Notes under the pieces: generated by a model | The model's database searches: none | Seen by the model: the letters and a program-made list of their open reading frames with translations, nothing else | What the model was told of the DNA's origin: nothing | Shown here: positions 1-13,080 of the stretch, piece by piece | Position numbering within the stretch: the first letter of the stretch is position 1 | How the letters are laid out: each line of letters opens with the position of its first letter | Program-made: the position numbers and the translations under genes | Source of the DNA: a virus | Lineage: Duplodnaviria > Heunggongvirae > Uroviricota > Caudoviricetes | Reading direction: 5' to 3' (one strand) | Virus record (IMG/VR): IMGVR_UViG_2690316318_000016 | Length of the DNA stretch: 13,080 nt

Positions 1-249
1 ATGCGCACACAGGTTGTATTGCAAAAATGGGGTAATAGCATTGCCCTTCGACTAACGGGAAACCTTAAAACCGTTCCGGGTTTTTCAGTGGGTGATATCG
101 TCAACGTTGAAATTAGTGAAAAGGGGCTTTTTGTAGAAAAGCCTGCACGCCGTCGCCTGAGTGAAGCCGAATTACTCGCCGGGATAACGCCAGTTACAGC
201 GCACGCGGACGAAATTGCCACCCCATTCAATGAGGAGGTTGATTACTGA
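1..249 (+). CDS. MazE/PemI-family antitoxin (AbrB/SpoVT-type DNA-binding domain), 82 aa
   Basis: ORF MRTQVVLQKWGNSIALRL... has the WGNS motif and size typical of MazE/ChpS/PemI antitoxins. Its stop overlaps the start of the downstream toxin gene (TGATG, 247-251). The ORF begins at the window edge, so no promoter is visible. Confidence 0.8.
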   Translation: MRTQVVLQKWGNSIALRLTGNLKTVPGFSVGDIVNVEISEKGLFVEKPARRRLSEAELLAGITPVTAHADEIATPFNEEVDY

Positions 250-593
250 TGTTTGTACCTAAGCGTGGTGATATTTGCTGGCTGGATTTTGAGCCGCAGA
301 AAGGAAAAGAGATCGGAAAGTATCGCCCGGCACTCATACTATCCCATGAGCAATATAACCGACTCACCGGGCTTGTCATATGCTGCCCCATAAGTACGAG
401 CATACGAAATGCTCCCACAGAAGTTCCGGTAACAAATCTGGACGCCCCCAGCGTGGTAGCAACCACTCTCATTCAAACCCTTGACTGGCGTCAGCGGAAA
501 GCGCGCTTAATCACAGAGGCAGAAGATGGGGTATTTAATGATGTGCTTGAAAGAGTCATTACCCTGATTGGTGGAGAGCATCTGCTTAAGTAA
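249..593 (+). CDS. MazF/PemK-family endoribonuclease toxin, 114 aa
   Basis: ORF MFVPKRGDICWLDFEPQKGKEIGKYRPALILS... resembles the MazF/ChpB/PemK N-terminus (RGD..W.DF.P..G.E....RPA..LS). Size and position directly after the antitoxin with a 1-nt stop/start overlap fit a type II TA pair. Confidence 0.85.
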   Translation: MFVPKRGDICWLDFEPQKGKEIGKYRPALILSHEQYNRLTGLVICCPISTSIRNAPTEVPVTNLDAPSVVATTLIQTLDWRQRKARLITEAEDGVFNDVLERVITLIGGEHLLK

Positions 594-596
594 AAG

Positions 597-614
597 GAGG
601 GCTGAGAAGCCCTC
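597..614 (-). terminator. Stem-loop between convergent genes (GAGGGCT-gaga-AGCCCTC), followed by UUUU on the minus-strand transcript
   Basis: Perfect 7-bp stem with a 4-nt loop read directly. On the minus strand the hairpin is followed by CUUUUA, so it could terminate the 637-1908 gene; on the plus strand it lies just after the MazF-like stop. Confidence 0.45.
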
Positions 615-636
615 AACGTTACCGGAAATTTCCTTG

Positions 637-1908
637 CTATTCTTTCCAGTCAATCCCATCCAGTAAGCACCCTGCCTCATATTTCCCCACCACCCAGTCA
701 AGGTTACAGGACTCATAGAACGCGAGGCGATTATACTGAGGCTCGTTTTTTACCAGGCCACGAACGGAACCACGCTGCCAGTACAGACACAGATTGGCAA
801 GAGGTGTGATCAATACAGCATTGTCCGGGAAAAATGGAACGGTTACAGCCGGGAGATTCCCCAGAACGGGATTTTTAATGATTTCCTCGTTAAGCAAAAT
901 TTCCTGATTCATCTGCGATGGATCAAGACGGTTTATCAAAGGCCATTGTTTACGGACCAGCGTATTGTGACTGCATACGGCCACAATGCCTTCCTGCCAC
1001 TGTTCATCAATCATGGATTGCCAGGCATCCAGAACGAGCGCATCTATCGTATGGTGTGTACCGCGTGTATTACTTTTCGGTGATGAAACAGAAAGGCCGC
1101 TGATAACCCTTCCCGCCGCTTCATTTCGAAACTTCTGCAACCAGCCCACGCCACAATCGTCACGCCCCGGATATGTTTTAGGGTCAGATTTGGCGGCATA
1201 ATGTGTGCCGTTAAAACCAATCTGAATTAAATCCAGCCATTTCCGGCGTTCAAAAGCGGCCCGCGCACTTCCTTCAAGGCCGTTTGCGGATGCGTGAGCA
1301 TCGGCATTGTCGTAGTTCAACGCAAAATCAAAATTAACCTGCTCGCAGCGGTAGCCCCTTGAAACCAGTGAATGCGCCTGTAGTGGCGAACGGCGCTCGT
1401 GAGGTGGCGATGTACGTGCCAACGGCCCCGAAGCGTCTACCAGCACAACCCGACCTGATATATCCGTAACAGGCACGGGAGTTATTTCAGCAAGGAAATT
1501 TGCCTGCCATCCACTGGCAAGCGTTGCACTCTGGCGAGGAACGGGTTCAACTTCTGACGAATAGCGCGCAGTGTCACCGGAAAAGTGCAAATCCTTCGGA
1601 TGTTTTCCGGTTATCGACTCGATAGCGCAATTGAAAACCATCTGAGCCTGTTGATTTCGTTGTGATACAACAGAATCAGCAGTGCAATTATAACGCTCAA
1701 TGCCGTCGTTATTACCCCCACCGCTTGCAGTATGCAGGGTGTGAAGCTCAAGCTCACGCTCCAGTTTTTGATATTCATTGTCCAGCGCGCGACGCGTCTC
1801 ATCGCTTATGCTTGCTGTGTTTGCTTTCAGGCGATTCCGGGACATTAATCCCCTGAGTCGGCTCACTATATCAGCGCCGTGCAAATGTGGAGTATTCAGA
1901 CCGCCCAT
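637..1908 (-). CDS. Hypothetical protein, 423 aa (start at Met48 of the 470-aa track ORF), unknown function
   Basis: Long open frame in GC-rich DNA. The ATG at 1906-1908 overlaps the TAA of the upstream 236-aa ORF (TAATG), suggesting translational coupling. No Walker A or other motif recognised. The track ORF's first 47 codons (1909-2049) overlap the upstream gene in another frame and are probably not translated. Confidence 0.6.
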   Translation of the reverse strand: MGGLNTPHLHGADIVSRLRGLMSRNRLKANTASISDETRRALDNEYQKLERELELHTLHTASGGGNNDGIERYNCTADSVVSQRNQQAQMVFNCAIESITGKHPKDLHFSGDTARYSSEVEPVPRQSATLASGWQANFLAEITPVPVTDISGRVVLVDASGPLARTSPPHERRSPLQAHSLVSRGYRCEQVNFDFALNYDNADAHASANGLEGSARAAFERRKWLDLIQIGFNGTHYAAKSDPKTYPGRDDCGVGWLQKFRNEAAGRVISGLSVSSPKSNTRGTHHTIDALVLDAWQSMIDEQWQEGIVAVCSHNTLVRKQWPLINRLDPSQMNQEILLNEEIIKNPVLGNLPAVTVPFFPDNAVLITPLANLCLYWQRGSVRGLVKNEPQYNRLAFYESCNLDWVVGKYEAGCLLDGIDWKE

Positions 1909-2618
1909 TACTGCCACCCCCGGCAGAGTTCTCTGCCCTCCGCAAGGTCGCGCATTTTTTCTGGATTCTGTCGCGCCGCGCTCCATTGTACAGGTGAAGG
2001 GGCGTTCCTGATTGCGCGGCTTACCGAATCCGGGAGTTTCTCCGGGCAATAACGCAGCGGGCTGGAGGTGTCGCTTTCGGTATCGTTAATCCGGCCGCGA
2101 ATCATCCCGACACTTTCAGCAGTATCTGTCGCTTTCAGTGTTTCGCATATTTTCTTTTCTGCGTTATACAGCGGCTGGCCAAGCAGCTCACATAAACCAC
2201 GAATCAATAACAGAGCAGGGGTCAGCTCGTTAATCAGTTCGGGAAGTGCTTTTGCAAATATCTCTGCCCGCAACTTATTATCAATGCTTTCGTAAGCACA
2301 ACCAGCCTCTGCCGCGTTATAACGACACTCCAGTAGCCTGATGCGCGCCTCATCATGCAGCACCCGCAGACGCTCAAGATTTTCTCGCGCCACACCCGCC
2401 TGAATGGATAATTTCGCGGAGGCTTCCGTTTTTACGCCCAGCGCAGACAGGATTGAGTTCTGCCAGTCACGATCGAGAGATTCCAGCTCCCCTTTCGTCT
2501 GTTCGATAGTTGCTTCCAGATTGGTGATTAATGATTCCTGTTCACTGAGTTTTGCCATGGCTGTATCAAACTGTGCTTTACATACCTGATGTTCGGCGCT
2601 TGCCTGAGTTATATCCAT
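1908..2618 (-). CDS. Hypothetical coiled-coil protein, 236 aa; possibly a Psu/Sid-like capsid-associated protein (weak, by context only)
   Basis: ORF MDITQASAEHQVCKAQFDTAMAKLSEQESLITNLEATIEQTKGELESL... is rich in E/L/A/K with a heptad-like pattern. It sits in a late-gene-like region near an Ogr/Delta-type activator. The Psu resemblance is from memory and unverified. The last ~45 residues are low-complexity, so a frameshift near 2050 cannot be excluded. Confidence 0.55.
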   Translation of the reverse strand: MDITQASAEHQVCKAQFDTAMAKLSEQESLITNLEATIEQTKGELESLDRDWQNSILSALGVKTEASAKLSIQAGVARENLERLRVLHDEARIRLLECRYNAAEAGCAYESIDNKLRAEIFAKALPELINELTPALLLIRGLCELLGQPLYNAEKKICETLKATDTAESVGMIRGRINDTESDTSSPLRYCPEKLPDSVSRAIRNAPSPVQWSAARQNPEKMRDLAEGRELCRGWQ

Positions 2619-2783
2619 TATTTGCTCCTGTAATACATTTTTTTACTTACGCCGATTTTTTCCATATTGCGTAATACATTCCAGCCGATTTTGTTCTCGT
2701 AATACGCTCACAATACTGTTGTATTACGCTTTCTTATATCGCGGGTGTTAAATCCCGGCATAAACAATCAGGGAGGCAACACG
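2619..2783. promoter_or_regulatory. Divergent intergenic region with direct repeats (GTAATACATT x2, GCCGATTTT x2) and an inverted repeat CGTAATAC-N15-GTATTACG (2698-2728)
   Basis: Repeats read directly from the sequence. The region separates the divergent 236-aa gene and the small RHH-like gene. A GGGAGG ribosome-binding site lies at 2771-2776, upstream of the ATG at 2784. Confidence 0.45.
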
Positions 2784-3017
2784 ATGAAAAAACAAAAGAA
2801 AATGCGATGCGTATTACGCTGTATTCGTATCCCGCACGAAATCGACCATAAAATAAATCAGATATGTCAGGACAGAGAGATGAACTACTCCCAGTGCGTC
2901 AGAATGTTTATCAGTCAGGGAATTAAGGCCGGGGAAAAGCAGGAAGAAGACTGCAACGGGCGCAATGTAGCGGGGGATGTGTGGGCCTGGGCAAATGACC
3001 AGAACCACACGACGTAA
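2784..3017 (+). CDS. Small putative ribbon-helix-helix-like DNA-binding protein, 77 aa
   Basis: ATG at 2784 is preceded by GGGAGG (the track ORF starts 13 codons earlier without a ribosome-binding site). MRCVLRCIRIP followed by two predicted helices fits a strand-helix-helix pattern. Function is not established. Confidence 0.5.
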   Translation: MKKQKKMRCVLRCIRIPHEIDHKINQICQDREMNYSQCVRMFISQGIKAGEKQEEDCNGRNVAGDVWAWANDQNHTT

Positions 3018-3067
3018 TACAGAAATAACGCAGCCGGTCACACTCGCTGGCTGTGTTATACAAATCA

Positions 3068-3250
3068 CTATGAAGTTTTCGACTTCCTGCGCTTAGTAAT
3101 GCGTACAAACGACTCAAGCGTACAAAAACAAGCCCCACACTCAATATTATTGCACTGGTAATACGTTCTGTAGATGTTTTGTTCGTGTTCTTCCAACGAA
3201 CGACCACGGGTGCGGGCTGAAGCGCCACAGGCCGGGCAAGGGAAAGACAT
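3068..3250 (-). CDS. ogr: Ogr/Delta-family zinc-finger late transcription activator, 60 aa
   Basis: ORF MSFPCPACGASARTRGRSLEEHEQNIYRTYYQCNNIECGACFCTLESF has the C-x2-C...(22)...C-x4-C spacing and YxQC motif characteristic of P2 Ogr / P4 Delta. Confidence 0.8.
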   Translation of the reverse strand: MSFPCPACGASARTRGRSLEEHEQNIYRTYYQCNNIECGACFCTLESFVRITKRRKSKTS

Positions 3251-3540
3251 ATCACGCTCCTCTTACTGGTGTGAAATTTAACCTATTATATCTTCTGCCG
3301 CCCCCTCTGGCTGTATCAAATAAACCCGCAGCAGTCGCCGCGTATTACGCACGGGCGCGCCGTTCCCATGCTCACTCGTCACATTCCCCGTATCAGTTCT
3401 CTCTTGCCGTAAGAACGGCTCTGGCTGGCGATAAAACTAACCCGGTCGGGGCATTCCCGCAGCCTTTAGCGAAAATGTAATTTACCCCCTGAAACGCGTG
3501 CTGTTCCCCCGTCACCTGCGCGCGAAAAACTCACCGTTTT

Positions 3541-3639
3541 TTGTGCACGCACGAAATCGCCCTCCGGGCGCGCCAGTACTGGGCCGGATGGGCAAAAAGT
3601 TACTCTAAAAAATTGTGCAAATTTGTGCACTTTTGTGCA
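3541..3639. promoter_or_regulatory. Array of TTGTGCA motifs (3541, 3613, 3623, 3633); the last three phased at exactly 10 bp and forming overlapping GTGCA/TGCAC palindromes
   Basis: Read directly: aTTGTGCAaaTTTGTGCActTTTGTGCAg. Ten-bp phasing puts the sites on one helix face, as in operator or iteron arrays. The region is GC-rich and noncoding-looking, between the ogr-like gene and the iteron cluster. Confidence 0.4.
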
Positions 3640-3865
3640 GATGAACAACAGCGTCAAAAAGAGTGCTTTTGAGAGATTTTTTATGGCAACTGCGCCGCGT
3701 GTATTACGTTTTTTACCATCCCCGCCGCGCATGTACATACTTCATTTTTCTGCCAAACAACAGGGCAACTCCCCGTGACTGACAGCCCCAAAAAAATCAA
3801 TGATTGATGTTGCATTTTTGTTAGAGGTCAGGCCAGTTGTTTTGGGGCTCTGCCTCATAATCCGG

Positions 3866-4184
3866 TGGGGGGTGCGCAAAGCGGTTACAACGGTTACAAC
3901 CCCAAAAAACACCACATAACAATATGATTTTAATGAATATTATTTGTAACCGCTTTGCGGTTACACTGCGGTTACAACGGTTACAGGTTTCAGAAAGTTA
4001 TTTATTATCAATCAGTTAAAAACTTAACTTGTAACCGCCTGTAACCTAACAAAACGGTTACATGTAACCGCGTTGTAACCGCTTTTGTAACTCATCGGAC
4101 CAGTTGTAATATGTTGATATATAATATAAAAATAAGTGATTTTAAATTTGTAACCGTTGTAACCGCTTTGCGCAACCCCCCCCG
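3866..4184. repeat. Iteron cluster: at least 13 copies of GGTTACA/TGTAACC (many extended to GCGGTTACA) in both orientations, AT-rich spacers, bounded by a perfect 26-bp inverted repeat (3874-3899 and 4148-4173); putative replication origin
   Basis: Repeats and the inverted repeat were checked base by base. A perfect 9-3-9 palindrome TGTAACCGC-ttt-GCGGTTACA lies at 3945-3965. The architecture (short iterons in both orientations plus an AT-rich stretch) parallels the P4 ori/crr bound by alpha protein, and it sits just downstream of the primase/helicase-integrase operon. Confidence 0.5.
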
Positions 4185-4381
4185 GACTTTAGCGCGACTC
4201 TTTAAAATGTTAATTAAACACACTTACTCTGTTTCACTCTCATTAACTCTCTGTAATTGAAATGTGCCTCGCCACTGCTTGACTCTTTCTGGTAATCAGG
4301 GGAGGGAGAGCAAAAAAATTGATGGCGACACCGCTGCAATATGGCCGCCATTGCATTGCTGTTACTGTTGGTTCTGGCCAA

Positions 4382-4416
4382 CAAAAAAGGCCAGTGGAAA
4401 ACTGACCTCTTTTGCT
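4382..4416 (-). terminator. Weak candidate terminator downstream of the P2-type integrase (imperfect hairpin flanked by an A-run and a T-run)
   Basis: acAAAAAAggccagtggaaaactgacctcTTTTgc; the stem has a mismatch, so this is low confidence. Confidence 0.3.
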
Positions 4417-4437
4417 GTGAATGTGGCGTTCTGCGGG

Positions 4438-5439
4438 TTACTCTGCAGGCTCTTTTTGTCCGGTAAATACCATGTCGGCTACCGGGTTAAATCTCATGGC
4501 ATCTGCCAGATAGTCGGGAGAAAAATGCGCATAAGTCATCGTTTGCTGAATAGTGGCATGTCCCAGAATCCGTTGCAGGGTAACGATGTTTCCCCCGTTC
4601 ATCATGAAATGCGTGGCGAACGTATGACGCATCACATGAGTCGCCTGCCCTTTTGGCAAATCAGGCTTCACCTCCTGGAGGATCTCGCGAAACCGGAGAT
4701 AATCGACCTCGTACAGCGGCCCGGTTCGGCGGGTTTTAATCAGCGAGAGCACGGCATCAGACACCGGAACCGAACGGGACTTCCCGTTCTTGGTGTTGAA
4801 GAACGTCACGCGATTACCGACGATATGCTCTCCGCATAATTCCGCCGCCTCACCCCACCGCGCCCCCGTAGAAAGACACAGAATGGCGACACGACGCGCA
4901 TCACCTTCGAGTCGTTCAAGAAGCCGCTCAATCTCATCATCAGAAAGAAAGGCCATCTCTGTATTCTGAATTTTTAGCTTACGTATATTGCGCACGGGGT
5001 TCGGGTTGTGAAAGCTCCCTGCTTCAATCAACACCGTGAACATGGTAGACAGAACGCATAAATCACGATTAATACTGGACGGCATTAATCCGGCCTGTAA
5101 TTTCTCTGACCGATATTCAAGCATAAATTTTCGCGTCATCTGACTGGCGCGAGGATCTCTCATTTCACGAATCACTTTCTCCAGCCGGATCCTGTAGGTA
5201 TCGCCGTAAGCCTGATTGCGCCCGTCAAGCATCCACCATGTATCAAGCAACTCTGATAATCGCCGCCGATCAGCAGGTTTAGCCAGCCATGGGTTATTAT
5301 GGAAATTCTGCAAAACATATTGTTCGAACTTCTCTGCACTTCCTTTCCGGGCAAAAATTTTACGTATCCGTTTGCCGTATGCCCCTTGCGGCCTGATATC
5401 TAGCAACCATCTTCCATCATCCATCTTTCTGATCGACAT
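4438..5439 (-). CDS. int: Tyrosine recombinase, P2-type integrase family, about 333 aa
   Basis: C-terminal catalytic region LPKGQATHVMRHTFATHFMMNGGNIVTLQRILGHATIQQTMTYAHF (HxxR, GH and catalytic Y) and box I STGARWGEAAEL closely resemble P2 Int as recalled. Start chosen at the ATG at 5437-5439 (MSIRK...) because an AAGGAGA ribosome-binding site precedes it and it lies 2 nt after the primase stop; the track start at 5475 overlaps the primase. Confidence 0.9.
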   Translation of the reverse strand: MSIRKMDDGRWLLDIRPQGAYGKRIRKIFARKGSAEKFEQYVLQNFHNNPWLAKPADRRRLSELLDTWWMLDGRNQAYGDTYRIRLEKVIREMRDPRASQMTRKFMLEYRSEKLQAGLMPSSINRDLCVLSTMFTVLIEAGSFHNPNPVRNIRKLKIQNTEMAFLSDDEIERLLERLEGDARRVAILCLSTGARWGEAAELCGEHIVGNRVTFFNTKNGKSRSVPVSDAVLSLIKTRRTGPLYEVDYLRFREILQEVKPDLPKGQATHVMRHTFATHFMMNGGNIVTLQRILGHATIQQTMTYAHFSPDYLADAMRFNPVADMVFTGQKEPAE

Positions 5440-5441
5440 AC

Positions 5442-8111
5442 TTAAGGTCTCTCCTTGTAACTGAATATCCGGCATTTCAGCACTTCCGGCTCTCTGGCTT
5501 CGGCTACCCCTTTTCCGGCGTTTGCCTGTCTGGACACCTCACTACGAATTGTTTTACGACCTGTCAACGGTCGGGAGCGTCCAGCCCCGAGCAACTCAAT
5601 CATTTCGCGATCGGTTCGGATCTCCACGCGGTGAATGGCGGCTGCCTGTGCCAGTTGCGGAATACTGATAGCAATCCCTTCGCGGCATCCCTTGCCGTAG
5701 TGGTTTACACCGTATTTTGTTATGCCGTCCAGGAAGTCGAACGCCTCCCAGAATTCCACCACTTCCGGTAAATCAGCCGCCGCCGCTTTAACCTGCGCTG
5801 TTGCCATTTGTTCCAGTTCCAGACATGTGGCATCAAGCCATTCATCCGGGATATCGATAACGCATTTCAGCGCCCTGACCAGCGCGATAATTTGCGCGTG
5901 ATTTTTGGCGATACGGGGATGGCGAATATTTTCGCAGCCGCAAAGGCGTTCCGTTTCAGCTGGCGACACTTCCAGGAACGTTTGCATAATCGCCCGTTCC
6001 TGACTTACCGCCCGATGAATAAACCCCGATACCTTCTCGACGGGGTAGAGTTCCAGCCGTCTTGCCGCCAGTCGGGTATCAGGTGAATGGCGTTTTTTGT
6101 CGGTGTAGATGCGTATCAGGCGCTCAATAATTGCCGGAGAGGCGTTTACCCGCGCATTCTGCGCAATCACGATAGCGCCCTTAAAATCCGGGTCATAGGT
6201 GTTGTTATTGTTGGCTTTAACACCACGAACGCCGATACCACCGCCGTTATAGAGACTTTTCAGGTTATCGAAGTCAAACGCACCTCTTTTTTGCGCATTG
6301 TCTCCCCGGTCCGCTTCAATCAGAACAACAGGTAATCCGGCGACCTGTCCAAAGGTGCGCTTCCAGCCCGCCTCTGATCCTTTGGTTGGATCAACGCCTT
6401 CATAGTTGTCACGACCGCACAACCGCCAGCAAAAATCAATCAATGTTGATTTACCCGTTCCGGGTTCCCCGGTGACTTCAAGGAAGGGGAAGGATTCTTC
6501 TTTATCCCGGATTTGTTCGCTGAACAGGGAGCCCAACCAGAAAGCCAGGGTAATAATTCCCTTTTCACCAAAAGCCAGCCAGAGATCTTCCACCCAGGAC
6601 TCTGTAAACTCATCCGTTTTTTTGTAGTTAATCTGTAATGTGGGTTTTTCGCTTAATGGTTTTGCGTTTATGCCATCAATTTCAAAATAATCCTCATCAT
6701 TGATTTCATAAGTTTTACCCTTGTAAACGGCAATATCATTAAACAGCCATGCCCCAATTCCCTTGTTGTATCCGATAAAATCCTGACCAATAACCTCTTT
6801 TATTGCGGGAAGGTCATTTTTTATTAATGCGTCAAGCTGCGTAGTCGTTCCGGTATAAATACCACCTTTTGCCACGTGCAGCAGGCGTTTTTTAAATTCA
6901 GATGAGGATGTTAATTGTCCTGATGTAAAGGTGTTTTTCACCGTAGCACCATCCGGGAATGTAACGCGGAAGTAATACCATGCTTCATCCGTGTCATTGT
7001 TTCGAATGTAATAAAGCGGCACTGGGTTACAGTTTGCGATTTCTTTTACAGCGCCGGATTCCTTAAGTGCAATTTTTCGCGCTTCATCTTCGTCAACACT
7101 TCGCTCATTAATGACACGTTCAACAGCCTTCATATAGCGCTCAATATCCAGCTTGAACCAGAAAACACGGTTATCAAAGGTAAAATAAAACTCCTTCCGC
7201 TCACGAAAGGAAAATATTATCAGCGCCTTATCTCTCGGCGATTTCGCCAGCAATAAATCACCGTAATAACGGTATCTTTTCACATCATGGCCACGCAGCT
7301 TTCCGGCGATGTGTAAATCATTCCAGTCGCGTTTATTGTTGTTTTTACCTGGCAACGCCGCTGCCGTTCTCCAGCCGTCTTCGGCGCTGCGTTCTGCATG
7401 TTTTTTCGCGTAACGTTCACCCGCACGCCCGTTATCCAGGGCCCACACAATAACCGGACGGGGATTATCCCCGCACAGCTTCGCCAGCTCTTCCAGCGCC
7501 TTATCAGGGTAGTTCACGGCAGACATGACAGAAACGGCCGCAATGCCATTCTGGTTAAGGCTGATGGCATCAAAGATGCCCTCACAAATCCAGATTTCTT
7601 TGGCCTTGCTTAAATCTGCTCCCGGATAAGCCCACCACAACCCCTTGTAGCTGCCGGAAAAATTCGCCTTGCGCGCGAAGCGTCCCGGTCGGTCTATGAT
7701 GCGCTCCCACCACACGCCGTCAGCCAGCGTAAAACGCACAGTAGCGGCCTGTTCGCCGCTTTCCTTGTCCTGGTATCGCTCCTGAGTAAATGCGCCCTTC
7801 AGTGGCCCCACAGCAATATTGCGCGCTTCCTGAAGATAAGCTGCCGCCGCTGCATATGGCTCATCTTTCGTGCTGATATAACGATCTGACCATGATGAAA
7901 ACACATCCGGGTAAAGTTCTTTGGTCAGCAGGTCTGTACCGCATTTATTTTCGCGCCCACAGTGTACGATGTACGGCTTCTCAAGACTGGTAAACAGTTC
8001 TTTCTTTCCACATTGCGGACAAACACCATAGCGAAGATAGTTATTTTCTTCTTTAAAGTTGTAATCACGGATAAGACGGTTAATAATCTCTTTTCTGGTG
8101 TTATTTTTCAT
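5442..8111 (-). CDS. P4 alpha-like DNA primase/helicase (zinc ribbon + TOPRIM-type primase + P-loop NTPase), about 889 aa
   Basis: N-terminal zinc-binding motif CPQCGKK...HCGRENKCG; TOPRIM-like WICEGIFDAISL; Walker A TGEPGTGKST and Walker B VVLIEAD. Start placed at the ATG at 8109-8111 (MKNNTRK...); the track's GTG start at 8132 would translate the poly-C tract. Confidence 0.9.
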   Translation of the reverse strand: MKNNTRKEIINRLIRDYNFKEENNYLRYGVCPQCGKKELFTSLEKPYIVHCGRENKCGTDLLTKELYPDVFSSWSDRYISTKDEPYAAAAAYLQEARNIAVGPLKGAFTQERYQDKESGEQAATVRFTLADGVWWERIIDRPGRFARKANFSGSYKGLWWAYPGADLSKAKEIWICEGIFDAISLNQNGIAAVSVMSAVNYPDKALEELAKLCGDNPRPVIVWALDNGRAGERYAKKHAERSAEDGWRTAAALPGKNNNKRDWNDLHIAGKLRGHDVKRYRYYGDLLLAKSPRDKALIIFSFRERKEFYFTFDNRVFWFKLDIERYMKAVERVINERSVDEDEARKIALKESGAVKEIANCNPVPLYYIRNNDTDEAWYYFRVTFPDGATVKNTFTSGQLTSSSEFKKRLLHVAKGGIYTGTTTQLDALIKNDLPAIKEVIGQDFIGYNKGIGAWLFNDIAVYKGKTYEINDEDYFEIDGINAKPLSEKPTLQINYKKTDEFTESWVEDLWLAFGEKGIITLAFWLGSLFSEQIRDKEESFPFLEVTGEPGTGKSTLIDFCWRLCGRDNYEGVDPTKGSEAGWKRTFGQVAGLPVVLIEADRGDNAQKRGAFDFDNLKSLYNGGGIGVRGVKANNNNTYDPDFKGAIVIAQNARVNASPAIIERLIRIYTDKKRHSPDTRLAARRLELYPVEKVSGFIHRAVSQERAIMQTFLEVSPAETERLCGCENIRHPRIAKNHAQIIALVRALKCVIDIPDEWLDATCLELEQMATAQVKAAAADLPEVVEFWEAFDFLDGITKYGVNHYGKGCREGIAISIPQLAQAAAIHRVEIRTDREMIELLGAGRSRPLTGRKTIRSEVSRQANAGKGVAEAREPEVLKCRIFSYKERP

Positions 8112-8119
8112 ATATAAAT

Positions 8120-8159
8120 CCCCCCCCCCCACTGCACCTTTTGCAGTGGGGTTTTTATT
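8120..8159. promoter_or_regulatory. 11-nt homopolymeric C tract (8120-8130) plus a 10-bp GC-rich stem-loop (CCCCACTGCA-ccttt-TGCAGTGGGG, 8127-8151) followed by TTTTTATT, just upstream of the primase start
   Basis: Read directly. On the plus strand it looks like an intrinsic terminator. On the minus-strand mRNA the hairpin and G-run sit 8 nt upstream of the primase AUG, where a G-run could act as the Shine-Dalgarno. Confidence 0.45.
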
Positions 8160-8463
8160 AATTACTCGTTACTTCTTGTTTCCGGGCAATCCCTGCGGCT
8201 TCAGCTTTGTGCCATGAAAAAATTCCGCCAGATAAATGCATACCAGATTTAATCGTTTGTAATTCTCTATAAATAATGTTAGACAGAGATACAATTTCTT
8301 CATTTATAATTTCTGCTGATGCTCCGCCATTTTTATCGCCAAAGACTACAGATATTAAACTGACGAGATTAATCACATCTGCGAGATCTTCCTTTGCACT
8401 TTCTGTAAAAAAGCCAACATATTCTCTATCTAAAATATTTTCGCTATTCTGACGTTTAGACAT
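8158..8463 (-). CDS. Hypothetical protein, 101 aa, AT-rich
   Basis: ORF with a GGGAG ribosome-binding site 6 nt upstream of the ATG at 8463. Composition is visibly more AT-rich than the neighbouring primase and small-ORF genes. No recognisable motif. Confidence 0.55.
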   Translation of the reverse strand: MSKRQNSENILDREYVGFFTESAKEDLADVINLVSLISVVFGDKNGGASAEIINEEIVSLSNIIYRELQTIKSGMHLSGGIFSWHKAEAAGIARKQEVTSN

Positions 8464-8530
8464 AAAAACTCCCCGACCCGTTAAGGTCGAAATATAAATT
8501 GAATTCAGTTATCAGTGGGTAATTCGGGAA

Positions 8531-8749
8531 TCAGGCGGAAAGCTGCGTAACCTTCAACGCCCTGAAATGTGTCATTCCCAGCTCTTCCAGCCCTTCGGCT
8601 GCGCGGCGTATGGCTTCGCCCGGCCCCGTTCCGTATACCGTTGCGTGTGCATGTTTGGTTAACCCGCGCTTATTAACGGCATAACCCAACACAAAGAAAC
8701 ATTTTTCACCACTGCCATTATTTTTACGGGATGTTGAACGGGTTTTCAT
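8531..8749 (-). CDS. Hypothetical small protein, 72 aa
   Basis: ATG overlaps the stop of the upstream ORF (ATGA, 8746-8749); AGGTGA ribosome-binding site upstream. Confidence 0.5.
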   Translation of the reverse strand: MKTRSTSRKNNGSGEKCFFVLGYAVNKRGLTKHAHATVYGTGPGEAIRRAAEGLEELGMTHFRALKVTQLSA

Positions 8750-8934
8750 TTCTTCACCTTTACCACTGATGCTGTGAGTTCTTCTTCTGGTAATTTATAT
8801 TTCGGCGCAATTTCTTCCGTATACCTGATAGCGTCCCTTGCCGCTTTTCCTTTTGATTTATATTTATATGTGGTGCGGTAGTTTTCTTCCTCTCCTGTTA
8901 CCACATTACGCAATTTAATATGAATCTCGTACAT
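8746..8934 (-). CDS. Hypothetical small protein, 62 aa (MYEIHIKL...)
   Basis: Start at the internal ATG at 8934 with a strong GGAGGGG ribosome-binding site, 2 nt after the upstream stop; the longer track start lacks a ribosome-binding site. Confidence 0.55.
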   Translation of the reverse strand: MYEIHIKLRNVVTGEEENYRTTYKYKSKGKAARDAIRYTEEIAPKYKLPEEELTASVVKVKK

Positions 8935-8936
8935 CG

Positions 8937-9119
8937 TTACCCCTCCATGATTTTTACTGCGCATTTGTGGGTTAATCGCCCCTGTTTGTCATTGCGGGAA
9001 TATGCCATACGACAGGCATCACGCCATGCATCGTCATAAGTCGGATATTCCCAGGAATGAATCATCTGGCGAACGTCGCCGTTCTGGTAGTTAATCAGGG
9101 TGATAAGGAGCTTAAACAT
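8937..9119 (-). CDS. Hypothetical small protein, 60 aa (MFKLLITLINYQNGD...)
   Basis: Start at the ATG at 9119 with a GGGAGG ribosome-binding site; overlaps the upstream ORF's end by 8 nt (ATGTTTAA). Confidence 0.55.
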   Translation of the reverse strand: MFKLLITLINYQNGDVRQMIHSWEYPTYDDAWRDACRMAYSRNDKQGRLTHKCAVKIMEG

Positions 9120-9285
9120 GGCACGCCTCCCGGACACGGATACGGGCAACAAAGACCAGACGGGATGCCGGAAGCATGGCGCGCGCTTCGCGCTCACTGG
9201 CTGCGGTAACGGTATGAAGGCGAATATTTTTACCGTGGCACTGCATAAAGCGCCAGATAAAATCAGGGCGTGTTGATATAGCCAT
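9112..9285 (-). CDS. Hypothetical small protein, 57 aa (MAISTRPDFIWRFMQCHGKNIRLH...)
   Basis: Internal ATG at 9285 preceded by a GGAG ribosome-binding site. The 175-aa track ORF extends to 9639, but its N-terminal part looks non-protein-like and would cover the leader and promoter region. Confidence 0.45.
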   Translation of the reverse strand: MAISTRPDFIWRFMQCHGKNIRLHTVTAASEREARAMLPASRLVFVARIRVREACHV

Positions 9286-9643
9286 TTTGGCGGCTCCTCT
9301 AACTGATTTACGGAGTCTCGCCAGCACGCTGCTAAACATGGTGGCGGGACGTAACAGGGTTAGCAGACTGGCGTTAGAGAAACCAGCGAGCGCAAAGGCT
9401 CCCCCATTACGCCCCGCCATAATACGGGGTAGGGTGGAATTACGGGCACAAAAAAACCGCATTACGGAAATATAGCGGCTACCCGCTCTAACAATCAGGC
9501 TGCTAAACCCGGCACCTGTTTTATGAGGTGCGGGCAAACGATACGCCATGACAAAAAAGCGAGTCAAGAAAAATTGCAAATTATTTTGGCGATATTGCGC
9601 TGAGTTATTGATTTTTAAGAGTAAAAAAGTCATAATCATTTCT

Positions 9644-9731
9644 GCCTATTGTTTCTTATTGTTGGTTTCAGGTGCATTAAATGCACATCCTTGACTGGTT
9701 GGCTCGCTGGCTTTAGCGAGCTTCTTTTTTT
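9644..9731 (+). ncRNA. Candidate small RNA of about 90 nt: sigma70-like promoter (TTGATT 9608-9613, 17-nt spacer, CATAAT 9631-9636), internal palindrome GTGCATT-a-AATGCAC (9672-9686), intrinsic terminator (GCTCGCT-ggcttt-AGCGAGC + T8, 9702-9731)
   Basis: All elements read directly. The terminator is unambiguous for the plus strand (hairpin followed by TTCTTTTTTTT). The promoter assignment is by eye. No plus-strand protein gene ends here. Confidence 0.3.
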
Positions 9732-9833
9732 TGCTCTGCTGTCAGCGCCCGACCTCTCCCCCTCACGTGTAGCAACGTGTTCACATCAGTAAGTTTTGCC
9801 GCCAAGCGATGGGCTGCAATAAGCCGCCCGGGC

Positions 9834-10154
9834 TTATTCAACTCTGGCGCTACCGGATTCCCTCTCCCTTTTCTTTTTGGCGTTTTCGTATGGGTTATTC
9901 ACTTTGGCAATAACTGGCGGATTACGTAGCCACCACAAAACATCACTTAACAGCCAGGTACATGAGCAACGCCCCAAAGAGTGACGGGGAGGAAAAGCAC
10001 CGATCTTCTCCAGTTCCCAGCGCCGGGAGCGTGAAAGCGTGGTCATTTTTTTACACTTCTCTTCCCTGATGCGTTCTTCGCAGTCAAAACCATACTCGGC
10101 GAGTATGGTGCGGCGCTGTTCTGGAGTTGGTGGAATGAATGCGGATTGAGTCAT
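9834..10154 (-). CDS. alpA: AlpA-family phage transcriptional regulator (HTH), 106 aa
   Basis: Core TTLSRSRRWELEKIGAFPP...LGRCSCTWLLSDVLWWL matches the AlpA/prophage CP4-57 regulator pattern. GGGGGA ribosome-binding site upstream of the ATG at 10154. The N-terminal ~35 residues are an extension relative to 70-aa AlpA. Confidence 0.8.
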   Translation of the reverse strand: MTQSAFIPPTPEQRRTILAEYGFDCEERIREEKCKKMTTLSRSRRWELEKIGAFPPRHSLGRCSCTWLLSDVLWWLRNPPVIAKVNNPYENAKKKRERESGSARVE

Positions 10155-10249
10155 ATTTCCCCCTATGTTTCTGAACTTTCGGGGGAGATTTTTGTTTTAC
10201 GGGGTTTTGAAAGCAAGTATTAAAGGTCTTATTAAGATGCTTGCTGGTC

Positions 10250-11302
10250 TTACTGAGATGATGCCTTAATCCATCTTGATATAGTACTTTTATCAAAGCG
10301 CATATTGAGTCCTGCCTCTTTTGCTTCCGCGGTCAATATATCAGCAAGTTTTACCGGATTGTTTTCGAGTTCTTTATAATGAATAACAAGCATCGCACGA
10401 AAAAAATCCTTCATTGTTTTAGATAATCGTTCTATATTGTTTTTATTGGTGCATATATCTTTCTCTCCATCCTCAGAGCTTAATATATTGTTACCCGCAC
10501 ACAAATATAAAGTGTCTGCCAATGGATTAACATAATCTTTTCTTAACTCGCTATTGAAGCTTGTAGCATTTTGTATTTTTAAAAAATCACTCTTTAAGAT
10601 ATATAAATCACCAATATCAAAAGAAACATCCTCAGTAACAATTACTCCTATATGTATATCAACGTCAGAAGCAATTATAATATTGCTATTAATTATTCGG
10701 TTGGCTTTAAACTTCTTATTAAAATCATAGTTGGCAAAAAAACTTCTCCCCAAAGCGAAAATGCCGCCTATTTCAACAAAATACTTATGGTATTTTTCTT
10801 GAATACCTTTAAATACTGGTGGTACAACTGCCACAGCTCTTTCATCCGTTGCTATTCGATATACACTATATATGTGATAATTTTCCCCATAATATAACCC
10901 CCTGTTATAATAATTTAACAAAGCAAATGCAGTATCAATTGCTATGTCACCAAATTTGGGCGCTACATATGAATGACTTAGAGATTCGCACATTGAATCA
11001 AATATAATTCTCGACTTGGTTTTTATATAATTAAAACCATGGTGTTCTGCCGCCCTTTCTGAAATGGCATCAAGGTCAGATAACCGTGATTTACATGGTT
11101 CTGAATCCAGAAACTTACGCAGACAATCGAAATTAACCACATCTTTTTCATCTGGGATATTTAATACTCCATATGCAGATTCAATTTTTATACAAATACG
11201 AATGCAGCCTGTCACAGCCCAATGAATAAGATCATCAATATCGCAATCTAATAACTTTGCCGCGCGCTCAATAGGATAGTAATCTCTTAGTGGTAACGTC
11301 AT
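10250..11302 (-). CDS. Hypothetical protein, 350 aa, strongly AT-rich orphan gene in the integrase-alpA cargo slot; possible HTH-like segments at both termini
   Basis: Single uninterrupted ORF in DNA visibly far more AT-rich than the rest of the element; it starts 17 bp after the integrase stop. N-terminal PIERAAKLLDCDIDDLIHWAVTGCI and C-terminal FDKSTISRWIK resemble HTH segments; the central ~250 aa has no recognisable motif. Confidence 0.7.
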   Translation of the reverse strand: MTLPLRDYYPIERAAKLLDCDIDDLIHWAVTGCIRICIKIESAYGVLNIPDEKDVVNFDCLRKFLDSEPCKSRLSDLDAISERAAEHHGFNYIKTKSRIIFDSMCESLSHSYVAPKFGDIAIDTAFALLNYYNRGLYYGENYHIYSVYRIATDERAVAVVPPVFKGIQEKYHKYFVEIGGIFALGRSFFANYDFNKKFKANRIINSNIIIASDVDIHIGVIVTEDVSFDIGDLYILKSDFLKIQNATSFNSELRKDYVNPLADTLYLCAGNNILSSEDGEKDICTNKNNIERLSKTMKDFFRAMLVIHYKELENNPVKLADILTAEAKEAGLNMRFDKSTISRWIKASSQ

Positions 11303-11318
11303 TCTTTTCGCTCACATA

Positions 11319-12518
11319 TTATTTATCTTTAACCATTTTTTCTAAACATTCAAGCCAGTCATTTAGAGCCTTTAATTTGAATGGGATATACTGGCTAAGA
11401 TTATAGTTAAATTCTGCGGAGCCAGCATTATATACGTGACCTAATAATGACTCGACAATATGAGGCATTACCCCCATGTTGTTTAACCCAGTTGAAAATG
11501 TCCGTCTTAAATCGTGTAGCGTCCATTTTTCATTATGTCCGAATATTTTATACATTCTGCGACCTTTCAGAGAAACAGCTCTATGCGTTCTCTCCTCACC
11601 CAAAAGTAAGCCCGTCCTCCCGGTTTCCTGTTTTAGCTCTTTTAACCAGTCTCTTATACCTTCGGGAATTGGCCGAATAATCTTTTTGTTACTTTTACTG
11701 TTATTTCTTGGAACAATCCAAACCCATTCATTAAAATCCCATTCAATCCAATGAGAACGGCGAATCTCTACAGTTCTAGCCCCAAAGACAATAAGCAACT
11801 TTATTAATCTAGAAAAATAAATATCCCGATGTTTCTCCTTTGCAAAATACCAAAGATCTGATAGTTCGGCATCACTCAAAACACGGTCGCGCTGTCCGGC
11901 AGATTCCCCTACATCGGTTAACGTTAAATGAACAAGGGCATCACTGATGGCATAACGCCGAACATTGCAAAACCGCAATGCCTGTTTGGAGAGTTGAAAC
12001 ATACGCCCCGCCGTTTTTGAACTTATAGCGCGAATCTCATCAAAACATTTTACCCAATGGCGAGTATCGCACCGTGATAACGGATAATGGCCTATTCTGG
12101 GGTAGACATGTTTGCAGAATTGCGCCCTAATCAATTCCTCATCTTTGCGCTTATGTCTTGCATAATTGACCAACCAATATTCCAACGCATCTCGAACAGT
12201 AACAGGAGCACGGGATTCTTCAGTAAAAAGTTGGAGTTCAATTTTTGGATCAAGACCATTAGCCAACCATTGACGGCAACGCTCACGCCACATCCTGGCA
12301 TCTTTCAGACTAATATCAGGGTAATTCCCTAGAGTAAGACGAATAACTGAACTCTCACGCCCTCCAAGGCGATATGAAAAAACCCAGCTCACATGCCCTT
12401 TAGTTGATAACCTGACCCCTAACCCCTCTCCGTCAGCAAGCATTTCAACACGATCCCTATGCGTTCCTTGCAGCGCCTTTAGTTTCCTGTCGCTGAGCTT
12501 ATTCGTTCCAGACATCAT
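11319..12518 (-). CDS. int: P4-type tyrosine integrase (DUF4102-like N-terminal arm-binding domain + phage integrase catalytic domain), about 399 aa
   Basis: N-terminus KLSDRKLKALQG...GEGLGVRLSTKGHVSWVFSYRLGGRE...LTLGNYPDISLKDAR matches the P4 integrase-family N-terminal domain. C-terminus HDLRRTFSTGL...LLGHV carries the HxxR and GH motifs. Start placed at the ATG at 12516-12518 (the track start is GTG at 12521). Confidence 0.9.
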   Translation of the reverse strand: MMSGTNKLSDRKLKALQGTHRDRVEMLADGEGLGVRLSTKGHVSWVFSYRLGGRESSVIRLTLGNYPDISLKDARMWRERCRQWLANGLDPKIELQLFTEESRAPVTVRDALEYWLVNYARHKRKDEELIRAQFCKHVYPRIGHYPLSRCDTRHWVKCFDEIRAISSKTAGRMFQLSKQALRFCNVRRYAISDALVHLTLTDVGESAGQRDRVLSDAELSDLWYFAKEKHRDIYFSRLIKLLIVFGARTVEIRRSHWIEWDFNEWVWIVPRNNSKSNKKIIRPIPEGIRDWLKELKQETGRTGLLLGEERTHRAVSLKGRRMYKIFGHNEKWTLHDLRRTFSTGLNNMGVMPHIVESLLGHVYNAGSAEFNYNLSQYIPFKLKALNDWLECLEKMVKDK

Positions 12519-12530
12519 CACCGTTCCGAT

Positions 12531-12553
12531 ATTGATACACGCATTGATACACG
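12531..12553. repeat. Tandem direct repeat ATTGATACACG x2 (12-bp period) immediately upstream of the P4-type integrase start
   Basis: Read directly: ATTGATACACGcATTGATACACGt, 13-35 nt upstream of the integrase ATG; candidate operator or arm-type site. Confidence 0.35.
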
Positions 12554-12864
12554 TGAAATATTAATATCCAGAAAAAATGAAATCGAGCATGAACACAAAA
12601 TCACTACAACATAATGATTTTGATTGATTTTTTATATTCAGCGGGTAAACACTAGAAAAGTCAGGAACATAAAAAACATTACTTCTACAGTATGTTTCAT
12701 ATCTCTAACCATATGATTTAAAAACAAATCACTTCGCACGGGCGGGTTTCGGCACCGCAACAAAGCGCAAGACATGCAGTATACCAGCAAAACTATTCAT
12801 AAGCGGAATCCGTTAATAAAGTTCAATTTGTGAAAAGAAACGCATTGGTTCGCCGCAGGACAGC

Positions 12865-13080
12865 ATGCCGTTCCCGATGCCCGTTCCGGTACCGTTCAAT
12901 ATGGGAATGCCGATGCTGGGCGGGCCGATCTCTACTGCGGGTAATGTGCTGTTTATCGCCGCTACAGCAGATAACTACCTGCGCGCTTACAACATGAGCA
13001 ACGGTGAAAAACTGTGGCAGGCGCGTTTACCCGCAAGGGGCCAGACAACGTGCGCTTTGTTCATGCCGGATGCGGCGTGA
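12865..13080 (+). pseudogene. Orphan fragment resembling the C-terminal beta-propeller region of a PQQ-dependent (quinoprotein) dehydrogenase such as Gcd; truncated and running into a REP element
   Basis: Translation ...PFPMPVPVPFNMGMPMLGGPISTAGNVLFIAATADNYLRAYNMSNGEKLWQARLPA... matches the C-terminal region of E. coli-type glucose dehydrogenase as recalled, then diverges into REP-derived codons and stops at 13078-13080. The frame is open only from 12820, so at most about 85 codons are present. Identity is from memory, not a search. Confidence 0.45.
13063..13080. repeat. Start of a REP (repetitive extragenic palindrome) element, GCCGGATGCGGCGTGA, cut by the window end
   Basis: Matches the 5' part of the classic enterobacterial REP consensus GCCGGATGCGGCGTGAACGCCTTATCCGGCCTAC. 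Confidence 0.5.

Follow-up and report, generated by a model that had tools for sequence, protein, structure and literature searches.

A probable phage satellite integrated at hpt

The window, by which we mean the whole stretch of 13,080 nucleotides analysed in this study, very probably contains nearly all of one integrated satellite of about 13 kb that is parasitic on P2-like phages, most probably the P88-like phages (Xuanwuvirus). This confidence applies to the explanation as a whole, which comprises satellite status, site choice by the terminal integrase, the gene set, a life cycle analogous to that of P4 and the role of the second integrase. The gene order is int, cargo, alpA, immunity, primase, second integrase, ori, cos, ogr, Sid-like, capsid, cargo. 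The original prediction was of a satellite-like, helper-dependent element with a P4-type integrase, AlpA, a P2-type integrase, an Ogr/Delta protein and an iteron cluster. All of these were found by Pfam and PHROG matches, with shuffles used for the iterons. No portal, terminase, tail or lysis genes were found in the ORF list or in hmmscans (Pfam, PHROG) of the window, in agreement with the prediction that terminase and tail genes are missing. These hallmark genes support, at the level of gene content, a satellite-like and helper-dependent status, and by analogy we infer dependence on P2-like helpers.

The chromosomal site is the E. coli hpt gene. When the island was compared with the empty hpt site of K-12, the left and right homologies overlapped by exactly 24 nt, which defined attL and attR. 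The attR core (12677-12700) duplicates nt 1-24 of hpt. The start codon of hpt, about 262 bp beyond the left edge of the window, marks attL, whose copy of the core differs from attR at 2 of 24 positions. Two direct ATTGATACAC repeats at 12531-12552 are candidate arm-type sites of the terminal integrase, and an identical tandem ATTGATACAC repeat is located just inside attL in L001 and L007, so that repeats lie inside both ends of the element. The predicted extent of 637-12560 was therefore too narrow, since a mazEF pair at 1-593 also belongs to the element. The gcd gene, which adjoins the island, is deleted in this genome.

The core is carried by about 57 of 5,426 complete E. coli genomes (the capsid-to-ogr module in 57), and 40 complete E. 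coli genomes have the same architecture at 80% window coverage or more. The gene set is kept across genera at 29-50% protein identity. Every ORF is intact, with dN/dS of 0.07-0.3 for each gene tested.

The terminal integrase and the insertion site

The terminal P4-type tyrosine integrase (11319-12518, minus strand) contains Arm-DNA-bind_3 and Phage_integrase domains and is 22% identical to P4 Int. L006 has the same core and an L001-type allele of the P2-type integrase (91% amino acid identity to that of the window), together with a different AlpA and a different terminal integrase, and it is located at tRNA-Arg. In L007, which is located at hpt, the terminal integrase is 99.5% identical and the P2-type integrase just 54% identical. 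The insertion site therefore tracks the terminal P4-type integrase and not the P2-type integrase. These sequence comparisons show that the terminal integrase decides the chromosomal site.

Accessory cargo is found near both ends. A MazE-like antitoxin gene (1-249, plus strand; phrog_4324, annotated as AbrB/MazE family in L001) lies near attL and inside the att boundaries, and is followed by a MazF/PemK toxin gene (249-593, plus strand; PF02452, E=4e-25), which in L006 has moved to tRNA-Arg along with the capsid module. A 350-aa protein of low GC content (about 31-35%) is encoded at 10250-11302 (minus strand) and is probably also accessory cargo. It matched no Pfam, PHROG, PADLOC or NCBIfam family, and its gene is missing from L006, whose integrase module is a different one.

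A capsid protein and a probable Sid homologue

The original prediction that the element lacks a capsid gene did not hold. The ORF at 637-1908 (minus strand) encodes a satellite-type major capsid protein of the P2 family (423 aa; PF05125, E=4e-72), a gpN homologue with an N-terminal helical extension of about 85 aa. It is 34% identical to P2 gpN over 345 aa, and its score of 134 bits falls short of the 219.65 that TIGR01551 sets as equivalog cut-off. The top PDB match of its AlphaFold2 model was gpN in the P4 procapsid (7jw1_B, E=1e-24). It belongs with extended capsid proteins from Escherichia, Salmonella, Klebsiella, Erwinia and Pectobacterium, which formed a separate clade, and dN/dS of the capsid gene was 0.17.

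The gene directly upstream (1908-2618, minus strand), whose stop codon overlaps the capsid start (ATGA), encodes an all-helical protein of 236 aa. In a four-sequence search, the family HMM matched P4 Sid colinearly (E=9e-5), and hhalign aligned columns 11-136 with 10-142 of P4 Sid (P=0.004). The AlphaFold2 model had a pLDDT of 90. The P4 Sid chain 7jw1_E ranked sixth among 350,542 PDB chains for this model, with a full-length TM score of 0.45 and E=0.28, in a Foldseek list that holds many coiled coils. These weak profile and model matches suggest that the protein is probably a homologue of Sid, the external size-determining scaffold. In sister elements, the Sid-like gene was always directly upstream of the capsid gene. 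Judged from these sequences, a Sid-like protein of about 240 aa and an N-terminally extended capsid protein form a conserved module across Enterobacterales, of which we found no published description in the literature searched.

A cos-like segment of P88-like phages

A cos-like sequence had been reported as not obvious, yet the segment at 3474-3640 is common to P88-like phages. It is 78-83% identical to a non-coding stretch beside the portal gene of these phages, with 81-83% identity to the stretch next to portal gene Q in PhiR44_2, P88, vB_EcoM-569R5 and others. The alignment continues from the end of the linear record LR595891 (P88_4B11) into its start, and the record ends correspond to about 3575-3595 in the window. 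No match to P2 cos or P4 cos was found in the segment. We therefore call it cos-like on the basis of homology, portal-gene adjacency and the termini of one deposited linear record. A further cos-like copy was present in 39 of 56 satellite-bearing genomes and in about 21% of other genomes, where clonal relatives and second satellites in the same genome are both counted in. Helpers may thus reside together with the satellite in these genomes.

Replication, immunity and regulation genes

The primase/replicase (889 aa; 5442-8111, minus strand) has a zinc ribbon, a Toprim domain and a DUF927/DUF5906-like C-terminal part. It matched phrog_1139 (E=3e-298), Toprim_2 and Toprim_3. The predicted alpha-like character was borne out in function and position and not in sequence, where similarity to P4 alpha was marginal. 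Relatives in other Proteobacteria (37-43% identity) adjoin Ogr-like genes, and in 3 of 7 loci a P4-type integrase as well. A replication-origin-like iteron cluster is located at 3861-4186, framed by 39-nt inverted arms (3861-3899 and 4148-4186). It has 13 copies of GGTTACA within 3883-4164, where 1.2 would be expected in the entire window, and none of 200 shuffles reached the 16 copies that the window contains in all. The Klebsiella sister L022 has different iterons (GTGGGAACA) in the same placement downstream of primase and integrase.

The Ogr/Delta-type zinc-finger late-gene activator (3068-3250, minus strand) is a single domain of 60 aa (PF04606, E=3e-11) that is 37% identical to P2 Ogr and 39% identical to P4 Delta. 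No Ogr-type late promoter was identified with confidence. A putative divergent control region with repeated GTATTAC/GTAATAC motifs was read from the sequence at 2619-2783. It adjoins a 77-aa ORF (2784-3017, plus strand), weakly ribbon-helix-helix-like, with weak matches of the RelB/VapB-antitoxin type (E about 0.005). The position and orientation of this ORF are conserved in sister elements, with homologues in the same slot in L022, L024 and L026.

The AlpA/Vis-type excisionase and regulator (9834-10154, minus strand; PF05930, phrog_2790 E=5e-30) is 32% identical to P4 ORF88. The immunity region (9112-9639, minus strand) contains a C4 antisense RNA (9337-9424; 72.9 bits in Rfam, gathering score 45), an isrK-like RNA (9450-9531; 52.2 bits, gathering score 50) and an a1/b1 target-like site (9492-9544), whose Rfam c4-a1b1 score of 33.8 bits is below the gathering score of 46.7. 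It also contains an Icd-like ORF that matched NF033153 (E=2.5e-14) over its C-terminal 45 aa or so only. Four small ORFs between icd and the primase gene (8158-8463, 8531-8749, 8746-8934 and 8937-9119, all minus strand) are annotated and conserved in L001 and L002 and gave no family matches in profile searches.

A second integrase of the P2 type

The P2-type tyrosine integrase (333 aa; 4438-5439, minus strand; Int_N and Phage_integrase) begins two bases downstream of the primase gene. It is about 50-52% identical to P2 Int over its full length and 84% identical to the integrase of vB_EcoM-569R5. The catalytic R, HxxR, H and Y are all kept in the alignment, and dN/dS was about 0.07 (0.04-0.09, with a comparison of two satellite copies included). 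The integrase also stays 2 nt downstream of the primase at tRNA-Arg and in other genera. These results show, as far as sequence can, that it is a conserved and selected part of the element rather than a neighbour. The Salmonella sister at hpt has HicAB and a MazE-like gene in this slot, so the second integrase is not essential to the family and could be a cargo gene.

In sister satellites each integrase allele has its counterpart in a different P2-like phage, at 70-84% identity: 84% for 569R5, 82% for P88_4B11, PhiR44_2 and Chuche, 78% for P2, and 70% for phiT5282H and SEN4/5. Identities in this range argue against recent exchange. The two allele types of the lineage match integrases of P88-like phages that also share the cos segment, and the L002-type allele had no megablast-level counterpart among E. 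coli prophages. The central part of the gene (4650-5390) is swapped between sister elements, and the last 70 codons or so and about 250 bp downstream are conserved. No att core or arm repeats of the 569R5 type were found within the window, and in the Klebsiella sister the P2 int homology ends short of the P' arm and attP. By analogy, the most likely role of the second integrase is action in trans on att sites of the helper type, and it may, for example, excise a P2-type helper prophage that otherwise excises poorly. Integration of the satellite itself by this enzyme is unlikely.

Alternative explanations

The two integrase families, and the proximity of ogr and a P2-type integrase in P2-like phages too, might suggest two elements side by side, namely a P2-like remnant with capsid, ogr and integrase genes next to a P4/PICI-like island with primase, AlpA and integrase genes. 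We regard this as barely credible, because the sole att duplication, with matching arm repeats, encloses the whole and because the P2-type integrase travels with the primase and has no accompanying attP. Both integrases thus belong to one element, as first proposed. A chimeric assembly is likewise contradicted, since the identical arrangement recurs in dozens of complete E. coli genomes. The original prediction had also offered a decayed hybrid. A decaying P2-like prophage or P4 hybrid that has lost mobility would account for the missing portal, terminase, tail and lysis genes and for the loss of gcd beside the island, but it is very improbable given the intact ORFs, the dN/dS values and the conservation of the gene set across genera. 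The element also occupies different att sites with exchanged integrase modules, which argues that its mobility is recent.

The capsid homologue might instead interfere with the helper, by co-assembly with its gpN or by poisoning it, in an element that is mainly an anti-P2 defence island. Its divergence below the TIGR01551 cut-off, its extra N-terminal domain and the toxin-antitoxin cargo are consistent with this idea. We consider it unlikely, however, because the full HK97/gpN fold is kept in the model, the gene is under purifying selection, and it is always paired with Sid-like and Ogr genes, with the cos-like segment added in the lineage of the window, a combination that fits particle formation. 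Somewhat more weight, though still well short of an even chance, goes to action of the second integrase on the satellite's own DNA, either in multimer resolution beside the origin or as a second integration module for a helper-type attB. P2-type packaging uses monomeric circles, which would suit multimer resolution; the integrase lies directly between primase and iteron origin in three lineages and is apparently co-transcribed with the replication genes, and its 3' end and downstream DNA stay constant though the cores differ. Against this, the searches turned up neither an attP-like core nor arm repeats of the related phage, and the arm- and core-binding two-thirds are swapped next to unchanged DNA, which is unexpected for a cognate pair of protein and site. 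Moreover, the chromosomal site tracked the P2-type integrase in none of the sister elements seen. Action in trans on helper att sites is our preferred reading.

Comparison with known systems and proposed life cycle

The element resembles P4 and the P4-like satellites in the sense of SatelliteFinder (PMC8628076, PMC10085698) in its size (about 11-13 kb) and in much of its gene content. Like them it has a terminal integrase of the P4 type, an AlpA/Vis regulator, a large primase together with iteron origins, an Ogr/Delta protein that activates late genes of the P2 type, a helical protein of about 240 aa (probably a Sid homologue), a cos of the helper's type and accessory cargo at the ends, and it shares P2-like helper dependence, which we infer here. 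It differs in gene order from the P4 prophage, whose order is crr, alpha, ..., ORF88, ori, sid-delta-psu, cos, cargo, int. Its primase comes from a different family (phrog_1139), its Delta counterpart consists of one 60-aa Ogr-like domain, its cos is of the P88 type instead of the P2/P4 type, and neither Psu nor epsilon was detected in the element. It adds its own gpN-type capsid gene and a P2-type integrase, neither of which is described for P4-like satellites in the literature searched.

Like cf-PICIs, the element encodes an HK97-fold major capsid protein, beyond mere remodelling of the helper's. However, cf-PICIs carry a full head module (portal, protease/scaffold, head-tail adaptors and terminase subunits) and take only tails from the helper, whereas the window has capsid and Sid-like proteins only, with a capsid of the helper's gpN family; the EcCI2 capsid was a distant fold match to the capsid model (E about 4e-9, 13% identity). 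The ogr-attP-int region of P2-like phages (P2 and P88-like Xuanwuvirus) also combines an Ogr-type activator with a P2-family integrase (50-84% identity), and the nearest relatives of the cos-like segment, as of both integrase allele types in the lineage, are found in P88-like phages. Unlike these phages, the satellite lacks attP, C repressor and Cox, has structural genes limited to the capsid homologue, and carries cos and a plasmid-type origin between ogr and integrase. As in P1 immI (c4-icd-ant) and IsrK-type regions, C4 and isrK-like RNAs and then an Icd-like ORF head the early operon, but a satellite replication operon follows instead of an antirepressor, and the a1/b1 match is below the gathering score.

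On the model of P4, release of the C4-controlled operon from repression would lead to joint expression of the replication genes and the second integrase. Ogr would activate late genes of the helper together with the Sid-like and capsid genes of the satellite, and small capsids would be built at least partly of the satellite-encoded capsid protein. Helper terminase would package the satellite genome from the satellite cos, and helper tails would then be joined. Unlike classic P4, the satellite brings a capsid-protein gene of its own, as well as a second integrase that is of the type found in helper phages.

One island between hpt and gcd

The island lies between hpt and gcd. Of 5,426 complete E. 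coli genomes, 40 carry it at no less than 80% coverage (93-97% identity), and the annotated gene order of the E. coli copies examined was the same as in the window. Together with the sister elements, these copies exclude an assembly chimera. The left and right homologies to the empty K-12 site have in common precisely the 24 nt at the start of hpt, which places attR at window 12677-12700. The attL site lies at the hpt start codon, about 262 bp to the left of window position 1, so that MazE and MazF (1-593, plus strand) fall inside the element boundaries. The element is about 13 kb, a size near the 11.6 kb of P4. Two tandem ATTGATACAC repeats were found at 12531-12552, just inside attR, and the same tandem repeat was found just inside attL of two E. 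coli genomes that carry the island, L001 and L007 (strain 52F4). Matching repeats at both ends would look like the arm sites of one attP. No tRNA gene was found in the window.

The insertion in the first 24 nt of hpt leaves the native hpt upstream region at attR, 13 kb from hpt (window 12677-12833; L001 5715-6000). The gene acquires a satellite-derived 5' end and upstream sequence, and its product changes from MKHTVEVM in K-12 to MKHYVEVM. In the window gcd is a remnant: the hpt-gcd intergenic region is joined straight to the last ~200 nt of gcd (at 12834), a deletion of 2,124 bp relative to K-12, and 9 nt (13035-13043) stand in place of another ~150 bp that contain the gcd stop codon. gcd was intact in all E. 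coli and Escherichia sp. island copies examined.

The original prediction had asked which of the two tyrosine integrases mediates integration. E. coli ETEC4071 (L006) has the core of the window from MazEF through the Icd-like gene, with a P2-type integrase that is 91% identical to that of the window. AlpA and the terminal integrase beside this core are not those of the window, and the element adjoins tRNA-Arg. In 52F4, the island is at hpt, and its terminal integrase was 99.5% identical to that of the window, whereas its P2-type integrase was only 54% identical. Klebsiella and a further lineage of E. coli also have a P2-type integrase directly after the primase. These arrangements indicate that the chromosomal site follows the terminal P4-type integrase and that the P2-type integrase is a core component. 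The possibility of two adjacent, independent elements was therefore excluded.

Gene content and immunity region

Nearly all long ORFs in the ORF list are on the minus strand. From the attR end, these include the terminal P4-type integrase (11319-12518; Arm-DNA-bind_3 and Phage_integrase in Pfam; 22% identity to P4 Int, E=3e-16), a 350-aa low-GC protein (10250-11302) without a family in Pfam and PHROG scans, and AlpA (9834-10154; PF05930 and phrog_2790; 32% identity to P4 ORF88). An Icd-like ORF that overlaps two RNA genes lies between AlpA and four small ORFs (8158-9119), which precede an 889-aa Toprim primase (5442-8111, minus strand; phrog_1139, E=3e-298). The P2-type integrase (4438-5439, minus; Int_N and Phage_integrase in Pfam) is followed by an iteron cluster, an Ogr/Delta zinc finger (3068-3250, minus; PF04606, E=3e-11), a small ORF on the plus strand (2784-3017), and two minus-strand genes, for a helical protein of 236 aa (1908-2618) and a protein at 637-1908. 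In the cluster, 13 copies of GGTTACA fall within 3883-4164, where chance would give 1.2 for the whole window, and 39-nt inverted arms bracket the cluster. The Pfam and PHROG scans and the GGTTACA count thus bore out the features that the original prediction had reported, the iterons included.

The two RNA genes were identified with Rfam as a C4 antisense RNA at 9337-9424 (72.9 bits; gathering score 45) and an isrK-like RNA at 9450-9531 (52.2 bits; gathering score 50). An Icd-like domain (E=2.5e-14) lies downstream of the C4 RNA. The match to the a1/b1 target was 33.8 bits, under its gathering score of 46.7. The C4 RNA and the Icd-like ORF, with this sub-threshold target, point to a predicted antisense-RNA immunity of the C4/immI type.

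The 350-aa protein has a GC content of 31-35% in an element of ~47% GC and is tied to the hpt-type integrase module. Pfam, PHROGs, PADLOC and NCBIfam gave no match for it, which leaves its gene as a candidate for novel cargo or defence. A defence annotation of this protein and of MazEF was dropped because PADLOC gave no match.

A P2-family capsid protein and a Sid-like partner

The absence of a capsid gene in the original prediction was refuted by the ORF at 637-1908, which encodes a P2-family major capsid protein (PF05125, E=4e-72). It shares 34% identity with gpN of P2 and with gpN of P88, in each case across the whole length of the phage protein. The top structural match of its AlphaFold2 model was gpN in the P4 procapsid (7jw1_B, E=1e-24). 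It scored 134 bits, under the NCBI equivalog cut-off of 219.65 for P2 capsids. It falls in a separate clade of proteins of 393-497 aa from Escherichia, Salmonella, Klebsiella, Erwinia and Pectobacterium, whose members have in common a conserved helical extension at the N terminus, absent from phage gpN.

In every context examined, the gene order was Ogr, a small opposite-strand ORF, a protein of about 240 aa and the capsid protein. The ~240-aa proteins are 236-242 aa long, compared with 244 aa for P4 Sid, and share a D-x-W...G-G-V motif with it. An hhalign comparison of the family with Sid was colinear (P=0.004), and the family HMM matched Sid with E=9e-5 in a four-sequence search in which Psu and gpO were not matched. 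The AlphaFold2 model of the 236-aa protein of the window was a helical hairpin (pLDDT 90). In a Foldseek search with this model, P4 Sid ranked 6th of 350,542 PDB chains, with the highest full-length TM score (0.45) and an E-value of only 0.28. The 236-aa protein itself had no Pfam or PHROG match. These results make the ~240-aa family a probable homologue of P4 Sid. Psu, epsilon and gpO were also considered for the 236-aa protein and the small ORFs, and were rejected since BLASTP, hhalign and family scans showed no homology.

In 52F4, a different gpN-like gene (25% identity to that of the window) and a 291-aa partner lie between alpA and icd (12244-14182). This indicates that capsid modules were acquired more than once in the group. 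The 52F4 satellite has Hok (5693-5839) where MazEF stands in the window, and it lacks the P88-type cos segment.

The sequence GTATTAC/GTAATAC occurs five or six times in and around the region (2619-2830) from which the small RHH-like ORF and the Sid-like/capsid operon diverge, and these copies could be operator sites. Ogr-type late promoters were sought as TGT-N12-ACA; three were found against 2.75 expected. The one dyad, at 4366-4383, was flagged in L007 as well, but neither in L001 nor in L002, a further E. coli genome with the island, and such promoters were not considered further.

A P88-type cos-like segment and the likely helper

The P2 cos (19 nt, up to 3 mismatches) and P2/P4 cos junctions were not found in the window. 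However, a non-coding segment found in P88-like phages (genus Xuanwuvirus; P88, PhiR44_2, vB_EcoM-569R5, Chuche and others) matched window 3474-3640 at 78-83% identity. In these phages the segment adjoins the portal gene, the same place as the cos of P2. The alignment of the window to the linear record of P88_4B11 ran unbroken from the record end into the record start. If this record was deposited with physical ends, the cut site would be near window 3575-3595. Homology and the layout of this one record thus suggest that the cos of the window is of the P88 type.

The cos-like segment was present at 90% identity or higher in 56 satellite-bearing genomes, 39 of which had at least one further, more divergent copy. 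A further copy was found in about 21% of all other genomes, a comparison uncorrected for clonality or for second satellites within one genome. This excess is compatible with co-residence of a helper.

Three phased copies of TTGTGCA are at the edge of the cos-like segment (3611-3640), identical in PhiR44_2 and one base off in P88_4B11. They could be a binding site for terminase or an accessory factor. Some RefSeq copies (e.g., L002 9467-9739) list a 90-aa ORF at 3466-3738 (minus strand) as a hypothetical protein. It is probably not a gene, given its overlap with the non-coding cos-like segment and the lack of any family match.

The second integrase is conserved and under selection

In annotated genomes the second, P2-type integrase starts two bases past the primase stop codon. 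It is full-length, and the catalytic R, HxxR, H and Y were kept in an alignment with the P2, P88 and 569R5 integrases. Two satellite copies gave a dN/dS of 0.07, L002 and L007 one of 0.04, and the comparison with the nearest phage gene one of 0.09. The second integrase is therefore under strong purifying selection.

Its alleles were far more diverse than the flanking genes, with a divergent block that was always at 4650-5390. The allele of the window was closest to the integrase of vB_EcoM-569R5 (84% aa identity), and that of L002, L007 and the sister element L014 to those of P88_4B11, PhiR44_2 and Chuche (82%). The phages nearest to these two alleles belong to the same P88-like group that has the cos-like segment. 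The Klebsiella allele (L022) was closest to P2 (78%), and the allele of another sister element, L026, to phiT5282H and SEN4/5 (70%). At megablast sensitivity, the L002-type allele was found in satellites only. As a possible sign of a resident prophage with the same allele, a second copy of the integrase was found in 8 of 21 genomes with a window- or L001-type allele, but some of the eight carry two satellites. In the Salmonella sister element at hpt (L024/L025 7031-7987), HicAB and a MazE-like gene occupy the slot of the second integrase, which indicates that this gene is frequent yet dispensable for the family. From these sequences the slot downstream of the primase appears to behave like a cargo hotspot.

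Two uses of this integrase were considered. It may act on the satellite's own DNA, either to resolve multimers beside the origin or as a second integration route. The last ~70 codons of the gene and the downstream origin were conserved among sister elements. The att core of 569R5 (the serS terminator) and its ATGGACA arm repeats were absent from the window, although the integrase may use a novel site there. Homology to the phage int gene ended before the 3' end of that gene both in the window and in the Klebsiella sister, in which the P2 int homology also stopped short of the P' arm. We regard an action on the satellite's own DNA as the main rival reading, but an unlikely one. The favoured reading is an action in trans on att sites of the helper type. 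More tentatively, this lineage of P2-phage satellites may have replaced part of the P4 strategy, in which Sid and Psu cage the capsid protein of the helper: it would supply a gpN-type shell protein of its own, with an added N-terminal domain, and a Sid-like scaffold, and would use the integrase on the attL and attR of the helper.

Relation to known satellites and phages

Seven SatelliteFinder markers were judged here by Pfam, PHROGs, BLASTP, hhalign and Foldseek matches. Integrase, AlpA and Delta of P4-like satellites were present in the window. The Ogr/Delta protein of the window has a single domain, whereas that of P4 is tandem, and it was 39% identical to the first half of P4 Delta. Alpha and Sid are less certain. 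The primase is similar to P4 alpha in size and position and is accompanied by iterons, but it belongs to a different PHROG (phrog_1139) and matched alpha by BLASTP with E=0.002 over only 27 aa. No match to P4 Psu was found in the window by Pfam, PHROGs, BLASTP or hhalign. BLASTP against P4 epsilon was empty, and the small ORFs at 8158-9119 had no family match. The canonical order of P4 is also not followed; the window has int, alpA, immunity, primase, integrase, ori, cos, ogr, Sid-like gene and capsid gene.

Of the genes expected in Gram-negative PICIs, integrase, AlpA and primase are present in the window. No packaging-redirection gene of the Rpp or TerS type was found in it with Pfam or PHROGs, and it has a capsid gene. 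According to the SatelliteFinder paper, P4-like satellites are also scored as Type C PICI (PMC10085698). cf-PICIs carry a capsid gene with portal, protease/scaffold, head-tail adaptor, connector and terminase subunits, whereas the window has only the capsid homologue: no portal, protease, adaptor or terminase gene was found among its ORFs of at least 50 aa in the ORF list and hmmscans. The element is thus not a cf-PICI, because the capsid gene is the sole head-module gene present. It is also not a remnant of a P2-like prophage. BLASTP against P2 and P88 proteins (portal, terminase P and M, scaffold O, head-completion L, C, Cox, B, A and others) found only homologues of N, Ogr and Int, and the ORF list and hmmscans showed no tail or lysis genes in the window. 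In functional terms, it is a satellite of the P4-like kind.

In Rhodoferax, Comamonas, Cardiobacterium and others, distant homologues of the primase (37-43% identity) lie next to Ogr-like genes, and a P4-type integrase accompanies them at three of seven loci. None of the seven loci had the capsid gene or the second integrase, which indicates that these two genes are specific to the enterobacterial lineages. In the accessible text of the satellite surveys and other papers searched, we found no description of a P4-like satellite with a gpN homologue or a second integrase. SatelliteFinder explicitly assumes one integrase per element.

Proposed working of the element and its significance

By analogy with P4 and P1 immI, the C4-type RNA would silence the early operon in the integrated state; this operon would begin with the Icd-like gene, continue with the small ORFs and the primase, and end with the second integrase. 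Once derepressed, or after a new infection, the element would be excised by AlpA together with the terminal integrase, and the primase would fire the iteron origin. Ogr would turn on the late genes of the helper, and presumably the Sid-like/capsid operon of the satellite too. Capsids sized for 13 kb would then be formed from the satellite's own shell protein, helper terminase would cut and package from the P88-type cos, and helper tails would finish the particle. P2-type prophages excise poorly because Int is limiting after derepression. The second integrase, expressed with the replication genes, may act in trans on att sites of the helper type, and this supply of a matching Int by the satellite would release the helper template. 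If true, a satellite that acts on helper attL and attR, and so forces or controls the excision of a normally non-inducible P2-type prophage, would represent a new mode of helper manipulation.

About 1% of complete E. coli genomes carry the core module, and related ones were found in Salmonella, Klebsiella and Enterobacterales associated with plants. Such elements are likely to be missed or mis-delimited by tools that expect a single integrase per satellite and require Psu and Sid profiles. A conserved, selected second integrase of the helper type that lacks an attP raises a testable question, whether satellites recombine helper att sites, and touches the old problem of poor P2 prophage excision. 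Capsid-size piracy is known from textbooks through P4, which relies wholly on the capsid protein of its helper. A related satellite family with its own helper-type capsid protein beside a Sid-like gene is a natural experiment that could reveal the determinants of T=4 versus T=7 assembly. The family could show how satellites pass from remodelling helper capsids to making their own.

Follow-up and report, generated by a model that had tools for sequence, protein, structure and literature searches.

P4 is the textbook satellite: it carries no structural genes, and its Sid protein reshapes the capsid protein of the helper. To our knowledge, P4-type satellites have been described as lacking capsid genes. 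Recent large surveys define P4-like elements by a psu-delta-sid module (PMC8628076, PMC10085698, PMC13586616), and for Kizziah et al. it was unknown whether the Sid/Psu fold exists outside P4 (PMC7552001). SaPIbov5 encodes Ccm, a homologue of the capsid protein of its helper phi12 that yields small capsids (PMC8569155), and PmCI172 also encodes a capsid homologue, which was untested in that work (PMC6092414). The PLE satellites of Vibrio cholerae make TcaP, an external scaffold that redirects assembly to small capsids (PMC10945586). The cf-PICIs are reported to carry a complete head and packaging set consisting of capsid, portal, protease, connectors, TerS, and TerL (PMC13612085).

We analyzed a window of 13,080 nucleotides (IMG/VR record IMGVR_UViG_2690316318_000016), by which we mean the whole stretch of DNA at its full length. 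The window contains an entire P4-like satellite island of ~13 kb that belongs to a psu-less lineage. The island encodes a P4-type integrase with Arm-DNA-bind_3 and Phage_integrase domains, AlpA (PF05930, E 3e-7), an Icd-like protein, a Toprim primase, a second recombinase, and an Ogr/Delta-type activator; it also carries a cos site, a small RHH-like ORF, a Sid-like gene, a gpN-like gene, and MazEF cargo. Of the genes in the SatelliteFinder core set for P4-like satellites (int, alpha, alpA, ash/epsilon, delta, sid, psu), those for integrase, AlpA, and Ogr/Delta are present. Portal, protease, connector, and terminase genes were not found in the window, which holds the whole island, and the element is therefore not a capsid-forming PICI. 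The features that concern us here are as follows.

1-249, plus strand: MazE.
249-593, plus strand: MazF (Pfam PemK_toxin, E 4e-25).
597-614: GC-rich hairpin flanked by the stop codons of MazF and of the capsid gene, from a scan for terminator-like structures.
637-1908, minus strand: capsid-homologue gene, an intact 423-aa ORF with homology to gpN.
1906-1910, minus strand: TAATG stop/start overlap of the Sid-like and capsid genes, read directly from the sequence.
1908-2618, minus strand: Sid-like gene, an intact 236-aa ORF.
2619-2783: control region that separates the Sid-like/capsid operon from the divergent 77-aa ORF, with GTAATACR copies and a TGT-N15-ACA dyad.
2692-2712: the TGT-N15-ACA dyad, centred 84 nt 5' of the Sid-like ATG.
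2784-3017, plus strand: 77-aa ORF, divergent from the operon and a CDS in RefSeq.
3068-3250, minus strand: 60-aa Ogr/Delta-type zinc-finger late-gene activator (Pfam PF04606, E 3e-11).
3487-3640, minus strand: cos-type packaging region, from blastn with phage cos regions and from alignments.

The island resembles P4 with its sid-delta-psu module, which acts on P2 gpN (PDB 7JW1), in several respects. Both islands carry an integrase, AlpA, and a primase; in both, an Ogr/Delta-type activator adjoins a gene for an all-helical Sid-fold protein of ~240 aa, with cos near the module; and both have a genome about one third the size of that of the helper, presumed here to be of the P2 family. In contrast to P4, the lineage of the window has no psu, its gene order is delta, reverse ORF, sid-like, capsid, and its Ogr/Delta protein is monomer-sized at 60 aa where P4 Delta has 166 aa. 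The primases may differ as well: in the 896-aa protein of this E. coli island we recognized Toprim domains and, below threshold, DUF5906, but phmmer gave no match to P4 alpha at E 1e-3. P4 alpha was matched in the Klebsiella, Salmonella, Erwinia, and Apirhabdus islands (E 1e-53 to 1e-56). Finally, this satellite has a gpN-type capsid gene of its own and P4 has none.

As shown by the coordinates and strands of the ORFs, the Sid-like and capsid genes converge on MazEF, as the earlier note had described. The hairpin at 597-614 is probably a bidirectional terminator serving the two convergent units. The TAATG overlap of the pair was also reported correctly: read from 1910 to 1906 on the minus strand, the Sid-like gene ends in a TAA whose last base is the first base of the capsid-gene ATG. 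AGGAG lies 8 nt 5' of the ATG of the 236-aa gene, and the G-run GGGGGTGG immediately precedes that of the 423-aa gene. In support of the earlier note, the two genes form a single, tightly linked unit. The overlap would fit translational coupling without being proof of it. The exact TAATG arrangement is limited to the E. coli lineage of the window, while tight spacing is more widespread, at -8, 0, +17, and +19 nt in other genera.

We found the 1982-bp two-gene unit in 57 of 5,426 complete E. coli genomes. Coverage of the query was at least 80% in 56 of these copies, and the remaining one is interrupted by an IS. RefSeq annotates the unit as two CDSs in the 57 genomes. Between E. coli alleles, dN/dS was 0.10-0.18 for the capsid gene (0.07-0.13 for its gpN-core part) and 0.30-0.36 for the Sid-like gene. 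Both genes are real rather than chance ORFs, and both are under purifying selection.

Judged by its sequence, the 423-aa protein is clearly a divergent homologue of the P2-family major capsid protein gpN. It matched Pfam PF05125 with E 3e-72 (243.8 bits against a cutoff of 27, over profile positions 38-327 of 327) and PHROG 70 with E 2e-76. BLASTP gave 34% identity to P2 gpN (E 6e-67) and 35% to the P88 capsid (E 8e-62), and the PDB match was 7jw1_A, gpN itself (E 1e-54). The earlier note, which recognized no motif in this protein, had named clear homology to a known structural protein as an outcome that would count against its reading, and such homology is what these searches returned. The divergence is nevertheless considerable: the NCBIfam model TIGR01551 scored 134.2 bits, under its cutoff of 219.65, so that the protein does not reach equivalog level, which would mean the same function as phage gpN, and the satellite capsids form a distinct deep clade, whose members score 267-386 bits among themselves and no more than 203 bits against phage capsids. 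An AF2 model from 16 sequences was poor (pLDDT 52, with only the N-terminal helical segment at pLDDT 67-84) and was left out of the fold search; an HK97 fold is what the homology to 7jw1_A would predict.

Residues 86-419 align to residues 3-340 of gpN, and the core is thus homologous to that of P2-family phages across essentially its full length. Residues 1-85 are an extra N-terminal extension, comprising predicted helices at 14-29 and 36-60 and then a low-complexity linker, which P2 and P88 gpN do not have. We considered whether this extension is a fused gpO scaffolding domain and found no support at the sequence level: P2 gpO matched in BLAST only at E 1.3, P88 gpO yielded no alignment, and none of seven members of the capsid clade had a Phage_GPO match. 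As with gpO and gpN in P2 and P88, the gene of a putative assembly partner is tightly linked to the capsid gene and lies immediately 5' of it. In contrast to the phage arrangement, gpM and gpL do not follow downstream and the partner is not gpO, since it has no Phage_GPO match and no protease domain and appears instead to have the Sid fold.

This partner, the 236-aa protein, is all-helical and appears to be a remote, not a family-level, homologue of Sid, the size-determination protein of P4, with the Sid/Psu fold. A word-indexed protein search with it returned near-identical E. coli proteins only, and the wider family was recovered by exhaustive HMMER search. Scanned against Pfam, PHROG, NCBIfam, and PADLOC, the protein and 16 relatives gave nothing meaningful; the sole match among the PADLOC defence-system models was a spurious coiled-coil similarity to JetC (E 0.005). 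With hhalign, the family matched an 18-member Sid alignment at 82% probability (E 1e-5, score 42.8), co-linearly over columns 33-137 and 35-139. All controls scored below 42.8: 450 column and block shuffles reached maxima of 19.6, 25.5, and 35.9, and reversed profiles reached 11.6 and 13.2. Sid was the only or the second PDB sequence match of the Sid-like profiles, yet at E 0.35-0.42; for the five-member family profile, 7jw1_E (Sid) was the sole match. A Sid-family HMM matched the Klebsiella orthologues in a small ORF set (E 5e-6 to 1e-5). The same HMM gave no match to the window's protein at E 1e-3, and we therefore do not class it as a canonical family-level sid product.

The layout of the 236-aa protein is that of the Sid/Psu fold, in which a helical region at the C-terminus comes after a long two-helix stem. 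The family shares a conserved motif, W52...G61-x-x-T-E, and a conserved C-terminus unlike that of P4 Sid, PSPxQ...LAxGxExCxG, which is placed at the capsid-binding helix alpha6 of Sid, although in a low-confidence part of the alignment. By the same hhalign method the family did not match Psu, and neither did Sid itself, which sets the family on the Sid side. What had been a weak guess at a coiled-coil, capsid-interacting protein of the Psu/Sid type is now backed by sequence profiles, fold, and context. Since the products of this operon match Sid and gpN, they match the two proteins of a single solved assembly, the P4 procapsid 7JW1.

The pair is not confined to E. coli. We located related loci with an alignment of the capsid clade and fetched up to 10 kb of flank per side; those of satellite type came from Escherichia, Klebsiella, Salmonella, Erwinia, Enterobacter, Izhakiella, Kluyvera, Apirhabdus, and Symbiopectobacterium. 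The unit of Ogr/Delta, small reverse ORF, Sid-like gene, and capsid gene recurs in 21 other loci from about ten enterobacterial genera. A Sid-like ORF stands directly 5' of the capsid-clade gene in the window and in all 21 fetched satellite-type loci, and Ogr/Delta precedes the Sid-like ORF in 21 of these 22 loci, the exception (L013) being a fetch of only 2.6 kb. None of gpO, gpM, gpL, gpP, gpQ, or Psu was found in the fetched flanks of the 22 loci, and phmmer with P4 Psu at E 1e-3 matched nothing in any of them. Phage-type loci carried gpO and gpM in 29 of 29 cases and gpL, gpP, and gpQ in nearly all. The idea that the pair is cargo of a variable hotspot is thus contradicted: it is a conserved core of the satellite lineage, and it is the flanks that hold variable cargo, namely MazEF, UDG, restriction-modification, and HicAB in different islands.

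The intergenic region upstream of the operon has several features of a control region. The window has 10 copies of GTAATACR where 0.69 would be expected, a number reached in 0 of 200 shuffles, and five copies form a local cluster, at 2630, 2671, 2699, and 2720 in the control region and at 2810 just within the 77-aa ORF. The sequence is clustered in the Salmonella island too. We did not find an exact TGT-N12-ACA Ogr box upstream of the window's Sid-like gene and found the N15 variant at 2692-2712 instead; this dyad is of the late-promoter type, and the P88 gpO late promoter has the same spacing (82 nt). Exact TGT-N12-ACA dyads lie at 92 nt in the Salmonella island and at 81 nt in a second E. 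coli island and are absent from the Klebsiella and Erwinia islands. A reverse ORF of ~59-77 aa occupies the matching position in the Klebsiella (L002), Salmonella, Erwinia, and second E. coli islands. The 77-aa protein has weak ribbon-helix-helix/antitoxin-like similarity, with NCBIfam VapB/RelB-type matches at E 0.005-0.007, well under the cutoff, and is a candidate regulator.

The cos region connects the island to a particular group of helpers. The canonical P2/P4 cos core was not found in the window, even when as many as 3 mismatches were allowed, and blastn queries taken from the cos regions of P2 and P4 returned nothing. On the other hand, cos regions of fetched P2-like prophages, used as blastn queries, recovered the block at 3487-3640. 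Its putative 19-nt cohesive-end core, GGTGACGGGGGAACAGCAC at 3498-3516, has a single match within the window; 5 of its 19 positions do not agree with the P2/P4 core. TGCACAA is repeated three times at 3612-3640. The region shows sequence homology to cos of P88-like (Xuanwuvirus) phages of the P2 family; the matches, with identities of 70-81% and a best E of 5e-34, include P88, vB_EcoM-569R5, 500465-2, 520873, 503458, and 3LV2017. In P88 and two prophages the block lies ~290 bp beyond the portal stop, which is the canonical position. An annotated 90-aa "hypothetical protein" overlying the site is probably not a gene. An extra copy of the cos block was present in 39 of 56 satellite-bearing E. 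coli genomes while ~21% of all genomes have any copy, a co-occurrence that is approximated from copies per record, confounded by clonal strain sets, and includes four genomes with two satellite copies.

Taken as a whole, we think it fairly probable that the two genes are the capsid-hijack module of psu-less P4-like satellites, consisting of an own capsid subunit and a Sid-like external scaffold and exploiting a P88-like helper. When such a helper (Xuanwuvirus, P2 family) begins its late programme, an Ogr/Delta-type activator, either that of the helper or the 60-aa protein of the satellite, would switch on the operon, and the satellite would produce its divergent gpN-type subunit plus the cognate Sid-like protein. 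By analogy with P4 Sid, the latter may bind capsid hexamers externally via its conserved C-terminal helix, while its long coiled-coil stem would join hexamers into a small T=4-type shell, built of satellite subunits alone or mixed with helper gpN. Such a shell would accommodate the ~13-kb satellite genome and not the ~35-kb genome of the helper. The ~85-aa helical extension and the segment equivalent to the propeptide would probably act as a built-in internal scaffold, similar to a delta domain, that is removed at maturation. The helper would supply portal, gpO protease, terminase, head-completion protein, and tail, and its terminase would recognize the P88-type cos at 3498-3516. With only 34-35% identity to the capsids of P2 and P88, the satellite capsid may or may not be compatible with the portal, protease, and head-completion proteins of the helper.

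The proposed module shares parts with each of the other capsid-altering systems. Like SaPIbov5 and PmCI172, this is a cos-packaged satellite with a diverged copy of an HK97-fold helper capsid protein, whose role in size we propose by inference. Those elements, however, are of PICI/SaPI type and come from Firmicutes or Pasteurellaceae, and their helpers are siphoviruses or Mu-like phages. A Sid-like partner acting as external scaffold is absent from them, and the sequence of Ccm is unrelated to gpN. TcaP is a satellite-encoded external scaffolding cage, the role proposed here for the Sid-like protein; however, it is an unrelated protein that acts on the coat protein of the helper, and PLE has no capsid subunit of its own. 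As in cf-PICIs, the satellite would supply the capsid protein and obtain other virion parts from the helper. Unlike cf-PICIs, the lineage described here has the capsid subunit and the putative external scaffold only, a helper-type cos, and no terminase or portal.

It could be argued that the capsid homologue and the Sid-like protein mainly poison helper head assembly, by forming aberrant or too-small shells with helper gpN, and are chiefly an anti-phage or competition device, not the means of building a functional capsid for the satellite itself. The size-redirection systems Sid, CpmAB, Ccm, and TcaP do block helper reproduction as well (PMC6893505, PMC8569155, PMC10945586), the module is located amid defence and toxin-antitoxin cargo, and the capsid homologue is too diverged for the NCBIfam equivalog. 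However, the phage-type cos, integrase, replication module, and Ogr/Delta make up a full satellite life-cycle kit, which needs a capsid for travel, and PADLOC gave no matches. The strong purifying selection over the whole gpN core (dN/dS 0.07-0.13) suggests a properly folding shell subunit. We consider this explanation unlikely as the chief function, although interference and self-packaging are not mutually exclusive.

Another possibility is that the 236-aa protein is Psu-like and decorates the capsid, inhibits the transcription termination factor Rho, or both, with size being set by the capsid homologue alone, as it is with Ccm. We regard this as improbable. More doubtful still, and very improbable in our judgment, is that the pair is a remnant of the head cluster of a decaying P2-like prophage, trapped in the island with no current function. 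The capsid gene does stand alone, without gpO, gpM, and gpL, and one E. coli copy is disrupted by an IS; against this, about ten genera retain the partner and the gene order, the capsid clade is deep and separate, and the gene is under purifying selection, with 56 of 57 copies intact.

The alternative in the earlier note, a single gene of ~650 aa split by a frameshift, either a pseudogene or a case of programmed frameshifting, is refuted and has a negligible probability: the capsid frame is indeed open 5' to TTG 2049 (637-2049, minus strand, the 423 aa starting at the ATG at 1908 within it), but the added stretch is only out-of-frame read-through of the 3' end of the Sid-like gene; in 21 of 21 related satellite loci there are two ORFs, each with a start codon of its own, and RefSeq likewise annotates two CDSs; and the two products have distinct known counterparts, Sid and gpN, each a full-length protein in its own right. 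We rejected as one-gene evidence a database protein (P0008) that joins parts of both proteins, since it comes from one 2-kb contig with two frameshifts.

Returning to the capsid-hijack module, we found no published description of psu-less P4-like satellites with their own capsid and a Sid-like pair. In these elements, the psu-delta-sid module is replaced by a remote Sid relative and an own capsid subunit, with a P88-like cos, in about ten genera. The 236-aa "hypothetical protein" can now be named, and HMM sets built around canonical sid and psu could undercount or misassign the lineage. If our reading is true, the Sid/Psu fold gains a third, older-looking branch, and the lineage offers a natural cognate scaffold-capsid pair for the study of how triangulation number is set and how satellites escape helper resistance. 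It would also connect capsid-stealing with capsid-forming satellites.

A stronger version, which we put forward tentatively as possible but not the likelier outcome, is that this widespread enterobacterial branch has moved towards being capsid-forming and builds its small head wholly from its own gpN-type subunit, with the N-terminal internal scaffold and a co-evolving Sid-like cage, and takes only portal, protease, terminase, head completion protein, and tail from P88-like helpers. If so, the matched pair would render the satellite immune to "sir"-type gpN escape mutations of the helper and would broaden its helper range, and the lineage would be intermediate between classical P4 and satellites of the cf-PICI type.

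The earlier note described two ORFs that overlap by a TAATG and converge on a MazEF pair. This arrangement, on the minus strand, was confirmed in the window sequence, and the two-gene unit recurs in 57 E. coli genomes. The overlap is compatible with translational coupling. The frame of the 423-aa ORF stays open further upstream, as far as a TTG at 2049, and MazF matched PemK_toxin (E 4e-25).

Features of the gene pair and its surroundings
1908-2618, minus strand: 236-aa ORF, from the ORF reading of the window
637-1908, minus strand: 423-aa ORF, start at ATG 1908
1910-1906, minus strand: TAATG stop/start overlap read from the sequence, one base common to both codons
597-614: hairpin between the MazF stop and the stop of the 423-aa ORF (capsid gene)
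1-593: MazE/MazF pair, convergent with the two ORFs

The 423-aa protein, previously thought to lack any recognizable motif, proved to be a clear gpN homologue. It matched Pfam Phage_cap_P2 (E 3e-72), PHROG 70 (major head protein, E 2e-76), P2 gpN (34% identity spanning gpN residues 3-340, E 6e-67), and the gpN chain of the P4 procapsid structure 7JW1 (E 1e-54); its RefSeq name is already “P2 family phage major capsid protein”. With the NCBIfam equivalog model it scored 134 bits, below the cutoff of 219.65. It falls in a clade of its own, whose members (360-497 aa) come from Escherichia, Salmonella, Klebsiella, Erwinia, and Pectobacterium; these scored 267-386 bits with one another, as compared to 203 bits or less for true phage capsids. 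By sequence, the protein is a divergent gpN-type capsid homologue. As it is 35% identical to the capsid of P88 (Xuanwuvirus, a P2-family phage and the proposed helper type), it represents an old lineage and not a recent capture from a helper. Compared to gpN it has ~85 extra N-terminal residues, comprising a predicted helical hairpin and, after it, a low-complexity linker that varies in length. The idea that this extension is a fused gpO scaffolding domain found no support in sequence comparisons.

The 236-aa protein had no meaningful matches in the family libraries Pfam, NCBIfam, PHROG, and PADLOC, and a word-indexed protein search returned near-identical E. coli proteins only. An exhaustive HMMER search of 1.8 billion representatives yielded about 20 relatives of ~240 aa each; conserved among them are a Trp, the motif G-x-x-T-E, and, at the C-terminus, PSPxQ...LAxGxExCxG. 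When a five-member profile of this family was run against 177,635 PDB sequences, the single match was Sid, the size-determination protein of P4, co-linear and weak (E 0.35); a 17-member profile still matched Sid (E 0.42). Compared profile to profile, the family and an 18-member Sid alignment matched with a probability of 82%, an E value of 1e-5, and a score of 42.8, with columns 33-137 aligned to Sid 35-139 around a common W...G-V-x-T-E motif. To control for coiled-coil composition, the columns of the Sid alignment were shuffled 150 times each singly, in blocks of 7, and in blocks of 21; the highest scores were 19.6, 25.5, and 35.9, respectively, and reversed profiles scored 11.6 and 13.2. The AlphaFold2 model was confident (pLDDT 93, pTM 0.78) and all-helical with a long two-helix stem, and Sid was the top match in a Foldseek search of 350,542 chains (prob 0.98, full-length TM 0.5). 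We conclude that the 236-aa protein is a remote Sid homologue, for which the sequence evidence is moderate and the evidence from fold and context is good.

A short P-S-P-x-Q segment with small or hydrophobic residues after it is conserved in both families. In the capsid clade it lies in the N-arm (PSPxQxGELAA, residues ~119-131 of 640-1908, minus strand), equivalent to gpN “EPSVTQTLMN”, and in the Sid-like family it lies in the C-terminal motif (SPSPxQxxxAR, residues ~206-216 of 1911-2618, minus strand). This could be coincidence or a shared recognition/processing element.

The window is essentially a whole P4-like island of ~13 kb. It encodes a P4-type integrase and AlpA, with an unassigned 350-aa ORF between them, as well as an Icd-like protein and small ORFs. 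A Toprim primase, a second tyrosine recombinase, and Ogr/Delta are also present, as are a small reverse ORF, the Sid-like and capsid proteins, and MazEF. Contigs from Klebsiella, Salmonella, Erwinia, and a second E. coli site carry the same terminal block of Ogr/Delta, a reverse ORF (~59-77 aa, called in all but one), a 237-242-aa protein, and the capsid homologue, with the last two genes spaced by -8 to +19 nt and variable cargo around the block. We scanned one genome per species and classified every locus by HMMs. A Sid-like ORF lay directly upstream of the clade capsid in the window and in all 21 satellite-type loci that were fetched, which span about ten enterobacterial genera. Ogr/Delta was nearby in 21 of these 22, the exception being a 2.6-kb fetch, and their fetched flanks (up to 10 kb per side) contained no gpO, gpM, gpL, gpP, gpQ, or Psu. 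The 29 phage-type loci always had gpO upstream and gpM downstream and nearly always gpL, gpP, and gpQ; none had a Sid-like ORF. The pair is therefore a conserved block with variable cargo around it, and not itself the hotspot cargo that had been suspected.

The canonical P2/P4 cos core is absent from the window. Queries taken from downstream of gpQ in fetched P2-like prophages identified a block of ~150 bp common to the satellites and one phage sublineage.

Features of the cos region
3487-3640, minus strand: cos-type block, by homology to cos regions of P88-like phages
3498-3516, minus strand: putative cos core GGTGACGGGGGAACAGCAC, differing from the P2/P4 core at 5 of 19 positions
3612-3640, minus strand: three TGCACAA repeats, part of the block
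3466-3738, minus strand: RefSeq 90-aa “hypothetical protein” overlapping the block, no family match

The block matched P88, vB_EcoM-569R5, 500465-2, 520873, 503458, and Citrobacter phage Shae_phiSM, as well as Klebsiella phage 3LV2017 and Enterobacter phage phiT5282H, at 70-81% identity (best E 5e-34), and over the core it is almost identical to P88. P88 and two E. coli prophages have it ~290 bp beyond the portal gene, where cos is located in P2-family phages. Given the overlap with cos and the lack of a family match, the RefSeq ORF is probably not a real gene. The P88-type block occurs in about 21% of E. coli genomes, and 39 of 56 satellite-bearing genomes have at least one further copy; as many of these strains are clonal and four genomes have two satellites, this co-occurrence is only suggestive of a helper link.

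In the best-supported reading, which we consider fairly probable, the satellite provides a capsid subunit and, matched to it, a Sid-like external scaffold. The two proteins would form small heads sized for the ~13-kb genome, which the helper terminase would package via the P88-type cos; the helper would also provide portal, protease, head-completion protein, and tail. Together with the propeptide-equivalent segment, the N-terminal extension may serve as an internal scaffold that is then removed, by analogy to the delta domain of HK97, which has this function.

That the module mainly interferes with helper assembly is an unlikely alternative reading of the same pair. It is more doubtful still that the 236-aa protein has a Psu-like role in decoration or anti-Rho activity. 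Psu, the P4 paralogue of Sid, ranked second in Foldseek; in local hhalign with one set-up the family matched Sid and not Psu, and Sid itself did not match Psu, which places the new family on the Sid side of the fold family. The earlier weak guess of a Psu/Sid-type protein is supported on its Sid side. We give very little credence to a decaying prophage remnant: the 1982-bp two-gene unit was found in 57 of 5,426 complete E. coli genomes, near full length with two annotated CDSs in 56, and the sole disrupted copy (strain TK3046) has an IS100-type element within the capsid gene. Among E. coli alleles dN/dS was 0.30-0.36 in the Sid-like gene and 0.10-0.18 in the capsid gene, whose gpN-like core gave 0.07-0.13. 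These values and the two-ORF order kept across related loci refute the proposal of a single frameshifted gene or pseudogene, to which we assign next to no probability. The only fused database protein derives from a 2-kb contig with two frameshifts.

Further features of the window
4438-5475, minus strand: second tyrosine recombinase (345 aa, Int_N and Phage_integrase), 34-nt overlap with the primase gene 3' end
10194-11348: AT-rich 350-aa ORF between integrase and AlpA, no family match
12835-13080: degenerate 3' remnant of gcd (glucose dehydrogenase) at the right window end, 90-93% identical to the intact gene

The same MazE/MazF pair adjoins the capsid gene in the window (1-593), the Salmonella island (L004, 11450-12033), and an E. 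coli island at another chromosomal site (L012, 11365-11957); its presence at two different E. coli chromosomal sites and in Salmonella indicates satellite cargo and not a host locus. The replication protein (5442-8132, minus strand) has Toprim_2/3 and a sub-threshold DUF5906 match and no detectable relation to P4 alpha. Islands from Klebsiella, Salmonella, and Erwinia encode alpha-like primases with Zn_Ribbon_Prim, Toprim_3, and DUF927, so the capsid module combines with different replication modules. A 325-329-aa homologue of the second recombinase follows the primase in the Klebsiella and second E. coli islands and not in those of Salmonella or Erwinia; the recombinase might serve in dimer resolution or inversion. 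In strain E9 the position of the 350-aa ORF is taken by an unrelated, similarly sized gene. The position resembles a second slot for variable cargo, which could include a defence gene. Compared to E9, where intact gcd lies beside the island, the window lacks ~2.1 kb of gcd and a further ~140 bp. Strain GF60 has an IS21-family (ISSso4-type) insertion between Ogr/Delta and cos (L012, 14728-17035).

The motif GTAATACR occurs 10 times in the window (0.69 expected; no shuffle reached 10), with nine copies within 2630-3707; five of these fall within the divergent region 2619-2783 or next to it, at the start of the 77-aa ORF. It is also clustered in the Salmonella island (L004, 8161-9255) and not in the Klebsiella or Erwinia islands. 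The array is likely an operator array for a lineage-specific regulator, possibly the RHH-like product of the 77-aa ORF. The Sid-like ATG is preceded by a TGT-N15-ACA dyad centred 84 nt upstream, and gpO in P88-like phages by one of the same type centred at 82 nt; the classical TGT-N12-ACA is found at 92 nt in the Salmonella and 81 nt in the second E. coli island, and no exact dyad in those of Klebsiella or Erwinia. The dyad fits a late promoter activated by Ogr/Delta-type proteins, which the small RHH-like protein possibly modulates.

The closest known system is the Sid/gpN pair of P4 (PMC7552001). SaPIbov5 (Ccm, PMC8569155) and PmCI172 (PMC6092414) are known examples of satellites that encode capsid homologues, and cf-PICIs carry full head modules. 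P4-like satellites have been described without capsid genes and defined by psu-delta-sid (PMC9122126, PMC8628076, PMC10085698, PMC13586616, PMC13612085), and among open-access papers and bioRxiv preprints we found none that describes a P4-like lineage combining a gpN homologue with a Sid-like partner. The capsid annotation is already public; what appears to be new is the recognition of its Sid-like partner, the conserved module that the two form, the lineage that carries it, and the P88-type cos of that lineage.

Follow-up and report, generated by a model that had tools for sequence, protein, structure and literature searches.

P4, a satellite dependent on phage P2, has two separated cis regions, ori and crr, and its type I iteron is TGTTCACC (reverse complement GGTGAACA), a sequence resembling GGTNACA. 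In the P4 alpha protein a primase of the DnaG/Toprim type comes first, then a P-loop helicase, and the DNA-binding region is C-terminal (PMC2777425). The phages phiCTX, RSY1, Smp131, Dobby and ESSI2_ev239 are members of Peduoviridae without the P2 rolling-circle initiator. In the GenBank record of phiCTX a region is labeled 'R3 repeats' and carries two annotated IHF binding sites, and the record states no function for it. A paper defining the origin of phiCTX-type replicons was not found in the literature; the original 1999 phiCTX paper was outside the search, and earlier suggestions may exist.

We have analyzed a stretch of DNA of 13,080 bp (hereafter the window), in which an initial annotation had pointed out a cluster of GGTTACA repeats bounded by inverted repeats. 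It was read there either as an origin bound by the neighboring primase, in parallel to P4 ori/crr and alpha, or as an invertible segment or a set of arm-type integrase sites. The window comprises a phage satellite of approximately 12.4 kb located between hpt and gcd in an Escherichia genome, and the host flanks of the island are approximately 93% identical to E. coli. Judged by its genes, the order is that of a phage satellite. Starting from the gcd end, the minus strand encodes a tyrosine integrase, an AlpA-like excisionase/regulator, an Icd-like protein, small ORFs and a primase-helicase, followed by a P2-type integrase, the repeat cluster, an Ogr/Delta zinc-finger activator, a 236-aa protein and a P2-family major capsid protein; a MazEF module on the plus strand comes after the minus-strand genes. 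The same satellite family occupies other sites beside tRNA genes in other E. coli strains, and the satellites have no terminase gene.

The repeats that had been noted, at least 13 copies of GGTTACA/TGTAACC in both orientations, are indeed there, with 13 exact copies within positions 3883-4164 and a 14th, degenerate iteron on the minus strand (Table 1). The window as a whole contains 16 copies, compared with 1.18 expected from dinucleotide-preserving shuffles, and none of 200 shuffles reached this number (maximum five). Similarly, the 8-mer CGGTTACA occurs 13 times in the window, with 0.26 occurrences expected, and 12 of the 13 are inside the cluster. The clustering is far above chance, and there is a single GGTTACA cluster in the whole 13 kb.

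The further features singled out in the initial annotation were confirmed and could in part be extended. The 9-3-9 palindrome at 3945-3965 is perfect and reads TGTAACCGC-TTT-GCGGTTACA, and the two 26-bp inverted arms (3874-3899 and 4148-4173) are fully complementary. However, the terminal inverted repeat is longer than 26 nt; it spans 39 nt with 95% complementarity (3861-3899/4148-4186), leaves 248 nt between its arms, and includes the G-run and the C-run that had been described at the arms. The AT-rich stretches correspond to three spacers with 25, 23 and 22% GC, as compared to 46% GC for the window, which lie between four iteron blocks. Each spacer has one match to the IHF consensus WATCAANNNNTTR, these being matches to the consensus only. 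Since the left-hand iterons mostly face in one direction and the right-hand iterons in the opposite one, the whole 326 bp form a quasi-palindrome, and within block 3 there is a head-to-head iteron pair, GGTTACATGTAACC. The left outer box, GCGCAAAGC in the window, reads CGGAAA(A)G in most relatives. In spacer 1 the ATGATT core is unchanged across the satellites and phage ESSI2_ev239, and the site in spacer 2 aligns with a site annotated as IHF binding site in the phiCTX record. Spacer 2 is a candidate unwinding or bending center.

Table 1. Positions of the repeat module, its parts and the two adjacent genes in the 13,080-bp window.
Feature	Position	Strand	Details
Whole origin-like module, quasi-palindromic iteron cluster, 326 bp	3861..4186	.	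Colinear with modules in 11 other lineages
Left terminal inverted repeat	3861..3899	+	G-run, outer box GCGCAAAGC, two tandem iterons at 9-bp spacing; perfect arm 3874-3899
Iterons 1-2	3883..3898	+	CGGTTACAA twice, starts 3883 and 3892
AT-rich spacer 1, 25% GC	3900..3943	.	IHF-like site AATCATATTGTTA at 3917-3929, minus strand
Iteron block 2	3944..3985	.	3945-3951 minus; 3959-3965, 3970-3976 and 3979-3985 plus; contains palindrome 3945-3965
Central AT-rich spacer 2, 23% GC	3986..4028	.	IHF consensus TATCAATCAGTTA at 4006-4018, plus strand
Iteron block 3	4029..4092	.	4030 minus, 4040 minus, 4056 plus, 4063 minus, 4074 minus; degenerate GAGTTACA at 4086-4092, minus
AT-rich spacer 3, 22% GC	4093..4147	.	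IHF-like site TATCAACATATTA at 4107-4119, minus strand
Right terminal inverted repeat, mirrors left	4148..4186	-	Perfect 26-nt arm 4148-4173
Iterons 13-14, tandem, 9-bp spacing	4149..4164	-
P2-type tyrosine integrase, between primase gene and cluster	4438..5439 (or 4438..5475)	-	Start overlaps primase stop; PDB 5c6k (P2 Int), 7e-93
phiCTX-type primase-helicase, 889-896 aa, proposed initiator	5442..8132	-	Pfam Toprim_2, 6.6e-13; phrog_1139, 2.7e-298

Of 5,426 complete E. coli genomes, 64-66 carry the cluster region, always on a chromosome (86 places in 64 genomes). In STEC308, the one two-copy genome that was cross-checked, the second place also has a primase gene. The seven copies sampled represent two sequence types with 75% identity to each other. 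The GGTTACA cores are invariant in all seven, whereas variation is found in the spacers and in the bases next to the cores; selection thus acts on the repeats and not on the spacers. The arms of the inverted repeat change in concert: the window has GCGCAAAGCGG and NCTC9082 has GCGGAAACGGG, each with its mirror image in the other arm. The orientation of the segment was assessed with a synthetic query in which 3900-4147 had been inverted, run against the 5,426 assembled E. coli genomes with at least 80% query coverage required. None of the genomes had the inverted order at this coverage. In contrast, 64 of them had the native order, each with at least 80% query coverage, and the 20 genomes listed were matched in single pieces at 100%. 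There is therefore no sign of inversion.

The same module is present in 12 lineages (the window and 11 others), all of them encoding a homologous primase-helicase. In the alignment the modules are 296-326 bp long with 57-69% AT, have the same layout and are colinear in their iteron positions. At both ends, in inverted orientation, the terminal box (T)CGGAAA(A)G is followed by two tandem iterons, and a central ATCAAT....TTA site is conserved. Most lineages have GGTNACA as iteron consensus, GTNAC being the core common to all, and the variants are GGTTACA, GGTCACA, GGTTACT, CGTTACA, CGTTACT, CRTCACA, GGTAACA and GGTAATY. Members of this GTNAC-core family are present in phages of Pseudomonas, Stenotrophomonas, Ralstonia, Vibrio and enterobacteria.

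Among the satellites, the sister element L014 (Int 92% and primase 91% identical to the window) has GGTCACA at essentially every iteron position, i.e. a change from T to C. The module is located directly 3' of the primase gene in L004, L117, L118, L119 and L120. Two of these, a Salmonella satellite (L117, primase 60% identical) and a Pectobacterium satellite (L118, primase 54% identical), have no second integrase, and in both the primase stop codon is immediately followed by the module. In a P2-like prophage of Providencia, in a Vibrio element and in another satellite, with the iterons CGTTACA, CGTTACT and GGTTACT, the module comes shortly downstream of the primase gene or of primase plus int. 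In the module-bearing phages, the Providencia prophage and the Vibrio element the primase-helicase is 37-55% identical to that of the window.

When the region was used as query against phage and plasmid DNA no match was obtained, and the homology of the ESSI2_ev239 module came out only from k-mer and architecture scans. This module (L009:14378-14664), a quasi-palindrome of 290 bp with CGTCACA/CATCACA iterons, is situated approximately 1.4 kb beyond attP, aligns iteron by iteron with the cluster in the window and has spacer motifs in common with it. The phiCTX module is the region labeled 'R3 repeats' and has eight copies of GGTAATT; at either end two iterons stand in tandem (9-bp spacing), the two pairs being inverted relative to each other. 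Smp131 has nine copies of AGGTAAC and a 36-nt near-perfect terminal inverted repeat, and RSY1 has five copies of GGTAAC at the genome start. The module is not adjacent to the primase gene in phiCTX (4.4 kb), Smp131 and ESSI2_ev239, the distance being 4-5 kb. In P2, with homologous packaging and head genes but gpA-type rolling-circle replication, the module is absent from the entire genome, including the region beside cos. No cluster was found within 5 kb of the primase gene in the IMG/VR loci L104-L113 (primase 37-43% identical), which is not evidence of absence, as phage modules lie 4-5 kb off and the flanks of these loci may not extend far enough.

The primase-helicase has a Zn-ribbon/Toprim primase at its N-terminus, followed by a P-loop helicase and, at the C-terminus, a domain of approximately 200 aa (pLDDT of the domain model 92.8), and the start used by its homologues is probably MKNNTRK at 8111. 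It is 40-51% identical over its full length to the phage homologues in phiCTX (41%), RSY1, Smp131, Dobby and ESSI2_ev239. Primase-helicases of this type are abundant. A full-length search, in which 8,000 candidates were scored, gave 1,127 homologues at E values of 1e-10 or better, and their sources are phages of Enterobacterales, Vibrio, Pseudomonas, Ralstonia and Stenotrophomonas as well as satellites. The full-length query was used instead of the C-terminal domain alone, which returned nine partial proteins.

A comparison of the primases from the window and L014, the elements with GGTTACA and GGTCACA iterons, respectively, shows 96% identity in the primase part (residues 1-300), 95% in the middle and helicase parts (residues 301-690), 79% in the helical C-terminal region (residues 691-805) and 68% in the last domain (residues 806-889). 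The divergence is concentrated at the C-terminus and thus falls where an origin-binding domain is expected. The coincidence with the iteron change is suggestive of the C-terminal domain as the reader of the iteron, but it is not proof, because this domain evolves fastest even between elements that have the same iteron. In the primase of L116 the C-terminal domain is 52% identical to that of the window compared with 81% elsewhere, although the iteron is the same, and the C-terminal domain is the most variable region in all other comparisons too. No clean rule of covariation between single C-terminal residues and iteron base 4 emerged among the lineages aligned.

The observations above bear on several explanations of the cluster. 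A phase-variable promoter segment flipped by the neighboring tyrosine recombinase would fit 39-nt inverted repeats placed 248 bp apart beside a recombinase gene, which was correctly identified in the initial annotation, and weak promoter-like hexamers do occur within the segment. However, the inverted order was seen in none of the 5,426 E. coli genomes against 64 with the native order, all sampled relatives have one orientation relative to the primase gene, and the inverted repeats are kept where no recombinase is adjacent; an invertible switch, which had been one of the alternatives offered, is accordingly very improbable. We give just as little credence to a MITE-like mobile insertion, or to a hairpin element acting as single-stranded DNA or RNA. 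The long terminal inverted repeats, whose arms change in concert between lineages, would suit such an element, and a single strand folds at -87 kcal/mol (z-score -14.5), albeit a strong fold score would result from any long inverted repeat. On the other hand, the cluster occurs once per element and always in primase-bearing elements, next to the primase gene at all places inspected (the sampled loci and both places in STEC308), with no dispersed copies (86 places in 64 genomes) and no empty site among relatives, and the cluster has no match in Rfam. The repeats, whose absence from related islands would have spoken for a MITE-like insertion, are present and conserved there. The invariant parts are the 7-mers and not the pairing, and the terminal box is kept as sequence from Vibrio to Escherichia, which points to recognition by a protein rather than to structure. 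More weight was initially given to an attP-like array of arm sites for the adjacent P2-type Int, serving a second integration or multimer resolution, since a real P2-family attP has the same repeat grammar. The attP of ESSI2_ev239, next to int, has a head-to-head pair, 7-mers in tandem spaced 9 bp apart and, approximately 130 bp further on, another tandem pair in inverted orientation. The neighboring Int truly belongs to the P2 family, with 85% identity to its counterpart in a P2-like prophage, and the R, K, HxxR, H and Y of its catalytic site can be made out by eye in the translation. DGRWL[LV]D is retained within the first 28 residues (the arm-binding strand) of three divergent Int alleles that adjoin GGTTACA clusters, and the Int of the GGTCACA element carries DGRWMLD. 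Nevertheless, the P2-type integrase is not a constant partner of the cluster: L117 and L118 have the same module without a second Int, and in L004 (E. coli Eco_24-2013) the order is primase gene, cluster and int, with the cluster not beyond int. The module is also present in phages with a separate attP and its own repeats (ESSI2_ev239, phiCTX and Smp131); the attP of ESSI2_ev239 has its own TGTGGAC arm sites, and phiCTX, Smp131 and RSY1, whose integrases were not detected with the P2-type Int of the window as query, have other repeats at their attP. The motif correlation breaks down in the Yersinia satellite L116, where the canonical P2 motif DGRYEVD stands beside GGTTACA iterons, and in L121, where CGRFNVD stands beside GGTTACT. 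Moreover, Int alleles only 54% identical adjoin clusters up to 99% identical (with primases 95-98% identical to the window), so no core site follows the catalytic and core-binding domains of Int. The published arm consensuses are tgTGGaCa and tgccGCCActt, and GGTTACA matches neither (PMC3448106). The cluster was intact in every integrated island sampled. Arm sites for Int were therefore rejected as the main role, on account of the Int-less satellites, the separate attPs and L116, and this part of the initial annotation, while slightly less implausible than a switch, was not supported.

A packaging site is the strongest competing explanation, given that the module is close to cos wherever cos or a physical end could be placed. 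The cluster would then be an accessory site like cosB of phage lambda, a design that also consists of repeats and IHF sites, and the repeats would bind the small terminase subunit of the helper, together with IHF, beside cos. The module is approximately 170-350 bp from cos in phiCTX (170 bp from cosR), Smp131 and RSY1, and approximately 470 bp from the record end in ESSI2_ev239, which is a cos end only if the record end equals cos. In the window a cos-like 19-mer at 3498-3516, with 14 of 19 matches to P2 cos and conserved in several satellites, is found approximately 350 bp from the cluster, whereas no match to the P2 cos 19-mer was found with three or fewer mismatches. Against such a role, P2 shares the terminase, portal and capsid genes yet is without the cluster, and a 55-bp cos region that is conserved in P2-related phages and required for packaging was described in connection with Smp131 (PMC3931495). 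In satellites that lack terminase the iterons differ between sisters (GGTTACA vs GGTCACA) in step with their own primase C-terminal domain. Packaging is directional while the module is mirror-symmetric, and in L117, L118 and L119 it abuts the primase stop codon. We consider a packaging site unlikely as the explanation of the cluster, albeit less so than any of the preceding readings; by position alone packaging is not fully separable from replication, and a minor role in it is possible.

The cluster is in our view likely to be the vegetative replication origin (oriV) of the satellite, used by the primase-helicase. The module goes with the primase and not with the integrase, since it is found in satellites without a second Int and in phages with a separate attP. 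Several hallmarks of an iteron origin are found here: short repeats conserved as sequence (14 copies, with GGTTACA invariant while the spacers are down to 75% identity), AT-rich DNA by the repeats (spacers of 22-25% GC vs 46%) and linkage to an initiator gene (12 lineages with a homologous primase-helicase, and absence from P2, which uses gpA). The best reading is an iteron-type, IHF-assisted and probably bidirectional origin that would be bound by the C-terminal domain of the primase. Of the earlier suggestion of a primase-bound origin with novel specificity, the origin part is thus supported, as the module tracks the primase gene across 12 lineages irrespective of whether an integrase is there. 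A unique specificity is not, as the iteron is a variant of the GTNAC family.

We propose that after induction the 889-896-aa primase-helicase would recognize the 14 GGTTACA iterons via its C-terminal domain, while IHF would bend the three AT-rich spacers and thereby bring the inverted iteron sets and the two terminal boxes together. The AT-rich DNA may then melt, and helicase rings could be loaded in opposite directions from the two mirror-image halves. Finally, the Toprim domain of the same protein would prime synthesis, resulting in bidirectional theta replication supported by this region.

A wider proposal is possible but should be taken as tentative. The mirror-symmetric module of approximately 300 bp might be the origin of a whole replicon class, i.e. 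the Peduoviridae in which a primase-helicase replaces gpA and their satellites, and iteron switches matched by the C-terminal domain might constitute an incompatibility or escape code. If so, satellite and helper would share one origin design, diverging by single-base switches in all iterons (GGTTACA, GGTCACA, GGTTACT, CRTCACA), and the code would decide whether the initiators of helper and satellite fire each other's origins. According to an additional idea, which has been weakened by the present comparison, the origin iterons might double as arm sites for the P2-type Int that became inserted between rep and ori in one sub-lineage, for example in multimer resolution before packaging of monomeric circles.

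With the origin reading, a large class of phage and satellite replicons would gain a recognizable and testable origin. Replication in these phages and satellites would become directly accessible by means of minimal replicons and by swapping whole origins or the specificity alone (T to C at iteron base 4), and cross-talk between satellite and helper at the level of replication would be opened to study. Annotation of replication modules would be improved, and a second integrase with inverted repeats need no longer be misread as a switch. The ori/rep pair would also be a compact and portable one for the engineering of P2/P4-type transducing particles.

In comparison with known systems, the cluster resembles a P2-family attP: in both, tandem 7-8-mers spaced 9-11 bp apart stand in inverted orientation on either side of an IHF site, and a P2-type int gene is the neighbor. 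The cluster differs in having 14 sites instead of 4-6, in its consensus, in occurring without Int as well as together with a separate attP, and in having no core that co-varies with Int. In SaPI/PICI elements the order pri-rep and then ori is functionally equivalent, the SaPI ori consisting of iterons that flank an AT-rich region, but the protein family is another one. In the present system a single Toprim protein unites primase and helicase, the module has terminal inverted repeats as well as IHF sites, and the hosts are Gram-negative with helpers of the P2 family.

The parallel drawn earlier to P4 ori/crr and alpha holds for function and not for family membership. As in P4, a P2-dependent satellite encodes one multifunctional initiator with primase, helicase and a putative C-terminal DNA-binding region, which would act on short iterons in both orientations beside AT-rich DNA. 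In contrast to P4, the iteron is GGTTACA and not TGTTCACC, the 13-kb window has one cluster only and no second, crr-like region, and the primase has no sequence match to the winged-helix origin-binding domain of alpha (PDB 1ka8). The 'R3 repeats' region of phiCTX is, by contrast, a homologue. Although the iteron is GGTTACA in the window and GGTAATY in phiCTX, where 4.4 kb separate the module from the primase gene and 170 bp separate it from cosR, the two are homologous in design and can be aligned position by position over approximately 300 bp, with inverted tandem pairs at the ends, inner groups of iterons and a central IHF site.

The region on the late-gene side of the origin module (the GGTTACA iteron cluster read as the putative replication origin of the satellite) contains further short repeats and a candidate packaging site. 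Besides GGTTACA, the window contains a second recurrent motif, GTAATAC, with 11 copies where 1.1 are expected, mostly in the form CGTAATAC/GTATTACG. Its cluster extends from 5' of the gene for a 236-aa protein, across ogr/delta, and the motif is also present in the related satellites L001, L003, L005, L006, L094, L097, L102 and L103. The GTAATAC copies of this cluster may serve as operators or activator sites for the late (capsid) operon.

From its resemblance to the P2 cos sequence, a 19-mer lying some 350 bp away from this module is a candidate for the cos site of the satellite. Its first 14 nucleotides (GGTGACGGGGGAAC) are repeated exactly in several satellites, and in the window it falls within a doubtful 90-aa ORF (3466-3738). 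Copies of TTGTGCA are found close by, in a number that by itself is not significant for the window. Similar GTGCA(C/A) repeats are seen at a comparable distance past the origin module in Escherichia phage ESSI2_ev239 (L009) and in L121, a satellite with GGTTACT iterons, and all these repeats may be recognised by terminase or by a regulator. In the GenBank/RefSeq entry for ESSI2_ev239, the right end (L009:15120-15204) carries a poly-A tail and CTGTCTCTTATACACATCTCCGAGCCCACGAGAC, which we take to be Nextera adapter sequence; the deposited sequence would be contaminated here.

Positions of the features described here in the window and in related loci
Feature	Position	Details
MazE/MazF toxin-antitoxin pair	window 1-593	hpt end of island
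P2-family major capsid protein gene and upstream gene	window 637-2618; L011:8708-10646; L012:8940-10829	minus strand (window)
GTAATAC cluster	window 2630-3707	both orientations; 9 of the window's copies
cos-like 19-mer GGTGACGGGGGAACAGCAC	window 3498-3516	minus strand; 14/19 positions identical to P2 cos 19-mer
cos-like sequence in other loci	L001:9804; L003:4656; L094:7776; L121:8872	
TTGTGCA	window 3541-3639	three copies 10 bp apart (3613, 3623, 3633), one at 3541
GTGCA(C/A) repeats	L009:14760-14830; L121 about 8740-8790	
P2-type integrase gene	window 4438-5475	between primase gene and origin
TGTGGAC pair	L116:3729-3746	exact tandem, 11-bp spacing; Yersinia satellite
CGTTACA origin module with partial modules	L119:10760-11560	Providencia P2-like prophage

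This placement of the P2-type integrase gene is seen in one satellite sub-lineage (the window, L002, L006, L094-L098, L004, L116 and L121), whose members already possess another, distinct integrase at the end of the island. The body of the gene has been exchanged, leaving alleles of 52-54% identity, but three of these remain similar over their first ~28 codons. In L116 the pair of P2 arm-type motifs lies directly after the primary integrase gene at the end of the island, distant from the P2-type gene, and this position hints at a possible action of the second integrase on the attachment region of the island itself.

In L119, one complete module with CGTTACA iterons stands between two partial ones with GGTTACA/TGTAACC iterons, an arrangement that looks like remnants, in tandem, of origins that differed in specificity. 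At the hpt end of the island the toxin-antitoxin pair differs among family members (MazE/MazF in the window, Hok/Gef or YefM/YoeB in others), so this end resembles a slot for variable cargo or addiction modules.

In the window, the major capsid protein is extended at its N-terminus by about 130-170 aa. Immediately upstream of the capsid gene, where the scaffold gene gpO would lie, the satellites encode a 236-290-aa protein that gave no family match, and the location of the gene pair differs from satellite to satellite. To our knowledge P4 encodes no capsid protein, whereas these satellites carry a P2-family major capsid protein of their own, and because of this difference the satellite-encoded protein may redirect capsid size by another route.

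What the first reader, a model, noticed from the sequence alone, without database searches (positions are those of the whole stretch)
4438..8132. Primase/helicase and P2-type integrase arranged as one operon (2-nt spacing) directly upstream of the iteron cluster
The integrase ATG lies 2 nt after the primase stop (TAAGTATG), with its ribosome-binding site inside the primase coding end, implying co-transcription and coupling. In P2 the integrase sits in the immunity/att region with C and cox, and in P4 int is separate from alpha; coupling replication initiation with a tyrosine recombinase is not a standard arrangement. The recombinase may resolve multimers of a replicating episomal form, or act on the adjacent repeat region.
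Basis: partly seen in the sequence, partly recalled or inferred. Interest (0 to 1): 0.65.

Follow-up and report, generated by a model that had tools for sequence, protein, structure and literature searches.

The report
Helper-type integrase inside satellite replication operon
A P4-like phage satellite of E. coli carries, fused into its DNA-replication operon, a copy of its helper phage's integrase that has no attachment site of its own. The neighbouring repeats are the satellite's replication origin, so the enzyme probably acts on the helper phage rather than on the satellite.

Summary
On the minus strand the primase/helicase gene (5442-8111) ends in TAA, and 2 nt later comes the ATG of a 333-aa P2-type tyrosine integrase, "int2" (4438-5439). 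An AAGGAG sits inside the primase 3' end. There is no promoter or terminator between the genes, and a strong terminator follows int2. All 10 E. coli and Escherichia loci I read keep the 2-nt spacing. The Kluyvera, Erwinia and Izhakiella relatives have 15 nt.

The repeat cluster (3861-4186) is the primase's origin. The same inverted-repeat-flanked GGTTACA array sits directly after the primase in relatives that lack int2.

Int2 occupies a variable slot between primase and origin. It occurs as at least four alleles that are 51-59% identical to each other. Three of them are 82-89% identical to integrases of P88-like P2-family phages. Those same phages are the only ones that share the satellite's cos block.

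An allele swap leaves the rest of the island unchanged. No phage-type arm or core site is present. The chromosomal insertion site follows the other, P4-type integrase. Int2 is under strong purifying selection (dN/dS 0.07).

My best reading is that int2 is a captured helper integrase acting in trans on helper att sites. That function is inferred, not shown.

The parts
5442..8111 (-). Primase/helicase gene (889 aa from the ATG at 8111; an alternative GTG lies at 8132). It has an N-terminal Zn-finger, a Toprim domain and a P-loop helicase.
   Evidence: phrog_1139, 2.6e-298. Homologues are widespread in Proteobacteria.
5440..5456 (-). Junction: AAGGAG (5456-5451), primase stop TAA (5444-5442), 2-nt spacer GT (5441-5440).
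   Evidence: The 2-nt spacing is conserved in all E. coli/Escherichia loci read (and the annotation tables).
4438..5439 (-). int2: a 333-aa P2-type tyrosine integrase, allele A, with the catalytic R..K..HxxR..H..Y residues intact.
   Evidence: It is 85% aa identical to the Int of Peduoviridae phage vB_EcoM-569R5. dN/dS is 0.07 against the satellite copy in L090.
4669..5389 (-). Block of int2 (about codons 17-257) that is replaced in allele-B satellites. The first ~17 codons and the C-terminal tail are satellite-specific.
   Evidence: homology to L002, L083, L084 and L085 breaks exactly here, with 96-97% identity elsewhere. Alignments.
4379..4417 (-). Rho-independent terminator closing the primase-int2 unit.
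   Evidence: z -4.3. A compensated hairpin is present in L002.
3861..4186 (.). Origin of replication of the primase/helicase: 39-nt inverted arms, each with two GGTTACA, flanking an AT-rich core. There are 13 iterons in all, in both orientations.
   Evidence: It is homologous over ~310 nt (68%) to the sequence directly after the primase in L010 and L024. The same arm design occurs in L010 and L007. xxTTACA iterons follow the primase in 15 or more loci.
3474..3640 (.). cos-region block shared with the helper phage clade. It includes three TTGTGCA repeats with a 10-nt period at 3609-3640.
   Evidence: only 19 of 50,697 phage records match, all P88-like or related P2-family phages. (near the portal gene gpQ). 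(also present in the resident prophage of strain 08_3323). for the repeats.
3068..3250 (-). Ogr/Delta-type late-gene activator (context; marks P2-family helper dependence).
9337..9531 (-). C4 antisense RNA (9337-9424) and isrK (9450-9531): a P4-type immunity region upstream of the replication operon (context).
11319..12521 (-). The element's own P4-type integrase (Arm-DNA-bind_3 plus Phage_integrase). It tracks the chromosomal insertion site. A tandem 12-nt repeat at 12530-12555 is a likely arm site.
   Evidence: The site follows this gene and not int2.

Best explanation
The window is a P4-like satellite of P2-family phages. It carries a P4-type integrase, AlpA, C4/isrK immunity RNAs, an Icd-like gene, Ogr/Delta, a cos site and a capsid homologue. 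Its primase/helicase gene was originally followed directly by its own origin, an inverted-repeat-flanked GGTTACA iteron array.

In one clade (Escherichia, Kluyvera, Erwinia, Izhakiella) the slot between primase and origin is filled by int2. This integrase gene was taken from the satellite's own helper clade, the P88-like P2-family phages. It was taken without its attP. The phage arm sites that overlap the 3' end of the phage int gene were replaced by a satellite-specific tail.

Int2 is transcribed with, and probably translationally coupled to, the primase. It is therefore made when the satellite replicates. It is an active, selected recombinase. Because no matching site exists in the satellite, it most likely works in trans on the helper's att sites. 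It would either supply Int for helper prophage excision together with helper Cox, or otherwise redirect helper integration or excision.

Shown here: the anatomy, the origin assignment, the helper origin of int2, the allele swapping, the selection, and the absence of cis sites. Inferred: co-transcription, and the trans action on the helper. The direction of that action (promoting or blocking excision) is open.
For: The origin belongs to the primase:
- Iteron arrays (GGTTACA, CGTTACA, CCTTACA, CATTACA) lie directly downstream of primase homologues in many loci that have no int2 there.
- The inverted-arm design is the same in L010 and L007.
- The whole ~310-nt array aligns at 68% with L010 and L024.

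Int2 is cargo in a variable slot:
- L011 and L014 have the same primase, Ogr, sid-like and capsid-like backbone but other ORFs in the slot.
- L007 and L010 have no gene there.

Helper origin:
- Allele A is 85% aa identical to 569R5/P88 Int.
- Allele B is 82% identical to Chuche, P884B11, PhiR44_2 and Shae_phiSM Int.
- Allele D is 87-89% identical to phiT5282H and SEN4/5 Int.
- The satellite's cos block matches only 19 phage records. Among the 12 listed are 569R5, 705R2, P88, PhiR44_2, Shae_phiSM and Chuche.
- In strain 08_3323 the satellite and a complete resident P2-like prophage share only two DNA segments, cos and int.

No cis target:
- Allele A and allele B satellites are 96-97% identical everywhere except 4669-5389.
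- Phage arm motifs are absent from the window.
- No core-length match to the helper attP regions was found.
- No other tandem arm-like pairs were found apart from those of the main integrase and of cos.

Not the element's integration enzyme:
- Alleles A and B each occur at both argW and gcd-hpt, and the site follows the main integrase.
- Gene order is collinear in all 60 genomes listed.

Functional protein:
- Catalytic residues are kept in all four alleles.
- dN/dS is 0.07 at dS 0.64 between two satellite-borne copies. The core-binding domain is the part best conserved with the phage relative.

Co-residence is enriched:
- A-type extra int copies occur in 9 of 21 allele-A genomes, against 3 of 39 others and a 6.4% background.
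- B-type prophage int occurs in 7 of 29 allele-B genomes, against a 5.6% background.
Against: No experiment or transcript data support this. The trans action is inferred from the lack of a cis site, which is negative evidence.

The arm-binding N-terminus of every satellite allele has diverged from its nearest phage Int (dN 0.17-0.26, against 0.03-0.10 in the core-binding domain). Some changes fall at positions proposed to discriminate arm types (PMC3448106). Int2 may therefore not use the helper's arm sites.

Synonymous divergence from the nearest phage Int is near or beyond saturation. The captures are old, and the true cognate helper may be unsampled.

The co-occurrence counts are confounded by clonal strains and by genomes with two satellites. 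Allele-specific matching is not clean: an ETEC lineage carrying an allele-A-like int2 also has B-type prophages.

Allele C has no close phage relative in the collection (57%).

P4-type satellites are known to exploit un-excised P2 prophages (my own knowledge), so the benefit of helper excision is not obvious.
Confidence: 0.45

Rival explanations
1. Multimer resolution. Int2 would resolve dimers of the replicating circular satellite at a site within the element, keeping monomers for segregation or packaging.
For: Int2 is expressed with the replication gene. Two contigs, L005 (11,984 nt, beginning and ending inside the same gene) and the permuted L003, suggest a circular or tandem form. From my own knowledge, P4 can live as a plasmid and P2-type terminases package monomeric circles, so monomerisation could matter.
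Against: Alleles with core-binding domains only about 25-35% identical sit in otherwise 96-97% identical islands, so no cis site co-varies with the allele. The protein keeps a heterobivalent P2-type architecture with an arm-binding domain, unlike Xer-, Cre- or ResD-type resolvases. No arm-like or core-like repeats lie near the gene. Relatives with the same primase and origin manage without it.
Confidence: 0.12
2. Second integration module. Int2 would let the satellite integrate at the helper's attB, or another site, through an attP that I did not recognise.
For: Int2 is an intact, selected, catalytically complete integrase. Its N-terminal arm-binding domain is itself under purifying selection (omega 0.13), which suggests it still binds some arm DNA.
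Against: No phage-type arms or core are present in the satellite. The phage P' arm that overlaps the int 3' end has been replaced. In all 10 loci inspected, and all 60 collinear genomes, the island is inserted next to the other integrase and is never permuted at int2. The insertion site is independent of the int2 allele.
Confidence: 0.15
3. Int2 acts on the adjacent repeat region, either inverting the 326-bp inverted-repeat-flanked segment as a Fim-type switch does, or binding the iterons to control replication.
For: The gene lies close to 39-nt inverted repeats. The iteron TTGTAACC resembles P2-type arm motifs (TGTCCAC, TGTCTAC) only loosely.
Against: The identical inverted-repeat and iteron design exists without int2 in L010, L024 and L007. 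The segment is in the same orientation in all 60 genomes and in the loci aligned. The repeats are unchanged across int2 alleles A, B and C, and are GGTTACA in allele-D satellites too, although the N-terminal domains differ.
Confidence: 0.03
4. Anti-helper decoy. Int2 would occupy helper core sites or mix into helper Int tetramers without productive recombination. That would trap the helper genome in the chromosome so that capsids go to the satellite.
For: The core-binding domain matches that of the helper Int, while the arm-binding N-terminus and the C-terminal tail are satellite-specific. Satellites commonly interfere with helper reproduction (general knowledge).
Against: All catalytic residues are retained in four alleles despite saturated synonymous divergence from the phage genes. 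That argues that catalysis is needed.
Confidence: 0.12
5. Functionless hitchhiker: a remnant of satellite-helper recombination that is merely tolerated.
For: The slot is variable, and some related satellites lack the gene. The copy in the insect endosymbiont Erwinia dacicola is frameshifted.
Against: dN/dS is 0.07 between satellite copies. The ORFs are intact with conserved coupling in about 60 genomes and in four genera. Allele B is at least 97% identical across 29 genomes whose backbones differ.
Confidence: 0.05

Closest known systems
P2-family (Peduoviridae) integrases, e.g. P2 Int and the Int of P88-like phages (569R5, Chuche, phiT5282H)
   Same: The domain organisation is the same: an N-terminal arm-type domain, Int_N core-binding domain and catalytic domain. 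All catalytic residues are present. Identity to specific phage integrases is 82-89%.
   Different: Int2 is not next to a C/cox switch. It has no attP, because the arm repeats that overlap the phage gene's 3' end have been replaced. It is not the enzyme that places the element in the chromosome. It is expressed from a replication operon. Its N-terminal ~17-30 residues and C-terminal tail have diverged.
Satellite phage P4 (int, alpA/vis, CI RNA, epsilon, alpha primase/helicase with ori and crr iterons, sid-delta-psu, cos shared with P2)
   Same: Shared features are a P4-type integrase, AlpA, a C4-family immunity RNA plus isrK, an Icd-like gene, a Delta/Ogr activator, a multifunctional primase/helicase followed by an iteron region, and a cos block shared with the helper. 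That P4 alpha binds iterons in ori and crr is my own knowledge.
   Different: The primase belongs to a different family (Toprim_2, phrog_1139, not the alpha/D5-type profile). The hijack module lies downstream of the origin and includes a P2-family capsid homologue. There is a second, helper-type integrase, which P4 lacks.
Plasmid and phage multimer-resolution tyrosine recombinases (Cre/loxP of P1, XerCD/cer, ResD/rfsF)
   Same: A tyrosine recombinase gene linked to replication functions of a small circular replicon.
   Different: Those enzymes have a simple site close to the gene and no arm-binding domain. Here no site co-varies with the allele, and the protein is a heterobivalent phage integrase.
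PLE integrase and ICP1 PexA (a satellite recombinase whose directionality factor comes from the helper; PMC9638900)
   Same: Recombination functions are split between satellite and helper. The model proposed here, satellite Int working with helper Cox, is the mirror image.
   Different: In PLE the integrase acts on the satellite's own att sites. Here the satellite has a separate integrase for that purpose, and int2 has no satellite site.

Membership tests
P2-type phage integrase (protein family) | Int_N core-binding domain plus a tyrosine-recombinase catalytic domain with R, K, HxxR, H and Y | tested here: met
   Pfam PF24624 at 8.6e-29 and PF00589 at 1e-18. The residues are conserved in the alignments. 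Identity to 569R5 Int is 85%.
P2-type integration module (int plus attP) | attP next to int, with direct-repeat arm sites (consensus tgTGGaCa; PMC3448106) on both sides of a core | tested here: not met
   The phages show the arms at the int 3' end. The window has no ATGGACA, no TGTCCAC, no paired pattern, and no core-length match.
P2-type integration module (int plus attP) | The integrase determines where the element is inserted | tested here: not met
   Alleles A and B are each found at argW and at gcd-hpt. The site follows the other integrase.
Multimer-resolution recombinase system | A cis-acting site in the replicon that matches the recombinase's specificity | tested here: not met
   Allele A and allele B islands are 96-97% identical outside 4669-5389. 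No site-like repeats were found.
Fim-type invertible switch | An inverted-repeat-flanked segment found in both orientations, with the repeats dependent on the linked recombinase | tested here: not met
   None of 60 genomes shows an inversion. The same inverted-repeat design is present without a recombinase in L010 and L007.
Iteron origin of a primase/helicase initiator (P4 ori/crr-like) | Clustered short repeats plus an AT-rich stretch next to the initiator gene, conserved together with that gene across relatives | tested here: met
Iteron origin of a primase/helicase initiator (P4 ori/crr-like) | The initiator binds the iterons and replication starts there | not testable with these tools
   This needs EMSA or footprinting and origin mapping.
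P4-like satellite | Integrase, AlpA, Delta/Ogr and a C4-type immunity RNA, with cos shared with a P2-family helper | tested here: met
P4-like satellite | Alpha-type primase (PF03288) and the Sid, Psu and epsilon proteins | tested here: not met
   Pfam finds Toprim_2/Toprim_3 and only a weak DUF5906 match. No Psu, Sid or epsilon profile hits were found for the ORFs I scanned. The 236-aa coiled-coil ORF is unassigned.
Operon / translational coupling of primase and int2 | One transcript spans both genes, and translation of int2 depends on primase translation | not testable with these tools
   Sequence evidence only: a 2-nt gap, a Shine-Dalgarno inside the primase gene, no promoter or terminator between the genes, and a terminator after int2.

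The most novel reading that the evidence does not exclude
A phage satellite keeps a mimic of its helper's integrase, matched to the helper in the core-binding domain but stripped of attP, and expresses it with its own replication genes. It uses the mimic to control the helper's chromosomal state, either driving or blocking helper prophage excision or integration. The different int2 alleles would track different helper integration specificities. This would be a new class of satellite-helper manipulation, aimed at the helper's site-specific recombination.
Probability: 0.3. Interest if true: 0.8.

Novelty: new variant of a known kind. Interest (0 to 1): 0.6.

Why it matters
Satellites are known to hijack helper capsids, packaging, transcription and replication. 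Control of the helper's integration or excision by a satellite-encoded copy of the helper's own integrase has not been described in the papers I could search.

If confirmed, it would explain how satellites deal with P2-family prophages, whose excision is limited by Int supply (my own knowledge of P2 biology). It would also add a rapidly swapped specificity cassette to the satellite-helper arms race.

Independently of function, the work assigns the origin of a widespread, uncharacterised primase/helicase family (phrog_1139). It also identifies the helper clade of this satellite family from the shared cos block.

Tried and rejected
1. Repeat cluster as the attP of int2 (the P2 gene order is ogr-attP-int). 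Rejected. The repeats stay with the primase when int2 is absent or swapped, and real P2-type arms look different.

2. Invertible switch. Rejected, because no orientation polymorphism was found.

3. Search for helper att core or arm copies anywhere in the satellites of alleles A, B and D. Only chance-level matches of 15 nt or less turned up.

4. Search for any other tandem arm-like pairs in the window. Only the cos repeats and the pair beside the main integrase were found.

5. 186-type arm motif GCCGCCAC. It is not enriched: 15 matches against 10 expected.

6. Convergent N-terminal changes in alleles A/B versus D that could indicate adaptation to the iterons. None was seen.

7. PDB sequence search with the primase. 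No hit.

8. PADLOC and Pfam scans of the alternative slot genes of L011 and L014. No hit.

9. Direct location of the second int copies in allele-A genomes. The tool reports only the best place per genome, so presence was inferred from place counts. I verified it directly only for strain 08_3323.

10. Guess that the satellite in strain A36 lay beside a P2-like prophage. It does not. It sits at gcd-hpt.

11. Literature search for satellites with a second integrase. SatelliteFinder and the P4 surveys simply discard extra integrases. No description was found.

Full report
**What is there**

The finding's two genes are on the minus strand. The primase/helicase runs from 8111 to 5442 and encodes 889 aa. 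It has Toprim_2/Toprim_3 domains, a P-loop, and matches phrog_1139 'DNA primase' at 2.6e-298. It ends in TAA at 5444-5442.

After the two bases GT comes the ATG (5439) of a 333-aa tyrosine recombinase with Int_N and Phage_integrase domains. AAGGAG lies at 5456-5451, inside the primase coding end. Alignment with phage integrases fixes the start at 5439 rather than at the upstream in-frame ATG at 5475.

The consensus scan finds no promoter-like or terminator-like site on the minus strand between the genes. Twenty nucleotides after the int2 stop there is a 17-bp hairpin followed by a U-run (4379-4417; -24 kcal/mol, z -4.3). L002 has the same hairpin with compensating changes. No transcript data exist.

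**Context**

The window is a P4-like satellite. Reading along the minus strand it contains:
- a P4-type integrase (11319-12521)
- a 350-aa ORF
- AlpA (9834-10154)
- C4 antisense RNA and isrK (9337-9531)
- small ORFs, including an Icd-like gene annotated in the RefSeq copies
- the primase and int2
- the repeat cluster
- a block shared with P2-family phages (about 3474-3640)
- Ogr/Delta (3068-3250)
- a 236-aa coiled-coil ORF and a P2-family major-capsid homologue (637-2049)
- mazEF on the plus strand

In complete E. coli genomes the 4.5-kb block from the origin to the primase is present in 62 of 5,426 genomes, always on the chromosome. The islands sit at tRNA-Arg (argW) or between gcd and hpt.

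**The repeat cluster is the primase's origin, not a target of int2**

The cluster has 39-nt inverted arms at 3861-3899 and 4148-4186 (95% complementary). Each arm carries two GGTTACA. The arms flank an AT-rich 248 nt that holds further copies in both orientations. In total there are 13 copies, against 1.2 expected in the whole window.

I collected 80 loci encoding relatives of the primase from one genome per species. A k-mer scan shows that the most repeated 7-mer in each locus is very often an xxTTACA motif lying directly after the primase gene. Examples are:
- GGTTACA in Providencia and Proteus (L010, L024, L062)
- CGTTACA in Pectobacterium, Samsonia, Providencia and Xenorhabdus (L007-L009, L012, L013)
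- CCTTACA in Arsenophonus (L020)
- CATTACA or ATTACAT in L014 and L011

None of these loci has an integrase between the primase and the repeats.

The inverted-arm design is also the same. L010 has TCGGAAAGCGGTTACAATGGTTACAA and its complement 237 nt apart. L007 has the equivalent 221 nt apart. The window's whole array aligns over about 310 nt at 68% with L010 and L024 (E about 1e-17).

The array therefore travels with the primase family and predates int2. It has the anatomy of an iteron origin. This is comparable to the ori and crr iterons bound by the alpha protein of P4 (my own knowledge). Binding itself is untested.

The segment is never inverted. The 21 one-piece alignments, and the two-piece ones that are explained by the int2 swap, account for all 60 listed genomes.

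**Int2 is cargo in a variable slot, and it is swapped as a cassette**

Escherichia sp. L002 has an island that is 96-100% identical to the window in every other gene. Its int2, however, is only 54% identical in protein. DNA homology breaks exactly at 4668/4669 and 5389/5390. The repeats, the terminator and the 2-nt junction are unchanged.

Four alleles were found, 51-59% identical to each other:
- A: window, L001, L089, L090
- B: L002, L083-L085, and 29 E. coli genomes at 97% or higher
- C: L086
- D: L003-L006 in Kluyvera, Erwinia dacicola and Izhakiella

All four keep the catalytic R, K, HxxR, H and Y. Two related satellites with the same backbone have other, unannotated ORFs in the slot (L011, L014). 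Others have nothing there.

The gene is selected within satellites. The window copy against L090 gives dS 0.64, dN 0.046 and dN/dS 0.07. All three domains are constrained.

**Int2 comes from the helper clade and lacks an attachment site**

Each of three alleles has a close relative among P2-family phage integrases:
- Allele A is 85% identical to the Int of vB_EcoM-569R5 and P88-like phages.
- Allele B is 82% identical to Chuche, P884B11, PhiR44_2 and Shae_phiSM.
- Allele D is 87-89% identical to phiT5282H and SEN4/5.
- Allele C has no close relative in the phage collection (57%).

In these phages the int gene sits next to C and cox. Its last codons overlap a pair of arm-type direct repeats, and a second pair lies about 250 nt away:
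- ATGGACA twice in 569R5
- GTGTCCAC..TTGTCCAC in Chuche
- TGTCTACA twice in phiT5282H

These fit the published P2-type arm consensus tgTGGaCa (PMC3448106).

In the satellites, the homology to phage int starts about 10-17 codons into the gene and stops before the tail. The tail has been replaced by a satellite-specific one (..NPVA..KEPAE in E. coli), so the arm pair is gone. The window contains no ATGGACA, no TGTCCAC and no paired arm pattern. Neither it nor the allele-B and allele-D satellites contain anything resembling the att core regions of the respective phages. The longest matches are 15 nt or less with a mismatch. A scan for any tandem 8-mer pairs finds only the cos repeats and a pair beside the main integrase.

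**Link to the helper**

The 165-nt block at about 3474-3640 is conserved in L004, L011 and L014. It matches only 19 of 50,697 phage records. The 12 records listed include 569R5, 705R2, P88, PhiR44_2, Shae_phiSM, Chuche, 500465-2 and 520873. By organism name, the unlisted seven include two Xuanwuvirus and two Enterobacter records. I presume, but did not confirm, that these are P884B11 and phiT5282H.

In 569R5 the block lies about 900 nt from the portal gene. In 500465-2 it lies at the start of the record. That is where cos lies in P2-type genomes (the cos position is my own knowledge). So the phages that share the satellite's packaging site are largely the same phages that carry the closest relatives of int2.

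Strain 08_3323 holds both an allele-B satellite (L083) and a complete P2-like prophage at pdxB (L092). The two elements share exactly two DNA segments. One is the cos block (80.6% over 165 nt). The other is int (74.8% over 927 nt, 82% in protein).

**What int2 does not do**

It does not place the satellite in the chromosome. Alleles A and B are each found at argW and at gcd-hpt, and the site follows the other integrase. No genome shows the island permuted at int2.

It is unlikely to resolve satellite multimers. Alleles whose core-binding domains are only about 25-35% identical sit in islands with no co-varying DNA. The core-binding domain is the published determinant of site specificity in P2-type integrases (PMC3448106).

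**What it most likely does (inferred)**

Int2 is an intact, selected recombinase. Its core-binding domain stays close to that of particular helper integrases (omega 0.03-0.17 against the phage relatives). It has no substrate in the satellite, and it is made together with the satellite's primase.

It should therefore act on the helper's att sites during the satellite's replicative phase. Two directions are possible. In the first, it supplies Int, together with helper Cox, to excise a derepressed P2-type prophage. Excision of such prophages is known to be limited by Int (my own knowledge of P2). In the second, it interferes with helper integration or excision.

Retention of all catalytic residues favours an active enzyme over a pure decoy. 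Divergence of the arm-binding N-terminus from every phage relative leaves the interference variant open. Some of that divergence falls at positions proposed to discriminate arm types.

**Co-occurrence is suggestive only**

Extra A-type int copies occur in 9 of 21 genomes with an allele-A satellite. The figures for comparison are 3 of 39 genomes with other alleles and 6.4% of genomes without the satellite. A Chuche-like prophage int occurs in 7 of 29 genomes with an allele-B satellite, against 5.6% overall.

These counts have several weaknesses:
- Many strains are clonal, and some genomes hold two satellites.
- Only one case (08_3323) was inspected directly.
- An ETEC lineage with an allele-A-like int2 also has B-type prophages.

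**Verdict**

The functional suggestions about the repeats and about multimer resolution are not supported. The arrangement is a conserved variant of a P4-like satellite that I did not find described in the literature searched: a helper-derived integrase without attP, inserted between the satellite's primase and its origin. Confidence in the anatomy is about 0.9. Confidence in the helper origin is about 0.8. Confidence in trans action on the helper is about 0.35-0.45.

Noticed in passing
window 3474-3640: A 165-nt block with three TTGTGCA repeats at a 10-nt period matches only 19 phage records, all P88-like or related P2-family phages. In those phages it lies near the portal gene or at the genome end. 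This is the probable cos region, and it identifies the helper clade.
   Followed up: yes
window 9337-9531 (-): C4 antisense RNA (72.9 bits) and isrK (52.2 bits) lie upstream of the replication operon. They indicate P4-type RNA immunity.
   Followed up: partly
window 637-2618 (-): The satellite encodes its own P2-family major-capsid homologue, preceded by a 236-aa coiled-coil ORF that overlaps it. The longest ORF is 470 aa, RefSeq annotates 423 aa, and the protein is 35% identical to the capsid protein of the co-resident prophage of strain 08_3323. In L085, L086 and L089 a capsid homologue sits elsewhere, between the AlpA-like and Icd-like genes. P4 itself has no capsid gene.
   Followed up: partly
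L001 21252-21277 (also L084, L085, L086): argW-type satellites carry GTGTCCACatatTGTCCAC inside the terminator hairpin about 50 nt after the main integrase gene. This is a perfect P2-type arm-like direct-repeat pair. It is absent from the window and from other gcd-hpt-type satellites. It could be chance (about 1.7 matches expected over all loci) or an Int2 binding site.
   Followed up: partly
L011 9793-10500 (-) and L014 9668-10090 (+): Related satellites have other ORFs in the primase-origin slot. Neither ORF has a Pfam or PADLOC match. The slot behaves as a small cargo hotspot.
   Followed up: partly
L005 (whole 11,984-nt contig) and L003: The Erwinia dacicola contig starts and ends inside the same sid-like gene. 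A 12.7-kb metagenomic contig is circularly permuted. Both suggest a circular episomal or tandem form. The int2 of L005 is frameshifted.
   Followed up: no
window 1-593 (+): A mazE/mazF-type toxin-antitoxin pair lies at the end of the island next to the capsid homologue. Other satellites have hok/gef at this position.
   Followed up: no
E. coli genomes STEC306/307/308 and ETEC4067: These genomes carry two satellites of this family. Strains E92 and E94 have an IS903B inserted within the matched 4.5-kb block.
   Followed up: no
L058, L070, L073 (Mycoavidus): Distant primase homologues are followed on the same strand by an unrelated tyrosine recombinase (25-28% identity to int2). The aligned part starts about 670 nt after the primase, and I estimate the gene itself starts about 300 nt after it. 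This may be an independent primase-recombinase linkage, or simply the element's own integrase.
   Followed up: no
window 8127-8151: A perfect 10-bp GC-rich hairpin lies between the 101-aa ORF and the primase start. It may be an attenuator or terminator within the early operon.
   Followed up: no
window 12530-12555: A tandem 12-nt repeat (TATTGATACACG twice) lies just upstream of the main integrase start. These are likely arm sites of the main integrase.
   Followed up: no

Follow-up and report, generated by a model that had tools for sequence, protein, structure and literature searches.

A candidate promoter and an intrinsic terminator, together predicted to give a plus-strand RNA of approximately 87 nt, lie beside the immunity module of a P4-like satellite of E. 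coli and are kept as a pair in related E. coli satellites. On the opposite strand, the promoter overlaps the first codons of a reading frame that resembles the nested eta/kil genes of P4. We tentatively propose that the predicted RNA is a cis-antisense RNA acting on the eta leader of read-through transcripts. The whole stretch of 13,080 nucleotides that was analysed is referred to here as the window.

The satellite is integrated between hpt and gcd, and its minus strand carries, in this order, an integrase, an unknown 350-aa gene, an AlpA/Vis-like regulator, the immunity module, small genes, and a toprim primase. The initial annotation of this DNA had described all flanking protein genes as lying on the minus strand, and this holds for every annotated gene from 637 to 12521. 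It had also placed the element in the leader of the alpA operon, which turned out to be wrong, as the element is located downstream of the AlpA-like gene, in the 195-nt spacer between the stop codon of this gene (9834) and the start of the eta-like frame (9639). The features of the region are listed in Table 1.

Table 1. Coordinates of the features in and around the immunity region; positions are those of the window.
Feature	Position	Strand	Remarks
Integrase	12521-11319	-	
AlpA/Vis-like regulator	9834-10154	-	Pfam PF05930, E = 3.3e-07; also annotated in locus L001
Terminator U-tract, TC + T8	9723-9732	+	T8 at 9725-9732; T6 to T9 among the islands
Intrinsic terminator stem-loop, GCTCGCT-GGCTTT-AGCGAGC	9702-9721 (9701-9722 with G.U)	+	found by the strict scan
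Internal palindrome GTGCATT-A-AATGCAC, 6-bp hairpin GUGCAU-UAA-AUGCAC	9672-9686	+	from sequence and fold
Predicted non-coding RNA, ~87-89 nt	9644-9732	+	start inferred at G9644, 3' end inside T8
-10-like hexamer CATAAT	9631-9636	+	reverse complement is ATT ATG, codons 2-3 of the eta-like ORF
-35-like hexamer TTGATT	9608-9613	+	candidate promoter; inside codons 9-11 of the eta-like ORF
eta/kil-like nested ORF, 175 codons	9112-9639	-	'Icd-like' in PGAP; Kil/Icd-like part from ATG 9285 to the stop at 9112
Immunity promoter, PLE-like, TTGACT-18-TATCGT	9538-9567	-	divergent from the candidate promoter; drives the seqA/isrK-like leader and the C4/CI RNA
seqA/a1b1/isrK-like leader RNA with its own terminator	9450-9531	-	Rfam RF01394, 52.2 bits (gathering score 50); RF03163, 33.8 bits
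C4/P4-CI-type immunity antisense RNA	9337-9424	-	Rfam RF01695, 72.9 bits, E = 5.5e-13
Second unit, overall	8059-8160	+	same design; antisense to the primase start
Second unit, promoter-like TTGTAA-17-AATAAT	8059-8087	+	inside the first primase codons, 40 nt upstream of the terminator

The minus-strand immunity RNAs of the P4 type (9337-9531) had been missed in the initial annotation. The order of vis, PLE, the isrK-like leader and CI is identical in P4, and the C4 region is approximately 80% identical to the c4 region of P1/P7. Among the relatives, the loops of C4 co-vary with their targets, and the immunity promoter is invariant at 35 of 36 positions; its predicted start, 9531, is position 1 of the isrK model. 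The immunity promoter and the candidate promoter stand back-to-back with their -35 hexamers 40 bp apart, and no IHF or P2-type late-promoter (TGT-N12-ACA) motifs were seen between them when this stretch was inspected by eye. The C4/P4 CI and seqA/isrK RNAs share the locus and the circuit with the candidate RNA and are the ones that give immunity here, whereas the candidate RNA is on the opposite strand, upstream of the immunity promoter, and has no similarity to C4. Its membership in the C4/P4 CI family was rejected, as the RF01695 match lies elsewhere and variation in the candidate RNA does not follow that of the a/b sites. Pairing of the candidate RNA with C4 or the a/b targets was also rejected: a 7-bp match of GGUUGGC to GCUAACC was seen by eye, and the same RNA variant accompanies three C4 specificities.

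The plus-strand terminator is far beyond chance. In a strict scan of both strands of the whole window (26 kb of strand), at least seven perfect pairs, at least four G-C pairs, and at least seven T in nine positions were required, and two sites were found, this terminator being one of them, against 0.045 expected from a background of 200 Markov simulations. The stem has seven perfect pairs, five of which are G-C (nine pairs counting G.U), and a loop of 4-6 nt. On the minus strand, A8 comes before the same hairpin and CAACCAGUC after it; as there is no U-tract 3' of the hairpin on this strand, the terminator is one for the plus strand only. The unambiguous plus-strand terminator with a 7-bp GC stem and T8 that the initial annotation reported is thus present.

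The sigma-70-like promoter TTGATT-17-CATAAT and the stem-loop between promoter and terminator, both reported earlier, were found as well. The promoter matches the consensus at 9 of 12 positions, with a 17-nt spacer and without an extended -10. Taken alone it is within chance, as five 9-of-12 matches were found against 5.7 expected from shuffles of 2.5 kb. Transcription from it would begin at G9644, a predicted position 8 nt past the -10. In the computed fold of the RNA, the 5' third is U-rich and unstructured and is followed by the small 6-bp hairpin at the palindrome and by the terminator; the stability of the whole RNA is not unusual (z = -1.15 to -1.7). A weak terminator-like site is present at 9585-9604, upstream of the candidate promoter.

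The arrangement on the minus strand can be compared with that of P4. In P4, eta and kil are nested genes (Forti et al. 1999, as summarised in PMC10111431). The P4 eta gene starts upstream of the constitutive promoter and is translatable only from upstream late-promoter (PLL) transcripts, its translation prevents immunity-dependent termination, and this translation is reported to be coupled to that of vis, the alpA homologue (PMC10111431). With termination suppressed, the replication genes of P4 and the toxic Kil part can be expressed. Judged from its sequence, the minus-strand frame 9639-9112 is a P4-type eta/kil arrangement. It starts upstream of the immunity promoter and runs across this promoter as well as the isrK (seqA) and C4 (CI) RNA genes to an Icd/Kil-like C-terminus. 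All 24 distinct versions of the frame are free of in-frame stops, against 5-15 stops in each other frame, and in one relative a 1-nt deletion is offset by a nearby insertion that restores the frame. The NF033153 (Icd-like) match covers only the last 43 residues (127-169); in the P4 ORF (8812-8168) it is likewise C-terminal only (residues 161-208), and the final 65 codons of that ORF are kil. The 175-aa 'Icd-like protein' of the PGAP annotation is therefore re-annotated here as an eta/kil-type frame hiding two RNA genes and a promoter. The two systems differ in how the frame is reached: in P4, the eta-type ORF starts within vis, at 8812, with the end of vis at 8764, and is reported to be coupled to it, whereas here alpA and eta are separated by the spacer that carries the candidate RNA, and the P4-type coupling was not found.

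It should be noted that the eta-like frame begins with ATG ATT ATG (9639-9631), with candidate starts at 9639 and 9633. As CATAAT is the reverse complement of ATT ATG, conservation of this hexamer alone is no proof of a promoter. The same overlap argues for the main rival reading, in our estimation rather unlikely, in which no functional RNA exists at all: the hexamers would be eta codons of a frame that is open in all relatives, the U-rich body would only be the opposite strand of a translation leader that is A-rich and unstructured, and the hairpins would serve the minus-strand mRNA in processing, stability or coupling. The terminator would then at most insulate, shielding alpA/int or a capsid gene from spurious antisense initiation in AT-rich DNA. 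An insulating terminator, however, itself implies plus-strand initiation nearby.

The comparison with related islands bears on both readings. The element is kept in 29 related instances (23 distinct), which were collected from E. coli genomes and from IMG/VR and metagenome pattern matches. Of 5426 complete E. coli genomes, 66 contain the promoter block, and 57 of these also have the RNA body of the window at 81-100% identity. The relatives share TTGATT-17-CATAAT, which is followed by one of three bodies, designated types A, A' and B; no further body types were found in the metagenome and IMG/VR pattern scans, in which four matches were unrelated chance occurrences. Type A is the version of the window. 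In type A' (L017), the first 15 nt and the terminator are kept and the palindrome is replaced by the hairpin GUCAG..CUGAC. In type B (eight instances), similarity ends two to three nucleotides past the eta start codon, at 9642/9643; the body of 65-70 nt has no palindrome and ends with its own plus-strand-only terminator, CGGCCCG..CGGGCCG followed by a T-run, approximately 10 nt ahead of the stop codon of a convergent capsid-like gene. The type A and type B terminators cannot be aligned with each other; their loops differ in sequence among the islands, and the stems are kept.

The short plus-strand unit proposed in the initial annotation is thus supported in part: the same promoter block precedes three bodies, each with a plus-strand-only terminator 60-90 nt downstream, but the conserved -10 is also the start of the eta-like ORF. 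Both hexamers are invariant at all 12 positions, against 10 of 17 variable spacer positions between the types, with the qualification that the -10 consists of the eta start codons and the -35 lies in the block used for searching; loci L011-L038 were found with a 20-nt invariant block containing TTGATT as the search pattern, so that the invariance of this block is confounded. The invariant block extends past the -35 hexamer, which agrees better with the absence of a functional RNA, as do the coincidence of the homology break between types A and B with the start of the eta-like ORF and the A-rich minus-strand leader found in both types. Meanwhile, the two non-homologous bodies both put 8-9 A directly 5' of a G+C hairpin on the mRNA, a signature expected 0.045 times per window, and this speaks against it. 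An A-tract with a hairpin may nevertheless have a role of its own on the mRNA.

Among the type A sequences, variable columns account for 0.24 of the 5' part (7 of 29 positions), 0.13 of the palindrome, 0.00 of the linker, 0.00-0.14 of the terminator stems, and 0.33 of the terminator loop. In the 100-nt downstream flank the proportion is 0.49-0.82, so the body is more constrained than the flank. The terminator stem is invariant except for G9709 to A, which turns a G.U into an A-U pair. Changes in the palindrome are one-sided or affect only the closing of the loop, and no compensatory changes were found in the palindrome or the terminator helix among the relatives, whose sequences have diverged too little. 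This lack of covariation in the plus-strand helices fits the reading without a functional RNA. A stem change in L013 (type B) goes the other way: it gives U.G on the plus-strand RNA and C-A on the minus strand, and hence pairs on the plus strand only.

The remaining observations that weigh on this reading come from the primase start. The only other strict terminator of the window, also on the plus strand, is at 8127-8151 and is followed by T5. A promoter-like site precedes it, and the predicted RNA of this second unit, approximately 65 nt long (about 8094-8158), would span the start codon of the primase (8110-8112) together with its G-run Shine-Dalgarno sequence. Both strict terminators of the window therefore have a 9-of-12 promoter-like site 50-110 nt upstream, which argues for plus-strand units; the chance of this, computed from 18 promoter-like sites in 26 kb of strand, is approximately 0.002, a figure that the AT-rich locality makes optimistic. 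At the same site, the relatives have two non-homologous hairpins, both with T-rich tails, and one of them (L001) has a U.G pair that, like that of L013, forms on the plus strand only. On the other side, the hairpin 8127-8151 lies between the stop codon of orf101 (8158-8160) and the ribosome-binding site of the primase, and a function on the minus strand is also plausible for it, as this is a classical translational-coupling layout; by analogy, this favours the view that such hairpins serve the mRNA.

The cis-antisense function, which we consider quite possible, would work as follows. A constitutive sigma-70 promoter within the first ten eta codons would fire away from the immunity promoter, and the resulting RNA of approximately 87 nt would be halted by the terminator before running antisense into alpA/int (type A) or the capsid-like gene (type B). 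The RNA would match, as an exact complement, the untranslated leader that immediately precedes the eta start; in type A, pairing would end 5 nt before AUG 9639, and the weak AGG Shine-Dalgarno sequence (9645-9647) would be covered. Only read-through transcripts, coming from alpA/int in type A and from the capsid operon in type B, would contain the eta leader itself. To reach the eta-like ORF, transcripts of the AlpA-like gene must cross the locus of the candidate RNA. No minus-strand terminator-like sites were found between the AlpA-like gene and 9640; from this result and the P4 precedent we infer a crossing message at the locus.

On low-level read-through transcripts, the antisense RNA would be expected to block eta translation, either by pairing that interferes with 30S binding, by making the duplex a substrate for RNase III, or through the collision of polymerases, in which a polymerase sitting at the candidate promoter would be an obstacle to incoming polymerases. 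Since translation of eta is what makes upstream transcripts insensitive to CI/C4 immunity in P4, the RNA would hold leaky read-through under immune control and the Kil-like product silent, and C4/CI would be bypassed only by strong activation of the upstream operon. Several points count against cis-antisense action: the promoter match is at chance level and its invariance is confounded, no helix has compensatory changes, the unit is absent from P4, and in type B the same presumed start, a G located 8 nt past the -10, would put the GGGA Shine-Dalgarno sequence outside the pairing region.

The initial annotation had regarded a regulatory RNA as plausible by analogy with P4 CI RNA. A local antisense or insulating role is favoured by the present data, and a role in trans is disfavoured. 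A trans-acting small RNA, probably binding Hfq and pairing through its U-rich 5' region with host or helper-phage mRNAs, would have the typical anatomy seen here: the 5' region is U-rich and single-stranded, a small hairpin follows, and the terminator carries a long U-tail. The three body types also have in common a U-rich motif of loose similarity (GUUUCUUAUUG / GUUUUCUUUUG / UUAUUCUUAAUG). We nevertheless consider this function improbable. Between islands with nearly identical flanking immunity modules, the whole body is exchanged, and, as given above, the 5' region that would do the pairing is variable within type A. The longest ungapped complementary runs, 13 nt to the island and 12-13 nt to the helper phage P2, are within the range of shuffled controls, so that the complementarity to island or helper transcripts considered in the initial annotation did not emerge. 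Such runs, compared with shuffles, were used in place of an RNA duplex-folding scan of the island, which gave only meaningless full-length duplexes. Together, the swapped bodies and the lack of complementarity above shuffles argue against a trans-acting regulator, as does the lack of co-variation with the C4/a/b specificity.

A search against Rfam 15, covering the whole window at the gathering threshold and 9300-10100 at E <= 10, gave no real plus-strand match, and the element belongs to no family at the gathering score; this too is unfavourable to a trans-acting small RNA. The best plus-strand scores, 20.9 bits for suhB/mmgR and 17.9 bits for the Trp leader (gathering score 41 each), are terminator-like noise. 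Neither Rfam nor the literature search revealed an RNA at this position, in the eta leader of a P4-like element.

The terminator would halt any plus-strand transcript, and it could end a longer one coming from upstream and running antisense to the C4 and isrK RNAs. A second 9-of-12 plus-strand site, GTGGCA-17-TAAAAT at 9235-9263, could provide its start. This site lies inside the conserved coding part of kil and is not independently assessable; moreover, the weak terminator-like site at 9585-9604 intervenes, nothing comparable was found for P4 or P1 in the literature searched, and the spacing of 60-90 nt from 9608-9636 to the terminator is kept in three body types, all of which makes a longer transcript very improbable.

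Two plus-strand ORFs of 47-48 codons, 9548-9694 and 9649-9792, overlap the region; that either of them encodes a small protein is hardly credible. Neither has a Shine-Dalgarno sequence, 9649-9792 runs through the terminator and loses its TTG start in L005-type sequences, the length variation of the T-run and C-run breaks the frames, and every frame of type B contains stops. A minus-strand ORF, 9841-9713 (42 aa, TTG start), was likewise rejected, its frame being broken by length changes of the C-run and T-run. Among the relatives, no conserved peptide was found across the stretch of the candidate RNA on either strand.

Small antisense RNAs with related designs are known from other mobile elements. 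The OOP RNA of phage lambda, approximately 77 nt long, has its own sigma-70 promoter and a strong intrinsic terminator and acts as a cis-antisense RNA on the 3' part of the neighbouring message. The candidate resembles it as a short self-contained RNA directed against the regulatory operon of a temperate element. However, OOP covers the cII coding sequence at its 3' end, whereas the overlap of the candidate RNA would be limited to an untranslated spacer and the ribosome-binding region of the following ORF; the two share no sequence similarity, and the candidate is a predicted RNA. The sar RNA of phage P22 is a small antisense RNA of the antirepressor/immunity (immI) region that covers the ribosome-binding site and the start codon of ant. 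The likeness lies in the complementarity to the translation initiation region of a downstream gene on a transcript from an upstream promoter; the candidate differs in that the start codon is upstream of the predicted RNA start and in that immunity here is of the P1 c4/P4 CI type, not Mnt/Arc.

In hok/mok/sok and in IS10 with its RNA-OUT, an antisense RNA from a promoter in or near the 5' end of the target blocks translation of the leader or of an overlapping frame. A toxic product would be at stake here as well, the Kil/Icd-like part being the C-terminal part of eta, although its toxicity is putative in this satellite. Unlike in hok/mok/sok, there are no hok-type fold-back or processing elements, and the pairing region excludes the start codon.

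P4 is the textbook case of RNA-based immunity, and escape from it depends on eta translation from upstream transcripts. If the proposal is correct, an antisense RNA acting on the eta leader would add to this escape route a checkpoint not described before and would show how satellites tune silent carriage against helper-triggered replication. If there is only an insulating terminator beside an accidental promoter, the finding is an ordinary one. A broader and more speculative version, which we regard as doubtful, is that the satellite family has a second RNA layer, in which two cis-antisense cassettes, one at the eta leader (9644-9732) and one at the primase start (about 8094-8158), jointly set the threshold for commitment to replication. 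Were both cassettes real, they would act on two commitment steps, the eta-dependent escape from C4/CI termination and primase synthesis.

Even if real, the plus-strand unit would be restricted to a small lineage of E. coli satellites. No counterpart of it was found in P4, in P1-like plasmids, or in the phages P1 and P7; only the c4 part matches P1-like elements. More distant c4-bearing satellites have plus-strand protein genes of the YlcI/YnfO family divergent from the c4 module instead.

The loops a' and b' of the C4 RNA co-vary with the a1 and b1 sites of the isrK-like leader, as was seen in the window (9337-9531, minus strand) and across the related island loci L001-L038. The same loops also co-vary in these loci with the a2 and b2 sites located directly 5' of the kil start (9285-9330, minus strand). 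Eight or more variants of a and two of b were distinguished in the window and L001-L038, which amounts to many immunity specificities within one satellite family. The positions of selected elements of the window are given in the table.

Start codon, hairpin and promoter-terminator elements of the window
Feature	Position	Strand	Remark
kil start, Shine-Dalgarno GAGGAG	ATG 9285	-	a2/b2 sites just 5'
Hairpin CACGTG-tagcaa-CGTG	9764-9780		spacer between candidate terminator and alpA
Promoter-like TTGTAA-17-AATAAT	8059-8087	+	within 8059-8160
Strong terminator with T5	8127-8151	+	within 8059-8160

The frame annotated by PGAP as a "host cell division inhibitor Icd-like protein" (173-175 aa; 9112-9639, minus strand) is a nested frame of the eta/kil type. 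It encloses one promoter and two RNA genes, and its likeness to Icd/Kil is limited to the last 57 codons (from ATG 9285). Within codons 16-18 of this frame falls a hypervariable octamer (9585-9592; GCGATATT, GCGCGCTT, GCTCACTT, GTGCAATT, GCGCGATT and others), which lies midway between the two divergent -35 hexamers and has invariant flanks on both sides. No strict association of the octamer variants with C4 specificity was found.

The more distant C4-RNA satellites of E. coli chromosomes (L021-L025) contain tandem C4 copies. They also carry plus-strand genes of the YlcI/YnfO family, divergent from the c4 module and preceded by the inverted repeats GTGTAAGACAC/GTGTCTTACAC, which look like operators.

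The spacer between the terminator of the candidate RNA and alpA contains a hairpin that becomes CACATG..CATGTG or CACATG..AATGTG in relatives, changes that are compensatory. It is adjoined by a C-rich tract (9745-9760, plus strand), read on the minus strand as GAGGGGGAGAGG.

A second pair of a promoter-like site and a terminator was observed at the primase start. This plus-strand unit lies opposite the start codon of primase (8110-8112) and its G-run ribosome-binding site, in antisense orientation; alternatively, its hairpin may act on the mRNA, with primase translation being coupled to orf101 (stop 8158-8160). Among relatives, two non-homologous hairpins occupy this site, and nothing similar to the unit was found at the P4 alpha start. 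The homopolymeric C-run at 8119-8130, which is a G-run adjoining the Shine-Dalgarno sequence on the primase mRNA, varies from about 4 to 12 C from island to island, and these differences could change either the hairpin or the spacing.

The region 3861-4186 contains TTGTAACCGC iteron-like repeats in both orientations as well as a 39-nt inverted repeat (95% complementary), and is probably the replication origin or crr equivalent. The 10-mer CCAGTCAAGG occurs three times in the window (479-488, minus; 694-703, plus; 9689-9698, minus), with one copy falling inside the candidate RNA. Three matches were reached in only 3 of 200 shuffles, and the triple occurrence may be due to chance.

The cargo and layout of the window (1-593, 637-2618, 4438-5475) are unlike those of P4: a MazE/PemK toxin-antitoxin pair adjoins hpt, a major-capsid-like gene of the P2 family is accompanied by a partner of 236 aa, and a second integrase lies immediately downstream of primase. 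An Ogr/Delta-like zinc-finger gene is present as well. In the type-B islands, whose candidate RNA has a different body, the capsid-like pair is located instead between alpA and the immunity module.

What the first reader, a model, noticed from the sequence alone, without database searches (positions are those of the whole stretch)
10250..11302. AT-rich 350-aa orphan gene in the integrase-alpA cargo slot: candidate undescribed single-gene system
In P4-type-integrase/AlpA/primase elements (CP4-57-like islands, Gram-negative PICIs, P4-like satellites) the slot next to the integrase is a known site of variable cargo, often anti-phage defence or regulatory genes. Here it holds one 350-aa ORF whose DNA is visibly far more AT-rich than the replication and late modules, suggesting recent acquisition. 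The protein has HTH-like segments at both ends (PIERAAKLLDCDIDDLIHWAVTGCI; FDKSTISRWIK) around a central ~250-aa region I cannot assign to any family. It could be a defence or abortive-infection effector, or a satellite master repressor analogous to SaPI Stl.
Basis: partly seen in the sequence, partly recalled or inferred. Interest (0 to 1): 0.78.

Follow-up and report, generated by a model that had tools for sequence, protein, structure and literature searches.

The report
Satellite regulator gene upstream of alpA
The AT-rich 350-aa gene is not random cargo but a member of an undescribed, fast-evolving family of two-HTH proteins that always sits between the integrase and alpA of phage satellites and travels with a pair of palindromic DNA sites in front of the alpA promoter, so it is most likely the switch that decides when the satellite wakes up.

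Summary
The ORF (10250-11302, minus, 350 aa) is real, intact in about 30 E. coli genomes, under purifying selection and clearly AT-rich (33.5% GC against 42-50% in its neighbours). It matches no Pfam, NCBIfam, PHROG or PADLOC model, but it is not an orphan: a profile search finds 254 representative clusters. In every context with enough sequence it lies int - X - alpA in P4-like or PICI-like satellites. Low GC is a family trait, not a sign of recent acquisition. Between near-identical islands the gene is replaced as a cassette (10194-11247) by homologues only 26-29% identical. The cassette carries two CTWANTWAG-type palindromes 21 bp apart. They end 71-74 nt before the alpA ATG in most enterobacterial alleles examined, 10 bp upstream of a weak, position-conserved promoter. 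An AlphaFold model (pLDDT 82) shows an N-terminal Xis/MerR-type winged HTH, a central alpha/beta region with no recognisable fold match, a disordered linker and a C-terminal three-helix bundle. My best reading is a helper-sensing DNA-binding regulator of alpA. Whether it activates or represses is unresolved; the site geometry favours activation. The closest described thing is the uncharacterised iolg/icg gene of Vibrio PICMI satellites, a positional analogue with no detectable homology.

The parts
10250..11302 (-). Gene X: a 350-aa protein of an undescribed family (int-contiguous gene).
   Evidence: ORF. It is intact in 30 of 5426 complete E. coli genomes at >=90% nt identity. pN/pS is 0.15-0.7, against 0-0.12 for int and 0 for alpA. 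A profile search finds 254 representative clusters. No curated family matches.
11153..11302 (-). N-terminal winged helix-turn-helix (residues 1-50), the most conserved part of the family (M-x-LPLR-[DE]-[YF]-YP...RAA-LL-C..DD...WA).
10526..11152 (-). Central helical plus beta-rich region (residues 51-259), highly divergent between alleles; the candidate sensor or oligomerisation region.
10433..10525 (-). Low-confidence linker (residues 260-290).
   Evidence: pLDDT is 33-40. Length and sequence vary in the alignments.
10253..10432 (-). C-terminal three-helix bundle (residues 291-350) ending in ...FDKSTISRWIK, an HTH-like domain. Some relatives carry an alternative, unrelated C-terminal module.
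   Evidence: H295-308, H316-329 and H338-349, pLDDT 83-90. Type-2 C-termini occur in P0007, P0015-17, P0019, P0033, P0036 and P0038.
10194..11247 (.). Replaceable cassette: X from codon 19 to the stop, plus 56 nt downstream that include both palindromes.
   Evidence: blastn of the window against islands at the same hpt-gcd site: flanks are 88-96% identical up to 10193 and from 11248 (11208 in L004 and L005), with no nucleotide match in between. The proteins are only 26-29% identical.
10248..10258 (-). Site O1, TCTCAGTAAGA, an imperfect palindrome that overlaps the X stop codon.
   Evidence: It lies 21 bp from O2. The pair scores p=0.0005 against 2000 shuffles.
10227..10237 (-). Site O2, TCTTAATAAGA, a perfect 5+1+5 palindrome. 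It ends 72 nt before the alpA ATG and 10 nt before the predicted -35.
   Evidence: It is the only exact CTWANTWAG in the 13-kb window. The double-site pattern occurs once in each of 10 related loci, always in this spacer, and nowhere else in the 53 loci.
10188..10216 (-). Predicted weak alpA promoter: -35 TTGCTT (10216-10211), 17-nt spacer, -10 AAAAAT (10193-10188).
   Evidence: It is the best or joint-best -35/-10 candidate at the same position (-35 at ATG-61 to -64, -10 ending at ATG-32 to -34) in 11 of 12 allelic loci, although the spacer sequence is unrelated. It scores only 7-8 of 12 and fell below the threshold of the generic scan. It is inferred, not mapped.
10158..10188 (-). alpA leader hairpin in which TCTCCCCC pairs with the Shine-Dalgarno GGGGGA.
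   Evidence: The MFE fold sequesters the SD in almost all alpA leaders examined, including K-12 CP4-57. In a 10-sequence alignment 86.7% of cells are paired and 3 of 6 pairs show compensatory changes; 2 of 500 shuffles reach the observed percentage paired (likewise cells changed on both sides and covariation score), though not the pair-count measures (82 and 280 of 500). Slid controls give 50-65%.
9834..10154 (-). alpA (106 aa), the presumed target of regulation. It belongs to a subfamily with an N-terminal extension (F-x-PPTPEQRR..L.EYGF).
   Evidence: PF05930 at 3.3e-07. X-associated AlpA proteins are aligned. AlpA is the master activator or excision factor in Gram-negative PICIs and PICMIs (PMC6092414, PMC10803314).
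11319..12521 (-). P4-type tyrosine integrase. X starts 17 nt after its stop, so the two are probably co-transcribed.
   Evidence: int lies immediately upstream of X in all loci with enough sequence. In L029 X overlaps int by 8 nt.

Best explanation
Gene X encodes a modular, sequence-specific DNA-binding regulator dedicated to the alpA promoter of this P4-like/PICI-like satellite.

Shown here:
- It is a conserved core gene of the int - X - alpA module.
- It carries a Xis/MerR-type winged HTH at the N-terminus and a three-helix HTH-like bundle at the C-terminus.
- It is inherited as one cassette with two CTWANTWAG-type palindromes 21 bp (two helical turns) apart, which sit at a fixed distance from alpA.

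Inferred:
- X is made constitutively with Int from the int promoter, since only 17 nt separate the two genes.
- X dimers occupy the two palindromes, centred at about -52 and -73 of a weak alpA promoter.
- The fast-evolving central domain senses a helper-phage product. Its state decides whether alpA is transcribed from its own promoter.
- Transcripts from that promoter would start at or after the anti-SD segment and so be translatable. Read-through int-X transcripts carry the anti-SD hairpin and are not.
- AlpA then auto-activates and drives excision and replication.

I favour X as a sensor-activator, because the sites lie upstream of the -35 and the core promoter is weak. An Stl-like anti-repression mechanism is the main alternative for the sign of regulation.
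For: Synteny: int - X - alpA holds in 40 of the 44 loci with an X hit. Of the other four, two are cut short and two (L015, L030) have no alpA ORF detected downstream. The loci come from E. coli, Salmonella, Erwinia, Klebsiella, Rheinheimera, Atlantibacter and metagenomes.

Real gene: it is intact in 30 genomes with pN/pS 0.15-0.7.

Structure: the confident model has HTH-type domains at both ends, and the N-terminal domain resembles MerR, Xis and AlpA folds.

Cassette: breakpoints fall at 10193/10194 and 11247/11248.

Palindrome pair: it scores p<=0.012 against shuffles in 13 of 20 dereplicated loci. O2 ends 71-74 nt from the alpA ATG in 10 of them. Three further alleles chosen afterwards all showed the same architecture. 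The strict double-site pattern is found only in this spacer across 53 loci.

The sites follow X, not AlpA: the AlpA protein is identical (WP_000194274.1) in the window-type, L002 and L004 islands, yet their sites are TCTTAATAAGA versus GCTAAATTAGC.

Modularity: between the window and L006 the C-terminal domain and sites are shared (dS 0.057) while the centre has dS>1.1.

Promoter geometry.

Literature: no global repressor is known for Gram-negative PICIs, and how the helper induces alpA is unknown (PMC6092414). In PICMI115 the gene at this position is needed for helper-induced excision and is expressed with int (PMC10803314).
Against: - No binding, expression or phenotype data exist for this family.
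- The binder of the palindromes is inferred from linkage only. Because the sites lie inside the cassette, co-variation with X could be simple hitch-hiking.
- AlpA is known to activate its own promoter, so the sites could be AlpA sites that tolerate the CTTA/CTAA difference.
- In five alleles the two sites also form a strong RNA hairpin (-17 kcal/mol, z -3.5 to -6.2). This is not so in the window allele (-3.6 kcal/mol, z 0.4).
- Which HTH binds is unclear. A simple code relating the C-terminal recognition helix to the half-site failed an out-of-sample test (L052).
- Distant relatives (L028, L029, L038-L044) lack the tandem pattern.
- The promoter is a weak consensus match, not a mapped start site.
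- The prototype EcCICFT073 has alpA directly after int, so this regulator is not universal.
Confidence: 0.5

Rival explanations
1. X is an Stl-like master repressor. It keeps alpA, and hence the island, silent by binding O1/O2, and it is released when a helper-phage protein binds its variable central domain.
For: X sits next to int, has HTH domains, is hypervariable between otherwise near-identical islands and has a modular centre. Regulator and sites swap together as in an immunity region. Tandem sites 21 bp apart suggest cooperative binding. Stl biology is summarised in PMC6092414.
Against: The sites lie 10 bp upstream of the predicted -35, not over the core promoter or start site. The gene is co-directional with alpA, not divergent. 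The core promoter is already weak. In PICMI115, deleting the gene at this position abolishes induction instead of causing it (PMC10803314), although that gene is not detectably homologous. Many alleles share the same CTTAnTAAG core, so heteroimmunity would be limited.
Confidence: 0.22
2. X is an accessory recombination factor, either a large recombination directionality factor or a partner of Int and AlpA in the excisive complex. This is what was proposed for IOLG in PICMIs. It is not a transcription regulator.
For: The N-terminal domain has the excisionase-type winged-HTH fold. The gene abuts int, or overlaps it by 8 nt in L029. PICMI115 iolg is required for excision and was proposed to join the excision complex (PMC10803314).
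Against: The conserved sites are more than 2 kb from the int-proximal junction and sit at a fixed distance from the alpA promoter, not near att. RDFs are usually 50-100 aa and bind direct repeats. No homology to two PICMI IOLGs was found. A hypervariable 200-aa centre has no obvious role in an excision complex.
Confidence: 0.13
3. X is an anti-phage or interference effector, or some other accessory function, that merely occupies the 5' accessory region. Under this reading the O1-O2 element is something else: AlpA auto-activation sites, or an RNA stem-loop that ends or stabilises the int-X transcript.
For: PICIs are reported to carry immune systems at their 5' and 3' ends (PMC11364771). The gene is AT-rich and fast evolving. 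The O1-O2 segment folds strongly as RNA in five alleles. AlpA activates its own promoter (PMC6092414).
Against: There is no PADLOC hit and no conserved catalytic motif. The same family occupies the same position in every element examined, which is unlike defence cargo turnover. Each arm of the repeat is itself palindromic in most alleles, which a hairpin does not require. The window allele and L052 do not form a strong hairpin, and no U-tract follows the stem. AlpA is identical in islands with different site types.
Confidence: 0.12

Closest known systems
iolg / icg (integrase-overlapping or integrase-contiguous gene) of Vibrionaceae PICMI satellites (PMC10803314)
   Same: It is a gene of unknown function wedged between int and alpA, overlapping or abutting int. 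It is extremely diverse (13 families among 35 PICMI subfamilies) and expressed with int. In PICMI115 it is required for helper-induced excision and transfer.
   Different: No detectable sequence or profile similarity to two PICMI IOLGs retrieved here (196 and 225 aa; hhalign probability below 1%). X is larger (350 aa) and has HTH domains at both ends. The cognate palindromes were not seen in the two PICMI spacers. The relationship is positional and perhaps functional; homology is not shown.
SaPI Stl / Gram-positive PICI Rpr master repressors
   Same: These are satellite-encoded, int-proximal, highly divergent HTH regulators. Their variable parts bind helper-phage proteins and so couple satellite induction to helper infection.
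   Different: Stl is transcribed divergently from the genes it controls and binds the divergent promoter region. X is co-directional with alpA and its sites lie upstream of the -35. There is no sequence similarity, and X has a winged HTH of the Xis/MerR type. The sign of regulation is unknown.
Lambdoid immunity regions (repressor plus cognate operators exchanged as a module)
   Same: A regulator and its tandem palindromic sites are replaced together by recombination in conserved flanks, which creates allelic specificity classes.
   Different: Only three site variants on one theme (CTWA-N-TWAG) were seen. The sites do not overlap the core promoter. No divergent promoter pair or second regulator is present.
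MerR / excisionase (Xis, TorI, AlpA) winged-HTH superfamily
   Different: No Pfam MerR, HTH_17 or Phage_AlpA match and no profile similarity to the neighbouring AlpA. The remaining 300 residues have no counterpart in those families.

Membership tests
PICMI iolg/icg | The gene lies between int and alpA, overlapping or contiguous with the 3' end of int, on the same strand. | tested here: met
   There is a 17-nt gap after the int stop in the window. Gaps of 3-27 nt, or an 8-nt overlap, occur in relatives.
PICMI iolg/icg | Sequence homology to a described IOLG/ICG family. | tested here: not met
   hhalign of the X profile against IOLGs from two fis-linked PICMIs (L046, L049) gives probability 0.6% and 0.2%. 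Only 2 of the 13 families could be tested.
PICMI iolg/icg | Required for helper-induced excision and transfer. | not testable with these tools
   Needs deletion and complementation in an island-bearing strain with its helper phage.
SaPI Stl / PICI Rpr master repressor | HTH DNA-binding regulator encoded next to int. | tested here: met
SaPI Stl / PICI Rpr master repressor | Divergent transcription from the regulated operon, with operators in the divergent promoter region. | tested here: not met
   int, X, alpA and the downstream genes are all on the minus strand. The sites lie upstream of the predicted -35 of alpA.
SaPI Stl / PICI Rpr master repressor | Repression relieved by direct binding of a helper-phage protein. 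| not testable with these tools
   Needs reporter assays and interaction assays with helper proteins.
Known anti-phage defence systems (PADLOC-DB v2) | Match to a model of a known or candidate defence protein. | tested here: not met
   0 families at E<=1. DefenseFinder was not available.
MerR / Xis / AlpA winged-HTH superfamily (N-terminal domain only) | beta-alpha-alpha-beta-beta winged-HTH fold. | tested here: inconclusive
MerR / Xis / AlpA winged-HTH superfamily (N-terminal domain only) | Sequence-profile match (PF13411, PF12728 or PF05930). | tested here: not met
   No Pfam hit at E<=10 for the isolated N-terminal 59 residues of two members. hhalign against the AlpA alignment gives probability 0.2%.
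Immunity-type regulator/operator cassette | The regulator gene and its repeated palindromic sites are exchanged together between otherwise near-identical elements. | tested here: met
   Breakpoints enclose both. Site types differ between cassettes while AlpA is identical.
Immunity-type regulator/operator cassette | The protein binds those sites. | not testable with these tools
   Needs EMSA, footprinting or ChIP.

The most novel reading that the evidence does not exclude
X is the missing helper-phage sensor of a large group of Gram-negative satellites. It would be a constitutively made two-HTH protein whose hypervariable central domain, of a fold not matched in PDB or BFVD, binds a helper-phage product and then directly switches on the alpA promoter from two upstream palindromes. 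Arms-race evolution of the sensor domain would explain the allelic cassettes. The same logic could explain the enigmatic, non-homologous iolg/icg genes of PICMIs.
Probability: 0.3. Interest if true: 0.8.

Novelty: new variant of a known kind. Interest (0 to 1): 0.62.

Why it matters
How helper phages switch on alpA is stated as an open question for both Gram-negative PICIs (PMC6092414) and PICMIs (PMC10803314), and no master regulator upstream of AlpA is known. This work defines a protein family absent from the four curated libraries searched. It gives the family a confident structural model and a specific pair of candidate binding sites at a fixed place before the alpA promoter. It also provides natural allelic series in which the ends, the centre and the sites recombine independently. 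That turns the question into simple experiments: gel shifts, PalpA reporters, allele swaps and pull-downs with helper proteins. If the central domain is a phage sensor, its diversity would also map satellite-helper specificity.

Tried and rejected
- AF2 with only 4 sequences gave pLDDT 32 and was discarded. The 24-sequence alignment was needed.
- The afdb50 fold library was unavailable, so the central domain was compared only with PDB and BFVD.
- Homology to K-12 YfjH, the gene between intA and alpA in CP4-57 on the opposite strand: none.
- Homology of the N-terminal domain to the neighbouring AlpA: none.
- Homology to PICMI IOLG: none for the two examples.
- Pfam on isolated domains: nothing.
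- tblastn against 50,697 phage records: no match. In plasmids only N-terminal matches appeared, one of them again followed by alpA.
- Recognition code: I proposed that R versus N in the C-terminal recognition helix (T-I-S-R-W versus T-I-T-N-W) dictates CTTA versus CTAA half-sites. The out-of-sample allele L052 (SNW with CTTAATAAG) contradicts it, so I dropped it. Type-2 C-terminal variants keep the sites, which points instead to the N-terminal wHTH as a possible binder.
- A third near-copy of the site inside X (10714-10724) lies in very AT-rich DNA. I treat it as chance.
- Extra operator copies near the int promoter: none found.
- RNAalifold on 17 diverse alpA leaders failed because of misalignment. 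A 10-sequence subset was used instead.
- The genome-contig scan returned only 6 loci. A viral-contig scan for PICMI AlpA returned none.

Full report
OBSERVATION. The window holds a 350-aa ATG-initiated ORF at 10250-11302 on the minus strand. It begins 17 nt after the stop of a P4-type integrase (11319-12521; Arm-DNA-bind_3 plus Phage_integrase). It ends 95 nt before an AlpA-family gene (9834-10154; PF05930). The compositional break is real. In 400-nt windows, GC falls to 0.29-0.35 over the ORF against about 0.44-0.56 in most of the element. The ORF is 0.335 GC, int 0.421 and alpA 0.498. The protein hits nothing in Pfam, PADLOC, PHROGs or NCBIfam, whether as a whole, as isolated domains or through 23 relatives.

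SETTING. The window is an island of about 12.5 kb inserted between hpt and gcd of E. coli. It carries the following, all on one strand:
- a MazEF-like toxin-antitoxin pair;
- a P2-family capsid gene with a long N-terminal extension, and a Psu-like coiled-coil gene;
- an Ogr/Delta zinc-finger gene;
- a second, XerC-like recombinase;
- a toprim primase of 896 aa;
- an Icd-like gene preceded by C4-type antisense RNA elements;
- alpA, X and int.

The order int - (X) - alpA - regulatory zone - primase - late genes matches the general Gram-negative PICI layout described in PMC10111431. It does not match the canonical P4 order given in PMC8628076.

NOT AN ORPHAN, NOT CARGO. The word-indexed search found only three clusters. 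An exhaustive profile search of 1.84 billion representatives found 254 proteins at E<=1e-3 and 22 at E<=1e-30. About 25 of these are full length; many others match at the N- and C-termini only. I examined genomic context from E. coli, Salmonella-type gcd islands, Erwinia, a Klebsiella plasmid, Atlantibacter, Rheinheimera, IMG/VR contigs and metagenomes. An HMM scan of all fetched loci found alpA immediately downstream of X in 40 of the 44 loci with an X hit. Of the other four, two are cut short (L023, L036/37) and two (L015, L030) have no alpA ORF detected. int lay upstream wherever sequence allowed. X is therefore a position-conserved core gene of an int - X - alpA module. Almost every allele checked is AT-rich, 0.32-0.37 GC against flanks of 0.42-0.51. 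Low GC is thus a property of the family rather than a mark of recent arrival.

REAL AND FAST EVOLVING. The window's allele is intact in 30 of 5426 complete E. coli genomes. Among six copies, pN/pS is 0.15-0.7 for X, 0-0.12 for int and 0 for alpA. That is purifying selection, but several-fold weaker than on the neighbours.

ALLELIC CASSETTE. Other E. coli strains carry the same island at the same site with flanks 88-96% identical. Between window positions 10194 and 11247, however, there is no nucleotide similarity. The gene there is a homologue only 26-29% identical. The breakpoints lie at codon 18 of X and 56 nt past its stop. The gene is also mosaic internally. Against the L006 allele, the C-terminal domain is nearly identical (dS 0.057), the N-terminal domain has dS 0.48, and the centre has dS>1.1 with 50% aa identity.

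STRUCTURE. With 24 sequences, AlphaFold2 gives mean pLDDT 82 and pTM 0.68. The model has five parts:
- residues 1-50: strand, two helices and a beta-hairpin wing;
- residues 59-134: helical;
- residues 136-250: mixed beta/alpha, containing the only conserved central motif (L233, K237, D239, F240);
- residues 260-290: disordered;
- residues 295-349: three helices ending in FDKSTISRWIK.

THE KEY FINDING: COGNATE SITES.

Site types. The 56 nt carried with the cassette hold two 11-bp sites 21 bp apart. In the window these are TCTCAGTAAGA (10258-10248, over the stop codon) and the perfect palindrome TCTTAATAAGA (10237-10227). Other alleles have GCTAAATTAGC/GCTAATTTAGC, GCTTAATAAGC/GCTTATTAAGC or TCTAAAGATTAGA/TTTAATCATTAGA. 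All fit CTWA-N-TWAG.

Statistics and position. In 13 of 20 dereplicated loci the best palindrome pair beats shuffles at p<=0.012, and six loci reach the floor of 0.0005. In ten loci the second site ends 71-74 nt before the alpA ATG.

Out-of-sample test. Three further alleles fetched afterwards as a test all showed the same arrangement, with the second site ending 71-72 nt before the ATG.

Specificity. The strict pattern CTWANTWAG-N12-CTWANTWAG occurs exactly once in each of ten loci, always in this spacer, and nowhere else in 53 loci. In the window, the looser pattern is found only here plus one near-copy inside X. That is 6 strand matches against 0.94 expected, and no shuffle of 200 reached 6.

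Linkage. AlpA is the identical protein (WP_000194274.1) in islands with TCTTA-type and GCTAA-type sites. The sites therefore follow the X cassette, not AlpA.

PROMOTER GEOMETRY (INFERRED). Ten bp after the second site lies TTGnnn. After a further 16-18 bp comes (A/C)AAAAT, which ends 32-34 nt before the ATG. This is the best or joint-best -35/-10 candidate at the same position in 11 of 12 allelic loci, although the spacer sequences are unrelated. It scores only 7-8 of 12. A weak promoter fits AlpA's known positive autoregulation (PMC6092414). The sites would then be centred near -52 and -73, upstream of the -35. That geometry is more typical of activators than of repressors.

The -10 abuts a leader hairpin in which a pyrimidine run pairs with the alpA Shine-Dalgarno sequence. 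This hairpin recurs with compensatory changes across alpA leaders, including K-12 CP4-57. In a 10-sequence alignment 86.7% of cells are paired, 3 of 6 pairs show compensatory changes, and 2 of 500 shuffles reach the observed percentage paired. A start about 7 nt after the -10 would fall at the end of the anti-SD. Transcripts from the alpA promoter would then be translatable, while read-through int-X transcripts would not. This last step is inference only.

INTERPRETATION. The simplest account is that X is a DNA-binding regulator of alpA. It would be made with Int, bind the two palindromes as dimers, and carry a variable centre that senses a helper-phage cue.

On the sign of regulation, three points favour activation:
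- the upstream position of the sites;
- the weak core promoter;
- the phenotype of the positional analogue in PICMI115, where deleting iolg abolishes helper-induced excision and int/iolg are expressed constitutively (PMC10803314).

Favouring repression are the analogy to Stl and the immunity-like cassette.

Which HTH binds is open. The sites persist in variants with the alternative C-terminus (L014, L016), which points to the conserved N-terminal wHTH. My proposed recognition code for the C-terminal helix failed on L052.

CAVEATS AND RIVALS.
1. The sites could be AlpA auto-activation sites that tolerate CTTA versus CTAA.
2. In five alleles the site pair also forms a strong RNA hairpin (-17 kcal/mol, z -3.5 to -6.2). 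In the window allele it does not (-3.6 kcal/mol, z 0.4), nor in L052. No U-tract follows, and self-palindromy of each arm is not expected for a plain hairpin.
3. X could instead be an excision cofactor, given its Xis-like N-terminus. However, its sites are more than 2 kb from att and are locked to the alpA promoter.
4. A defence role has no positive evidence.
5. Distant relatives (L028, L029, L038-L044) have other inverted repeats or none.
6. [quoted passage not shown]

COMPARISON WITH WHAT IS KNOWN. The closest described entity is the iolg/icg gene of PICMIs. It has the same position, is expressed with int, is very diverse (13 families), has unknown function and is needed for induction. Two PICMI IOLGs that I retrieved through their AlpA show no similarity to X, so this is analogy, not membership. 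X resembles Stl in role but not in layout or sequence. It resembles lambdoid immunity modules in the joint exchange of regulator and sites. No paper in the library mentions the RefSeq accessions of these proteins.

VERDICT. The gene is a member of an undescribed family that most likely acts as the regulatory switch upstream of alpA, which makes it a new variant of the satellite master-regulator theme. Concrete binding sites and natural allele series make it directly testable.

Noticed in passing
window 10158-10188 (minus strand); also L002-L053 and L024 (K-12 CP4-57 alpA): The alpA leader has a hairpin in which an upstream pyrimidine run (TCTCCCCC) pairs with the Shine-Dalgarno sequence (GGGGGA). 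The hairpin recurs with compensatory changes in nearly all alpA leaders examined, including elements without X. No Rfam family matched it. It may block AlpA translation from read-through transcripts.
   Followed up: partly
window 9337-9424 (-), 9450-9531 (-), 9492-9544 (-): Rfam finds a C4 antisense RNA (RF01695, 72.9 bits), isrK (RF01394, 52.2 bits) and a sub-threshold c4-a1b1 target match. They lie just downstream of alpA and overlap the annotated Icd-like ORF (9112-9639). This is a P1/P7-type RNA immunity module inside the satellite.
   Followed up: no
window 12800-13080: The right end differs from the closest complete genome (L001). About 2.1 kb of the 5' part of gcd is missing, and a gcd 3' fragment (…MPFPMPVPVPFNMGMPMLGGPISTAGNVLF…) is joined about 330 nt from the int start. 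The reading frame also departs from Gcd near the window end. This is a deletion next to the island in the source strain.
   Followed up: partly
window 4438-5475 (-): A second tyrosine recombinase (345 aa; Int_N PF24624 plus Phage_integrase; XerC/XerD-like) sits immediately downstream of the primase and overlaps its end. A similar gene follows the primase in L012. Its role in a satellite that already has a P4-type integrase is unexplained.
   Followed up: no
window 637-2049 (-) and 1908-2618 (-): A P2-family major capsid gene is called as a 470-aa ORF, of which only residues 179-466 match the capsid profile. RefSeq aa. It is preceded by a 236-aa coiled-coil protein with a weak Psu-like PHROG hit. 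Related islands carry the capsid gene right after alpA. A satellite that encodes its own P2-type capsid protein is unusual for P4-like elements.
   Followed up: no
window 12531-12553: A perfect tandem repeat, ATTGATACACG x2 at 12-nt spacing, lies immediately upstream of the int start codon. It could be an integrase arm-type or regulatory site.
   Followed up: no
window 9834-10154 and alignment A4: AlpA proteins that follow X share a conserved N-terminal extension of about 25 aa (F-x-PPTPEQRR-x-IL-x-EYGF). The extension is absent from K-12 AlpA and from the short AlpA of L018 and the PICMIs. It might be a contact surface for X or Int.
   Followed up: no
window 1-593 (+): An AbrB/MazE-type antitoxin and a PemK/MazF-type toxin pair sit at the far (hpt-side) end of the island. 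In the circular form this places them between the late genes and att.
   Followed up: no
L015 (Klebsiella pneumoniae record NZ_CP129740.1, 86818-87639): A 273-aa relative of X (N-terminal match) stands alone among housekeeping genes (fadL, mlaA, cynR) with no integrase or alpA nearby. It may be a remnant or a domesticated copy.
   Followed up: no
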